Assembly (NCBI GenBank): GCA_977017575.1
Contig: CDRNVI010000040.1
Coordinates: 558,001 to 622,000 of the forward strand
Reading direction: 5' to 3'
Length of the DNA stretch: 64,000 nt
DNA from: Paramoeba atlantica
Taxonomy: Eukaryota; Protista; Discosea
The notes beneath the pieces are model-generated. The model saw nothing but the letters and a program-made list of their open reading frames with translations. It was not told where the DNA came from and ran no database searches. The position numbers were made by a program, and so were the translations under genes. Positions 1 through 64,000 of this stretch are shown here, one piece after another (position 1 is the first letter of the stretch; each line of letters opens with the position of its first letter).

Positions 1-1
1 C

Positions 2-3000
2 CACAGAGTTGAAGTGGAAAATTGTGAACTAGTGATCAACCCTATCACCTGGCACCGTCTCATGAACTTGCCGGGCCGAATACTAAACCGAAAATTGGTC
101 TCCTCACAACTCACTCTTGTGAATCATACTAGAGATATCTTTTCTATTGAGCTAGATAGCGCGGAAAAGCGTTGCGAGTCCTTTACTCTGGAAGCTGCTC
201 AGTTAGTAAACACAACTCTTAGCTCCTCTAGCGATCGAATTTATTTTGCTGTTGAGGGGTCCAAAGATCAGAAACAAGTTATACACGTGCGTCAAAATGG
301 TTATCAGCTGTACTTCCCGTTTCTCTGCTACATCACGTGGAGTTTAGATCAAATTATGATCCGTTTCATGCATATTTATCTTTATTACTTTCCAATAGAC
401 GATGCCAAGAAACGCTATAATTCGCTCCATGAACTTGCAGGGCAGAAACCTGCACTCATCAAATGTGAGAATCGCTCTAGTCATTCACTAGTCCTTAACA
501 AAACGGTTATTCTTGTCCCATCGAATTCTTTTATTACAATACCTCACCAACTAGACAATCAGATTCAACCTTCTCTGCTTCATACGGGAGGTTCCTCAAC
601 TACCGAAAATGCTTTATGCGAGTCAAAAAGTGTGATTTTTTGCAATAATCTAATAAAAAAGAATGGGAGCGCCACCCTTCGCTTTCACAGGGAAAACACG
701 AGTGATGTGTTCCTTCTTGCAAATTGGGAGACCAATCGTCATGAGGAGTGCTTCGTTATTTCCCATCTTATTTTCTATGACCCCATTTACATTGTGAATA
801 GCCTTCCTGTACCATTACGATTGAGCTTGTTGTCACTACAACCGGCTCTTACTTTCATTTCCGAGGAAGGACTTATTGCTTCACATTGCGATGACTCGTG
901 GGAGAACAAGAACACAGTAGAGATTGTCGTGGAAAGTGGAAAAAAATATAGAATTGATGAAATTCATCCTTCTCAGGAATTGAAGTTACATCTAAAAGTT
1001 GAACAAGTCGAACTTTACGAATTACGCACTCAATGTGCGACAACCCAACTCACCTTGCCGTGCACGAGTTCACAAGCATGCCCTCCTGTTTGTCTGAAAT
1101 TAAAGGATGAAGTAAATGCAAATTGCGGTTATAGGGAACTCTTATTTAGCGCTGATTTCGCTATTCTAAATCATACGAATCTTCCTCTCCAAGTAAGGTT
1201 CCGAACGCACGCTTCGTCATCAAAACATGTGTATATTCTTCATGCACTTTCAACTTGTCCGCAAATATCCGGAATGCGGTATCATGATGATTTACAATGT
1301 TGTGCGTCCATTTTAAATTCCAAAGTTTCCTCATCTTGGTTTCACGTGCAGTCTATGGTGGTCCCAAAAGTAGTTGCTCTTTCGAGTGCTCAGAAGAATT
1401 CAGTTCATGTGACGTGCAGTTTGGAAACCGTCTCAAATTCTCAGACTCGTATTTTGCACATCAGTGCCCCACGCGTTGTGCGTAACTACACTGATTCCGA
1501 TATGACTTTCACCTACACGATGAAGGGGGCAGTAACGGAGAAACGCATTAAGTTTTTCTCTAAGGCGAGCACTCCAGTTTACCACAACTTCGGTGAAAAT
1601 TGTAAAATTAAGTGTAGTTGCGCTTCCTTCAGTGAAGGTCGCGCTTTTTCTTTGGAAGATCAGCATCGAATTTCACGGACCTTGTGCAAAACTCCTTTCT
1701 TTACTCGAACAAATGAAATATTTGGAACAGAAGTTATCAACATTTTACCAATTACGCATTGGAAGACGCTTTGGCTAGTAAACTGGACTAATCAGTCTTT
1801 TAAACTTGGCCATATTTTGCAAGAAACTGTTCTTGGACACGCGTTTTGCTCGGAGACTCTTTCTGTCGGAGAGCAAAGGGTTACCCGTATCGAAATATGT
1901 GATAACATTGCATCATTGGTACTTCATTCTTCTTGCTCCTTGGAGATTCCATTGGAGAAGCCTTTTGCACGAGAATGGGGGTCAGTATCTTCTTTCGAAA
2001 GCTGCAATGGTGAAAACAATGCGCATTATGTATCCTATCGACTACTTCAAGAAAATGGGGTCTTCGTACTCTTTCTTCGAGAAAACGAAGAGAACGCGCA
2101 CATTACAGAAGAAAAAAGTTATGTAAAGTGCGAGTACTTGATCAAAAGTGGTTCAGTATCACTAATAGATCCACGACTCCTTCGTGAGCATGCTCTCATT
2201 TATCTAAAAAATATGTTTCATGGTATTTCCTGGTTTAACAGGCGTTCACACGGGATATTACATATAGGTAACATCCTTATCGAAAACCATTTACAAGTAA
2301 AACCTGCTTTTGATCTTATTTTGTGCACATCGAATCAAAGCAAAGCGCCATTTCTTGTTGTCTTCTGGGAAGACGGATCTTGGTTGCAATGGCAAGATAC
2401 TATGACTTTTCGTAAGATTCATATGTGCTTCTCTCCTTTTGCCTTGAGATTAACGGATTATTGGGTCTACGCAATGAGCAGCTATCTGTTACAGCTAATT
2501 CGTGGGGATTCAATTAGCTCTCTATCAACATTATATGAATCGTCGTTTGAAGTGTCCTTTGCTAAGTTGCACAACGTTCTACACTCAGTGGAAAATACAG
2601 AGTGTGATGACTGTTTCTTTTGCTTGCCTAGTCGTTTAGCATGCGAGGAGTTTCGTATCGGGAATGTGAGCGTGTTGTTTTCCTTTCAATATGAAAAGTA
2701 TGATGTAAAAGAAACAGAACGCTTTCCTTTTATGATTAGCATTCCACCTCTGAAAGAGTTGCAACTTCGCATCGAAGGTATTGAACTAAGAGGTCTTTCT
2801 GACTATCACAAACGGCTTGCTCAACGCTTGATTTTCGCATATTCAAATGCGGTTCAAGGTAATCTTGGTGCTGCGGTTTACCATTACATGAAAAACATAC
2901 CCGTCTTTGGCGTACCCTTACAGATTTTTTCTGCTATTTCTGACGCCGCAGCCTCGACAATTCAAGAACCCATTGCAACTCCTTCTCATTTAGTAGAATT

Positions 3001-3700
3001 AACTGGCTCCATCTCAGGTGGTTTACTTCAAAGTGTATCCGACTTAAGCAGGGCACTGGCTGCTGGTCTTGAAATTCCTTCTCCGACGATAAGATCAGGG
3101 GCACACTCTCCCTCTATTTCACGGAACAATGATTCAGTCTTACCCGGAGAACATTTGCTTCGAGGAATGGTGCATGGTGTAAGCGATGCCGTGCGCAAAC
3201 CTTCACTTTCATCTCTCATTGGAGTTGTCACCAAGCCCGTTGGCGGTCTCTTTCAGGAAGTTTCCACCATAACGGGATCCCTTGCGAGTTCACTCCGCAT
3301 GGAACTCAAATCTTCTCGTTACTCAAGACAACGCGGTCAGCGACCTTTCTCATCATCGGGAACCGTTCTACCTTTGTCTACAGCAATAAGCATCATTGAA
3401 AACCAAAGATTTTATCCTTCAATTGGGTGGAGTTCGGAACTCCTTCCTGGGGATCCGCCGAACTGGGCTCTTCCTTCGGGATCATCATCAAGCAGAGAGT
3501 CTTTAGAAAACTTATTTCGGAAGGAAGGACGCATTTTAGGCTCGTGGCTGATCCAGGGTTCTGATAACTGCCGAATGTGGTGGTATGCTAGAGATTTTGC
3601 AGAAGAATCTCATCCCATAAGGACATCGAGAGACCACACGAGGTATAGAATTTGGTATTCACTTGAAGTTGACAAATCAAAAAATTGTGTATCGAGTTGA
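2..3700 (+). CDS. VPS13: VPS13-family lipid transfer protein, C-terminal part (5' truncated by window edge)
   Basis: Frame is open from the window start. A beta-rich VAB/SHR-BD-like region is followed by a VPS13_C/ATG2_C-like amphipathic segment (GLLQSVSDLSRALAAG...GMVHGVSDAVRKP...GVVTKPVGGLF) and a terminal DysF-like motif (IENQRFYPSIGWS...W..W.YARDF). Confidence 0.7.
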   Translation, partial: HRVEVENCELVINPITWHRLMNLPGRILNRKLVSSQLTLVNHTRDIFSIELDSAEKRCESFTLEAAQLVNTTLSSSSDRIYFAVEGSKDQKQVIHVRQNGYQLYFPFLCYITWSLDQIMIRFMHIYLYYFPIDDAKKRYNSLHELAGQKPALIKCENRSSHSLVLNKTVILVPSNSFITIPHQLDNQIQPSLLHTGGSSTTENALCESKSVIFCNNLIKKNGSATLRFHRENTSDVFLLANWETNRHEECFVISHLIFYDPIYIVNSLPVPLRLSLLSLQPALTFISEEGLIASHCDDSWENKNTVEIVVESGKKYRIDEIHPSQELKLHLKVEQVELYELRTQCATTQLTLPCTSSQACPPVCLKLKDEVNANCGYRELLFSADFAILNHTNLPLQVRFRTHASSSKHVYILHALSTCPQISGMRYHDDLQCCASILNSKVSSSWFHVQSMVVPKVVALSSAQKNSVHVTCSLETVSNSQTRILHISAPRVVRNYTDSDMTFTYTMKGAVTEKRIKFFSKASTPVYHNFGENCKIKCSCASFSEGRAFSLEDQHRISRTLCKTPFFTRTNEIFGTEVINILPITHWKTLWLVNWTNQSFKLGHILQETVLGHAFCSETLSVGEQRVTRIEICDNIASLVLHSSCSLEIPLEKPFAREWGSVSSFESCNGENNAHYVSYRLLQENGVFVLFLRENEENAHITEEKSYVKCEYLIKSGSVSLIDPRLLREHALIYLKNMFHGISWFNRRSHGILHIGNILIENHLQVKPAFDLILCTSNQSKAPFLVVFWEDGSWLQWQDTMTFRKIHMCFSPFALRLTDYWVYAMSSYLLQLIRGDSISSLSTLYESSFEVSFAKLHNVLHSVENTECDDCFFCLPSRLACEEFRIGNVSVLFSFQYEKYDVKETERFPFMISIPPLKELQLRIEGIELRGLSDYHKRLAQRLIFAYSNAVQGNLGAAVYHYMKNIPVFGVPLQIFSAISDAAASTIQEPIATPSHLVELTGSISGGLLQSVSDLSRALAAGLEIPSPTIRSGAHSPSISRNNDSVLPGEHLLRGMVHGVSDAVRKPSLSSLIGVVTKPVGGLFQEVSTITGSLASSLRMELKSSRYSRQRGQRPFSSSGTVLPLSTAISIIENQRFYPSIGWSSELLPGDPPNWALPSGSSSSRESLENLFRKEGRILGSWLIQGSDNCRMWWYARDFAEESHPIRTSRDHTRYRIWYSLEVDKSKNCVSS

Positions 3701-3981
3701 ATTATCGTAATAATCTTGCACTTTTGAAAGGGGTACATATCGTTTCCCACGCATGAACTGCATGGCGCAGGTTTTCTCGAATAGAAATATCACCGGGTTC
3801 GGAACGATTATACCGAAAAATGGGGGTAAACAAATTATTTTTAAGTTGAACAAAAATTCAGTATCTGTAAGTGGGAAAACACAACTGTCATTGCCTATTC
3901 ATTTTCACAAGGTTACCCATCATCTTATTAGTTCTTAATTCCCTCTTAAAGTTTTACTTACATGTCGAGAAATTTTTACTG

Positions 3982-4914
3982 ATGTCTGCACAAGGAAGAT
4001 ACGAAAAACTAGATAGACTTGGGGAAGGAACCTATGGAGTGGTATACAAGGCGCGTGATAAAGTAACTGGTGAAGTGGTTGCTTTGAAACGAATGAATAT
4101 CACAGAGCACGAAGATGGAATACCCGCTACAGCAATTCGTGAGGTTTGCATTCTAAAAAATATAAAACATCGCAACGTAATACGACTTTCGAACGTTTTG
4201 TTTCGTCTTCCAAAACTTACTCTTGTTTTCAACTACTGCGAGTACGATTTAAAGAAATATATGGATGCAGTAGCAAGACCTTTATACCCTGACACCGAGA
4301 TAAAGGTGTTCCTTTTTCAAATATTAGAAGGATTGCGTTATCTCCACTCGAAGAGCATTGTGCATCGTGATTTGAAGCCACAGAATATATTAATTGATGG
4401 AGATAAAAAGCTTCAGCTTGCAGACTTTGGATTAGCACGCGTAGAAGGAATCCCTACTAAAAAATATAGTCACGAAGCTGTAACTTTATGGTATCGGCCA
4501 CCTGATGTTATTCTGGGCTCTTCAAACTATGGTTTTCCAGTAGATATGTGGAGTGTCGGATGTATATTTGCGGAAATGATACAAGGAAAGCCTTTTTGTC
4601 CAGGAAAGACGGAATCCGAGCAACTAAAATTAATTATCCGTCATCTAGGGTCTCCTACTGTTCATTCTTGGCCCTCTTTACATAAGTATCCTGGTACAAA
4701 AGATATGATCGACACAATAAAGTCTACACACGCGCGAGAATCAAGCTTGTTTCGAAGCACCGCTTTTCGTTCTGTTGGAATTTACGGCAGTAATCTACTC
4801 CGAGAGATGCTTCGATATGAACCTACGCATAGAATCACAGTTGAAAATGCGCTCTCACACCCTTACTTTAGCAATATACACTCAATATTTACAAAGTCAA
4901 AATCAGGAAAGTAG
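3982..4914 (+). CDS. Cyclin-dependent kinase (cdc2-related, kinetoplastid CRK1/CRK6-like)
   Basis: GEGTYGVVYK, PATAIRE cyclin-binding helix, HRDLKPQN, DFGLAR and VTLWYRPPDV motifs. ATG at 3982 preferred over the GTG at 3871. Confidence 0.93.
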   Translation: MSAQGRYEKLDRLGEGTYGVVYKARDKVTGEVVALKRMNITEHEDGIPATAIREVCILKNIKHRNVIRLSNVLFRLPKLTLVFNYCEYDLKKYMDAVARPLYPDTEIKVFLFQILEGLRYLHSKSIVHRDLKPQNILIDGDKKLQLADFGLARVEGIPTKKYSHEAVTLWYRPPDVILGSSNYGFPVDMWSVGCIFAEMIQGKPFCPGKTESEQLKLIIRHLGSPTVHSWPSLHKYPGTKDMIDTIKSTHARESSLFRSTAFRSVGIYGSNLLREMLRYEPTHRITVENALSHPYFSNIHSIFTKSKSGK

Positions 4915-5325
4915 GCCTCGTACTCTTTGATTTCGTTGATCCGAGACTTTTTTGGTCCCTAATTTGGCCGCTTAAGGATAGCATCCTATGATTCCTGTTT
5001 AATTACCTCAGTTTAGCTGCAGTAGTATGTGTAATAATAAGCTACAGTAGTATGGTCTTGGTATGAGTACTTGACAAGTACTAATAGTCCACAAGTCTTG
5101 TGGACTGTGGGTCAATTAAATGAAATCAACGAAGCATGATCCTACTAGTACTGTATTTTCACACGACTTGTAACTTTTTAAAGAAGTCTACATATTGGTA
5201 TCAATATCTACGTATCAATGTTGGTCTTTTTACATGGAGTGTGATCAAAAAAGTAGCAACTTATAGGCATAATACGCGTACGTGCTAATTAAATAACTTG
5301 ATATTGACTACTGTTCCTACCAACC

Positions 5326-8300
5326 ATGTTGTTTCGCTCTTATTTTCGTTGCTGTACAGTCTACACCCTTTCAAGGCGAATCCTTGAGCACGATTTAACA
5401 AGGCTTTTTTGTGGATCTTTTTCTTCTAATCCTCCCGAAACAGGTGACTTTCCAAAAAAGGAAATAGCCCTATCCCTGTCAAATGGGCCATGTGTCGATT
5501 CTTCTGCGTCAAATGGATCAGTTACAACTTTTGCAGAGGAATTTTCCGAGAAAAATGAAACTTATTGCCGTCTGGTCGCTAACCTCCGTAACCCTATTGT
5601 CCACCCAACTACATTCACACTCCTTCAAAACGCCAATACTAAGAATACTTGTGCCCACACTAAAGATGGAACTGCAAGAAATACTCTTGAATTACACATG
5701 AATCGTTTAAGCTTCGCTTCTCAATTTTTTGTTAAAGATGAGCTTGGAAAATCACACGCTTCTTCAATAGAGAAGAGCAATGAAAATGAACTGCATGAGG
5801 ATTCCAAAGTGCTTTGTTTGGCAGTGATCCGTTTTCCGCCCCTCACAAAATCAGGAAAGCAAAACATTGACGAGCTCCATGCTATTGCTTACACGATAGC
5901 CCTAAGAATCTTTTTTCCCGAGAGGTACGAAACTGCTGTATTGGAACATCCCGAGGTCGCGGATCTCAACATATGGGATCCCTTCTTACATGGTATACAT
6001 CTTTTTAGCAAAGGATATTTCTACACACTACAAAGCCTTGTTCGAATGTTACAGCCTCAGGTTGTAGAAGAAATAATTCCTCCGAGGAATGGCAAAGGAA
6101 AGTTTAGCATTATTATTCCGCCTCATCCAGCGTTCTGCACAGAAAATTCCTGTCCTTTATTTTCAGGCGTAGAACTATATGCCCAAGTCTTAAAACTTGC
6201 TGATACCCAAGCATATGTTGCATGGAAACATTTCTTAAGCGCGGCTCAGGACTTAACTCTATCTCCCTCGCTAAATGCCGTAGCAGTTGTTACTTTAGCT
6301 GCACGAAAATTTTTTAATGCGGAAATATTGATTGTCAGCACGGGTTCGCAACGAGAACAAGTCTGTACGCTTTACTTGGGTACTGATATGACAGGCGTTC
6401 AGATAGAAATTGGTAAGTGCACATCAACTACAAAAAAAGATGCAATCAAGCTTGCATCACTTGGTGCTTTACAAAGCTATTTTCCACTTCTTTATGAACG
6501 AACAAAAAAGCTGAGTTGGTATGTAAACCCTCAGCAGAAGAGCATTACCAAAGATGAAGAGACAAGCCAAGCAACTCCACCCGAGAGGACGCTTTTGCCA
6601 GATCTGGAATTTCTTTTTCGCACTTCAAGCTCAAGAATTGGACTCAGGTGCATTGAACGTACCATTCGACTTTCATTATTAAAATTGCATTGTGTGGAAC
6701 TCTGGAGTGTTATAAACGGCAAGTGCGTTTCGTGCGTTTCACGCTACATCGGAAGAAGCAAAACTATAATGATCTCGGATGGTTGTCTTGCTCTATGTAA
6801 AAAACATTTTCCTGAAGAATACACTAGATTTTTGACAAAAGCAGAGACTTTGAAACAAAGCGCAGCTCTTAAGAAAACTCCAAAAAAAATGATTGGTAAG
6901 GATTTTGATTGGAGTAGTACATCCACACTTAATATTTTTCGAGAAGCAGTATATCGCGCGTCACGTTTGAATGCCAAACCCATCAGTGAGCATGTAGCAT
7001 TTAGTAGAGCTTCAAAAAAATATGAAATCAGACTAGAAACGCCGGATAATCACACACTATATCGTCAAACGAGCTATTTTCATCCCTTGCGTGCATTTTT
7101 GGATGCGTTCAAATATGTTTTGAGTGAAACTGAATTCTGCAAAGAACTAAACGTATTGGGAATACATGCTTTTCACAAAATAAGAGATTACACGAATGCT
7201 CAATTGGATTACACTTTAGAGAGTGCATGTCAGAAGCTCTTAAGGTGTGAATATGGAGTGGCCCTTGACGTTTCTTCACGCAGTAAGGGAGATTCTGTTG
7301 TCGAATGGGAAGCGACGGCATCGATTGCCACCATTCCCGAGTTTGACAGGATGCAAATTAAAATACCTTTAGAGCCTCGAGAAATTACGTACGTAAGTGG
7401 TTACTTAACTAAGCAGGATGCAATACGAGCCGCTTGTACGCAAGTAATAGCAGCATTACTTCCTGAGATTTTTCCAATAGTAGAACCACTTATGGAAGAC
7501 CCCCCCGATATACTACTAACACGACAAGAATGTACCGACGAACATACTCGGAGCATAGAACAAAGCACTTCAGATGAGGGACCCATGCAACAACATTTGC
7601 CAATTGCTCAGAATACAACTCAAATGAGTATTATCCCTCTTCATTCATATTGCTCCTTTGGTTACATGAGGATCGCGGTACGCTTCGCACTGGGATATCT
7701 TCCACGTGAAGAAATAGCATGGGATCCCTCTTGTCAGATGTACACAGTAATACTTCTTGATAGGAAAGGTGAGGTTCTGTCCGAGACGAAATGCATTTCT
7801 AAAATGTACGGTGTCTATCAGGTCTATGACAAACTCCTCAGTGACTCGCGTTCTATGGGCAAATCGCAAGAACTCTACACACGTATACTAGAAGGTCATC
7901 CGTATGATCCCTCGAATCGTTTGCTTCCGGAAGTTTTGCTTGAGTACGGCATGAAGTATCGCTATGGACTTCAGGTGGAATTTGGAACTGCCATAACTAT
8001 AGTCAACCACCAAAATCAGCAATGGACTACATCTTTACAATGCCGCACTTCCCCGGAGCAGGTCTTGTTTCTGTGTTCCGCAACGTGCGCTACTAAATTA
8101 AACAGCATACGCGCTGCAAGTATGCGAGCTATGGAAATTCACATTCCAGAAATTTACGAATTCCATAGTTTACCATTGAACCAGTGGAAAGTGCAACGTA
8201 TACCAGATATAGTGTCTGTTTTTGACACAGAGTATGGAGAAATGGGTCTCCGGGAACGTATGAAGATGTCAACGTCCCAAGAAAATGAAGTAGAAGCTGG

Positions 8301-8706
8301 GCCACATCAGGCATCCAAACGTACAACGCCGGACGTTTCAATGAAAGAAGCTGCTTCGAAATTACTTCCGGACGAAGTGAACAAAACCTCCCTGCAGGAT
8401 CCGTGGGTCGTTGCCTTCAATTGTGTCAAAAACACATTGAAAGCTGAGAAGCAAGCGACAGCACGTATGGAAATTTTGGAGGGCTCCAATCTCAAAGATC
8501 CTGTTGTTGTACGTATCTTGGGTACGCGATTCGATGCTTTAAGCACTGACCAAAATAGTGAAACTGAGTACTGTAGCGTTGCACGCCCTGGAGCTGATTT
8601 TGCTCGTCTACTAGCGTGTCATACATTCTTGCTGCAACAGTTTCCTAAGATCCATGCAGATCTCTTAGCTGCTCATCCTCGAATATTTGATGTGTTGCAG
8701 TTATGA
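5326..8706 (+). CDS. Large hypothetical protein, probably mitochondrial, with repeated degenerate dsRBD-like motifs
   Basis: 1126-aa ORF with an Arg/Ser-rich, acid-poor N-terminus (MLFRSYFRCC..LSRR). The motif K..A...A...AL..xFPE.Y recurs several times. Confidence 0.6.
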   Translation: MLFRSYFRCCTVYTLSRRILEHDLTRLFCGSFSSNPPETGDFPKKEIALSLSNGPCVDSSASNGSVTTFAEEFSEKNETYCRLVANLRNPIVHPTTFTLLQNANTKNTCAHTKDGTARNTLELHMNRLSFASQFFVKDELGKSHASSIEKSNENELHEDSKVLCLAVIRFPPLTKSGKQNIDELHAIAYTIALRIFFPERYETAVLEHPEVADLNIWDPFLHGIHLFSKGYFYTLQSLVRMLQPQVVEEIIPPRNGKGKFSIIIPPHPAFCTENSCPLFSGVELYAQVLKLADTQAYVAWKHFLSAAQDLTLSPSLNAVAVVTLAARKFFNAEILIVSTGSQREQVCTLYLGTDMTGVQIEIGKCTSTTKKDAIKLASLGALQSYFPLLYERTKKLSWYVNPQQKSITKDEETSQATPPERTLLPDLEFLFRTSSSRIGLRCIERTIRLSLLKLHCVELWSVINGKCVSCVSRYIGRSKTIMISDGCLALCKKHFPEEYTRFLTKAETLKQSAALKKTPKKMIGKDFDWSSTSTLNIFREAVYRASRLNAKPISEHVAFSRASKKYEIRLETPDNHTLYRQTSYFHPLRAFLDAFKYVLSETEFCKELNVLGIHAFHKIRDYTNAQLDYTLESACQKLLRCEYGVALDVSSRSKGDSVVEWEATASIATIPEFDRMQIKIPLEPREITYVSGYLTKQDAIRAACTQVIAALLPEIFPIVEPLMEDPPDILLTRQECTDEHTRSIEQSTSDEGPMQQHLPIAQNTTQMSIIPLHSYCSFGYMRIAVRFALGYLPREEIAWDPSCQMYTVILLDRKGEVLSETKCISKMYGVYQVYDKLLSDSRSMGKSQELYTRILEGHPYDPSNRLLPEVLLEYGMKYRYGLQVEFGTAITIVNHQNQQWTTSLQCRTSPEQVLFLCSATCATKLNSIRAASMRAMEIHIPEIYEFHSLPLNQWKVQRIPDIVSVFDTEYGEMGLRERMKMSTSQENEVEAGPHQASKRTTPDVSMKEAASKLLPDEVNKTSLQDPWVVAFNCVKNTLKAEKQATARMEILEGSNLKDPVVVRILGTRFDALSTDQNSETEYCSVARPGADFARLLACHTFLLQQFPKIHADLLAAHPRIFDVLQL

Positions 8707-9767
8707 TGTGCATATCTAGGCATTTCCTATCCTGGTAATACATCTTTATAGGAAGTTTTTACTTGCCATAGAATTGCCCTACTTTAACCTGTTTAAAATG
8801 CAGGTTATCGTTGTATGGAGGCTGTACACTCTCAATCACATTGGCTGGTATCAAAATAAGAAAAACATGAACAAATTATTATTTATTGTAATTGTCATTA
8901 CTTGCTTTGGATTATCATATCTTTAAATGACATCAAATCTCTCGGAATGAAAACGTATGCATAAAAATAGAAAATGGTGATTTTTACTATGAGTACAAGG
9001 CTGCATAGTAGAATATAGTGTTCTCCTTATTTCCAATTTACGCGTTTTCCACTAAGTATGTAAATAAAATCTGATTGAATTATGACACACATTATAGCAT
9101 TTCTATTCCGTGCAGCCGATAACGTTAGTACAATACGATACACAGACTACCGAGTATGGTTCGGGGAGTTAATGTACCGCTGTAATATGAGCTGAAACGA
9201 AGTTTTAGGAAGGATGCTCCACGAGCGCACTTCTTGTGCGGAGGATGGTCCAAGGAGCTAAAGAAGACGGATTGCAGTCATCTATCCCGAGTCTCTCGAG
9301 GTGGGTGTGGTGCTCGAAATGGTTCGGACGAGCACTCATCCATAAAGCACGTGTTTGCTTAGTGTCTGCCTCAGGCAACCGAGCCGTATAAGGACCCGTT
9401 TTTCTTTTTCTGGATGTCTGAAGGACAAGGCCCAGGGAGTGTACTACGCACAGCAAAGCAGGCCGCATGACGGAAGCTATGTCCTCGAAGTGGATTGTGC
9501 TAAGAAAATCGTCCCTAGAGATGGTATTTACAAACGTGGACTTCGTCGAAGTGATCACTCCTCCTCCAATCCAATCCAATAGACCGACGTAAGTCGGTTA
9601 GAATACTTAACATTGTTCCCTTAAACTTATACTACCTCCAAATTCAGAGTTAATATAAGTTTATGTGCACTACTCCTGAAAACACACATTACGTTTCACT
9701 AATTTGATACATATTTCTCAGGGTACCCTAAACCTACTGGGGGAAAACACTTCCGTCCTGTCAACCC

Positions 9768-10316
9768 CTACTCGGAAGGCTTCCTCTTTCCACCAATTTT
9801 CGCTACTTTCCCCCGGAGTTTCTCTTTTGCCTCAGCTCCGCGCTTGGCTGCTGGCAAAGGTTTCGCCTTTCCCTTTTCTAAGGCTCTATTTTTCATCAGT
9901 TTTTCTAAGGTTTTATCTGCTGGAGATTCCTCGGAGTCTTCAGTTGTTTTCCTCCTTTTCTGCACTGGAGGTCGAGAAAATTTTCGTGCTGTCATGAGTG
10001 CCAATCCGTCCGCCTCCTCATTCCATTTATTTCCACAATGACTTTTGACTTTGCACATACAAACCGAGAAGGAATCATGTTTTAGTTCGCGTAGTTTATT
10101 GTCCAGTTCGTAAAACAAATCTCCATTTGTGACCCCCTTATATCCAACAATACGCCTCTGCTGACGAAGATTATGAAAAAAGTCCCAAAGATAGTAGGAA
10201 TCTGTATCACTCCTCCTAGGAGAGCCCCACCACAACCCGAGATGGGACGATAGATAATGGTGTTTGCCTCCGTGACAACCTCCGTGGCATGGGTGCGAAC
10301 TATGCATTTCTATCAA
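9768..10316 (-). pseudogene. RNase H1-like fragment, internally deleted, antisense to the gene cluster
   Basis: HGGCHG...LGLWWG (degenerate first catalytic motif), TDSYY, NGDLFYELD and VKSHCGNKWNEEADGLA. The segment with the catalytic Glu (N.RAEL) is missing between WWG and TDS. Confidence 0.7.
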
Positions 10317-10420
10317 GGGCTCCTACGCATGACAAAAAAGGGAAGCGCGCACTGTCGCACGAGTGAACACCCCCAAAAAGAGAATATAATATGCATGATC
10401 TTTTGTCAATTTTTCTTTTT

Positions 10421-10520
10421 TAGTCGTTTCGTTAAACACGGAGGTAGTTTTCAACGCCAAGCGCGCAGCTGTGGTGCCTTCTAAGTTGAAAACAACCACC
10501 TCGTTTAACGTAGCGATGGA
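10421..10520 (-). repeat. Diverged solo copy of the 99-bp palindromic repeat
   Basis: cgttaaacacggaggtagttttcaac-loop-gttgaaaacaaccacctcgtttaacg; same arms and loop as the copies at 39422, 49969, 58705, 61024 and 62346. Confidence 0.8.
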
Positions 10521-10612
10521 AATTAATAAATATTATTGCAAAAATTATTGTTGCAGCTATGCGCACCATTCACGTCCTGGAAAAAGGTCCTGCAGAGTAC
10601 ATAATTTGTATA

Positions 10613-11957
10613 CTCCCCCTCTCATTAATTTTTATAAATGGATTCTGAGTTATAAAAATTCGTTTTATGCGCTCTCATTAATTTTTATAAATCAACAAAC
10701 AAATTCAACTATTCTTTTTAAATTATGTTTCGAAGCAAACAAAAATGACTCTTTTGTTCTACTGAAAATGGATTACTTCATGGGCGTCCTTCACAGCGGT
10801 TTCTTTCAGAGAAGAGAAAGTGGTTGGTTTCTATGGTGGATAATAATGGTAAGAAAATTACGATAAAGATATCGTTTATGTAAAAAAGCAACTTTCTCAT
10901 ATGTATATATCTATACAGGGCATTACCTGTAGAGCAATTTAGTCGAAGCAGGACCTACGCATATGACGTCACCTGCATGACGTTTCGCTAACCATAAATA
11001 TCGTTGTCCCATGAAGGCGATTCCCTTCTTAGCCAGAGCTGAAAACTGCCCCTAATGGCCGCTTGTATGATCTCGGTACGACACTTATCGGAAAGTTTCG
11101 TATCACCCGAAAAGAGGCGACCAATCTGGCGCAGCGTTTTCGAAGGAAGACCTCTAGCTCCTACTTCAATGCATATCAAATGACAATCAGGATATCGTAT
11201 TTTGCGTCGGTGGAGAATGTTGCTATATTTTTTTTGGTAAGTTGGATGCAAACTCGATGTGGAGAAGTAAGGTCAGAACCTCCTCGTAGTCTTCCCTGGA
11301 ATTGCCATCTCACTGATGGTACTAACGCCGACCAACTACCGTTTTCTGGGTAGGGGGGACCTTAGATGAAAATTCATCGAAAGTTACATTGCACGGATGA
11401 GAAAAAGCTTGTCTGAGTTCTCAATTTTTTTAGTTAATTCGAGTTTCCATTCTAGTGTATTTTGATAAATAACCGGGTTTGCGGAAAATTTAAAACTTTC
11501 AAGAAAGTACTTTAAAGTTACTTTATTTTTTTCTAAAAACTTTCAAAAACTCTTTTTTTTGTATACCTTAGAATCACAGAGTTTCTTTCATGATTTTGAT
11601 TCGTCTGTATTCATTACAGTTTATTATCAGGCCTCTATACAATACATGATACTCTTTTTTCCGATGCAAAAGCTCACCCGGGGCAGTTTTTGTAAAGAAT
11701 TCTTTGCTCAAGTACCTAATGCAGAGGGCGACAATGTAAATTGTGTCCTGAGAATAACAATAAACGTTTTTGACGGCAAGAGGTCTGCAGCCCGATTACA
11801 TATCGGCAGAAAGGCATCTTCGAGGGCACGCTAAAAGCTACGATACGTGCACGGAACAAAGGGAAAAATGTCCCCGTCAAAATATCTTTTTATAATTATA
11901 ATTATAACTCATTTTTTGTTATAAAATATAATTTATAAAAATTAATGAGAGGGGGAG
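10613..11957. mobile_element. Non-autonomous TIR element (Stowaway/mariner-like), 1345 bp
   Basis: Perfect 27-bp TIR CTCCCCCTCTCATTAATTTTTATAAAT at both ends, with TA at 10611-12 and 11958-59. Confidence 0.85.
10988..11350 (-). pseudogene. Relic of a restriction-like endonuclease (REL) C-terminus from a non-LTR retrotransposon (R2/NeSL/HERO-type)
   Basis: Frame-shifted ...W.ALV...DLTSPHRVCIQLT / QKKY...CIEVGARG...AAIRGSFQLWLRR resembles the IELTVPWE...KY...VEVGxRG...S.WLWxxR consensus. Confidence 0.55.
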
Positions 11958-13238
11958 TATGCAGTCTACTCGATATCAAGAGTGGAAATCTTCGCGGCAA
12001 CCAGTACTCACATTACTTCGGCGCCTCCAATTGAACCGAACATGAATTTTACTTCTGGGTTCAAAATTTATGAGTTGCAGACGGATACGGAGCTCGCTTA
12101 CTCCGTTGCACCGAAATCTCACTCCCCATATAGAATTGTCCTTTTCCTTAGGAAGAAGATCTAGATCTCGAGGATCAATCTTTTGGGAATTTCGACTGTG
12201 TGTATCTTCAATTCATTACAAGTAATCCACTATTTTTCTTTCATGATGCATATTGCATGGAAATCTACACTTTGGAAATATATTTTTGTTTACTTTTTTA
12301 TGTTACTTCATCAAACTCTCTTTTTAATGCCTGGCACCTCTCCATTTTGATGGCCCTCGGTGTGAAGCGTCTGCTTCTACAGGTTTTGCTGAGAGAGAAG
12401 AATACCATCTGCGAACATAATTGCGAATATCTTCGAATAGGGACACGAATGGGGTACATGAGTTTATTTTGTAAACGTTTTATGCATTATTTTGTATTTG
12501 ATATCATTGTTATGTTGCGACGTTGGTATTTTTTAAATGAATATACTAGCTAGTAAAACTAACTAGGGGAAGGGGATTCCTTCTTAATCTTGATGAAATG
12601 ATCTAATATGTTTCATGTGCATCTTGGTCTGATGAATCATTATCTATTTTTAAAACAAATGAAAAAATATCATATTTTAAATGTGAATATCTATTTTTAA
12701 GTATGGATTCCTGTTTGCAAAAGAAAGGCCGCGTGAGATCCTTTGCTTTACCCTCCGAAACTCAACTTTCTCGTTTTCTAAGAAATATTACGAAAGTGCA
12801 CGCAAGTTGGACAGAAGTAAATGAAGCGTGTAGCTGGCACCGTGTTAAGTGTCATCAACATGGATTCGTTCGGAGATTGCACTGGTCTGGCCGTGATCTT
12901 CGTGGTTCTCTTTACTGGAGATCTCTTCCTCATACGGTATCTGTTCTCTTTTTGCATGAAAATTTATTAACGGGCGAGATCATGCTGGGAGACCTACCTC
13001 ACGAATTATACAAAATTGATGTTGCTAGGAACAAATTCTTAGGTCATATGCCAATCAATTAAATGCCGCCTGGTACTCATAAGTGGTTGGCATATATGAA
13101 TTCGCTGGAAGGTTGTCTTGATCTTTCTCAACTTCCTCAAACATTACATACCTTGAGTGTCCATGAAAATAGATTTTCTGGAAATATTGATTTGTCTTCG
13201 CTACCTTCAACTTTGGTGCATTTGATACAGTTGGTGAT

Positions 13239-13389
13239 AAAGATACAGTTTCTGTACCTTGTTGGTACATTTTCCCTTTAGTTCATCTTTTCTTTCCCCG
13301 GCAACGGGCATAATCTTACTGTTTTATATGCCCGTTGCCGGCCGGCACTAAGGCCGAAACTGTCCCTCTTTCTCGGCGAAGTAGGGGAC
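13239..13389 (+). ncRNA. Spliced-leader (SL) RNA-like sequence, copy 1 (gene, pseudogene or SL-derived element)
   Basis: GATACAGTTTCTGTACCTTGTTG|GTAC matches the conserved 3' half of the kinetoplastid SL exon, with GT at 13265. It has a donor stem-loop, a 15-bp hairpin (13298-13341) and a third hairpin (13362-13389). The canonical AACTAA 5' end is not seen. Confidence 0.6.
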
Positions 13390-13810
13390 GCGCTTCCACC
13401 CCATCACCCCTCCCCGGCTCACTCCTTGAGTGGGTTTTCTTCCCTCCCCGGCTTTCTTCCCTTCGCGCCCTTTTCTTCCCGGGGAGCCATGCGCCATGGT
13501 GGCCTCCCTTGAGGACCGCTGGGCGTGGCTCTGCCTCGCATTATCGCGAGGCAGCGGTCGGTTGCAGTGCGCCCCTCCGGCTGCGTAAAGAGGTGGTGAG
13601 TTGCCTGGACCACCTCTACCGACTGGGACCGAGTCGGTTGCAGTGCGCCCCTCCGGCTGCGTAAAGAGAGGGCGAGTTGCCTGGACCCCCTCTACCGACA
13701 GAGTCCGAGCTAAACCCCCTTGGTGCGACATCCGTCAATACGGATTGTGCCGATGATATCGGCTGTCGCATCAAGGGCTGTATCTCTGCGCCAACGAGCG
13801 CATGAACATC

Positions 13811-13956
13811 AAAAGATACAGTTTCTGTACCTTGTTGGTACATTTTGCTAGCCCTTCCTTTCTTTTCCCGGAAACAGGCATATTCTTACTTTTAAATGCC
13901 CGTTTCCGGCTGACTGCTAGCTGGAACTGTCCCTCTTTGTCGCGGAAGTAGGGGAC
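13811..13956 (+). ncRNA. SL RNA-like sequence, copy 2
   Basis: First 35 nt are identical to copy 1 (GT at 13837). Hairpin 13868-13909 carries a compensatory C-G to A-T change. Confidence 0.6.
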
Positions 13957-15087
13957 GCACTTCGCACTCTTCACCTCTCCCCGGCTCGCTCTCTTCGAGT
14001 GAGCTTTCTTCCCTCCCCGGCTCTCTACTTCTCGTGCTTTCTTCTCCCGGGAGCTATGCGCCATGGTGGCCTCCCTTGAGGACCACTGGGCGTGCTACAG
14101 CGGGAGGACACGTTGTATGCGTGTATAGGGGATGCGAACTTGCACCCCTCTCTCCCTACATGCTGTAGCGAGTGCGGCGGTAACGGACCTCCCCATGATG
14201 CATCATGATCCACGATAGACCATCTGACAGCATGAACCCACGGCTTGACCGTGTTGCAGCATGAACCATGGCTATACGTGCTGTAGCATGACCGATGGGC
14301 GACTCGTCTCCTACCTCGCACTCCACTCTCTGTGTGACACCCGTCGTATGCGGGTCATGCGCTGATGGTATCGGCCGTCACACAGAGAGACGTATCTCTG
14401 CGCCACGAGCGTATGATCATAACCTTGGGCGGAAACGGCTTTGAAGGCAAAATCAAAATTGACAATTTATCTAGCAGGTTACAATCTCTCCGACTCAATG
14501 ACACCCATTTAAGTGGTACTATAGATGTTAAAAAATTACCAGCATCATTATCCAAGCTCAATATTCAAAACTCAAGTTTATTATTGCTTCACGAAAAGTA
14601 ACCTCATCGCTAACTGATTCATCTCAATCAGGATTCTCAGAGTCGTAGCGCAGCAAAGGTACTATAGATTCTGCATACGGTATTGCCAAGCTTGAACTCT
14701 GTCATTGTGGGTTTTACTAAGTTTTACGGATTGCAGCGCAACGTTGACCTACTTGTACTTGCAAAACGTTTTTCCTCTTGAAGTGCTCTGCTCCCTCAAC
14801 GGATTCCCACAAAAAGTGCCAACAAGTTATGAAAGGGCCAATATAAAGAATACGAAAGAGGGAGTAGCCTTAAAGAAAATCATATGGAATAGGTTCGGAC
14901 AGCTTGAACTTTACTTACGATGTCAGCAGTAATCATGCTTTATATTTTTGGTAAACGTTCTAAAAATGTTTCGGTTCCTATTTATGGTAAAATTGCATGG
15001 TAAATTCGACATTCCTGCACCTCAATCAATGGACAAGATAAAAACTCCTCTCTAATCCGCACGAGGCAGAATTCCACGTGCACTTAC

Positions 15088-16434
15088 ATGCCCCATCGCG
15101 TGGCCCTGGTCTCCGACTTTTTTCACCCCGGATTTGGAGGGGTGGAAATTCACATCTACAACGTGGCACAGTGTCTCCTACGTCGCGGACATAAGGTCAT
15201 TGTCATTACCCGGTCCTACGGCGCCTCCTATACCGGTGTCCGTTGGCTCACCGGCGGTCTCAAGGTGTACTACCTCCCCTTTATTGGGGTACGCGTCCCC
15301 CCCGGTACCGTCACCCTACCAACGCTGTTTGCCAACTTACCCGTACTCCGCTGTATATTTCTCCGAGAGCGGGTGGAGATTGTCCACGGTCACCAAACCA
15401 CCAGCACCCTGTGCCACGAAGCCCTTCTCCATGCCCTCACCATGGGACTCCGGGTGTGTTTCACCGACCACTCCCTGTTCGGGTTCGCGGACAGTGCCTC
15501 GATCCACATTAACAAAGTACTGGAGTGGTCCCTGCGTTGTATGCACCAAGTGATCTGTGTCAGCCACACCTCCCGGGAGAACACCGTGCTACGGGCGAAG
15601 ATCTCCCCCGAGACGGTCAGTGTGATTCCCAATGCCGTGGACACCACGGGGTTTGCCCCGCCGGTCGCTATGAAGGGACTGCCCTGGGGCACCGTACTGC
15701 GTGGGGGCCCGCCCACGGTTGTGGTACTCACCCGGTTGGTGTACCGCAAAGGGGTGGACCTCCTGGTGGATGTGATCCCGGGGTTGTGTGCGCGACACCC
15801 CGGACTACGCTTTGTGATTGGTGGGGATGGACCACGCCGGCTGCAGTTGGTGCAAATGATTGAACGGCACGCTTTGTTTGATCGCGTGGAAATGCTCGGG
15901 GCGCTGGAACATTCACAAATTAAGAGCACACTTAACCGCGGACAGATTTTTTTGAATTGTTCGCTCACGGAGGCGTTCTGCATTGCCATACTAGAGGCGG
16001 CGGCGTGTGGACTGCTGGCCGTGTCCACAAGAGTTGGTGGGGTTCCCGAGGTGCTCCCACCCTCAATGCTTTACCTTGCCGAACCCGATCCCGCTTCCCT
16101 GATTGCAGCCTTAGAAAGGGCCATTGCGAGAGTGCCTTACGTGTCTCCGTGGAGCTTTCATGAATCTGTGTCTTCGTTTTATTCGTGGCGTAGCGTGGCA
16201 GAGCGTACAGAGAAGATTTATAAACAAATTTCTAGTGTCGACTGTCCCGCTCTCAGACTTTCTGAACGTATTCGCAGATACGTAAAAATTGGCCCTGTAT
16301 ATGGGCTGTTGTGTGTTGCCATAGCGGTTGTTGATTGGGTTCTTCTGCAGTTCCTTATTATTTTTTATCCAAAAGAAGACATGGACATGGCCTTAGACCT
16401 TCAAAAAAGAGATGAAGTCATATTGGGAAAATAA
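15088..16434 (+). CDS. PIGA: GPI-GlcNAc transferase catalytic subunit PIG-A/GPI3
   Basis: VSDFFHPGFGGVEIHIY, HKVIVITRSY, VFTDHSLFGFAD, FLNCSLTEAFCIAILEAA and a C-terminal TM helix. Confidence 0.96.
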   Translation: MPHRVALVSDFFHPGFGGVEIHIYNVAQCLLRRGHKVIVITRSYGASYTGVRWLTGGLKVYYLPFIGVRVPPGTVTLPTLFANLPVLRCIFLRERVEIVHGHQTTSTLCHEALLHALTMGLRVCFTDHSLFGFADSASIHINKVLEWSLRCMHQVICVSHTSRENTVLRAKISPETVSVIPNAVDTTGFAPPVAMKGLPWGTVLRGGPPTVVVLTRLVYRKGVDLLVDVIPGLCARHPGLRFVIGGDGPRRLQLVQMIERHALFDRVEMLGALEHSQIKSTLNRGQIFLNCSLTEAFCIAILEAAACGLLAVSTRVGGVPEVLPPSMLYLAEPDPASLIAALERAIARVPYVSPWSFHESVSSFYSWRSVAERTEKIYKQISSVDCPALRLSERIRRYVKIGPVYGLLCVAIAVVDWVLLQFLIIFYPKEDMDMALDLQKRDEVILGK

Positions 16435-16580
16435 TTTTTGGTGGGTCTATTCAATTTATTTCACGTTAGATTATTTTTAGTCCGGTCTTCTATTGTTCCA
16501 TCTTGTAGTGGAAAAGAGCCGCTGTTTTTAGCAACAACAGCTAGGAGTAGAAAAACAAATTTAATCTTTCATCCTGTAAG

Positions 16581-17474
16581 ATGACCTGTCAGATTCGGTG
16601 CCAAGACGATGTTTCTCAAAACAAAAGGTACTCCGCACAAGCTTCGTCAAGTAATGAATTTTCAATTCCTTCTTCCCGTGCAGCAAAGGTTCGAGGTGCA
16701 CAATTACCTTCTCAATATCTTCTTGTGCGATTTGTTAGCAACATTACTGGTCAGGATATCACATGGAATTCCGATGCTGATGCTTGCACCTGGAAAGGTG
16801 TACATTGTAATGGGGATTTTGAAGTTAAATACGTATTGTGGCCAGACTTTAATCTCCATGGTACACCATGTTGGAAGTATCTTCCTTCCACCACTCGGAC
16901 AGTAGATCTTAGCAATGTGATGGTGCATGATACAATGAATATTCTGGAGGGATCAGTTCCGCTATATGAACTTCCACATGCCATGGAAATTCTTGTTCTA
17001 CGCAAAAATAAGTTTTCTAATGAACTTGATCTTTCTCATATGCCTCGCACTATGCTAACTCTTGACGTGTTGAGCAACTGTTTAGAAGGTAGTGCGGAAT
17101 TAGAGCAACTCCCTGGTACAATGTCCTTTCTAAATCTTTCAAGAAATCAAATGAGCGGATCTCTCCAAATCGATTTACTTCCTTCTTCAATGAAGGAGCT
17201 CTATGTCTCACATAATTTGTTTTCGGGAAATGTGGTTCTCACAAGCTTACCCTCTCGCCTGACTGTATTGTGTCTAGAAGCGAACCGTCTTCACGGATCT
17301 ATCGATTTAAGTTGTCTTCCTAAATGCATAATAATGATTACTTTGGACGAAAATCATTTTTCTGGTCATGTAGATCTGACCACTCTTCCTAGGAGTTTAA
17401 AAATAGTGCGGCTTGGGGGAAATTCTATATCTTCGTATACCCCTGTCCCTGCTCCCATATGCGTGCAAATATAG
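16581..17474 (+). CDS. Leucine-rich repeat protein (lineage-expanded family)
   Basis: N-cap KVRGAQLP..CTWKGVHC, then LPxxLxxLxLxxNxFSG repeats. Confidence 0.88.
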   Translation: MTCQIRCQDDVSQNKRYSAQASSSNEFSIPSSRAAKVRGAQLPSQYLLVRFVSNITGQDITWNSDADACTWKGVHCNGDFEVKYVLWPDFNLHGTPCWKYLPSTTRTVDLSNVMVHDTMNILEGSVPLYELPHAMEILVLRKNKFSNELDLSHMPRTMLTLDVLSNCLEGSAELEQLPGTMSFLNLSRNQMSGSLQIDLLPSSMKELYVSHNLFSGNVVLTSLPSRLTVLCLEANRLHGSIDLSCLPKCIIMITLDENHFSGHVDLTTLPRSLKIVRLGGNSISSYTPVPAPICVQI

Positions 17475-17867
17475 TATTTCATTCTACCTGTCTTAAAACG
17501 CTGGGCTGCACATTGCGTGCTATCTATATCAATCCTATGCGAATACCATACCAATATATACCAGTACTATTACATTATACTACATATTACAGAGGCAGTA
17601 GCCACGTACTACGAGGCAGTAACCACGTACTACCTTCCACCATTTAGCTATAGCACTACGTTTGCCTCGAGACCATTCGGGATACATTCATTGGAATATG
17701 GTAATGAAAGTTTCAATGAAAAAGTCGTCGTTCGACCGCATAGGTTTCCCTCAGTTATTTAATACGTTTGAATTCGTAAGAAACGTTGATGTTAACGTTT
17801 TTTTTCGAACACAGTAAAAGTTGCGTAGCATCTGTTGATATATTCTTCTTCTTACTTCTTACTTCCT

Positions 17868-19310
17868 ATGACCGAGTCCTCTCGCAAGAAACCTTCCCCG
17901 ACGATTGTAAATCGCCAAGACGGAGCCGCACACGGACGCATGACACGCGATGCCGGCGCCTCTCTCCACTCTCGTCTTCTCCGGTCCAGCACCAAGAGTC
18001 TCTCCCCGGTACGCGACACCAGCTCTTTTCGCGCCTCCTCCCCTGAAGATGTGAGACAAGTGGCTCGCATCACCACACGATCCATGACACGCTCTCGGCT
18101 GGATGATGTCACCCTCCTACGCAAAGTCAACAAAGTGCTTGAATACGAAGACAAGCACACAAAGGCAACACAAAAACTTCCCCCTCCCACAAAGCCGGGC
18201 TCTAAAACAACGAAACCAGGAAAATCAGAATTGGTTGTCGGCAAGCCCCTAAAAGAAACCACCGGAAAAAAACTGCACGAAAGTACGGTGAAGAAATCAA
18301 CGGCAAAGTTAGAAAACGGTCGACGGGAAAAGAAAGAGGACACGGGCAAGACACAGGATAGGAAAGTCTCGCCTACGGTCAAGCCTTCGGCGGTAGTCAA
18401 GCCTTCGACACCTTCAAAAGCACTTGATTTCAGCCCTATAGGTCGTATGGGTCGAGGAAGCCGTGTTGAGATTGATATCCCGGGGGTTCTGGTCGGAACC
18501 GGAAAGCGTAGTAACCCTCTTCGAATCCCTTTGCGAGAGTCCCCGAATGGTAGTGCGTGCTACCATTGCCCTATGGGTATTGAAGTGTGTGATTGTGTCG
18601 AGATGAAAGAGTTGATTTGGCGACATTTAAAGGGAACGGGAAAATCTCGTGTGAGCGGACTGCGTATACTCAACGCAAAGAGTATTCTTCCGAACTTTGT
18701 TTCTCGGCTGATTCGGTTATTGAAGGTTTCTTCTTCAGACGTGTTCTGGGATCTTGGCAGTGGACATGGAAGTGTCGTTATGCAAGTTGCATTGCAAACA
18801 GGGGCGGACGCTATCGGGGTGGAAATTCAACGTCCCAACGTGGAGCTCGCAGAAGTCGCTTGGCCTAAAATACGAGCTGAGTGGGTCAAGAGGTATCCTG
18901 ACCGGAAGGTAGGAAACGTAACGTTTCTTGCGGAAGATATGATTGCTGTTCTTCGTCGTTCCATTAGCCCTAAAGATAAGACAGCCCCAAAGGCTCCCAC
19001 GGCGGTGTGGGCCGCGAATCTTCTATTTGGCAGTATGTTGAATTATCGCATGAGTGAAGTCCTGCCTCAGGTACCCTCACTTCGTGGAGTGGCGACCATG
19101 ACAGACGTTTATCCGCACGAACGCATGCTTGCTCGTTTGCGTAACCCTGTACCTTACAACCGCTTCCCAGTCATGCGTAATCATCTATGGCAGCCGGGCT
19201 CAGTAGAGTGGAGTGAGACGGAAGTCTTACCCTTTTATACGTACCAGGAAAAAGAAAAAAAGGTAAAGACTGAAACAGGCCAAAAAGAAGAGCAAGAAGA
19301 GGTGCTGTAA
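17868..19310 (+). CDS. DOT1: DOT1-family histone H3 methyltransferase, kinetoplastid DOT1B-like
   Basis: CYHC...CDC motif, NAKSILPNFVSR (CAKS-equivalent), VFWDLGSGHGSV SAM motif, GVEI, NLLF, DVYPH...SVEW. Long basic low-complexity N-terminus. Confidence 0.85.
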   Translation: MTESSRKKPSPTIVNRQDGAAHGRMTRDAGASLHSRLLRSSTKSLSPVRDTSSFRASSPEDVRQVARITTRSMTRSRLDDVTLLRKVNKVLEYEDKHTKATQKLPPPTKPGSKTTKPGKSELVVGKPLKETTGKKLHESTVKKSTAKLENGRREKKEDTGKTQDRKVSPTVKPSAVVKPSTPSKALDFSPIGRMGRGSRVEIDIPGVLVGTGKRSNPLRIPLRESPNGSACYHCPMGIEVCDCVEMKELIWRHLKGTGKSRVSGLRILNAKSILPNFVSRLIRLLKVSSSDVFWDLGSGHGSVVMQVALQTGADAIGVEIQRPNVELAEVAWPKIRAEWVKRYPDRKVGNVTFLAEDMIAVLRRSISPKDKTAPKAPTAVWAANLLFGSMLNYRMSEVLPQVPSLRGVATMTDVYPHERMLARLRNPVPYNRFPVMRNHLWQPGSVEWSETEVLPFYTYQEKEKKVKTETGQKEEQEEVL

Positions 19311-19694
19311 GAGGAATAGAGTATATCGTTGGTTTTTATTGTTTTACAGCGATGTCTTTTTCGCTGAACGTTATTTTTTTCTCGTTCGAGAATCTTGGTT
19401 TTAGATTTGTTTTAGTTTTCTTAGAGTAGGTTTTAGAGTATGATCTTACTACCGTCGTCCAGTGGATGGGAAATAAATAAATTTCTTTCTATGGATTCTT
19501 GAATTTTGTATGCACAGCTAGGTGCATCTTACACGAAAAACGCAGAGTAGTAAAAACAATTCTTGCATGCACATCGCTTGAATTTGTTTGGTATGTGTAA
19601 ACTTTCTTTTAAAAAAAATGAAACTGTAATTAGAAAATCTTCTAATTAATTTTCAATGTGTGTATTTGATTAATGGCAATGTATTTAGCACAAA

Positions 19695-21104
19695 ATGAAT
19701 AGTTTACCCGACCTTCCTGACTCGCTAACTCGCATCAGTTCAAGTTCTACTTCCGAGAACTCGCAATCTACTTATCCATCTGACCAAGAAAAGAGCAGTC
19801 AGAAGCTGCAAAGTAGAACCTCGGATAGTTTCATTGGATCTAAAAAGCAAAGGCTTTCGTCTGCTGAATGTTCAACGGAAAGTGTAACCCCTTTTCTATT
19901 GGCCGAAAAATCCAACTCTTTGCGTTCTGAAGAGGAAGCACTCGAGATTCCACTGGGTCAACCATTATTGAAGCGTAAAGATGGGGACATTTCGCCTTAC
20001 CTCTCATCTGAATCAAATCTTCGAAATGATCGTAATACTTTTCCTAGCGTATCGAATCCTCCCGCTATGCAGCACTCTGGAGCTGGCATTATTTCCATCG
20101 AAAATAACCTACGTGTTGAGATTCGATCGCTTCAGGATGCGGTAAACAGTCTTCAGCTAGAGTGTGTCGTACTACGTTTGTTAGCAAAAGAATATCTCAA
20201 GGCTGATTCAAGATCAGAATCGGGTGAGAATAAAAATTATCTTCTTAAATGTGTTTTAGAAAACGCCCCTTCTGCCTTAGAAAAATCTCTATCTCGAACC
20301 TACGAGGCAGAAAAGAAATACTTGAAACTCGAAGCACGGGTTTTGGAACAAGATAACCTTCTTTCTCAACAGCAGTTGCACCTCCAAGAAAGAGAGTCTG
20401 TCTTTCATTTAGAGCTGCAATCGGCGAATAAACAAATAAACGCTATGAAACAGAAGCATAACACAATGGCAATGGAACAAGAAAACGAAATCAATGCCAT
20501 GAAACTTGAAAGACAACAAATGCATACTCGATATTCTGAAATTACTCAAGAACTGAATGCACTTCGACAAAATCTTAAATCGAAAAAAGAGGCAACAAAA
20601 GATGCCGATGCAGCTTTCCGTTGCTTTGCCGCGACTGGATTCGACGAGAGTTGTGATATTGGAAAAATTGCGTCTCACCTCACCTTCCTATCCAGCGTGA
20701 TTTCAATGGCAAAAGAGGTCAGTTTGGAGCTTTCACATAATGGATCGCTTTCTAGTCGAGTAACTCACCTTATCGTGCCTCAAGGACACGTAAGGAGGGT
20801 GACCATGAAGGTATTACACGCTCTGGTAACTGGAATTTGGGTTTTACCAAGCGCGTACTTGGAAGCCTGCGTTGAACATCGATGTTGGGTCGGCGAAAGG
20901 GAGTATGGTACGCGATATGCTCCTCCGCCCTTTCTGGATAAACGCATTTGCGTCTCCCTGCGGGGACGTCATGAATCCACAGCTCTCGATATCGTAAATC
21001 GGGGTGGCGGTATATTAGTGAGCGATCCCTCGCTTGCAGAGTATGTATTAAACGATTGGAAAATTTTCACACGTGATCTTCTAGAAGGTCGATTCAAGTG
21101 CTAA
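19695..21104 (+). CDS. Coiled-coil plus C-terminal BRCT protein, KKT4-like kinetochore candidate
   Basis: Ser-rich N-terminus, long heptad region, then BRCT (THLIV...TMKVLHALVTGIWVL..Y...W) followed by RYAPPPF...GGGILV, a reduced second BRCT as recalled for KKT4. Confidence 0.6.
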   Translation: MNSLPDLPDSLTRISSSSTSENSQSTYPSDQEKSSQKLQSRTSDSFIGSKKQRLSSAECSTESVTPFLLAEKSNSLRSEEEALEIPLGQPLLKRKDGDISPYLSSESNLRNDRNTFPSVSNPPAMQHSGAGIISIENNLRVEIRSLQDAVNSLQLECVVLRLLAKEYLKADSRSESGENKNYLLKCVLENAPSALEKSLSRTYEAEKKYLKLEARVLEQDNLLSQQQLHLQERESVFHLELQSANKQINAMKQKHNTMAMEQENEINAMKLERQQMHTRYSEITQELNALRQNLKSKKEATKDADAAFRCFAATGFDESCDIGKIASHLTFLSSVISMAKEVSLELSHNGSLSSRVTHLIVPQGHVRRVTMKVLHALVTGIWVLPSAYLEACVEHRCWVGEREYGTRYAPPPFLDKRICVSLRGRHESTALDIVNRGGGILVSDPSLAEYVLNDWKIFTRDLLEGRFKC

Positions 21105-21838
21105 GTCGCATATCCCACTACGCTTTCTACTGTACTGACCTCCAACTTGGGGATCCAATCTTTTGGTCTTGTAGAAGTCTTTCTAGTACTGGCACTCCAG
21201 TAATTTAGTACAGGAACTCTACTTACTCGCATGTACTCGCCAAATCGTATGTACACGCCGTACTCGCTAAGGTATGCACTTAAGAATAGTGAAACTTTCC
21301 TTACTTTCATTATTAAAGTAATATTAGAAGGCACTTAAGTGTTAAAAGATCGATGGACGCTTGAATGTCTGTTGTAGGCTTCTCAAAAACTCGATTCAAT
21401 CCAATGTAGATATGCTTTGCTTTGCTCAAACAAAGGCTCTTATCACGCGCTCTTGTCTTGTCTTTCATGTTCAGCCTTTTGCCTTTCGAAATCCTCACAG
21501 AAACTTCGATAGATTTGGGACAAAATGTGGCACTTTTTCTCAGAGGCGGCCTTGGAATTTCTAGTGACCGGGTAGGCTGGGTATCCGGTGAAGAGAACCG
21601 TATTAAGCTATCTCTCTCAAACTTCTGAATGGCAAGTTCGAATTATTGAGAATTTATTGATCACCTTTTCTTACAATCATGCATTTACAAAACTCAATTA
21701 ATTTAATAGTACGGATTGTACGGCAGTACAGCATGCAATTGTACATACAACATGTTCCGCGTATTTTATTTATGTTCCAACGTGTACAGTATTCTCCTTT
21801 GCCTTTGATTCCATACGTACACTGTATTTACTCACAGT

Positions 21839-24124
21839 ATGACCCAAGAATCTTCGAAATCGAAAGCTCGAAAGCAAGAAAAGCTATATACTTTATGGGG
21901 CGGACACCTACGCTTGTATCCGCAAGATACCACGAAAGGCAGAATGAAGTTTAACAGGATGTTACAAGCACGTGAGCAACTCGAGCAAGTTGTCCGGCGG
22001 CACTATCCTGGAGCCCATGTGTATGTTTTTGGGAGCTGTGTTGCGCACCAAATGTGGGACGGAGACTCCGACATTGACTTCACATGTATCGATCCGAATG
22101 CATGGGCGAAAGGGCGCTGGCCTCCTCACAACGAGAGGTTGGTTATTTTAGAATGCAGTTCGACATTGGGTAGGCTTGCGGAACCCCGTCACGTACTATC
22201 CATCACGGGTGCACGTGTTCCAATTCTAAAGTATTCGAAAATTCGGGGTGAGAAGAAGAATAACCTGAACCAAGTATCGCTTATCGAGTACTGCGGCACG
22301 GATGTGCCTCAGGGAAACGGAAACGAGGAAGGCAACTCTCTCTGTCTCATCGTAATATTTCAAAAACCTGGGTACAGTGGCGATCTCTTAACTCAATCTC
22401 AAGAAAATGTTGGAAAACGGATACAGGAAATGCTGCCGGATGTACCGTTATTATTTAATTGGAGCGGAGATCATGGGAATTACCTAACTATTACATTTCC
22501 AGAGCAGAAGTATGTATTCGATGCTTACGTAAAGCTGAGAACCACGCCAAAAATTGGTCCTGCACCGATAGCCTCCGTTGTGTTATCCCTTAAGACTTTA
22601 TCTAATCAAGCAGGACTTTCTAATGAGACTCATCGACAAGCCCTAGCCCGTATAGCTCTCTTCTCAGTAGATTTTGATCTAAGCACACGCGCGTTTGGAC
22701 TTCGAAATAGCTACCTGCTTCAACGATACATCCAACAGAATCCAATGGTTAGTGTCGGTGCTCATGCGATTAAGAACTGGAGCAAATGCACAGGCCTGAA
22801 CAATAGTTCATGTGGCTGGCTATGTACATATGCTTTTCACGTTATGTGGCTACACTTTCTCCTTCGCGAGGGCGTAGTAGAGTATGTATCCCCTGAGAGC
22901 ATTCCTGAAAATCCATTACTCTTGCCCGTTGCACCACAATATAATCCATGTTACCTTCCCAACGAACTTTGGGGAAAGATGGGTCGTTTATTGCAAAACT
23001 TTTTCCATTATTTTGCCAATGATTTTTCCTGGGATTCGCACGTTATAACTATTAATCGCAAAAAGTCCACAATGAAAGAATTCCTTAAGTGGGGAAGCGA
23101 TGCAGGACAATCGGGTTCGAGAAAAAAGTCCCTGCAATATTACGTAGCGATTGAAGACCCTTATGAAGTTGACTTCAATTTGGGAAGACACATGAGTTGG
23201 CAGCGATATAGCTTTATGAAAGAAAAATTTGTAGAGGCTAGCAATGAGTTAGGCACAAAGGACCCTTTGCGATGTACTCTTTTCTCACCTGTGTTCAGCA
23301 AGGAGGAAAAAGAAACTGCTGTTCACATGGCTTCTCTTGCACTCGAGATTGTTAGGCGTTTAGAGTCAGTACCGTTCCGACAACTTATGGATCTTGTGGA
23401 AACTAAGGTGGCAGATCTACCCGGAGCAGAGCACTATATCTCCATTCTCCGAAGCGCGCTGAAATCTGTTCGATTGTTTCGTTGTGCAGGTCTATTACTC
23501 GATGACACTGATGAAGTGCGTCTTCCGAGAACTCCGGAAGAAGAGAGGTCCGTTAAGAAAGAAAGAAAAATCATCAGAAAAAGTATGGATCTGGTAAACG
23601 ACTTCGATAAAAAATTAAAACATTTCACTTCCGACAAGAAAAAAAAAGTTAGAGAACGAGAACGGCCGAAAAAGATTAGAGAGAGGCTAAAGCGTATGGA
23701 AGCTAAATCTCAAGAAAAGCTAAAACATCAAGAAGTAAAGACTAAACCTATTACATCCAGCACATTGCCAAATGACGTATGCAACTCTAAGGTAAATACT
23801 CCATCAATACAGCCGGAGGATAACGCTAGAGAGCAAGGTACGGACAAGCATCCAGAATTCTCACAATCTTGTACAAGCAAATTTAGTGCGCAGAGGCAAC
23901 AAGTTTGGACAGAAACCTTGCTGACGAAGATGAGTAAAGGCTTGTCAAACACTGAGTATTCAAACCCCTTCGTTGTTGAACCTGTGGGTGATGTAAAGCC
24001 ACAGAAACCTCAAAGTCTTGAAGTTCCTCTCGGAATGTCAACAAACCTTCGAACACATGATCTTGGACATATGTTTCAGCCATCGCAATGCTGGAGCCTA
24101 CGCATGCTTACTCGTCGTCGATAA
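21839..24124 (+). CDS. RET1: 3' terminal uridylyltransferase, RET1 (KRET1)-like
   Basis: VFGS...WDGDSDIDF...GRWPP, ARVPILK, FDLSTRAFGLRNS.LL, WSK.TGLNNS and IEDPYE..FNLGR match remembered kinetoplastid RET1 motifs. Confidence 0.8.
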   Translation: MTQESSKSKARKQEKLYTLWGGHLRLYPQDTTKGRMKFNRMLQAREQLEQVVRRHYPGAHVYVFGSCVAHQMWDGDSDIDFTCIDPNAWAKGRWPPHNERLVILECSSTLGRLAEPRHVLSITGARVPILKYSKIRGEKKNNLNQVSLIEYCGTDVPQGNGNEEGNSLCLIVIFQKPGYSGDLLTQSQENVGKRIQEMLPDVPLLFNWSGDHGNYLTITFPEQKYVFDAYVKLRTTPKIGPAPIASVVLSLKTLSNQAGLSNETHRQALARIALFSVDFDLSTRAFGLRNSYLLQRYIQQNPMVSVGAHAIKNWSKCTGLNNSSCGWLCTYAFHVMWLHFLLREGVVEYVSPESIPENPLLLPVAPQYNPCYLPNELWGKMGRLLQNFFHYFANDFSWDSHVITINRKKSTMKEFLKWGSDAGQSGSRKKSLQYYVAIEDPYEVDFNLGRHMSWQRYSFMKEKFVEASNELGTKDPLRCTLFSPVFSKEEKETAVHMASLALEIVRRLESVPFRQLMDLVETKVADLPGAEHYISILRSALKSVRLFRCAGLLLDDTDEVRLPRTPEEERSVKKERKIIRKSMDLVNDFDKKLKHFTSDKKKKVRERERPKKIRERLKRMEAKSQEKLKHQEVKTKPITSSTLPNDVCNSKVNTPSIQPEDNAREQGTDKHPEFSQSCTSKFSAQRQQVWTETLLTKMSKGLSNTEYSNPFVVEPVGDVKPQKPQSLEVPLGMSTNLRTHDLGHMFQPSQCWSLRMLTRRR

Positions 24125-24195
24125 ACTATTGCGTTTTTATCCGGTTGTTGATTCTCTTCATGTGTTCCTATTGATGTGGGAAATCGACAGTACAG

Positions 24196-24213
24196 CTCTC
24201 TCTCTCTCTCTCT
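24196..24213 (+). repeat. (CT)9 microsatellite / polypyrimidine tract
   Basis: ctctctctctctctctct in the intergenic region, where trans-splicing/polyadenylation pyrimidine tracts are expected. Confidence 0.7.
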
Positions 24214-24614
24214 AATGCATCGATAGTGCGGTTTTGTATGAGGATTTTATATTTTGAGATACTTTAGAAAAACTTTGATGGTTGAAGATCCCAGAGGAAG
24301 AGAGATTCCCTTGATCATTGGATATCTTGTAGCCATGTTTCTATGAACCTTGCTCTCTGAAATGAAATTTTAAACACAAGGTACCCGACTTGTATAAAAA
24401 TTATGCTGTGTATTACATACACAGTATAACGATTGCGTGTAGTATAACGATTGCATTGGAATAGTTCTATTCTATCATCTTTTTTTAATATATTTCTGCT
24501 TAAACGCTAGAAGTCGTTTTGTCCGTTCGTGAAATTTGCTACACATTTCATTAACAATACTAAAAATGTTATTCCAGTAGGTACTGCGCTTCCTCTCTAA
24601 CACAACGATAACGT

Positions 24615-25211
24615 ATGGCGCTGCAAGCCGTGTTTAGTTTCATTCGTTTACCACGAACAACACTTTTTCTGTTGTATTGGTGTCTTTCGCACTACATAGT
24701 GTCACTTTACTACTGGTGGACTTTTCTCTGGGTTGAAACTTCTCTTTTAGGTTCAACCATAGCTTTGGTTTACGCCATTTGTCTGAGCACGGGGGCCGCA
24801 CTTTACCTATTCGGCGCTTCGGCCTGTTGGATGCAGGTCTATCGTTTCGGACATGAAATGCTTCCAAATGAGAGACGTCGTCGAATCACACTGGGATTCG
24901 CTCTTATATATTTTCCACACATTCTTCCTTGCTGGATAGTGGAGGCCTACCTTGTGCACTTGCATGGATTTCTTTGCAACACACAGTGTTTATGTTTTAT
25001 TATCTCAACAGTAACGTGGATCACATTCTCTATGTGTATTTGGTTATCCTACACTTGGTTTATGGCTAGATTCTTGAACTTTCGCTTTGGAGATCATGAT
25101 GACAATGAAACGATGGCGGGTAGTGACACTGACTCTATTCGCACGGAGTCCAGTCTTCGGTCTTTTTCGTACCGACCTGTTTCACAAAATAGAAAGTTGG
25201 ACAACTTTTAG
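24615..25211 (+). CDS. Hypothetical multi-pass membrane protein
   Basis: 198-aa ORF with about four hydrophobic helices and a polar C-terminal tail. Confidence 0.7.
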   Translation: MALQAVFSFIRLPRTTLFLLYWCLSHYIVSLYYWWTFLWVETSLLGSTIALVYAICLSTGAALYLFGASACWMQVYRFGHEMLPNERRRRITLGFALIYFPHILPCWIVEAYLVHLHGFLCNTQCLCFIISTVTWITFSMCIWLSYTWFMARFLNFRFGDHDDNETMAGSDTDSIRTESSLRSFSYRPVSQNRKLDNF

Positions 25212-25497
25212 GCCTCATAGGAAACATTCTACGTAATTTTTTTAATGGAAAATGACAGGTTCGTGCTCTTATAAATACAGACCGATATTGAGACCAATTA
25301 GACTGTCTTAGGGCGAAAAGCTTCCGAGATTTCTAATTTCCACTATTAAATTTCGTCTGTCCATCCATTAAACTTCGTTTAATTTTTTTTTTGATATGCC
25401 ACGCCAAATCTAGTTCTAGGTCTTTTCGAGTATCCTACTAGTTTTGCATTCGATGACCTATATTATTTTACTTTCAACCATAATTTCTTATTTTGAA

Positions 25498-25872
25498 ATG
25501 GGAAAGAAACGTCGCGAAAGGCAGAAACAATTGAATGAGCAAACAATGAAACTGCAAAAACGCCTTGATGAACAGCGATTTCAAAAGCTTGAGAAAACGA
25601 AGAGGAAGCGCACACGTTATGAAATGGAGTCTTCGATCACTAAACAGGCACATCTGAAGAATACAGCTTGCACAATAGAAACGGAAAAAACACAAAAACA
25701 TTTAAGCAAGAGAGCGCGTGGATTATTGAGGAAGCGTCTGAAGTCAAACGCCCCTAGAAAACAGGAAAACGTTCTTCAACAAAAGCCCGCATCACTAGAA
25801 AAGGACATTGGTTGTTCAGGGAATGATATGATATGTGATGAAGGGCCAACCATTAAACGAAGAAGAACTTAG
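25498..25872 (+). CDS. Small basic hypothetical protein (possibly nucleolar)
   Basis: MGKKRRERQKQ..., Lys/Arg-rich, in gene-sense orientation. Confidence 0.55.
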   Translation: MGKKRRERQKQLNEQTMKLQKRLDEQRFQKLEKTKRKRTRYEMESSITKQAHLKNTACTIETEKTQKHLSKRARGLLRKRLKSNAPRKQENVLQQKPASLEKDIGCSGNDMICDEGPTIKRRRT

Positions 25873-26067
25873 CCTCAAGCTATACTCGGTCTTTCAGAAT
25901 AAAGTTTATTCTGCTTATTAAACTGGTTTTCCGGCGAGACATTTTTCTGCATACATCTATTTTCCAGACAGTATTATCTTCTAGGTAGTGTTGATCACTA
26001 TAAATAAAGATCACCATACATTGTGTATTTAGATTGTTTGTTTTTATACTTTTACAGTATAGGAAGT

Positions 26068-27948
26068 ATGGAAATTGATGATATAGGAGATCGCGACGTC
26101 AGTGAGTGGAAAACTGGGGTCTGGAAAAAGGAGAAAGACTTTTCCGAAGAGGCTAATGCCGTAAACAATCGAATCCTACTATCGTTCAAATCCTTTTCGA
26201 AGGTTCTAGAAAAATTACCGGATGAATCGTCTATCGAGGAACCAGGAAAGCTCTTAGATAGTAGAATAGCGCCTGAAATCTCTTGCCTTATACCATCAGC
26301 GACATGGCTCTGCCAACATCAGAGTGATATGGAGCATTTGTCAAATCTTTCTAGCGAAGAAATGCTCCTTCGAAATGATCTTATTGCATTTCTGAATATG
26401 GAGAAAAGGGCACGTTTAGCAGGGGACATTGACACTGTGACTTTTATTTCGCAGCAACTTCTTCGAATATATAAATTGGCTTCCCGATATCTAGATATGG
26501 TAGATCTCATGGAATTCTTTCTTCAAAGACGTGGTCAGGCAGCGAAAACTCAAGCAACTATTGTTGGTGAATGTTACGACGGTTTGCAGCAATTATCAGA
26601 CAATTTAATACCCGTTTCAAATGAACTGATCGCTGAGACTGTTCCGGAAATTGAGACATTGCTCTTACCGTTGCTGCGTCGTTTTTCAAAGGCCACTCGT
26701 AGTAAGCTCCATGTGGAGTTAGAGCACACATACAGTACGCTTCGTCTAGTTAAGGTCCTCGTTGAACTAAGTTCTAACGAACAGTCTGACTCTCAGGTAA
26801 TGTCTTTAAAAAATGAAGCTTTCGAACTGCTACAAGACTTGCAAATTGAAAATGTATCATCTATGGCTCGTGGAGAAAGAACGCTGAATCTACTTTATCA
26901 CATAGCTTTTTGTATCTACATGCAAGATTATCCTCGATCTGGGCTTCTGCTGCGAAAAATTGGACCTCAAGCATTGGAAGAGGCCTCAAAAAAGCAATTC
27001 GACATTCCACGTTTTTGCAAAAATGGGAATAATAAAGAGTTCCTATTTCACGACGAGATACGTCCATGTAAGAGTTCGACTGAATTTTACCTACGGTGCC
27101 GCATTTTATATCATATGCATAATTCACAATACTCAGAAGTCGCCCGTTGCTGGTGGGAATGGTCATATCATTTGAGAGAACTTAAAGAGCTTCTCTTGGC
27201 TTCATCTGATGAAGAACAGTCAAGCGATACTGTATCAAAAGTAACATTTGCAATCAGGATTACATATCAAAAGGCGGTACTTTTTCTTCTAATCTGTAGC
27301 AATGCGGATTTCAAACGCGGAAACACTGGGGAAGTTTTCCCGTCTACGTTAACGGCTCCAGTTCCTGATCCATTGGAAAGAACCAAGTGGATTTCGGAAT
27401 TAGCATCGCAAAGTGTGTTGTCAGGTTATCACGCGAAAGATTTGTCTCAAATTGATCACTCAGTTGATAAACAATCTCTTTTTTCGATGACGCTGTTAAA
27501 GGACCTAGCTATGGACTTTCTTGGCAAGTCGCCTATTTCGTCGGTAAAAGCAGATGAAAAATATTTTTCGCCGTTGAGTAAACACCCTTTCTTTAATTCT
27601 TACCCTGAGCTTCTAGCCAAAATTTGTACGCAGTTAATGTCGCATAATGTTATCCTTCTTTCAAAATGTTACACACGATGCACTCTTCAGAAATTATGCG
27701 AGTTGCTTGAACTTCCAATCGCAAATATTGAAATTATTCTCATGAACCTCGTCAGTGAGGGCGCTATGCATGCAAAAATTGACCGTGCGCGTGGCATTGT
27801 TGTGTTTGAAAGTGTTAGGAATGCTGACGCTTCTGTAACGGAACAATGGTCCTTGAAGCTGGAAAAATTATATCAGTGCATAAATGAAACGTGCCACCTC
27901 ATTGCCAAAGAAAGGATGCAATCCGGACTTCACCGTACTGTCGCGTGA
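26068..27948 (+). CDS. RPN5: 26S proteasome lid subunit RPN5/PSMD12
   Basis: MEKRARLAGD, LQDLQIE and a PCI domain (HNVILLSKCYTR..L..L.ELL...AKIDRARGIVVF). Confidence 0.88.
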   Translation: MEIDDIGDRDVSEWKTGVWKKEKDFSEEANAVNNRILLSFKSFSKVLEKLPDESSIEEPGKLLDSRIAPEISCLIPSATWLCQHQSDMEHLSNLSSEEMLLRNDLIAFLNMEKRARLAGDIDTVTFISQQLLRIYKLASRYLDMVDLMEFFLQRRGQAAKTQATIVGECYDGLQQLSDNLIPVSNELIAETVPEIETLLLPLLRRFSKATRSKLHVELEHTYSTLRLVKVLVELSSNEQSDSQVMSLKNEAFELLQDLQIENVSSMARGERTLNLLYHIAFCIYMQDYPRSGLLLRKIGPQALEEASKKQFDIPRFCKNGNNKEFLFHDEIRPCKSSTEFYLRCRILYHMHNSQYSEVARCWWEWSYHLRELKELLLASSDEEQSSDTVSKVTFAIRITYQKAVLFLLICSNADFKRGNTGEVFPSTLTAPVPDPLERTKWISELASQSVLSGYHAKDLSQIDHSVDKQSLFSMTLLKDLAMDFLGKSPISSVKADEKYFSPLSKHPFFNSYPELLAKICTQLMSHNVILLSKCYTRCTLQKLCELLELPIANIEIILMNLVSEGAMHAKIDRARGIVVFESVRNADASVTEQWSLKLEKLYQCINETCHLIAKERMQSGLHRTVA

Positions 27949-28462
27949 AGTTTATACCGAAGCTACTATCCAAGCAAGATCGTTGCGTGATAATGGAAGT
28001 ATTACTACATTTCATTTCAATCCCTACTTCGGTTATGCTTCAAAACAATGATTACATATTTTTGCGTGTAGTTTGTAAAAATATAGTCCGCACGGGGAGA
28101 TAAAAGAATTGTTCAAGGCTAAATCAAATACTAAAAGGTGAACTTTCTATTTTTATCATACATTCGATATTTAATTACTCATCAAGTTGCAAAACATAGT
28201 TGGACCTATATTTTATACGACATCACCTTATTCGCAGTGTACGTAGTGAATACAGTACGTATTCACAGTGCATCAAGCACATGGTATACCTACATAGCTG
28301 TGTGAGAATATAAAGTGATATTGATTGAGTCATTTCTCTTTGTTTTACATGGCGCAATTTTCAGAGTTATAAAGTCTTTTAAGAAGAACAATAAATTTTC
28401 CTTCAAATATTCGAAACTAAACTAGAAATTGAACGACACCTTTTTGATCGTTTACTTTTTTT

Positions 28463-29983
28463 ATGTTTCGCGCTTGCTTGCGTTCGCTTCGTGTTTCTGC
28501 TCCCGTACCTCGTCCAATAAGCTCCAGCGATCAACTTTCAAGGGAATCTTATGGCAACACCCGTGGCGGCTACAACAAAGAACTTTCCATAAAATACGAC
28601 AAAGTCACAGAAGAAAACCGCTACGAATCCCTCGATCTCATCCTCGAAACCCTCAGCACCCACAAAGGTCGTCGTCAGTACCCCATGCGTCTTAACCTCC
28701 GACCCCTCGGCGCCCGTCTCCGTCAAATGCAACTCGACTGGCATGACCTTAAAACCCTTCCCCGGTCCGAGCGTCTGATGGTCTTCGACGCCCTCCGTCT
28801 CACCCCCGCCCAACGCACCATCCTGGCCCTCGCCCTCCACGTCCACCTCTGCGGGGTACTCACCCAGAGTTCCCTCTCCTCCGCGCCCCAGACGTACTGC
28901 ACCCGCGCGGGTCGGGTCGCGCACGGTGGGCGCTGCGGGGAGGACGGCCACACCGCCTCGTGCTACTTCGAGCACAAGCTCGTGGCCCGGTCGGCTCACT
29001 CGGGCGGAGCCGCGGGCAGTGCCACCCACGCCGCCTCGCTCTCCCGGCATCGGAGTATGCAGGACGGGGTGGTGGTGGAGACCCGGGCGATGCCCCCGTT
29101 GGAGATCGTGGGGAGGCGGCGGCAGGAGTACCGTGCGCGGGTGTGGGAGCCGGGGCCGGGGCCATCGCGGTTTGTGGTGCAGACGATGGGGTTCGATTTT
29201 AGGGTACACCCGGAGGATCCGAGATATGATGCACAGGTGATTGCCCCGGCGGTGGAGTGGGATACGCACGCGGAGAAGCTACGGCACGTGTTGGGGGAGT
29301 TGTTGGAGGTGCATGGGACGGAGAAAGGGGTGCCGCAGCCGTTGGAGATTCGACCGGGGGAGTTGCAGCCGGATATGGCCTACACGTTGAATTATGCTCC
29401 GGATCCGGATGGGACGGTGGTGGAATACCGGATGGTGGATCAGCAAGGGGTACTGCGGCCGTGGTTTATGGTGCCCCCTCCGCAGAGGTTTTTGCGTGGG
29501 GTGCCCGTGGATGTACCATTTGCACCCTCTGTTATCATTAAAGTTACCGCGAACGCGCCGAAGCCAGAAGGTGGGAAGGAGGAGTGGTTTTCCGATCCCA
29601 AACTTTCGCGAGCAAAGAGCACCAGTGGCGATGGCTCTTCAAGGTCACAACAGCCGGAGTCGAATAGAAATTCGCAGAAGTCTCAATCGGAGTACATCAG
29701 CCCCACCCTTGCGATTGACGATCCCGGGCGACTTCCGCTTCAGGTCACGATTATGGTACATGATCTGGCATGTTTTCGACTACCCCCGGAGAAGGAATCA
29801 ACTCTTATGCAATATTTAGTGGATTATGCAAGTCAAATTCCTTTTAGTCTTCCATTTTATTTATACTACCGCGTCGATTCCATTGACGTACTCCGAGCTA
29901 ATCCGGACGTACAACAATATCAAAGGAATATGCTAAGTGCTGAAAAAAACGGGCTCAACTTTCGAGTAAAGAAAAACTTTTAG
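28463..29983 (+). CDS. Hypothetical protein, probably mitochondrial
   Basis: 506-aa ORF with a presequence-like N-terminus (MFRACLRSLRVSA). GC-rich core with a strong C-to-G skew switch. Confidence 0.7.
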   Translation: MFRACLRSLRVSAPVPRPISSSDQLSRESYGNTRGGYNKELSIKYDKVTEENRYESLDLILETLSTHKGRRQYPMRLNLRPLGARLRQMQLDWHDLKTLPRSERLMVFDALRLTPAQRTILALALHVHLCGVLTQSSLSSAPQTYCTRAGRVAHGGRCGEDGHTASCYFEHKLVARSAHSGGAAGSATHAASLSRHRSMQDGVVVETRAMPPLEIVGRRRQEYRARVWEPGPGPSRFVVQTMGFDFRVHPEDPRYDAQVIAPAVEWDTHAEKLRHVLGELLEVHGTEKGVPQPLEIRPGELQPDMAYTLNYAPDPDGTVVEYRMVDQQGVLRPWFMVPPPQRFLRGVPVDVPFAPSVIIKVTANAPKPEGGKEEWFSDPKLSRAKSTSGDGSSRSQQPESNRNSQKSQSEYISPTLAIDDPGRLPLQVTIMVHDLACFRLPPEKESTLMQYLVDYASQIPFSLPFYLYYRVDSIDVLRANPDVQQYQRNMLSAEKNGLNFRVKKNF

Positions 29984-30170
29984 CTCCACGAAATATTAAA
30001 TGTGCGTCCGAATGTATTTTCAACACCTTACCTTCGTGTGTTAATTCCTTATTCAAGACTCTCTTGCTCCTAGACTTAATGCATTATTTCCTTTTACCCG
30101 TTTCACTCTTTTCAACGAAATAACCCCTTTTTCTCTTTTTGTTCGTCATTTACATTTCTCCCTCCTTACA

Positions 30171-30998
30171 ATGCTTGTTACAATTACTCAAAAAGTCTAT
30201 ACACGCGATGTTGTACCTTGTGATAGGCTTCGTCTTGGGAAGGCTCGGGCCTCCCTGCTCTCTGACGAGGATATCTTCCAAAAATTTGTGGCACAACTTA
30301 CGCACAGTCCCTCCTCATGGAACACCCGTCACAGTGTTTGTCGCTGGGAGGGAGTGCTGTGTGACGCCCCGTCCAAAGTCAGCGCCCTGTTGTGGCGAGG
30401 ATTTGCCCTCCGAGGCAACTTAAGCTGGTCTTATGCTCCCTCTGAGCTCACCCGGATAAACATCGGAGGTCACCCCGAGAGGAGGAGTGCCTTGACCGGG
30501 GAGATTCCCACCCCTGTTCTCACGGATACGCTTTCAACGATCCGTCTTGCGTGTGCTCTTTTTCGTGGTCCGGTAAATTTGGAAGTCCTCCCGAATTCCC
30601 TAACAGAGCTCGACTTGGGTACCAATCACTTTGGCGGGGAGATATCCCTCAGTCTTCTACCACCCCAGCTTAATCTACTTTGTCTGCGACGTAACCTGTT
30701 TGGAGGTTTCGTGAACCTAGGTGCTCTCCCTCCCTATTTGATTGGGCTGTACCTGGAGCACAACCAATTCTGTGGTGAAATTATTGACGTTTCTCGTTTA
30801 CCTCCTCGTCTAACTGAGCTGGATTTGTCGTATAACCAGTTCACGACAATGATCCCTGTCGCAGGTCGCGTGTCCTCTGCGCTCGCTGTTCTTGATATCT
30901 CGCATAACGCCTTGGGCGGGCATCTGGATCTTAGGCGTGTACCAGCTTCCGTTTATATTTCTCATGAAGGAAATCCGTACGACGAAGTAAGAGAGTAG
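30171..30998 (+). CDS. Leucine-rich repeat protein
   Basis: CRWEGVLC N-cap and LPxxLxxLxLxxNxFxG repeats. Confidence 0.88.
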   Translation: MLVTITQKVYTRDVVPCDRLRLGKARASLLSDEDIFQKFVAQLTHSPSSWNTRHSVCRWEGVLCDAPSKVSALLWRGFALRGNLSWSYAPSELTRINIGGHPERRSALTGEIPTPVLTDTLSTIRLACALFRGPVNLEVLPNSLTELDLGTNHFGGEISLSLLPPQLNLLCLRRNLFGGFVNLGALPPYLIGLYLEHNQFCGEIIDVSRLPPRLTELDLSYNQFTTMIPVAGRVSSALAVLDISHNALGGHLDLRRVPASVYISHEGNPYDEVRE

Positions 30999-31296
30999 CT
31001 ACTAACCTGAGGTCCATGGACACAAAAAGGGAAAATATTAAACAGAGAATGAACCATGTAATTCTACATTGTTATCACATACCTCTTTTTTTTATATTGT
31101 GTAACGTCGTACAAGTGCATCCCTTTTTGTAAATCGTTGTTTTATTTAGGCTGCTATTTTGACCAACACGGAAAAATGAAAAGCTACTGCATGTGGAGAG
31201 ATAAGTTATTGTTTTACCTCCAATTTTCCGTGGTCATTTTCTAGCTTCTAGTCGCAACATTTGAGTGTCTTTGATTTTTGATTGGATTTTTTATCT

Positions 31297-33711
31297 ATGA
31301 CTAACCAGAAAAATAAAGCTCACAAGCAAAAGCATCGCAGCAAGAGTGCAGTGAAGAAGAAGCAATCTGGACGCGGAGCAGCGCGAACGATCCGCATGCC
31401 GCAGGGCTCTGTACGTCTGCAGAAAGGAGGGCTTGGTCAAGGAGATAAAAGTCGACGCATTCAAACTTCGCAACAGCGTAGACATCAGTCCCGAACAAAT
31501 ACGGCACAATCTCGTCGAATTGGAAGAGGAGAAAGTCGGCGCATTGTAAGCCTTATTCCAATGAGCGAAACATGTCACACTCTTGCATCGCTAGATCGCA
31601 TTAGAAGCTGGGTTCAGTCACAAAAAGGTTCTACCGAAGATGTTCCACAGAACAAATCAAAGTCCGAAGCACTGGAGTGGCAAGGACTACAAACTTCGTG
31701 GTTAGCTGTGGAAAATAGAACTACGTCTCCATGGGATGCCATCGGTTTTATGGCCGTATCCGACATTGTGGTACTCGTTGTAAGCGTCGCTGCAGAAGCC
31801 AATTGTTCTAATGATCTCTGCATGGAAGAAGATTTCAGCGAAAATGGAGAGCAAGAATCGCCTATGAATACATGGTACTCCGACATAGGGCTCGCTGTAG
31901 ATGACTTAGGTCGCTACAATATACACTTGTTGAATGCTCAAGGTGTTCCTACCGTATTCATATTCTTCGTAGGGCTAAATGGTCTTACAAAGCAACGCAA
32001 GGCTAGTGTAGTCAAGCTTCATGAGCGGTATTTTCACAGTGTTCTTCCATCGGAAAAATTATTTTTTCATGAGGAAGGCGAACTTACCAAGCTCTGGCGT
32101 GGATTAAAGGAATGTCCCTTGTTTGATTTACAATGGCGTCAAATTAAGCCATACATGCTTCCAGACACAGTCGAAATATTACCAGATTCTGCGGATCAAG
32201 TAACAATGGATCTTGACAAGGAGAATGCTTCCTCTGAACGATCACAAAAGATGGTTCACTTGCGTTTTGCAGGCCACCTTCGAGGCCAACCAATTAGCGC
32301 TAATCAACTACTCCACGTCACAGGGTTGGGAACGTATGTGATTCAGTGCATAGAAAAAGATGCGATAAAATTTCACCGGGGTGAATTGGGCAATCCTGAC
32401 TCCCTTGATTGTCTAAACTCCGTAGATCCGATGCTTGGAGGCGTGGAACAAACGTGGCCTTCCGCTGAAACTTTTCAGGCTCCAATTCGCTACGTACAGG
32501 TTCCTCAAGGCTTATCAGAATATCACACAGGATGGTTTGAAAAGGATAACATCGGTGTTGCTCCAGACAGCAATTCTTCCCTTCTAACGAAAAAGGCATT
32601 AAAAACGAGCCAATTATCTTTTCGAGATGCTGAAAGAGAATTCGCAGGTGAGATTCACTCTGAAGAAGAACTCACTGATCGTGAAGCATCTGGTACGGAA
32701 TTATTGAGTGAAAATAATGACGAGGAAGAGCCAACCATGGACGATGCTAACCAAGACGAAGTTGAATTTCACCCGAATATGCGAATCAGGGAACGATTGG
32801 CAAAGTACCGAGGACTGACTTCCTTCTCCGCTCCTTGGGACTCAAACGAAAATCTTCCTCCAAGTTATGCTCAAATTTATCACATACGCGATTACAAGCG
32901 CCTCGTCAAAGATGGCGTGAAACCTTACTTCGGAGATATCCCTGAGTGTGATGCAACTTGTGCGAAATTTTCTGCCGGAGATTATGTATCGATAACCGTT
33001 TGTGCTCCGGAATCTGATGCTAACACTATTTGCGAACTCAACCCACTTATCATTAGTGGTCTTCTTCCTCATGAACAAAAGTGGACAGTTCTTCACGCCT
33101 CTCTACAATATCGCAAAGATGATTTTGAGGAGCCTATTCCAAGTAAACATCCTATGTTATGTGCTATTGGTTTTCGTTTGCTCTACTCGTCGCCCCTTTA
33201 TTCTCAGCTATCCTCACGCATGTGCGATCGAGCAAAATATCTCCGGAGCTTTAGAGAAAGTGACATGAGAGCGCGAGCCACGTTCTTCGGTCCCTTGAGT
33301 CATACCCCATGCCCTATACTGGCGTGGGCACTCACGCAGAACGACGACGGAAGCACAAACTGGTCGTTTGCCGCAAATGGAACAATGCTTCCACCCGATC
33401 CCTCGATGATGCTTCTAAAGCGGATTACACTTACAGGAAGACCTAATAAAGTTCGAAATCGAATCGCTGCAGTTCGTTTCATGTTCTTCAATGCGGAGGA
33501 TGTCCAGTGGTTCTCTCCCGTTGGAATACGAACCAAACACGGAGGAAAGGGGTCCATTTTGAAGCCGATTGGTTCTCACGGAAGCTTCAAGGCGCTTTTT
33601 AAGAACCCGGTTCAGCAACATGATGTTGTGTGTCTTGATCTGTGGAAGAGAGTGTTTCCTAAACCGAGTACTCAGCTTTTTAAGCATACAAAGGCGACTC
33701 TTAATGTATAG
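31297..33711 (+). CDS. TSR1: Pre-rRNA processing protein TSR1
   Basis: LRGQPISANQLLHVTGLG, RERLAKYRGLTSF...W...ENLP..YAQI, LLPHEQK, KRITLTG.P, VRFMFFN.EDVQWF and TKHG.KG.I..PIGSHG.FK. Confidence 0.93.
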   Translation: MTNQKNKAHKQKHRSKSAVKKKQSGRGAARTIRMPQGSVRLQKGGLGQGDKSRRIQTSQQRRHQSRTNTAQSRRIGRGESRRIVSLIPMSETCHTLASLDRIRSWVQSQKGSTEDVPQNKSKSEALEWQGLQTSWLAVENRTTSPWDAIGFMAVSDIVVLVVSVAAEANCSNDLCMEEDFSENGEQESPMNTWYSDIGLAVDDLGRYNIHLLNAQGVPTVFIFFVGLNGLTKQRKASVVKLHERYFHSVLPSEKLFFHEEGELTKLWRGLKECPLFDLQWRQIKPYMLPDTVEILPDSADQVTMDLDKENASSERSQKMVHLRFAGHLRGQPISANQLLHVTGLGTYVIQCIEKDAIKFHRGELGNPDSLDCLNSVDPMLGGVEQTWPSAETFQAPIRYVQVPQGLSEYHTGWFEKDNIGVAPDSNSSLLTKKALKTSQLSFRDAEREFAGEIHSEEELTDREASGTELLSENNDEEEPTMDDANQDEVEFHPNMRIRERLAKYRGLTSFSAPWDSNENLPPSYAQIYHIRDYKRLVKDGVKPYFGDIPECDATCAKFSAGDYVSITVCAPESDANTICELNPLIISGLLPHEQKWTVLHASLQYRKDDFEEPIPSKHPMLCAIGFRLLYSSPLYSQLSSRMCDRAKYLRSFRESDMRARATFFGPLSHTPCPILAWALTQNDDGSTNWSFAANGTMLPPDPSMMLLKRITLTGRPNKVRNRIAAVRFMFFNAEDVQWFSPVGIRTKHGGKGSILKPIGSHGSFKALFKNPVQQHDVVCLDLWKRVFPKPSTQLFKHTKATLNV

Positions 33712-34001
33712 GTATTTTTTTATCAGAATACTCGCGCGCAGAATAGACCGCTATACAAAGATAGACAAAATTACGCTTTGACTTCTAATATTTTGGGCTC
33801 TTTTTCGCAAGCCAACGCATGGTGCAATCAATAGGAACTTGAATTTTGATGTTTTATATGCATTCAAACACATTGTATTCAAACTCATTTTATGTTGTGT
33901 GTCTACATGCAAATAACGTATTGCTTTGGTACATGTGATATATATCCTACTACTACAAAACACTTTATAGCTTCCTCTTCTTTCTCACCAACTTCTCTCC
34001 T

Positions 34002-35828
34002 ATGGGCTCACGAGAAAAAAATGGTCCACGTAAGGTGGACTCGAAGTTATCAACTACGGATTTCAAGCTAGTTTCGGCGTTGCTCTTTCTATCCCCCGAA
34101 CCTTCCACTAGCACCTCGAACATGGTAAACTCTTGTGATGAATTTTCGTCTCAGACTGTGGAGCTATCATGTTTTATGAAGAGCTCATTGCGCTACAGCT
34201 TGCAATTTTTACTCTTCAATGGCGTTCAAAAGATTTTAATATTTTGTGCAAATCCAAGTCACGCCGATGGAACTGAAAGTTATTTGGATGTTCTAAAAAA
34301 TTTGCGAGACCTTCCAAGAATGGTTTCTGTCAGAGTAGTGTGTGCATCAAAACCTAGATGCTCATCTCTTGGTGACTCCTTGAGAGAGCTTCATTTAACC
34401 TCCTCACTTCACACCTTTCTTGGAGAGAAAGATTTCTTAATTCTTCGAAGTGATATAGTTCGCAACTACACAGAACTTTCCAGTGCGTATATTCGACATC
34501 GAACTCGTAGGTCGAAAGACCCAAAAGTCTTGATGACCATATTCATGTACGAGCAAATCTCGGCCTTCTCAAATGGTCGAAAAAACGTTAATGAAAGCGA
34601 AATGAATGAGCATCGTAGGCATAGATCATCCTGCTCCTGCACTTTAGAGAAAATAGCAACCCTTTGTGATGAAGATTCAAGGCTACACGCAATAATTTCT
34701 ATGCAGGAAAATTCTCATTCTGAATTGGTTCTTCATAATAACGTTCTGGCTTCTCATATTTCGGTAAGGCTTCGCAGTGATCTTGGGGATTCAGGAATGG
34801 CATTCTGTAGTGCAGAAGTCATACAGGTATTCAAAGAGAATTTTGATCTAGAAACTTTGTTGGACTTCTCAGAAACCACCTTAGCCGATGACCTTCTCGG
34901 AAATAAAGTAGCTTTGGAGATTATTTCTAGCAAATTCCTTCTCAAACGATTATCGAGCTGCGCGCTTCAATGTATTAAAACCAATTGGGGAAATCCCTTA
35001 GAATATGATGCATCATTGGAAGGAAATATCAGTGTTCAAGGAGTTTACCAACGGCCTGAAGACACCACAATCGAATCATCCACTTCCCCTAGTATGGATA
35101 CCGGCTCTCGATCTGTACGAGAATCGACCTATACTTCACCTTTACCTTCGGATATTTCAAGTTTTGGGCCACTATCTCAGCAGTTTATATCTGTTTGTAA
35201 AAAGGAATCCAATTCTGTTCAAAACTTTTCGTGTTCTCATGCAACCAGTAGTACGAAATGTGCACAAAAGGATAGTGTGAAATGCAAAGACAGTAAGGAA
35301 ATGTTCCAATTGGAAATCACCGACACTATTTGCTGTGCTTTGGAGAGTGATCACGATCTTCGAGATGTATCAACAGGACTCAGTCAACTTCGTTTTTGCT
35401 ACAATAAATCGCCAGAGGACGTGGGTGTTGCTTTATTAGTATCACTGTTGCAATATTCTATTCAACATGTGGAAACGAAACACGCAATATCTTCAGAGGA
35501 CTTCTCACAGGATCACTCAAAAGCAGCACAGAAATGTTTTAAAAAATGTTGTATAACTTTCCAAGGTATTCTGCTGGAAGATCGCTTTGGGGGCAGAGAG
35601 GATGCAGCTGGAGTAGATAAATTAAGAGGTTTTTTAGAATGCATAAATCTTCATTCGTCTCTGTGGTCACGTCTGGGGCACTTCTTGCGTATTCTCTACG
35701 AATGCGATATTGTACTCTCGGAGGCGTTTACTACATTCAGCAACTCGAAAAATTCATCTCGGTCCATAGTGGAGTTGTTAAAATATGCAGAGAGTTTTTT
35801 TAGTGTTCTAAGAGAGCTAGACGATTGA
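34002..35828 (+). CDS. Divergent eIF2B epsilon-like subunit
   Basis: NT-like N-domain (SLGDSLRE, FLILRSDIV, H..RRSKD...MT, RSDLGDSG..FCS.EV...F.ENFD) and W2-like C-domain (LRFCYN, LYECDIV.SEA). Confidence 0.7.
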   Translation: MGSREKNGPRKVDSKLSTTDFKLVSALLFLSPEPSTSTSNMVNSCDEFSSQTVELSCFMKSSLRYSLQFLLFNGVQKILIFCANPSHADGTESYLDVLKNLRDLPRMVSVRVVCASKPRCSSLGDSLRELHLTSSLHTFLGEKDFLILRSDIVRNYTELSSAYIRHRTRRSKDPKVLMTIFMYEQISAFSNGRKNVNESEMNEHRRHRSSCSCTLEKIATLCDEDSRLHAIISMQENSHSELVLHNNVLASHISVRLRSDLGDSGMAFCSAEVIQVFKENFDLETLLDFSETTLADDLLGNKVALEIISSKFLLKRLSSCALQCIKTNWGNPLEYDASLEGNISVQGVYQRPEDTTIESSTSPSMDTGSRSVRESTYTSPLPSDISSFGPLSQQFISVCKKESNSVQNFSCSHATSSTKCAQKDSVKCKDSKEMFQLEITDTICCALESDHDLRDVSTGLSQLRFCYNKSPEDVGVALLVSLLQYSIQHVETKHAISSEDFSQDHSKAAQKCFKKCCITFQGILLEDRFGGREDAAGVDKLRGFLECINLHSSLWSRLGHFLRILYECDIVLSEAFTTFSNSKNSSRSIVELLKYAESFFSVLRELDD

Positions 35829-36140
35829 TTTATCATAATCTAACTATCGTGTGATATCATATTTGGTTATTTAGGTCGAGGAACAGTTCCGCGTGATCCG
35901 CTTTTGAACCTCATCTCATCTCTAATTCTCTATTTTTATAGTCCACTTCATTGCATCTCTTTTTATCTCTTTGTGTCATACATGGCTCAATAGCAATACA
36001 GGAACGAATGGTTGACATGTTGCTTTTTCATACACTCCTTTTAAGCTGCATACTAGAAGCAACTTTTTTGGAACCAATCTTCAAATAACTTTTTCTTATA
36101 ATTCAGTTTAGTCGGTTGCTTTCTTTCCCTTTTATCTAGG

Positions 36141-39140
36141 ATGACCCAAGGACTCCAGGAGGCTTCATCCAATGTTGTTTCTTTGCGCTCACAATACGCA
36201 GTCACTGATGAGCCAATTTTTCGTCCTCTTCTGACATCAGGAAACATCCACTGGATACCCAATCGGAATTACTTTCTTACTTCATGCGGCGAAAACGTTT
36301 GTCTTGTCGACGCTGATCGAGGAAGAATACTGTCATCAGCCAACTGTAAAACTGCGATTCGGTTATCTTCCCAGGATAAGTTGTTACCTATGCCGGTATC
36401 ACAAACAACGTTTGAAGATCAAGAGGACTTCATTGTGGCTATGGCAGCATCTAGTGTTCCTCAGTCTAATAGCACAACCATGGAGAACGTCTCACTTGAT
36501 ACATCAAACAATCGCATTATTCTCGCTACTACTGACAATGACATGATGCTTCTTTCCGTGAATGAAGTTGAGCTTCGTTTTTATTTGCATCGCAAGTGGT
36601 CCATTGGACGCCGCTCAACATCAATTAGCGCAGTAGAATTTTCACCAGACGTTTACAGTGTAGTCAGTTTATGCGCAGACGGGAGTGCACAGATATGGAA
36701 ATTAAATGATTTTCAAAACCATGTTTATCTGCGACCTCAAGAGTCTGGACGACTGATTCAGTGCTTATTTCTTAGTTTTCAAACAACAGACAAGCGTGTA
36801 GAGAGCACATCAGCGAAAAAGAAGCCCCGGATAAAGAGAGATTCAGAGAATAATTCTTCTTTGGAAGTTTCCTCAAAGTCTAACAGTGATTGGGTAATCT
36901 TGGGGAACGAATTGGGAAAAATCTTTGTCTGGGATTTAGGTCAACTTCAATGTAAACAAGTGATCTCAGAAAGCAGGCATGCGATTTTGAGCATCTTATA
37001 CATGAAGTCCAGAAAATGCTTCCTTGTCGGAAGCCGAGATCGGTTGATTCTCTGCTTTAAGTGGAATGATGAAGCTCAAGAGTTTATTCTTTCGGCGAAA
37101 CTAGCATTAAAGGACAATGTTCAGTCCATGTCTCTCTACTGTATTCCTTCAAGATCCACTGTTTCACAGCTGCATCTTGCAATCGGTTCTGAGGAAGGTC
37201 ATATTTCAATATACAGTCTTGAGAAATGGTTACAAGGACGCTGTAATCCGAAGTACAAAGGCTGTTCAGCAGAGATTGTGATCAAGAAGAAGAGCGATGA
37301 GCTTTTCGGCGAAAGTTTTCCCTTTCTGTCTCCTAACACAAGAATGAAAACTCTGGCATTTGTTTCGGCAAGTAGTAAAGTATTAATTTTGGACGCCGTA
37401 AGTGGTGAAATAAAAAGTAATATTTTAGGACAATGCAATTCCGTACTCGACATGTGTCTATTGCCTCGAAATATTACATGTGACCAAGGAGTTGGGGACG
37501 AATCTGAAGAATATCCTGTCGCCCGCGAAAAGCCTTCGAACCCTGGTATCATTTTTTTGGGGGATACGACAAGCGCATATTTTATGGACAATGGTGGTTC
37601 ACACCGTTTTACTTCTCTTGCAGGTCACACCGATATCGTCCTTTGCGTAGCTTCACATCAGCACCTAGGATATATTGCTACAGGATCAAAGGATTACACT
37701 ATCAAAATATGGAAACAAAAGCTGCGTTTCGAATCATTAACAACAGTATTAACGGCATCTACAGAGAACTGTGATTTCGTTTGTGTTGCAGAATGCGTTG
37801 GAAACAACGCTGCAATCACGGGGCTGTGTTTCGCGCAAAACGAAAAGTCATCAGTTGTTGCTTTAGCCTCGATAAGTTCCGATAACTCTTTAAAAGTATG
37901 GTTACTAACTTCTTTAACGAAGGCATTAAAAAAACGAAATATGGAAACAGATAGCCCGCTTATTAAGTTCACAGCTTCTTCTGATCACACCATTGCCGAT
38001 ATCCACAGTGGCTCAAAACTTTCTGAGAATCTCTCTTCCAGTTCAGTTTATTGCATCGATTTCTCACCACAAAACGATAAAATAGTCACCGGAGGGCGAG
38101 ACAAGAAACTGCGCATTTGGAATTGGGCAGCAGGCACAGGATTACATCCTCAAGGAGAGCTTCAGGGACATAAAAAAGCTATACACTCCGTCCAATTCAG
38201 TCCTAGTAACCGGCACATGATTGCCTCCGCATCCTCAGACGGTACTATTAAACTATGGAACATATCGAACGGCTGCTGCAGCGTAACGCTACAAGGCCAC
38301 ACCGCCGCCGTACGTCGAATGTGTTTCCTAAATCATGGGCTTCAAATTTGCAGCGTCGATGAGGAGGGCGTATGTAAAGTATGGAGTTTACAAACGTACG
38401 CTTCCGTTCACACGTTTGATACAGAACTCGGAAAACCCGCCACTTTAGCGGCAGATCGAGACGGAGAGGCTCTCTATATTGGCGCGGAATGTTCGTTTTT
38501 GCGGAAATGGATTGATGTCACGGAACAGGTGAAGAAAGAGACCATTGTCTCTCGAAGGATGCGCGTTGAGGAAAAACAGAATCTGGACAATTGCATTTCT
38601 CATGGAAAATATGTGGAATGTTTTCGACTAGCGTTGAAGTTGAAACACCCACGCACTCTTTATCGAGTTGTTACTCTAATCGCATTTCCCGCACGCGTCT
38701 CGGAAGACAATAAGACACGTCACGAGTCCAAAGCTGTGAGTTCTGCAAAACCTTACACCTGTATTTCACCTGAAATTTTGGATGCTGTCAGAGACTTGGA
38801 TAAAGATAATTTGCGACAGCTTTTGTTTTTTTGTCGAGATTGGCTCTTGGTTAATAAGCGATCAGCCGTCGGTCATCTTTGCTTGCACGCGGTTTTAATA
38901 ACGCATACAAAGGAGAGGTTGGTTAGCGTTTCGTGGCACAAAAATGATTCGGATTCTTCCAATTCTTCTTCCAATAATCTGATAGATGCGTTGTTGGCCT
39001 ACAGCAGAAAGTATAACGCCAGATATGCAGCGTCGTTGGAAGATCTATACTTTCTGAATCTTCTCAATAATTCTACTCATCCAGGGCAGACACTGGCTCA
39101 GCTTTTACCAAACACGTGGAAGGGAGACATTAATTCTTAG
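36141..39140 (+). CDS. UTP13: U3 snoRNP WD40 protein UTP13/TBL3
   Basis: Many WD repeats (GHTDIVLCV..ATGSKD.TIKIW; GHKKAIHSVQFSP..ASASSDGTIKLW) and a Utp13 C-terminal helical domain (LALKLKHPR.L, DW, LLAYS.KY.AR). Confidence 0.85.
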   Translation: MTQGLQEASSNVVSLRSQYAVTDEPIFRPLLTSGNIHWIPNRNYFLTSCGENVCLVDADRGRILSSANCKTAIRLSSQDKLLPMPVSQTTFEDQEDFIVAMAASSVPQSNSTTMENVSLDTSNNRIILATTDNDMMLLSVNEVELRFYLHRKWSIGRRSTSISAVEFSPDVYSVVSLCADGSAQIWKLNDFQNHVYLRPQESGRLIQCLFLSFQTTDKRVESTSAKKKPRIKRDSENNSSLEVSSKSNSDWVILGNELGKIFVWDLGQLQCKQVISESRHAILSILYMKSRKCFLVGSRDRLILCFKWNDEAQEFILSAKLALKDNVQSMSLYCIPSRSTVSQLHLAIGSEEGHISIYSLEKWLQGRCNPKYKGCSAEIVIKKKSDELFGESFPFLSPNTRMKTLAFVSASSKVLILDAVSGEIKSNILGQCNSVLDMCLLPRNITCDQGVGDESEEYPVAREKPSNPGIIFLGDTTSAYFMDNGGSHRFTSLAGHTDIVLCVASHQHLGYIATGSKDYTIKIWKQKLRFESLTTVLTASTENCDFVCVAECVGNNAAITGLCFAQNEKSSVVALASISSDNSLKVWLLTSLTKALKKRNMETDSPLIKFTASSDHTIADIHSGSKLSENLSSSSVYCIDFSPQNDKIVTGGRDKKLRIWNWAAGTGLHPQGELQGHKKAIHSVQFSPSNRHMIASASSDGTIKLWNISNGCCSVTLQGHTAAVRRMCFLNHGLQICSVDEEGVCKVWSLQTYASVHTFDTELGKPATLAADRDGEALYIGAECSFLRKWIDVTEQVKKETIVSRRMRVEEKQNLDNCISHGKYVECFRLALKLKHPRTLYRVVTLIAFPARVSEDNKTRHESKAVSSAKPYTCISPEILDAVRDLDKDNLRQLLFFCRDWLLVNKRSAVGHLCLHAVLITHTKERLVSVSWHKNDSDSSNSSSNNLIDALLAYSRKYNARYAASLEDLYFLNLLNNSTHPGQTLAQLLPNTWKGDINS

Positions 39141-39410
39141 TTATTCCAAGACATTTGTTTCAAATAATTTTTTTGTGCTATCTTTACTTACACATACAGG
39201 GGGGTCACCAATTTCCGGGGGGGTCTAAAATTTGTGTCGTGTGAGCTTTTGACCTAATTCCTTCGCCATTCAACAGATCTCGAAATTCTAAGCTGTTTTG
39301 CGCTATAAAACGTCTCATAAAAAACCAAATGACTATATGAGAAATTTTTAAGGAAAAAGTAGGGTCAAAATTCTGCAAATTATTCGAAATAAAGTTTACT
39401 ACGAAAATTC

Positions 39411-40391
39411 ATTTTCTTTTCTAGGCTCTTCGTTAAACGCGGTGGTTGTTTTCAACTTAGAAGTCACTCATGCTGCGCGCTTCGCGTTGAAAACTACCGC
39501 CGCGTTTAACGAAGAGCCTAAAAAAGAAAATTTAGCCTGGAAAACAGAAAGATTATAGCCAAAAATAGCCGAATTTCGGGTAAAAATGGGGTGATTTTCG
39601 CGTATTTTTGCTGTCAGAGCACTAAATCCGACATTTGCGCATGGGAAATCACTCGTAGGCATGAATGAAAGCCTACCTAACGTATTGGGTATAGAATGCG
39701 ACTCCAACCATACCATTCTTTCGACGCAAAAATGCCCCTTTAGGTCCGAAAAATACTTTTTCACCTTTTTTAGTCAAAAATGGGTCATTTTGAGGGGCGC
39801 ACCACGGTTCGAAGAAGGGATACCTTGCGAAAACAACTGCGGAGAAGGCTAGTGTAGGTCCCAAACTATCAAAATACAATAGGGGAAACGATTTTGGAAA
39901 AATATTTTTTTTGCCATTTTTTTCGCCAAGTTGAAAGTTTTTTCAAATTTTTTTTTCCGAAAAAATCCGAACTTGGCGGACCCGTCCTGCGGATACGCGG
40001 GGGGGTCACCCCCGGGTAGGGGGGTGGAAAATGCTCGCCAAGACCCCGGCTACCCTTTCTGCGGTTTTTTTTCGAAAACTAATTTTTTCGAAAAAATTTG
40101 CTCGACCATGCTCGACTCATTTGCTTGACCCCCCCCTGGACCCCCCCCTGGACCCCCCCCTGGACCCCCCCCCTGGACCCCCCCCTGGACCTCCCCCCTG
40201 GACCCCCCCATGGACTCCCCCCATGGACCCCCCATTTTTTTCAATTTTTTTTCTCAGTTTTGGACCACCGGAGCCCCCTTTTATATTTTTTTCTTCTATT
40301 ATATTACTGTGTTCCCCTTTATATTTTCACTGTTTTTGTTCACTTTTATTTTCAATAATCGAGTGCAGAGCGGTAGTTTTACAACCACCGC
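39411..40391 (+). repeat. ~1 kb palindrome-headed repeat, copy A (nested in the Tc1-like element)
   Basis: 99-bp palindrome at 39422-39520, central (CTGGACCCCCCC)n, terminal hairpin gcggtagttttacaaccaccgc at 40370-40391. Near-identical to 49960-51340 and to the reverse complement of 61550-62450. Confidence 0.9.
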
Positions 40392-41124
40392 AATAATAGT
40401 AATTAATGGAATGCTTTTTTTGGGCAGAAATTATTCCGTTAATTATTATTCCAATGATTTTTACTAAATTTCTACAAAACTTTAAGCGTCAAGGGAAAAG
40501 TTCTGCTGATACGTCTTAATCGATTCATCTTTTCGCGGTAACGTCGCTTTTTTTTGAATTGATGCTACGTTAATTAAAAAAACGTACATTTTAATTACGT
40601 TAAGAAGTGCGTCACCGGTATAATCCACTCGTATTTGAATACTTCACTGTATATTACTGTGTTCCCCTTTATATTTTCACTGTTTTTGTTCACTTTTTTT
40701 TCAATAATCGAGTGTAGAGTGGTAGTTTTACAATCACATCGGCATTGTTGCAGTCCTCGTGGACAGCTTAAAGTCACCCACCGCATATTTTTGGTAAAGA
40801 ATTATGAAGAAACAGGGTCCTTTGCTGCCGTTATGCCCCACAAGCTCAGTATGCCACACAAGCTCAGTATGCCCCACAAATCGGTCAGAATTGCGACCGG
40901 CGATCGCATCTGGGATTGAATTGTTCAAAGGAGAACAGAGCAAAATATTTTTAAACACTTTGAAGACTCTTCGAACGAAGACTCGTATTAAGATTACATT
41001 ACAAAACAATGGAGGTGATTGTGGATAGTAAATGACATATTTTTCAAAATTTCAAACTTTGCTATTTTCAGCCCCTTCGGCATAGGGACCTACCCCCCTG
41101 GATACGGGAAACGTAATATCAGGT

Positions 41125-41224
41125 GAGACGTATCTCTGCGAAAGCTCTCGAATGCGGTGCTACTTTCCAAAATTGGACAAGTTATAAAAATTTTGACCCC
41201 CCCATATTTTCGTGCCACCCCCTG
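41125..41224 (-). mobile_element. Solo right end of a second CAGGG-type TIR family
   Basis: Reverse complement TA|CAGGGGGTGGCACGAAAATATGGGGGGGTCAAAATT matches the left end at 49076. Confidence 0.65.
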
Positions 41225-41398
41225 TATATAATTTTTAAAATGGGTTTTTATACCGCAAAACAGCTTAGAATTTCGAGATCTGTTGAATGCCGAAGGAATT
41301 AGGTCAAAAGCTCACACGACATAAATTTTAGACCCCCCCAGAAATTGGTGACCCCCCCTGTATGTGGTAAGGTGCTGTATGTATACAACTTGTATGTA

Positions 41399-41722
41399 CT
41401 CCCCCTCTCATTAATAATTATAAACCTCCAAAACTCATTAAAGGGTACGTTTATAGAAGTTTAATGAGATTATAACTCTGAGTCTCATTTCTATAATTAT
41501 AAACCTCAAATACTTCATTTTTTATCTGGAAAGACACCTCTACTACATACTTTGCACTAAAACTTGTTTCCAAGTTGAACGAAGTGTCTCGAAAATCAAG
41601 AATTTGAAGTCCATAATAAGAAAAAATCACTTATCGAATCTCATTAATAATATAAACTATAATTATAATTATAACTAAAAAGGTTTATAGATCATATTTT
41701 TAATTATTAATGAGAGGGGGAG
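41399..41722. mobile_element. MITE, CTCCCCCTCTCATTAAT family, 324 bp
   Basis: 22-bp TIR; left TA intact, right flank TG. Same TIR as 10613-11957. Confidence 0.8.
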
Positions 41723-41867
41723 TGTACATAACACCTCTTTTACAAGAGGTACAATATTCTTATGCCTTTTCAAAGTAGCTATTGTCTAGGTCACCACATA
41801 ACTTACTTTCCTGTATGATGTACACATGATTTTTTCTATTTATACCTTTTCGTAATGGATATGCCTA

Positions 41868-43175
41868 ATGAGTACGTTCGGGCATTATTTTCGCGTTACA
41901 ACATTCGGTGAAAGTCATGGTGCAGCTGTAGGATGCATACTGGACGGAGTTCCTTCTAAAATTTTATTATCCGTTGCGGATGACATCCAACCTTTTGTAG
42001 ATCGGCGGCGCACAGGTCACAGCCAATACACATCACCTCGAAAAGAAAAGGATCACGTCCAGATACTGAGCGGTATTGACACGGAAAACAATCTCACGCT
42101 GGGTACCCCTTTATCTTTTCTTGTTTATAACCAAGATGCTCGTCCGGAGGACTATCATTTTTCTGATGAAGTGGCGAAATCGCTACAGCAAAGCAATAAG
42201 AAAGAGGTCGAGAGCTTTCCAACCGATTTTATTCCTCGTCCATCGCATGCAGATTATTCTTATCTCTGCAAATATGGCATACACGCACGCAGCGGCGGTG
42301 GTCGAAGCAGCGCAAGAGAAACGCTGTCTCGAGTCATTGCAGGGGCTGTGGCAAAGAAAATATTACGAGATTGGTACCCCGAACTCAAGGTAGTCGCCTT
42401 CGTGTCCTCTATAGGGAATATTTCCATACCCGATGCACTGGTTCTCCCGATCTTTCACTCGTCATCTATTTTCGAGACAACACAAACGGACCATGCCTCC
42501 CAGCACAGTGTTCCATGGACATCCGAATGGGTTGACTCCTTCGGGCCACTGCGCTGCCCTGATGTGAAGACCACTGTTAACATGAAAATCGTTCTGGAAG
42601 ATGTGATGGCGCACGCAGATTCTATCGGTGGAGTGGTGACTTGTGTGGTACACAATGTCCCTTCTGGGTGGGGCGAGCCTTGTTTCGACAAACTCGAGGC
42701 AATTCTTGCCCATGCCATGATGTCACTTCCTGCATCGAAAGGCTTTGACGTGGGTTCAGGTTTCAGCGCCTCTATCATGCGTGGAAGTGAACACAATGAC
42801 CCCTTTGTGTGCAAAATGTCGAGCCACTTGGTTTCGAACGGAACAGTTGCTGAAGACCAAAGACACCATAAAAAAACATGTCCGTCTTCTCCTCCTCCTA
42901 CCACCCACGTTCCACTTACTACCACGAAGAACGACAGTGGGGGGATTCAGGGAGGCATTAGCAATGGCCAGCCTATTTACTTTCGTGTCGCTTTTAAACC
43001 TCCCGCCACAATATCTCAAGCCCAGAGCACTTATGATCTAAGCGGTCAAGCAACAACCTTGCGTGCCACAGGACGCCATGATCCATGTGTCGTACCTCGA
43101 GCGGTGCCAATCGTGGAAGCGATGACTTACTGTGCTTTACTGGATAGTGCCTTAGCTCAGCGTACCCGAACGTAA
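41868..43175 (+). CDS. aroC: Chorismate synthase
   Basis: MSTFG..FRVTTFGESHG, RRRTG, PRPSHAD, GGGRSSARET, GWGEPCFDKLEA, GGIQGGISNG and GRHDPCVVPRAVPIVEAM. Confidence 0.97.
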   Translation: MSTFGHYFRVTTFGESHGAAVGCILDGVPSKILLSVADDIQPFVDRRRTGHSQYTSPRKEKDHVQILSGIDTENNLTLGTPLSFLVYNQDARPEDYHFSDEVAKSLQQSNKKEVESFPTDFIPRPSHADYSYLCKYGIHARSGGGRSSARETLSRVIAGAVAKKILRDWYPELKVVAFVSSIGNISIPDALVLPIFHSSSIFETTQTDHASQHSVPWTSEWVDSFGPLRCPDVKTTVNMKIVLEDVMAHADSIGGVVTCVVHNVPSGWGEPCFDKLEAILAHAMMSLPASKGFDVGSGFSASIMRGSEHNDPFVCKMSSHLVSNGTVAEDQRHHKKTCPSSPPPTTHVPLTTTKNDSGGIQGGISNGQPIYFRVAFKPPATISQAQSTYDLSGQATTLRATGRHDPCVVPRAVPIVEAMTYCALLDSALAQRTRT

Positions 43176-43251
43176 TCATCAATCTTTTCATAATGTATAT
43201 CTTTTGTTGACATCACACACGTTAATTGGACAACGGTTATTCTATTAATGA

Positions 43252-44961
<1,710 letters not shown>

Positions 44962-45340
44962 TATTATAGATTCTGATTCTCAGTGATATCGCTATGATAA
45001 TAAATACAGATTTGTATTTCTGCGAAAATGTAGTAGAAAAATTAATGCGCCTTTCTCAGACCTTTACCTGTCAAATTCTTATGTGGATGAATAAGAAATG
45101 AATATTTGGCATGAGTATCACTAATTTGTTGAAATATTGAAGTTGATCTAAAGGGATTTAAAAGATTTATGAAATTGTTCTTAAAGGCACATAGTTCTGA
45201 TCCGTGATTCTTTTTTCTAATCCTCCAGTCCATGTTTCGGCAGTTCATGCCAACGAAATAGATAATTCTTCTCTCTTCCCGTCATACTGCTTCATGCTTT
45301 TAAAGTATATTTCATAAGGAGAATATAAGACAATACTTAC

Positions 45341-46561
45341 ATGTTTGACAACGATTTCTTTGATAGTCTCAACGAAGACGTACGTAAAGTTTTGCCCTTC
45401 AATTACAATTTTGAAGTTTCCAAAACTGTGCGCAGAATACGACAAGTTGGCGCAAAGCGCATAGCTCTGCAGTTTCCAGAGGGTCTTCTTGCATATTCTA
45501 TTCCCCTGAGTGACATCATCTCCCGTTATGGAGGGTGTGAGACTGCAATACTTAGTGATGTTACCTACGGGGCCTGCTGCGTTGAAGATTTAACCGCTCG
45601 AGCTATGGAATGCGATTTCCTTGTTCATTATGGTCACAGTTGCTTGATAAGTATCAAGGATTGCGTTTTACCTACCATGATGTACGTTTTTGTCGACATC
45701 GGCATAGATGTGACTCATTTCGTTGAAACGATTTTGTCGCTGGTACCTCCCAAGGTTGGCACGGGCATTGCTCTTTTTTCTACAATACAATTTGTGGTGT
45801 CTTTGCGAGCTGCCGCAAAGTCACTAAAACTGAAAGGTTACACCAACCTTTTCGTTCCTCAAGTAAAGCCCCTTTCCTGTGGAGAGGTGCTTGGTTGTAC
45901 GTCGCCTCGGTTATCTCCTGAAATCCATACCGTGATATTTCTTGGGGATGGCAGGTTTCATCTTGAAAGCATGATGATTGCTAATGAGACAGCACCCACG
46001 CGACATGCTGGTGAGGGAAATGCGACGCATACTCCTGTTCTTCGTCAGTTTTACCAATACAATCCTTATACAAAACTCCTTACTACAGAGAGTTATGACC
46101 ATGGGGCCATGAAAGCTCTTCGAAAACAGTCCATTGATACTGCACGCGGTGCGGAACATTTCGCAATTATTTTAGGCACATTAGGGAGACAAGGAAACCC
46201 GTATATTTTGAAGCGACTTCAGGATCTACTGAAGAAACATCAACGTTCGTTTTCCGTTATTCTTATGTGTGAGCTTTCCCCCGCGAAGGTTGCATCATTA
46301 GTTCCATCTTTTGATGCTGCAATTCAAATTGCATGTCCTCGACTGAGCGTCGACTGGGGTGCGCAATATCCAATTCCCCTTCTCACCCCTTATGAGGCGG
46401 AAGTAATGCTGGGGGAAGCCTTGTGGGTTGGAGATACCGGAACATCATATCCGATGGATCACTACGCTCTGGAAGGGGGTTCATGGGCTGTGTACACCAC
46501 CAAACCTTCAATACCTTCTCTAAGCTCAGGAGAAGATAGTACGGGTGGTTCTAAAGTTTAA
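45341..46561 (+). CDS. DPH1: Diphthamide biosynthesis protein 1
   Basis: LPFNYNFEV.KT, LQFPEGL, DVTYGACCV.D, VHYGHSCL, GEVLGCTSP, GTLGRQG, QIACPRLSVDWG and PLLTPYEA. Confidence 0.95.
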   Translation: MFDNDFFDSLNEDVRKVLPFNYNFEVSKTVRRIRQVGAKRIALQFPEGLLAYSIPLSDIISRYGGCETAILSDVTYGACCVEDLTARAMECDFLVHYGHSCLISIKDCVLPTMMYVFVDIGIDVTHFVETILSLVPPKVGTGIALFSTIQFVVSLRAAAKSLKLKGYTNLFVPQVKPLSCGEVLGCTSPRLSPEIHTVIFLGDGRFHLESMMIANETAPTRHAGEGNATHTPVLRQFYQYNPYTKLLTTESYDHGAMKALRKQSIDTARGAEHFAIILGTLGRQGNPYILKRLQDLLKKHQRSFSVILMCELSPAKVASLVPSFDAAIQIACPRLSVDWGAQYPIPLLTPYEAEVMLGEALWVGDTGTSYPMDHYALEGGSWAVYTTKPSIPSLSSGEDSTGGSKV

Positions 46562-46613
46562 TCAAATTTTACGGTCTACTCAATGCGAATGCACTACTCT
46601 GTTGAAAAATTCA

Positions 46614-46688
46614 AGCCGAAAAAGGGTCAGCCGAAAAAGGGTCAAATCCTTGTTACTGGGGGGGTTCTATTACTGGGGGGATCTACGG
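46614..46688. mobile_element. Solo right end of the CCGTAGACCCC MITE family
   Basis: gccgaaaaagggtcaaatccttgttactggggggg..tattactggggggatctacgg|TA matches 57200-57278. Confidence 0.75.
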
Positions 46689-46738
46689 TAGCTAATTTTA
46701 CTATAAAAGAGTTTCCGCGAAGCCTGCTTATTTAATTC

Positions 46739-47844
46739 AGAGGGTTGAAACCTGTTAGGTTTTGCCGGGTTTTGCCAAGTTTTCCCTGTTTTTGCCAGGA
46801 CACCTAAATTTTGGGGCGTCGTTTTGGGAGACGTGCCACGGCTTCAGGAAGGGGTATCTTGTAAAAACAACGGCGTAGAAAGCTAGCATAGGTCCCAAAC
46901 TCTCAAACTACTATAGGTGAAACGATTTTGAAAAACTATTTTTTAAGCCTTGTTTTTCGCTAAGTTGACTTTTTTTTAGTTTACTTTTCGGAAAAAACTG
47001 AACTTGGCGGCCCCTCCCTGTTTATACCAGGGGGAATCGTCCCCGAGTACGGGGGTGGAAAATATGTGCCAAGACCTTGGCTACCCTTTCTGGGGGTTTA
47101 TTTCGAAAAATATTCTTTTCAAAATCTTCATTTTTTGTGGCGCAAAAAATGTTTTGCAGCGCACGATGGAGACCAAGTATGTTCTTCACTCATAGCTGCA
47201 GGATTATTAATAATTCAGTTCGGTAACAATAATTATTATAAATAGATTATTAATAAATTATTATTGGGCTTTTACACTCAGATTTCTCGCCCTTAATTTT
47301 GTATCAAACAATATTTTCATGCCGAAAAGGAGCATTGATGGGGATCTCCTTATGGAGTCGATGCTAATGCTTCGAGCATCATTATATGCACCTCAACCTA
47401 CGCGGGAAGTAGGAGCCTACGCCTGACGCAGGTGAATGTGCTGTACCAACAACAACTCCTTGTGGAGTGCTGATATCGAGGGCCGGGAAATGCCAAACTC
47501 TGTATTTGTATGATGTGTCGCAACGAAAATGAGCTTTCTGGATCTCGCGGTCTTCTCTGGTGCTGCCACCATACTGCTGCAAATGACGCCGACCATACAT
47601 GTATGTCTACATGCGAGGGGCTCCTCATGTGTCACTCGCAGCCCCTCGTGTAGATGCATATTGAATTATTAATAATATTAATAATTTGATTTTTTGAATA
47701 ATAATAATTATTAATAATTATTATTACAAAAATTATTATTGTAGCTATGTCTTCACTATTTTTTACAAAGTATTTTTCTTCGCTACGTCAATGAGGAATA
47801 TGCGGGTTTTGCCAGGTTTTTCCTTTCATAGGTTTCAACCCTCT
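46739..47844. mobile_element. Putative TIR element (AGAGGGTTGAAACCT, 15 bp) carrying a diverged fragment of the ~1 kb repeat
   Basis: 15-bp inverted ends and subterminal gggttttgcc repeats; related to 59736-60450. No clear TSD. Confidence 0.6.
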
Positions 47845-47874
47845 CACTTTTCTTGCCAATTTTTCTTTTTTTGG

Positions 47875-47965
47875 CCGCTTCGTTAAACGCGGAGGCAGTT
47901 TTTAACGCGAAGTGCGTAGCAGGATGTTCTCCGTTGAACCATCGCGTTTAACGAAGCTATTAAAA
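47875..47965 (-). repeat. Degenerate solo copy of the 99-bp palindrome
   Basis: gcttcgttaaacgcgg...cgcgtttaacgaagc arms with a decayed loop. Confidence 0.65.
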
Positions 47966-48232
47966 AGGAAATTCGTTAACATTGAATAGCTGAGCAGTGA
48001 TTTTTAACATTTTAGCGAAGACAATCCGTGAAATCGTACCAGGCCGTGGGTATGCTAAACCGGACCCCCGTTTTTTTAAGCACTTCCGTATCTGCGAGTA
48101 TTATCATACCAAAGTATGCTAAATTGGGCACTATTATTAGCACTTGTAAATTACAGTAATTTGATGAGTTCACATTTATTTTTCTATGTACATTTTTTTA
48201 CATTTTCCATTTTCTATCTATCTTTTTGTGCA

Positions 48233-49018
48233 ATGAATAGAAGAGTGATGGGGGATGAAATATTGTACGATTCGACTTCTACACTTCCAGAAATAGACGA
48301 CCACCCAACTGAAGTTAAACAACTACTTCAACTAGCCTGTTGCTATGTGCGTAAGATTGAAAATTTGGAAGAACAGCTCGAAAAAACGAGGCAAGCGCAG
48401 AGAGCGAGGGAGCACCACTACGTGACGCAAATCGAAAATGTGAAACAAAACTACACTAAAAAAATAAGGAATGTATTGGCATGTCATAATTATCCGATCC
48501 CGGAAGGAACTGCTTCTGGTTTAAGTGGCACCGAGCATCCATTCCCCGACTCATTATTGGAAGAGGCAAGAAAAATAGAGGTACCTGCATTCGATCCTCA
48601 GTCAGGCGTAAGAAAACGGCTTCGTCGTCTCGAACAACAGGAATTAAAGGAAAATGAAATTCTTAATGCTCATAACGATCAGTTAAACGTAAAGAAACGT
48701 CTACTAGAGCAAATTTCGTGTTCAAATACTATGAGCGAATGGTTGCCGCACATGTCATTATCATCAACGGACCCTGATAGACCCATTGGTGACGTAAATC
48801 CGGTAAATGGTGCTCTGAGAGTGCATCAAGAAACAAAAAAGAATAGTAAAATTCGACTCGATGGGTTACTTGGCACAACCGTCCAAAGCGAAAACAATAG
48901 CGTTGCATCCCACCATACGATCTCATTGGATAAGGTCTCAACTGATACCGGTATTGGATACTCGAATCTTCAGAAAGTGCTTCAAGAAAATGCTAATTCT
49001 ACGACAATCATGCATTAG
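48233..49018 (+). CDS. Hypothetical coiled-coil protein (paralog of 52122-52928)
   Basis: The ~55-aa block CCYVRKIENLEEQLEKTRQAQRARE..Y..QIE.VK..Y.KKI.N.L is shared with the 52122 ORF. Confidence 0.7.
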   Translation: MNRRVMGDEILYDSTSTLPEIDDHPTEVKQLLQLACCYVRKIENLEEQLEKTRQAQRAREHHYVTQIENVKQNYTKKIRNVLACHNYPIPEGTASGLSGTEHPFPDSLLEEARKIEVPAFDPQSGVRKRLRRLEQQELKENEILNAHNDQLNVKKRLLEQISCSNTMSEWLPHMSLSSTDPDRPIGDVNPVNGALRVHQETKKNSKIRLDGLLGTTVQSENNSVASHHTISLDKVSTDTGIGYSNLQKVLQENANSTTIMH

Positions 49019-49075
49019 CCAGCCATGCATTAGCCAACAATTTTATTTCCACTTTCCCTTTGATAAAACTACATA

Positions 49076-49160
49076 CAGGGGTGGGCACGAAAATGTGGGG
49101 GGTCAAAATTCGTTTGACTTGGCCATCATTGGAGAGCTCTCGCAGAGTGACGTGTCATAT
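49076..49160 (+). mobile_element. Solo left end of the second CAGGG-type TIR family
   Basis: acaTA|CAGGGGTGGGCACGAAAATGTGGGGGGTCAAAATT. Confidence 0.65.
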
Positions 49161-49517
49161 GATAATTTGTCAATTTTTGAATTTCTCATGGGGTCTGGTG
49201 TTGGCAACCACCTTTTAGAGAAGAGTGCCATAGATTTCGCACAACACCTCGAATTTCATCAAAGGATTCGACGGAGCGGGAGCGAGAGTGGCTTTTTTTC
49301 AACACCCGGTCGTGAGATCATGCGAGATTACGCGAGATCACACCCATTGGTGAAAAGCTACTTTCTTCCCCGTAAAAAATCTTGAATCTTTTTGGGAGAA
49401 AAAGTCTTAATTTTGGGGTTTTTCCGCCCTTCTACTAAGAACTTCTCTTTGTCGATATGTACGCATTTTTTAAATGCATAAAAATTATTGGCACAAAAAT
49501 TATTGTTTTTTTAATTA

Positions 49518-49867
49518 CAGTGCGTGGTGTTATTACGGGACGGGTTAATTACGGGACGGCTTAATTACGGGACGGGTATTTAAGGGACAATATGGGGGTG
49601 GGGTCATATATTTGGAATGGGACAAAAGAACTACAAGTGTAGCGCCCAAATCACAGAGCGCGCAAGTTATCAGGCACACATAAAAATGTTTTGGTAAGAT
49701 AAGGGAACGAAAAAGGAGACAAGTAAAGGAAGATAATGGAAAGAAAAAGGTATAGTAGAGCCTTAGAAAACAAAACGGAGAATTAAGGGACGGTTAATTA
49801 CGGGACACTTTGGCCTTGATGGGGGGTGTCCCTTAATTAACCCGTCCCGTAATAAAGCCCCGCACTG
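49518..49867. mobile_element. Tc1-like MITE, 350 bp
   Basis: TA|CAGTGCGtGGtgTTATTACGGGACGGGTTAATTAcGGGAC ... inverted copy ending CGCACTG|TA. Subterminal TTAATTACGGGAC repeats. Confidence 0.85.
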
Positions 49868-49959
49868 TAAAAGTTGCATAGTTTCGCCAATAATTAAAAA
49901 CTCAATAATATTAGTCGGCAGTGTAATTATATTGAGGCCGCCGAAATCACTTTTTATAT

Positions 49960-51985
49960 TTTCTTTTTTAGGCTCTTCGTTAAACGCGGTGGTTGTTTTC
50001 AACTTAGAAGTCACTCATGCTGCGCGCTTCGCGTTGAAAACTACCGCCGCGTTTAAAGAAGAGCCTAAAAAAGAAAATTTGGCCTGGAAAACGGAAAGAT
50101 TATAGCCAAAAATAGACGAATTTCGGGTAAAAATGGGGTGATTTTCGCTTATTTTTGCTGTCAGAGCACTAAATCCGACATTTGCGCGTGGGAAATCACT
50201 CGTAGGCATGAATGGAAGCCTACCAAACGTATTGGGTAGAGAATGCGACTCCAACCATACCATTCTTTCGACACTAAAATGCCCCTTTAGGTCCGAAAAA
50301 TACTTTTTCACCTTTTTTAGTCAAAAATGGGTCATTTTGAGGGGCGCACCACGGTTCGAAGAAGGGATACCTTGCGAAAACAACTGCGGAGAAGGCTAGT
50401 GTAGGTCCCAAACTATCAAAATACAATAGGGGAAACGATTTTGGAAAAATATTTTTTTTGCCATTTTTTTCGCCAAGTTGAAATTTTTTTCAAATTTTTT
50501 TTTCCGAAAAAATCCGAACTTGGCGGACCCGTCCTGCGGATACGCGGGGGGGTCACCCCCGGGTAGGGGGGTGGAAAATGCTCGCCAAGACCCCGGCTAC
50601 CCTTTCTGCGGTTTTTTTTCGAAAACTAATTTTTTCGAAAAAATTTGCTCGACCATGCTCGACTCATTTGCTTGACCCCCCCCTGGACCCCCCCCATGGC
50701 AACAGCACGTTGGTGCCGCCTCGGACAAGCGGAAACTGGTAGAGGACGTCGGCCTCGGAACTTCCAAATCTGTCTGTGAAGGGTCTGGCTTGCCAGTGAC
50801 CATCCGGAGCAATCGGGAATGATTTGGATATTTTTTTTCTTTCGACACAAAAATGCCCCTCGAGGTGCGAAAAATACTTTTTCACCTTTTTTAGTCAAAA
50901 ATGGGTTATCAAGTCGCCAAGTTGAATTTTTTTTCAAAACTTTTTTTCCGAAAAAATCCGAACTTGGCGGACCCGTCCTGCGGATACGCGGGGGGGTCAC
51001 CCCCGGGGTAGGGGGGTGGAAAATGCGCCAAGACCCCGGCTACCCTTTCTGCGGTGTTTTTTCGAAAACTAATTTTTTCGAAAAAACTTGCTCGACCATG
51101 ACCCCCCTGGACCCCCCCCCCGGACCCCCCCCCTGGACCCCCCCCCTGGACCCCCCCCCTGGACCCCCCCCATGGATCCCCCATTTTTTTCAAATTTTTT
51201 TTTCAGTTTTGGACCACCGGAGCCCCCTTTTATATTTTTTTCTTCTATTATATTACTGTGTTCCTCTTTATATTTTCACTGTTTTTGTTCACTTTTTTTT
51301 CAATAATCGAGTGCAGAGCGGTAGTTTTACAACCACCGCAATAATAGTAATTAACGGAATGCTTTTTTTGGGCAGAAATTATTCCGTTAATTATTATTCC
51401 AATGATTTTTACTAAATTTCTACAAAACTTTAAGCGTCAAGGGAAAAGTTCTGCTGATACGTCTTAATCGATTCATCTTTTCGCGGTAACGTCGCTTTTT
51501 TTCTTCAGAAGAGAAATACTTCGAATTTTGTTGATGAACAGACCGCCCACTGACTAAAATGTTTGGGAAGATTTTGGTGAAAATCTTAAAGAAAATAATT
51601 ATTCCGTTAATAATTATTCCGTTAATTTTTATTCCAATGATTTTTATTCTGTTAATTATTTAAAAGTACTTTGACGGTATTTTGATCTTTATTTAACAAA
51701 TAGATATTTAATAAATGGATAAATCTCTATTTAATAAAAAAAATTTAATCTAAAATTTTTTCGAAAAAATTTGCTCGACCATGACCCCGCCCCCTGGACC
51801 CCCCCCCTGGACCCCCCCCTGGACCCCCCCATTTTTTTCAAATTTTTTTTTCAGTTTTGGACCACCGGAGCCCCCTTTTATATTTTTTTCTTCTATTATA
51901 TTACTGTGTTCCTCTTTATATTTTCACTGTTTTTGTTCACCTTTTTTTAATAATCGAGTGTAGAGCGGTAGTTTTACAACCACCG
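49960..51985 (+). repeat. Palindrome-headed repeat, copy B: tandem partial re-iterations plus a ~125-bp foreign insert
   Basis: Palindrome at 49969-50067. The unit breaks at ~50697, restarts internally at ~50835, and has a further 3' end copy at ~51760-51985. Confidence 0.88.
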
Positions 51986-52121
51986 CAACTTTTATCCTTA
52001 ATAACCGTTTCGCCGGTACATGTACATGTATGTTTCTCGATATGTGAATCTTTTTTCCTATTCAACAGCATGCGATTATGGAAACTATGACTTACGGAAA
52101 AGTAAGTATTAGTCCCGGCAT

Positions 52122-52928
52122 ATGAAACAACACACTTCTTCGGCGCGCGCAACTCACGAACGAGAGCAGATGCGTCTTTTATGTACTTCCTACTCACGAA
52201 AACTGGATAATTTGAACGACGAAATCGAAAAAACACGTAGTGCTCAGCTTAAGCGTGAAGCGTACCTTCTTAATCAAGTTGAACAACTCAAATTGGGCTA
52301 TAGGAAAAAAATTGACAATATTTTAGGTATCTCTGAAACTCGTTCTGTTCAATCATTTCCTTCCACTAAAGTTGCGGGACATGACACGCTATGCACCTCA
52401 GACCTGCAAGCGTCGTACGAGGCACTGGGAGTGCCACTCGAACTCCGAACTATACACTCCTCCCTTTCTGAAGATTGTAAAGGTCAAGATGATAAAGAGT
52501 CGACCAGCGATACCCAGTATGGCAACACCTCGGAACGAGCGAATGTTTCAGAGAGTCATTCGAAAAAGAAAATATCTAGTCTCACTCAAGTATCGTCTCC
52601 AATCGAGGAATTACTAAAATGGTGTCCCCTGATGGATGCTAGTTCGTCACATGTGAGCAAACTGGGCCATGGGGACTTGCATTCAGATCGTAAAACAGAT
52701 CAAGAAACTGCGACAGCAATATCGCGAGAAACATTACTGGATAGATGGTTCGAAGAAGTAAACGATTCTTCCTCACACTTTCATGATATAATTTCGGAAT
52801 TTTCTGCTCCCAACAATTCTGGAACTCCGACGTTTAAAAAGGAGTTTAAAAATATTTCTAGCTGCTGTGGCATACCTGACAGTTCGAAATCGAATGACGA
52901 AAACTCGGATACAAAAAGTAAACACTGA
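52122..52928 (+). CDS. Hypothetical coiled-coil protein (paralog of 48233-49018)
   Basis: CTSYSRKLDNLNDEIEKTRSAQLKREAY...VEQLK..YRKKIDNIL. Confidence 0.7.
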   Translation: MKQHTSSARATHEREQMRLLCTSYSRKLDNLNDEIEKTRSAQLKREAYLLNQVEQLKLGYRKKIDNILGISETRSVQSFPSTKVAGHDTLCTSDLQASYEALGVPLELRTIHSSLSEDCKGQDDKESTSDTQYGNTSERANVSESHSKKKISSLTQVSSPIEELLKWCPLMDASSSHVSKLGHGDLHSDRKTDQETATAISRETLLDRWFEEVNDSSSHFHDIISEFSAPNNSGTPTFKKEFKNISSCCGIPDSSKSNDENSDTKSKH

Positions 52929-53277
52929 AGAGCCAATTGTTACATCACTTCTTTGCATTTTTAGGTTTCGATATATTTTTTAGCGAAAATCACTGAGGTA
53001 GGAATCTGATTCCCTTTCGGACGACTTGAGCATCACGAACAATTGTTTTTTTCTTCTTTTTAACTCATTTCTTGCATAAAATTTTTCTTGCATTTTACAT
53101 GTTTGCTGTTTGACGAATGAAGAGAGGCAATCAAGAGCGCAAAAAAAAAGAGGTAAATCTATGTTTTATTCAGATACTGTTGATTACTCTTTGTGTTACA
53201 ACTTCTTTTCGTAAAAACTTGTTATCTGTGTAACTTGAACATTTTAAAAAACAAATCACGCGGTCTTACTATTGCGA

Positions 53278-54114
53278 ATGATCGATCTTGCAATCTTAGA
53301 TGATGTCTTCATTTCGCAACGTGGACCACAAAAGGTTCGTGGATCTCAACTTCCTCCAGAGTACCAGTTGCAGCGTATAATACAAGATGTATCCAACCCT
53401 CATCCCACGTGGTCAAGCTCAAATAGTGCATGCACATGGTATGGAGTAATATGCGACGTGAAGGGGCAAGTTTCTAAAATTATTTGGAACGCTCAGAACC
53501 TTGAGGGAACAATTAATTTGCGCTTTGACAGCCCCTCACTGGAGTCGTTTAATGTACGAGGAAATTATCTTGAAGGGCAAATTGAATGGGTTGACCTGCC
53601 TACAGGTTTGCGAAATCTTGAATTACAACGAAATCGATTTGTAGGGGAAGTAGATTGGAGTTCATTACCAGCCGAATTGAATACTTTGTTTATTTTAACG
53701 AACTTTTTTCATGGAACGGTCAACTTGTGTCAGTTACCTGTGGCCTTGACTAAACTCTTCATCGATGTGAACCGCTTTGAGGGTTCTATTTCCCTGCTTC
53801 AACTTCCTTCGTCTCTTGAAATCCTAAGCGCTTCTGAAAATAGTTTTTCATGTTCTGTCTCTTTGGCCCACTTGCCCCCCACTCTCGAAGTACTAAGTTT
53901 AAACGGTAACAAGCTATCCGGTCCGCTTTGTTTTGAAGCATTACCTCATTCTCTGGAGACATTAAATCTTCATGAAAATCAATTCAGTGGCTATGTAGAT
54001 TTACGAAACCTTCCAGCGAATTTGTCTTATGTTAATCTTTCAGGTAACCCTATTACTGGTTTTATTGATGACATTTGTCCTTCATTCGTGGAAGTAGGCT
54101 ATTGGATTTCGTAA
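53278..54114 (+). CDS. Leucine-rich repeat protein
   Basis: KVRGSQLP...ACTWYGVIC N-cap and nine LRR units. Confidence 0.9.
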   Translation: MIDLAILDDVFISQRGPQKVRGSQLPPEYQLQRIIQDVSNPHPTWSSSNSACTWYGVICDVKGQVSKIIWNAQNLEGTINLRFDSPSLESFNVRGNYLEGQIEWVDLPTGLRNLELQRNRFVGEVDWSSLPAELNTLFILTNFFHGTVNLCQLPVALTKLFIDVNRFEGSISLLQLPSSLEILSASENSFSCSVSLAHLPPTLEVLSLNGNKLSGPLCFEALPHSLETLNLHENQFSGYVDLRNLPANLSYVNLSGNPITGFIDDICPSFVEVGYWIS

Positions 54115-54339
54115 ATGTTTACTCTTTTAATAATACTAAAAATCTTTTTGCCTCTACAATATCAATCTTTCTTTGTTTCAATCGATAAAACAGTACCTTA
54201 CGATGTGTACTTTTTTATAATATGCAATGTACCATTATATTATAGTACATGTATGGTATTGTACATTGTACGTTAAACAAAAAGAATTTTATGGATCACT
54301 AGTACTCTAGTGTTGCTCTCCGTTGTCCTGAACCATGTA

Positions 54340-55245
54340 ATGCTGAGCCGCATCTCGGAAGATACAACCAGTGATTCATCTTATCATCTTTCAACGGACT
54401 CGGATTTCAGCGATGAATCTTCCCATAGTATTAGCAGTGGGGGTAGCTCTCCAGCTTCTTCCATTTATTCCTTACCTGTGATGAGTTCTATTGACAAAGC
54501 GCAAACTACAGACTACAATGCATTATCCAAAGCCATTGAACAGTATTCATCGTTGTTAAATGACGGATTGCGTTCCTTTTCCGACTGGAAAACCCTTCAA
54601 AAGGTCCATCACCCCTGTCTGCAAAGAGATGCAAATAAATGGACACGGTGGAGCAATCCCTTACGTCGATACATTCTTCGTCCTGTTACTGGTTCTGAAG
54701 TACATGAAACAGAGCGCAAATTATGTAAGCAGTTCGAAACTGATAATGTCACTCTTGTTCGTGGGACAACAGCGCATAAAAGCACAAGCCCGTCGTGCAC
54801 AAGCCCGTCTCTTCAGTGCTCCGCACTAATGACGATCAGCGGTGTTCCACCAAATATAGGTCAGTCAAATCAAATAGAGGTAAAGCAACAAATTACTGAT
54901 CACGAAACAGCACGCAACGAAGATAGTGGTTCTATGCTTTTCTACATCACACCTGCACGTACGACGTACCTTCGTCGTTGGTCAGACAAAAAGAGACAAG
55001 AAACACATAGTCAGAATACGCTAACACACCTAACAGAAGAAACCAAAGATAATAATGGTATATCTTTAACAGTGGTAGATGAATCGCAAGCTGCCTGGAA
55101 GTTTTATAAAAGCACTACCTCTGAAAAAATACGTCGCGAATTAGATGCGCGTCGTAAGGAGGATACCCATGTCGATACAGAAAACTTTTTAACTAGAGCA
55201 CGTGATCGCACTGAGATTTACAGCGAGAACTTGAAGAGAAAATGA
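54340..55245 (+). CDS. BCNT-C domain protein (SWC5/CFDP1-like)
   Basis: Acidic/Ser N-terminus. The C-terminus LTVVDESQAAW...IRRELD..RKED.HVD..NFL.R..DR resembles the BCNT consensus (TLEKS..DW....I.EEL....KDGYL....FL.R.D.R). Confidence 0.55.
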   Translation: MLSRISEDTTSDSSYHLSTDSDFSDESSHSISSGGSSPASSIYSLPVMSSIDKAQTTDYNALSKAIEQYSSLLNDGLRSFSDWKTLQKVHHPCLQRDANKWTRWSNPLRRYILRPVTGSEVHETERKLCKQFETDNVTLVRGTTAHKSTSPSCTSPSLQCSALMTISGVPPNIGQSNQIEVKQQITDHETARNEDSGSMLFYITPARTTYLRRWSDKKRQETHSQNTLTHLTEETKDNNGISLTVVDESQAAWKFYKSTTSEKIRRELDARRKEDTHVDTENFLTRARDRTEIYSENLKRK

Positions 55246-55839
55246 AAGTTCTGTAATTTGCAAAAGGCTGAAAATTAGCACGTGAGTAATTAGAAGAATT
55301 TAAGTAGAAAGAAGGAGGTCTCTCTAAGTAAGTAGTAGTAACAAGCCAAAAATATACGTTGAAACTGAACCAAACTCCGCACTTTTGCTCATTTCTTCAA
55401 AAATATTTTTTCTAGTTACCGATCTCCATGCGCAGCGAACTTCTGTTGAGCTCCCATTGAGTAGAACCTAAGCAACCGTACCATGTTGGATGACTATAAA
55501 GGAATGCGAACATAAAAGAATATAACTTTCAATTTAATAAATTTTATTACATAACCATGTTGGAGTAATCTGTAAGGAAATTATTTCTTCGTTGTTGTAG
55601 ACAAATATTTGCTAATGAATCTAGGCCAAGCTTGTCGCCTTTCTTCCGATGCGCGACGGTCAACCTGCTATATTACGTTTGGATTCAATTCATACAACCT
55701 GATTTAATAAGCCGTTCCCATGAAATCGTTTCAATTTGCCAGTACATGATGAATGGAGGCCCGGCTTTCCAATGCGTAAGCCAGGATACCACGCTCTGGC
55801 TGTTAGAAACCAAAAGTGCTTTTCTTTGGTGTTGTTCGC

Positions 55840-55880
55840 AGGAAAAGGACTCGAGATATAAGATCTCGAGTCCTTTTCCT
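55840..55880. repeat. Perfect 18-bp inverted repeat with 5-nt loop
   Basis: aggaaaaggactcgagat-ataag-atctcgagtccttttcct. Confidence 0.85.
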
Positions 55881-56544
55881 TTGTTCGGAGGGCATTGAAC
55901 AGTTATGGGTTAGTTAAGTGTTTAAAGAGAATTGCTGCCTCGTCCATACCGCTCTCTTCTGCTATTTTGATGAGTATTCCTGTATCCATTTTTGCAGATG
56001 TTACTGGGTCCGTAGGCCAGTCTTTAAAAGACTCAAATTTTCGCTCCCTGAGAGTTCGAATTTGTACTCTTGAGTACGTATACTCTTGAGTACTCTTGAG
56101 TGCGTATGTTATAAAATCATACAGTACTCTTCAAGGGGAGGTGTCGGCACCGACTGGTGTGGCAGCGAAGCTCGCCCGCGGTGTTAAGTTCTGGGATCTT
56201 TTTACCCTTTTATTGTGCTGGGGGGGTTCCGTTCCTCCCATGTTAGTTGTTCTAAAATTTCTGCTGCCTGGGCTTTGTCCCATGCATACTGGATTTTCTC
56301 CTTGTCGAATTGGTCCGCAACGGAGGCGAAAGCCCGTGGTTTAGAGGGTTGTTTAGATACTACCGTCACCCCCCCCCCTCACTTGTCCTCCTAGGTGACA
56401 TATCCTCTTTTTACAATCGATGAGAGGATATGTCACCTAGTACCAAGATACGAAAGCGGGGACAAGTCAGGGGCAATGACGATACAATGATCATTATTAT
56501 TTAAGATTCATTATTTACATTCATTTCATTACTCAAATATAGTT

Positions 56545-56679
56545 AAACGGGGGTCCCGTTTCGCATACCTGTGACCTCGTACCATACCGAGGGGGGTATG
56601 CTATCGACCCCGAGTCACGATACCATACCCCCCTCGGTATGGTGCGAGGTCACAGGTATGCGAAACTGAACCCCCGTTT
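56545..56679. repeat. Long hairpin, ~56-bp arms and ~23-nt loop
   Basis: aaacggggg..tttcgcatacctgtgacctcgtaccataccgaggggggtatg and its near-perfect inverted copy. Confidence 0.85.
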
Positions 56680-56717
56680 TTCAGATAGAGAAGGTGTGAT
56701 GTCCCACGTAGGTCATA

Positions 56718-57351
56718 CTATCCCCCCCTATTTAATAGGGCTACGTGCGACCCCCTCTTTAATAGGGCCATTCGGTCAGGAAGGCCCAAAAAGGTTTCAG
56801 GGAAAGTGCCAAAAAATTGTCGAATGCGCCGCGAAGCGGTGGATTTTTTTTTTGTATCTACCGCAACAACCCAAAGTGTATCAAAAGGGAGTTGCATGTT
56901 TCACAACGATAAAAAAGGCGCCGCGAAGCCTGTGCCGATTTTTTTCTTTCACGTTACCGTAGACCCCCCCCGAGTAATAGAATCGATTTTGGGTCAAAAT
57001 GGCCAAATCCTTGTTACTGGGGGGGGGTATGCTTTTTGGGTGAGAAAGGACCTTTTTTGTTCATGAGTGCGTTGATTTTCAGCCTATCCAACCCCGCAAC
57101 CACGCCATTCGCTCCCTCGCAACCGCCCTCACCCCGCCCAGCCACCCCCTCCCGCCTAAACACCCCCTCCCCCCTCCAACGACCCTCCCGAGTCAAATCC
57201 TTGTTACTGGGGGTCAGCCGAAAAAGGGTCAAATCCTTGTTACTGGGGGGGTCTATTACTGGGGGGGGGGGTCTACGGTATATTCCATGTCCCCCCCTTT
57301 ATTAGGGCCTTTTGCCCAAAATCGGAGTCCTATTAAATAGGGGGGGGATAG
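56718..57351. mobile_element. MITE with TIR CTATCCCCCCCTATTTAATAGG, 634 bp
   Basis: TA at 56716-17 and 57352-53; contains the 322-bp MITE. Confidence 0.8.
56957..57278. mobile_element. pogo/Tc2-like MITE (TIR CCGTAGACCCCCCC..AGTAATAGA), 322 bp
   Basis: TA at 56955-56 and 57279-80. Related fragments at 46614-46688 and 57814-57990. Confidence 0.85.
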
Positions 57352-58159
57352 TAACTCTATGGAACATTATTTGTTTGTTTTCTCCCCGTCTAACTCATTC
57401 TACCCCGTTTAACTCATTCTACCCCGTTTAACTCATTCTTTAGTATAGCAGGCCGAGAGTAACTAATAGAAAAAATAAGCACACTCGAAGTCGGTACTAG
57501 GTGACTCGTCCTCCTAGGTGACATATCCGCTTTTGGCTGTTTTTTCCACTTTTGCGAGGATACATGTTTTGCGAGGATGTACTCCCCTTTTAATTAATTT
57601 TTATAAATGGGTCATTTAGGGGCATTTATAAAAATATATTATTTATACAAAAATATATTTTTTATGAATTATAAATCAAAAATCGATAAAGTATTTCCCG
57701 AAAACACCTCTCCAGCTGATTGAATTTGAAAGAGTAAAGTAAATGTTTTGTTTGAAGTTTTTGAGTAATTTTGTGCTTACCCATACAGTAATTGTAAACG
57801 ATATAAGCTCATACCGTATATACCCCCCGTAATAGATCCCCCAAGAACAGAGACTTGGCCCTTTTTGGGCTGAACCTCAGTAACAAGAATTTTTCTTAAC
57901 AAGGTCTTTTCTCGCCCAAAAAGCATACCCCCGAGTAACAAGGATTTGGCCACTTTGGTCCAAAATTGATTCTATTACTGGGGCATGGATTCTATTTCCT
58001 TAATACATATATTTTAAAAAGTTTATCAATAGTGACACACGTAATCCGGTCCCTTACGGCCTTCACCCCTGCTTTAATCCACCCATGCACCTTTTCACCG
58101 GTACCTGCGATCCAATCTATCCTTGACCTTTTCACCAATTTTAGTTTTTACCCAACGTA

Positions 58160-58251
58160 CCCTCTTCTAATAAATTTTTATAAAGTATAATTATAAATAT
58201 AAATGCAAATGTTTTATATTTTATATTTATAAAAATTTATTAGAAGAGGAG
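58160..58251. mobile_element. 92-bp miniature of the CTCCCCCTCTCATTAAT-related family
   Basis: TA|ccctcttctaataaatttttataaa ... tttataaaaatttattagaagaggag|TA. An unpaired decayed left end lies at 57582. Confidence 0.65.
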
Positions 58252-58279
58252 TATGTGAGGCGGGGTGACGGTAGATAGT

Positions 58280-58803
58280 AGTTTCTGCGAACCCCCAAAA
58301 AAATCAAAAAAAGGGGTGTCCCTAGGGGGGGGCATACGCCAGGAAATAAAAAATTGTTTTCGTAAAAAACGCAGAAGAAAGAAAAAAAGAAAAACGTTGG
58401 GTAGCCGGGGGATTGGCACGCATTTTACACCCTCATACCCGGGGGTGCCCCCCTCGTATGCGCAGGACGGGTCCGCCAATTTCGGACTTTTCACGCAAAA
58501 AAATTTAAAAAAATGGTAAAAAGGGGTATTTTTTTAAAAACGTTTCCCCTATTGTGTTTCGAGAGTTTGAGACCTCTACTCGCCTTTTACGACGTTTTTT
58601 CGTAAGACACCCTTTATTGTAGCTGCGACAGGGCTAACAAAATGAGCTTTCCTTGGCTTAAATCCTTCCGTTTCCTTCAGCTTTCCAGGCCAAATTTTCT
58701 TTTTTAGACTCTTCGTTAAACGCTGTGGTAGTTTTCAACGCGAAGCGCGCAGCATGAGTGACTTCTAAGTTGAAAACAACCACTGCGTTTAACGAAGATA
58801 CTA
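58280..58803 (-). repeat. Diverged, internally deleted copy E of the palindrome-headed repeat
   Basis: Palindrome at 58705-58803 and homology to the gcggacccgtcctgc..ggggg core. A forward 3'-end fragment follows at ~58815-58917. Confidence 0.75.
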
Positions 58804-59059
58804 AATTTACTACATTGTAATGTGTTCCTCTCTATTATTCACTCTCTTTGTTCACTACTTTTCAATAACCGAAGGTAGAGCGGTATAGTTGCGGTTACAG
58901 TTATACAACTACCGCGACAGCTTTAAACCAAAGTTTGCTTTTTGGAAATCGAAAAGTGCTAACCAAGGACACCTGGTCTCGGTTTTATACCCGTGTCCTA
59001 GCATCCTATATCCTCTATTACTTTCTGTGGAATTTCCTTACAATTCTGGTTATTTTTCT

Positions 59060-59530
59060 ATGATCTCCTGCAGTGATTGTGGACAACAAAGTCGTTCCTC
59101 AAAGGTCAAAGGAACACAACTTCCTCAGGAATTTCACCTTATGAAACTCATAGCTAATATGTCGAACTTACATTCCACTTGGAAGCCAGATGTTCCTTTG
59201 GCCGAGTGGGAAGGTATCACACTTGATGCGAAAGGAAATGTAATACAAATTATTTGGAGGAGTATGGGGCTTGGTGGTACTCTTAATTGGTCACATATTC
59301 CTCATACTGTGCGTGAAATTAAAATTGGTGGCAATAAATTGGAAGGTCGACTCGATTTAACATGTCTACCTTCCTGTCTGCAGCGCTTGGACGTTGATGG
59401 GAATCGCTTCTTGGGGCCAACTGATTTCAGCATGTTGCCAGAGAGTCTTATGTTTCTACATATTGATGCTGAATTATCTTCCCTCGATGGATCAGTTCCA
59501 CATTGTGTCACATATTGCTTTGGCAATTAG
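59060..59530 (+). CDS. Short leucine-rich repeat protein
   Basis: KVKGTQLPQ...WEGITL N-cap and three LRRs. ATG at 59060 preferred over the upstream TTG, which lies in repeat DNA. Confidence 0.8.
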   Translation: MISCSDCGQQSRSSKVKGTQLPQEFHLMKLIANMSNLHSTWKPDVPLAEWEGITLDAKGNVIQIIWRSMGLGGTLNWSHIPHTVREIKIGGNKLEGRLDLTCLPSCLQRLDVDGNRFLGPTDFSMLPESLMFLHIDAELSSLDGSVPHCVTYCFGN

Positions 59531-59735
59531 TCAAGATGGACTAGTATAAATTGTCTAGTTTAAATTATTCTGCATTCTTTGCCATGTAAAAAAACATAGA
59601 TTATAGAGTAATATGCATTACCTTTTTATAGAGTAATATGCATTAGCGCAATTAATTGACAGATTTTTTGGTCAGAAATACACTGTAAGTTATTCTACTG
59701 ATGCCGCTAATTTGGTTTATTGCGGTGGTTGTATA

Positions 59736-60450
59736 AGAGGGCTGAAACCACCTGGGTTTGCCTGGGTTTGCTCATTTTCAATATTGTACAGTGCTTTCAA
59801 GATATCTTCCCCCTTGCGGAAATTTGTTTTTTTTGTCTGTTTTTTTCTCATTTTTGCAGCATTGAATAGATCTCGTTCCCCTGGTGAATAGCTTTGCCGC
59901 CTTGTTTATGTAGGGCCCCCCTGGTTCCCCCTGGGTCCAAAATACTTGGTTTCCGGGGGTCATATTTCTGAAACACATCATTTCTTCTCGCTTTTTTTGT
60001 CGATTTATGCTTTGTCAAAATATTTTATCTCGCATTTTAGCTTGTTTTCATTGTGTTTGATAGATCTCGTTCCTAGCAAATGCCTTTGTTCCTTTTTTTT
60101 ATTTGATGGAGAAATTTTGCCACCACCCGGTGTCCAACCGGAAGGCTTTTCTTGATCGAGTGAGCCGGCCACCTTCCAGTGGCAAGATGAATGAGTGTTT
60201 CCATTCACGCACTCAGGGGAGACACCCCATTACAGGGTACTCGCTCCCTACACGCTCCCTGCACCCCCAACCTGGACCCGGCTTCGCCTCCCCTATAGCT
60301 TCCATATATCCCCCTGGAACCCCCTAGACCCCCCACCCGGATTCTCCAGCGAACTCCATAGCCGAAAAAACGCCAAGTACCTTTGCCATCGGTTTTTTTG
60401 GGACCTGACTGGGTTTGCCTGGGTTTGCATTTTACTGGTTTCAGCCCTCT
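59736..60450. mobile_element. TIR element (perfect 15-bp AGAGGGCTGAAACCA), 715 bp, inserted into the terminal hairpin of repeat copy F
   Basis: Flanks ttgcggtggttgtata | aactaccgctct rejoin to the known hairpin. Subterminal ctgggtttgc repeats. Confidence 0.75.
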
Positions 60451-61130
60451 AACTACCGCTCTACCCTTTCTTATTGCAAAAAAAGTGAACAAAAACAGTG
60501 AAAATATAAAGAGGAACACAGTAATAAAGAAGAATTTATAATAGAAGAAAAAAATACTAAAGGGGGTCCCAGTGGTCCAAAACTGAAAAACAAAATTGAA
60601 AAAAATGGGAGGTCCAGGGGGGAGGGGCACACGTCGTTTTTTGAAATGTTCAAAATCTTGATTTTCGAAATCAAGCCCTGGAAAGTGGTAGAGTATGCCG
60701 CGGCGATAATTTTCCACCCCCCCACCTGGGGGTGACCCCTCCTGGTATGCGCAGGAGGGGTCCGACAAGTTCGAAAATTCCGAAATTTTATGACCCAAAA
60801 AAAAGTGAAAACAAGGTTTTTCCAAAATCGATTCCTAAGTCGCATTTTGAGAGTTTCGGATCTCAGCTAGGTGCACTGCCTACCCCTACTGGTAATGCAT
60901 CAAACACGGCCCTAATTTGGGGTAAAATTTCGCATTTTTCGCCCAAAAATCGGGCTTTTTTACCCAAAAGGTAGATTGATGAAAAAATAGATTATTCATT
61001 AGCTTTTAGCAATTTTTCTTTTTTAGGCTTCGTTAAACGCTGTGGTAGTTTTCAACGCAAAGCGCCCAGCAGTGATGCCTTCTAAGTTGAAAACAACCAC
61101 CGCGTTTAACGAAGCGACTAAAAAAGAAAA
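60451..61130 (-). repeat. Diverged copy F of the palindrome-headed repeat
   Basis: Palindrome at 61024-61120; head-to-tail with copy C. Confidence 0.75.
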
Positions 61131-61139
61131 ATTATTTCT

Positions 61140-62452
61140 TAATAAATCTTATTTATCTATTTATTAAATAGAGATTTATCCATTTATTAAATATCTATTT
61201 GTTAAATAAAGATCAAAATACCGTCAAAGTACTTATTAACAGAATAAAAATCATTGGAATAAAAATTAACGGAATAATTATTAACGGAATAATTATTTTC
61301 TTTAAGATTTTCACCAAAATCTTCCCAAACATTTTAGTCAGTGGGCGGTCTGTTCATCAACAAAATTCGAAGTATTTCTCTTCTGAAGAAAAAAAGCGAC
61401 GTTACCGCGAAAAGATGAATCGATTAAGACGTATCAGCAGAACTTTTCCCTTGACGCTTAAAGTTTTGTAGAAATTTAGTAAAAATCATTGGAATAATAA
61501 TTAACGGAATAATTTCTGCCCAAAAAAAGCATTCCGTTAATTACTATTATTGGGGTGGGTGTAAAACTACCGCTTTGCACTCGATTATTGAAAAAAAAGT
61601 GAACAAAAACAGTGAAAATATAAAGAGGAACACAGTAATATAATAGAAGAAAAAAATATAAAAGGGGGCTCCGGTGGTCCAAAACTGAAAAAAAAATTTG
61701 AAAAAAATGGGGGGTCCATGGGGGGGGTCCAGGGGGGGGGGTCCGGGGGGGGGGTCCAGGGGGGTCATGGTCGAGCAAGTTTTTTCGAAAAAATTAGTTT
61801 TCGAAAAAACACCGCAGAAAGGGTAGCCGGGGTCTTGGCGCGCATTTTCCACCCCCCTACCCCGGGGTGATCCCCCCGCGTATCCGCAGGACGGGTCCGC
61901 CAAGTTCGGATTTTTTCGGAAAAAAAAATTTGAAAAAAATTTCAACTTGGCGAAAAAAATGGCAAAAAAAATATTTTTCCAAAATCGTTTCCCCTATTGT
62001 ATTTTGATAGTTTGGGACCTACACTAGCCTTCTCCGCAGTTGTTTTCGCAAGGTATCCCTTCTTCGAACCGTGGTGCGCCCCTCAAAATGACCCATTTTT
62101 GACTAAAAAAGGTGAAAAAGTATTTTTCGGACCTAAAGGGGCATTTTAGTGTCGAAAGAATGGTATGGTTGGAGTCGCATTCTCTACCCAATACGTTTGG
62201 TAGGCTTCCATTCATGCCTACGAGTGATTTCCCACGCGCAAATGTCGGATTTAGTGCTCTGACAGCAAAAATACGCGAAAATCACCCCGAAATTCGGCTA
62301 TTTTTGGCTATAATCTTTCCGTTTTCCAGGCTAAATTTTCTTTTTTAGGCTCTTCTTTAAACGCGGCGGTAGTTTTCAACGCGAAGCGCGCAGCATGAGT
62401 GACTTCTAAGTTGAAAACAACCACCGCGTTTAACGAAGAGCCTAAAAAAGAA
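61140..62452 (-). repeat. Palindrome-headed repeat, copy C, with ~400 bp of flank shared with copy B
   Basis: Palindrome at 62346-62444. Shares diagnostic variants with B (gtttaaagaagagcc, atggaagcc, gggtagagaatg). Confidence 0.9.
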
Positions 62453-62614
62453 TTGCGGTCAATGTGCAGTAAATATTGTTAATAAGTACTTTGACGGTAG
62501 ATATTAAATTTTAATATCTATTTGATCTTTATTTGTTTATTTTATCTATTTAATCTTAATAAACTTTTTCTTAATAAATGTTAGTTCGTCAACGGTATTT
62601 TATGTACTTGTAAA

Positions 62615-64000
62615 ATGGTGCAGATCGATGCAGGCGATCTGGGTGAGGAAAAAGAAATCATGCATTCATCTTGCAAGCTTACAACAGAAAGCTCATGTCT
62701 AAATGAATCACTTTTAGACTCGGAAGATGATTTCGTACTAAAAGAATGCGACAATGCTCTAAGTGATGTTCAACCAGATAATCCTGTTCTTGTGTCTGAG
62801 GCACCAACACTAGCTAAGGAGACGTATGCAGAATTGCAAGATTTGCTTCATAAGACAAGTTTATTTTCAGATTTTGTATCTTCGCAAACGGGACGGTGGC
62901 GAGAAACCTTGCTATCCCGAGATAACAGGGTTGGAAGAGGTGAACATTTTGGTGATGGTAAAATAGATCAACTCGATAATGTGCAACAACCGCGTCTTTT
63001 GAGTGGAGGAAAAATACATGCATACCAATTGTATGCTGTACAGTGGCTAATGTCGCTTTATCTTAATGGAATGAATGGAATTCTTGCGGATGAAATGGGT
63101 TTGGGCAAAACCATTACACTCATTGCATATCTTTCAGAATTATGGGATCATGGAATTCACGGTCCTCATCTCATCGTTGTTCCCAAGACTACGCTTACGA
63201 ACTGGGTAAACGAGTTTGAAAAATGGGCTCCGTCTCTCCGCGTTGTGTGCTACACTGGTCATAAGGAGCCACGGAGACGCATCCGGAAATATCTTCGCTC
63301 AAAGACCACAAAATTTTCTAATGAAATTTCTCGTGGATTTATTCTTTTGACAAGCTACTCATTGATCCTACATGACAAAAGTTTCTTTCAGCGATATCAA
63401 TGGTCCGTGCTTAGCGTCGACGAAGCTCACCGATTAAAGCGTTTTGATTGTTTGCTTATTCGAGAATTACGAGACTTGAAAACTGAAAATCGTGTCCTTC
63501 TAACGGGAACGCCGTTGCAAAACAAGCTATCTGAGCTTTGGTCCATTCTTAATTTCGTAATGCCCGAAGTTTTTCCGACTCTTCAGAAGTTTGGTGAATG
63601 GTTTATGGTGGACAATTTAGAAGATTATTCAGAGGACAAGGTATATGCAACAGTTTTACATAGTACACAACAGCGCGAGGCAATGACACGCATGCATCAT
63701 ATACTAAAACCCTTCGTGCTGAGGCGTTTGAAGTCTCAGCTAGGTATTTCGTTACCTCCTAAGACAGAGTTAGTTTTGAGGTGTCCCTTCACCACATTTC
63801 AAGAAGCATGTTACCGCGCAGTGGCCAGGAGAGGTGATTCTTTACGTGGGAAAGCAGGTAAACTCGGTTCCATGCCATCTCCGAAAGGTGGCAATTTGAG
63901 TAGCATGTCGAAAATTCGGTCATGTTCTCTGGAATCTCTCAACAATACACTTGTTCATTTGCGAAAGGTATGCGCTCACCCTTTTCTTTTTCCTTCTTTT
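62615..64000 (+). CDS. SNF2-family helicase, LSH/HELLS/DDM1-like (3' truncated by window edge; absent from the ORF track)
   Basis: LQDLLHKTSLFSDFV, QPRLLSGG..HAYQ, NGILADEMGLGKT, GPHLIVVP.TTL.NW, VDEAHRLK, LLTGTPLQN.LSELWS.LNF.MPEVF, LKPFVLRRLK and LNN.LVHLRKVCAHPFLF. Confidence 0.85.
   Translation, partial: MVQIDAGDLGEEKEIMHSSCKLTTESSCLNESLLDSEDDFVLKECDNALSDVQPDNPVLVSEAPTLAKETYAELQDLLHKTSLFSDFVSSQTGRWRETLLSRDNRVGRGEHFGDGKIDQLDNVQQPRLLSGGKIHAYQLYAVQWLMSLYLNGMNGILADEMGLGKTITLIAYLSELWDHGIHGPHLIVVPKTTLTNWVNEFEKWAPSLRVVCYTGHKEPRRRIRKYLRSKTTKFSNEISRGFILLTSYSLILHDKSFFQRYQWSVLSVDEAHRLKRFDCLLIRELRDLKTENRVLLTGTPLQNKLSELWSILNFVMPEVFPTLQKFGEWFMVDNLEDYSEDKVYATVLHSTQQREAMTRMHHILKPFVLRRLKSQLGISLPPKTELVLRCPFTTFQEACYRAVARRGDSLRGKAGKLGSMPSPKGGNLSSMSKIRSCSLESLNNTLVHLRKVCAHPFLFPSF

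Follow-up and report, generated by a model that had tools for sequence, protein, structure and literature searches.

We propose that positions 13226–14423 of the window, the 64-kb stretch of DNA analysed here, very probably hold two copies, units A and B, arranged head to tail. Each belongs to a non-autonomous, non-coding non-LTR retroposon of SINE-like type that would be mobilised by an R2-like LINE. The genome is that of a free-living kinetoplastid. The copies of both units are young, and the insertion is recent and polymorphic.

Architecture of the insert

The insert is 1198 bp long and splits the reading frame of an LRR gene into two parts (Table 1). A two-unit block interrupting that frame had been predicted at 13228–14420; the block and the split frame stand, and only the limits had to be moved. 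Unit A occupies 13236–13811 and unit B 13812–14423. The AAA at 13812–13814 can be read equally well as a short A-tail of unit A. The sequence GATACAGTTTCTGTAC has two exact matches in the window, at 13242 and 13815, where 0.01 would be expected by chance. Alignment of the two units bears out their description as an identical 35-nt start, a diverged remainder of the head, unrelated middles and a conserved tail, with the head (~310 bp) at ~82–85% identity and the tail extending over ~95 bp. The body of unit A contains a 77-bp tandem duplication (13557–13633 / 13633–13709). Both units (573–612 bp) have only short, GC-driven ORFs, with no apparent coding capacity for a reverse transcriptase (RT) or endonuclease of their own.

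Table 1. Features of the insert and of the interrupted LRR gene (window coordinates).
Feature	Position	Strand	Basis or remarks
LRR gene, 5′ part	12703..13225	+	ORF and translation; ends ...L-V-H-L + A
In-frame TAA in LRR 5′ part	13060–13062	+	run X2 reads C at 13060
Junction filler TACAGTTGGT	13226..13235 (to 13238 if GAT counted)	+	missing from the empty site
Unit A, SL-derived head	13236..13264	+	nt 10–38 of the 38-nt SL exon, by match to the true SL RNA gene
Unit A, body, non-coding	13265..13716	+	fold, alignment, alifold, internal repeat; no Rfam or tRNA match
Unit A, helix CCUUUAG/CUAAGG	5′ domain	+	predicted fold
Unit A, 14-bp hairpin	13298–13341	+	predicted fold
Unit A, anti-SL GAAACTGT	13356–13363	+	predicted fold
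Unit A, hairpin	13362–13389	+	predicted fold
Unit A, anti-SL TCTTT	13367–13371	+	predicted fold
Unit A, 3′ domain	13717..13811	+	13-bp outer stem around two hairpins; covariation counts; terminal motif as in LINE tails of L016, L021
Unit A, terminus	ATCTC 13782–13786; 5-bp hairpin 13787–13802; TGA 13803–13805	+	tail ACATCA
Unit B, SL-derived head	13812..13837	+	SL nt 13–38
Unit B, body	13838..14325	+	5′ domain homologous to that of A; middle unrelated to A
Unit B, helix GCUAGC/GCUAGC; long hairpin with A-U for C-G of A; anti-SL GGAACTGT	5′ domain	+	predicted fold
Unit B, 3′ domain	14326..14423	+	architecture of A; 3′ end fixed by four B copies and the empty site
Unit B, terminus	ATCTC 14394–14398; hairpin 14399–14413; TGA 14414–14416	+	tail TCATAAC
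LRR gene, 3′ part	14424..14601	+	(S)-L-G-G-N-G-F-E-G...; stop codon 14599–14601

Dispersed copies, empty site and target choice

The SL (spliced leader) 16-mer has 895 matches genome-wide, as against one for the control. The sample drawn from the genome comprises about 90 loci (~270 kb), and the junction statistics given below are drawn from the best-matching copies. Unit A has at least 40 dispersed copies with 94–100% identity, and unit B at least 40 with 95–100% identity, some of them 5′-truncated; besides A and B there are a short C subfamily, a D subfamily and mosaics. The units are therefore not confined to a single locus, and the suggestion of a non-autonomous mobile element headed by SL sequence is supported by the dispersed, near-identical copies, by the empty site and by a 3′ handle shared with a LINE (both described below). 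Exact junctions between SL and body number 81 genome-wide (27 of A and 54 of B), and the SL piece is present in every full-length copy in the assembly. A search of the assembly for a master copy lacking the SL piece, with AG directly before the body, gave 0 matches. The 5′ end of the SL piece is ragged, falling anywhere from SL nt 3 to 13 and mostly at 10–13. Rare copies of both subfamilies carry the SL from nt 3 or nt 6, the start at nt 6 being found in independent A, B and mosaic copies and that at nt 3 in one copy. No sampled copy has a target-site duplication (TSD), and no long poly(A) tail was seen. As for transcripts, no run recorded as RNA contains the locus, and one presumed-RNA run yielded just one contig of 153 nt, which covers the 3′ end of a B copy elsewhere and is not proof of expression.

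The empty site, for which the original prediction suggested looking, exists. In contigs of runs X1 and X2, 13225 is joined via a G to 14424, and in the same assembly (G000) the flanks lie 1 nt apart at C39:279062–280005, a locus that is collinear with the window over at least 19 kb at 99–100% identity; apart from the missing insert, this copy of the locus is 98–100% identical. The empty site reads as an intact LRR repeat, LVHLSLGGNGF. Comparison of the filled and empty sites shows that the double A–B insertion removed one target base, produced no target-site duplication and left 10–13 nt of filler at the 5′ junction, which begins with SL-like TACAG(TT) and continues with what looks like a second copy of the upstream target TTGGTG. 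Stuttered 5′ junctions akin to this one are found in loci L006, L007, L012, L023, L024 and L030.

One codon position of the LRR repeats accounts for at least 41% of the sampled insertions, where 0.5% would be expected: 14 of the 34 distinct target junctions have [LIVMF]xxNx[LFIVM]x[GD] within 1–9 nt downstream (background 0.5%). In the window, the LxxLxLxxNxFxG unit is entered between its positions 4/5 and 6. The other targets among the sampled copies are (TG)n and further sequences, not SL genes.

The 3′ domain and its likeness to an R2-like LINE

The last ~95 nt of the units have a covariation-supported fold that ends in ATCTC, a hairpin, TGA and a short A/T-rich tail, and the outer stem of this domain in unit B is fully compensated relative to that in A. 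In counts made on alignments A4 and A3, the terminal hairpin has 100% of cells paired and double changes in four of its five pairs (0/500 shuffles), and the whole 3′ domain has 89.6% of cells paired and double changes in seven pairs (0/500 shuffles), with slid controls at 28–49%.

The same ATCTC–hairpin–TGA terminus, its stems compensated, also ends the tails of R2-like LINEs in loci L016 and L021; in L021, the LINE tail abuts an A copy, which in turn abuts LRR sequence. At its C-terminus, the L016 ORF can be aligned with the RLE region of R2 proteins in the PDB (9nl3 residues 980–1152, E = 4.5e-6) and has CCHC and RPD...E.T...K motifs, that is, a CCHC plus a PD-(D/E)xK endonuclease. The RT of L019, from the same LINE family, matches Pfam RVT_1 (1.5e-31) and has R2Bm (8gh6, E = 1e-25) as its best PDB match; the ORFs of L016 and L019 overlap and belong to one family. 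In L053, the LINE has at its 5′ end a short SL head of 26–27 nt, as the SINEs do. Such a short head (26–29 nt) is specific to the LINE/SINE group, all other SL-headed elements sampled having 33–38 nt. When the last 45–130 nt of A and B were compared by BLAST with all sampled loci, no LINE with a long shared tail was found, only other SINE subfamilies, and the 3′ likeness of LINE and SINE is limited to the terminal ~30-nt motif and the general architecture. Because long 3′ sequence is not shared, the partnership of LINE and SINE is one that we infer rather than one that has been shown.

The 5′ domain and its predicted pairing with the SL piece

The fold predicted for the 5′ domain of unit A has a z of −7.0, and the helices and hairpins proposed for both units are given in Table 1. 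Folding predicts the TGTACC/GGTACA stem and the 14-bp hairpin with one compensatory change from C-G to A-U, in agreement with the original prediction. The hairpin said to follow an AACTG linker is also predicted, but AACTG itself is the complement of CAGTT in the SL and is predicted to pair with it. Pairing of the SL piece with anti-SL segments inside the unit is predicted, and the piece has therefore probably become integral to the 5′ RNA structure of the element. RNAalifold on the 5′ heads yields a single compensatory pair. The SL:anti-SL pairing is absent from the RNAalifold consensus; it cannot covary, because the SL part is invariant.

Origin of the SL-derived head and alternative explanations

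The true SL RNA gene of this genome has a 38-nt exon (AACTTTAACGAT...) followed by the GTATGAGAAGC intron, and such genes lie in tandem arrays on contigs C97 and C107 with a period of ~2.56 kb. After the exon, the true gene continues with GTATGAGAAGCTTCG... and the units with GTACATTTT...; the SL intron that had been expected after the donor is thus not there. Local alignment of the SL intron with the unit bodies gave scores no better than shuffles, and the 120 nt upstream of the SL gene likewise show no similarity to the units, with scores no better than shuffles. Rfam searches, of the whole window at the gathering threshold and of 13150–14500 at E ≤ 10, returned only chance-level matches, with no SL, HDV, hammerhead, tRNA, 5S or 7SL family among them, and ARAGORN found no tRNA. 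Because the sequence following the SL piece is not the SL intron, this piece is, as judged from sequence, probably a relic of a trans-spliced RNA and not of an SL RNA gene.

The original prediction had considered two divergent classes of SL genes moved out of their array. On such a reading, a piece of the array would have been translocated to the LRR gene and would go on encoding RNAs of the SL type, complete with three stem-loops. The units do resemble a kinetoplastid SL RNA gene in that they share the 3′ part of the exon (26–29 nt, identical) with a G at its end and GT directly after it, in the 6-bp stem that spans this junction, and in their strongly structured head. Unlike such a gene, they lack SL nt 1–9 (A) or 1–12 (B), which include the cap-4 nucleotides, and they have another “intron”, no similarity in the promoter region, no Rfam match and no array: they occur as dispersed single or double inserts, not head to tail with a constant spacer. 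The more than 80 dispersed copies bear retroposon hallmarks, and the empty site indicates insertion rather than translocation of an array. A reading of units A and B as SL RNA genes is therefore not supported and, as far as sequence can go, is refuted; we give it practically no credence. Scarcely better is the proposal that the element homes to SL sequence, as a passenger of a LINE of the CRE/SLACS/CZAR type that integrates at SL-like sites such as GATACAGTT. This sequence is indeed present just upstream of unit A, SL-like snippets lie just upstream of other copies (L006, L012, L023 and L024), and the start of the SL piece at about nt 11–13 coincides with nt 11/12, the SLACS/CRE insertion point. 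The empty site, however, is without SL-like sequence and holds only the GA of GATACAGTT, the other letters being filler made by the insertion, and the snippets adjoin re-copied target sequence, as template jumps would give. Moreover, the insertions lie in LRR codons, (TG)n and other sequences, and where a short C-type copy does occur within SL arrays (L066 and L067), it lies in the spacer, antisense to the SL genes and outside the SL exon. Insertion goes to a fixed position within LRR repeats, and homing to the SL is extremely unlikely.

Two further explanations concern the head. It might be a self-processing RNA, an HDV-like ribozyme whose cleavage sets a constant 5′ end within the SL piece. 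The predicted SL:anti-SL helix does have its base at this boundary, and R2 provides one precedent, since it uses a 5′ HDV-like ribozyme. L1Tc provides another (PMC3185411, PMC3383444). Nevertheless, no ribozyme family is matched even at E up to 10, and a fixed cleavage site would not yield a 5′ boundary that is ragged over several nucleotides and at times lies at SL nt 3–6; we regard self-processing as very improbable. Less remote, though still unlikely, is that every copy derives from a freshly trans-spliced RNA, with a full SL joined to a master transcript at an AG before GTACATTTT, in the manner of the dinoflagellate SL-relic retrogenes, and shortened only at integration. The ragged SL starts agree with this, including the independent A, B and mosaic copies at nt 6 and the one at nt 3. 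So do the variants in L028 and L030, whose body begins after an internal ...CCCTTTAG, which as a polypyrimidine-AG motif resembles a trans-splice acceptor, and the numerous further retrocopies with an SL head elsewhere in the genome, among them LINEs, A-tailed copies and one SL RNA retrocopy. Against it, AG stands directly before the body in 0 genomic copies as compared with the 81 that have the SL junction, the TTG that precedes the body in daughter copies is unable to act as an acceptor, and the 26–29-nt head is confined to the LINE/SINE group while other elements have 33–38 nt. For its part, a simple model of an inherited short head leaves the copies that start at SL nt 3 or nt 6 unexplained.

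A model for mobilisation

For the retroposon that we favour, the protein of the R2-like LINE would bind the shared 3′ handle of the element RNA and nick the LRR site, and the RNA would then be copied by target-primed reverse transcription. The 5′ junction would form via microhomology or template jumps, which would explain the ragged SL start, the fillers and the tandem arrangements of A with B or of LINE with A. It is tempting, but tentative, to go further and propose that the R2-like LINE lineage and its SINEs have adopted the SL fragment and its anti-SL complements as a selected 5′ RNA module, and that the endonuclease homes to a codon-level LRR motif; we hold this joint reading to be possible, with the balance somewhat against it.

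Relation to known retroposons

The units resemble the “stringent” SINE/LINE pairs and the SINEs with small-RNA heads, for which the snRNA-headed SINEU is given as an example in PMC4640811 (ref. 28), in being short, non-coding, dispersed and at times 5′-truncated. They are likewise modular: a head and a body that varies are followed by a 3′ tail that an autonomous LINE also has, and exchange of modules has given rise to the subfamilies (A and B, a short C, D and mosaics). Unlike in these SINEs, the head does not come from a Pol III gene (tRNA, 5S, 7SL, snRNA) but consists of 26–29 nt of SL exon plus unrelated sequence, the partner is an RLE (R2-like) rather than an APE LINE, and the terminal hairpin is followed by a short A/T-rich tail rather than by poly(A) or a microsatellite.

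With R2 and other RLE elements (R2, R4, NeSL, CRE/SLACS/CZAR, HERO, Utopia and the (TG)n-specific Togen), the partner LINE shares the RT and the C-terminal CCHC/PD-(D/E)xK endonuclease, and the units share integration without TSD, a small loss of target, heterogeneous 5′ junctions and the choice of multicopy sequence, including (TG)n for some copies. They differ in that their main target is a codon-level position in a protein-coding repeat, in their relaxed specificity (~40–50% of the sampled copies) and in the SL fragment at their 5′ end; and unlike CRE/SLACS/CZAR, the sampled copies are not inserted inside the SL exons of the SL array.

The SL-relic retrogenes of dinoflagellates are recycled processed cDNAs (PMC5585692, PMC6050394). 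Here, too, genomic copies start with the organism's own spliced leader, which suggests that trans-spliced RNA was reverse-transcribed, and the genome holds ~900 SL copies, many of them heading retrocopies. In contrast to the dinoflagellate case, the SL heads transposable elements and not cellular genes, the piece is truncated and predicted to be part of an RNA fold, and an AG-bearing master was not found. RIME, NARTc and SIDER belong to the APE-type ingi/L1Tc clade, with the 5′ Pr77 hallmark, poly(A) tails and TSDs of ~12 bp (PMC3383444). Like them, the units are kinetoplastid non-autonomous retroposons that would depend on a LINE and have terminal modules in common with it, but they lack both TSD and long poly(A) tail. 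A full-text search of the literature for this SL sequence, for SL-headed SINEs of kinetoplastids and for RLE elements targeting LRR genes returned nothing relevant, which is a weak negative.

Implications

A kinetoplastid genome can hold hundreds of DNA copies of its own SL that are unrelated to SL genes, and such SL-headed copies are a pitfall both when annotation relies on the SL and when SL-primed transcripts are mapped. The LINE/SINE partnership proposed here would give the R2 (RLE) group a clean case that is both recent and polymorphic, with a 3′ handle supported by covariation. Site-specific integration into a protein-coding repeat would add a further kind to the “safe” multicopy targets of RLE elements and, if the joint reading holds, this would be the first RLE element with a coding repeat as such a target. 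In that event, the 5′ module may define or protect the RNA's 5′ end, or recruit the protein for the second half of integration. The element would also offer a natural system in which to study how R2-type machinery reads a degenerate target, and recurrent interruption of LRR genes may influence how this surface-protein-like LRR family turns over.

The two units and their gene setting

The 16-mer GATACAGTTTCTGTAC, for which chance predicts 0.01 occurrences in the window, is present there twice, once in each of the units A and B. As originally predicted, these are spliced leader (SL)-like units within a leucine-rich repeat (LRR) gene, and their alignment shows that the first 35 nt are identical; the common head (~310 bp) has about 82-85% identity, the middles are unrelated, and a ~95-bp tail is common to both. 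The interrupted LRR gene, of plant type, is part of a one-directional gene cluster, and the units lie on its coding strand; a neighbouring paralogue carries LRRNT_2. The adjoining gene, PIG-A, has at most 70% identity to any database protein, with Prokinetoplastina and trypanosomatid proteins as best matches, so the organism is a kinetoplastid, and none of its close relatives has been sequenced. Just upstream of the LRR gene lie ORF fragments, possibly a decayed retroelement, with no match in Pfam; inspected by eye, they show an RNase H-like motif (…KSHCGNKWNEEADGLA…).

Coordinates of the features discussed (L, sampled loci; C, contigs of the same assembly, G000)
Feature	Location	Remark
16-mer	window 13242 and 13815	
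Insert	window 13226-14423	1198 bp
Unit A	window 13236-13811	
Unit B	window 13812-14423	
In-frame TAA	window 13060-13062	interrupted LRR gene
ORF fragments	window 9205-11353	minus strand
Empty site	C39:279062-280005	
Inverted collinear copy, without insert	C39:269861-287057	versus window 5400-24100
SL RNA retrocopy	L063 (G000 C6:25588-28621)	minus strand, ~1525
Array spacer ORF	L070:165-974	
Cys/His-rich repeats	L053:1500-3014; L016:2066-3511	
Double LRR insertion	L088 (G000 C69:309180-312213)	
Head-to-head SL copies	L058-L060 (G000 C2:553054-553097)	12 nt apart

Relation to the SL RNA gene

Genome-wide, the 16-mer has 895 matches, versus 1 for a control. The genuine SL RNA gene is repeated in tandem on C97 and C107, with a period of ~2.56 kb, as well as on C11, C24 and C74; its exon of 38 nt starts with AACTTTAACGATAAAGATACAG, ends in CTTGTTG and is followed by GTATGAGAAGC, a classic kinetoplastid intron start. 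Of this exon, unit A has only nt 10-38 and unit B only nt 13-38, and GTACATTTT... comes next. Compared with the SL intron and with the 120 nt that precede the SL gene, the unit bodies show no more similarity than shuffled sequence does, and Rfam and ARAGORN gave no matches for the units. We therefore reject the units as SL RNA genes, and the idea of an orphan or divergent SL gene has to be abandoned, given that the true gene has a full exon and a different intron and is arranged in arrays.

A retrocopy of unspliced SL RNA is found at the end of the ORF of a restriction-like endonuclease (RLE) LINE; it begins at exon nt 3 and has the GTATGAGAAGC intron and an A-tail. On C11, C24 and C74 (L066-L071, L089), the spacer beside the SL RNA genes contains a short SINE copy of type C, with a long (CT)n run in front, and one spacer ORF is, by eye, a candidate PIF/Harbinger DDE transposase.

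Empty site, mobility and targets

An empty LRR allele, which it had been suggested to look for, exists in contigs from two other sequencing runs of the same organism label, where window position 13225 is joined through a single G to 14424, and also on C39. C39 runs collinear with the window for at least 19 kb, with 99-100% identity, so it is either the second haplotype or a duplicate that arose very recently; both haplotypes, or large duplications of very recent date, seem to be included in the assembly. Other loci are present as identical pairs (L025/L026, L074/L084, L072/L085). At the empty site the LRR unit is intact, ttg gtg cat ttg agc ttg ggc (LVHLSLGGNGF), and comparison with the filled site sets the boundaries of the insert. 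Insertion cost one target base and left a 5′ junction filler of 10-13 nt, TACAGTTGGT(GAT); the supposed SL-like site GATACAGTT is really target GA plus filler. Stuttered junctions elsewhere place short SL snippets next to re-copied target (L006, L007, L012, L023, L024, L030). At 13060 run X2 has C (CAA) and run X1, which carries the empty site, retains T, so the nonsense change is polymorphic and independent of the insertion.

The mobile SL-headed element of the original prediction is borne out by this empty site and by at least 40 dispersed copies each of unit A (573 bp; 94-100% identity) and unit B (612 bp; 95-100%). Exact SL/body junctions number 81 (27 A and 54 B). Some B copies start only at positions 18-139, a 5′ truncation typical of non-LTR retroposition, and no target-site duplication was seen at the A/B copies examined. 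Type A copies end in ...GAACATCA plus 3-5 A and type B in ...GATCATAAC; further types are the short C, D and mosaics that combine a B head, an A middle and a C tail. At one locus two inverted SL copies each head an element.

The motif [LIVMF]xxNx[LFIVM]x[GD] lies within 1-9 nt downstream of 14 of the 34 distinct target junctions sampled (background 0.5%), and inspection by eye adds three LRR junctions. The LRR insertions are all in sense orientation, between repeat positions 4/5 and 6; the other sampled copies lie in (TG)n, other retroelements or unique DNA. In one LRR gene (L088), two consecutive repeats are interrupted at the same repeat position, one by a B/A/C mosaic and the other by a B copy.

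The tandem may stem from two insertions at one site, provided that the upstream half, which is retained, is what is recognised, or from a single event in which the reverse transcriptase, on reaching the 5′ end of B RNA, switched templates to the 3′ end of A RNA. The head-to-tail arrangement recurs, as is seen in another, independent tandem at L002, A-B(truncated), and in a LINE-A tandem (L021).

The 3′ handle and the probable LINE partner

An ATCTC-hairpin-TGA element terminates types A, B, C and D and two LINE remnants (L016 and L021). Across eight sequences every cell of its 5-bp stem is paired (100%), with double changes at four of five pairs, a score matched by 0 of 500 shuffles. The larger SINE 3′ domain, in which a 13-bp outer stem around two hairpins precedes the terminal hairpin, is 89.6% paired with double changes at seven pairs (0 of 500 shuffles match; slid controls, 28-49%). 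The ORF upstream of the L016 tail has CCHC and RPD...E.T...K motifs and aligns with solved R2 proteins over their endonuclease region (E = 4.5e-6). The overlapping L019 ORF is a reverse transcriptase that, among proteins of solved structure, matches Bombyx R2 best (E = 1e-25). At L021 an A copy, itself adjoining an LRR, follows immediately on the LINE tail. Because the covarying terminus and the targets are shared, we infer that this R2-like LINE is the partner of the SL-headed SINEs. Its N-terminal part contains several Cys/His-rich repeats, ECKHxCxxKxxCxHxCCKRHL, a putative DNA-binding array through which the target could be read.

Predicted structure and proposed origin of the SL head

The minimum free energy folds of both heads are far stabler than shuffled sequence (z = -7.0 and -4.5). 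The predicted folds retain the TGTACC/GGTACA stem and the 14-bp hairpin with its compensatory change (one C-G to A-U), both noted originally; SL nt 13-17 and nt 19-26 are predicted to pair with the internal TCTTT and GAAACTGT, the latter being the "AACTG linker" of the original prediction. One predicted helix differs in a compensatory manner, CCUUUAG/CUAAGG in A versus GCUAGC/GCUAGC in B. Covariation support in the 5′ head is thin, and none is possible in the SL part.

We propose that the SL piece descends from a trans-spliced RNA that was reverse-transcribed, and is now an inherited, structurally integrated part of the LINE/SINE group. That fresh trans-splicing supplies the head in each cycle is a less likely but still live alternative: in the assembly, 0 copies have an AG acceptor before the body, versus 81 with the SL junction, which counts against an AG-bearing master. 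The SL start is ragged, mostly at nt 10-13, with nt 6 in independent A, B and mosaic copies and nt 3 in one; inheritance of a short head would not by itself account for these longer heads. The 5′ end of a same-family LINE (L053, in (GT)n) has an equally short SL head of 26-27 nt; all other sampled SL-headed elements have 33-38 nt.

Two A-type copies (L028, L030) lack the 17 nt GTACATTTTCCCTTTAG right after the SL, which end in a polypyrimidine-AG motif; the gap could reflect trans-splicing at an internal acceptor or simple deletion. In several SL-headed LINE families (L073, L075-L077, L065 and L031-L034, a C1 array of period 5093 bp), the SL is flanked on each side by a copy of the ~30-nt 5′UTR (5′UTR-SL-5′UTR-ORF), and partial SL repeats follow a full SL in L086, L038, L054 and L083.

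Comparison with known systems

As in known SINE/LINE pairs, a 3′ handle common to both would let the SINE borrow the LINE, here one of the R2/RLE kind; the SL head recalls the SL relics of dinoflagellates (PMC5585692, PMC6050394). Our literature search found no paper describing an SL-exon-headed SINE, an RLE partner in a kinetoplastid or a coding-repeat target, which is a weak negative. What the present locus contributes is the exact empty site (C39), an account of GATACAGTT in terms of junction filler, and the count of 0 versus 81. What is unusual is that the SINE head is an SL-exon fragment, not a Pol III gene, that the partner appears to be an RLE LINE in a kinetoplastid, and that the preferred target is a codon-level position in a protein-coding repeat.
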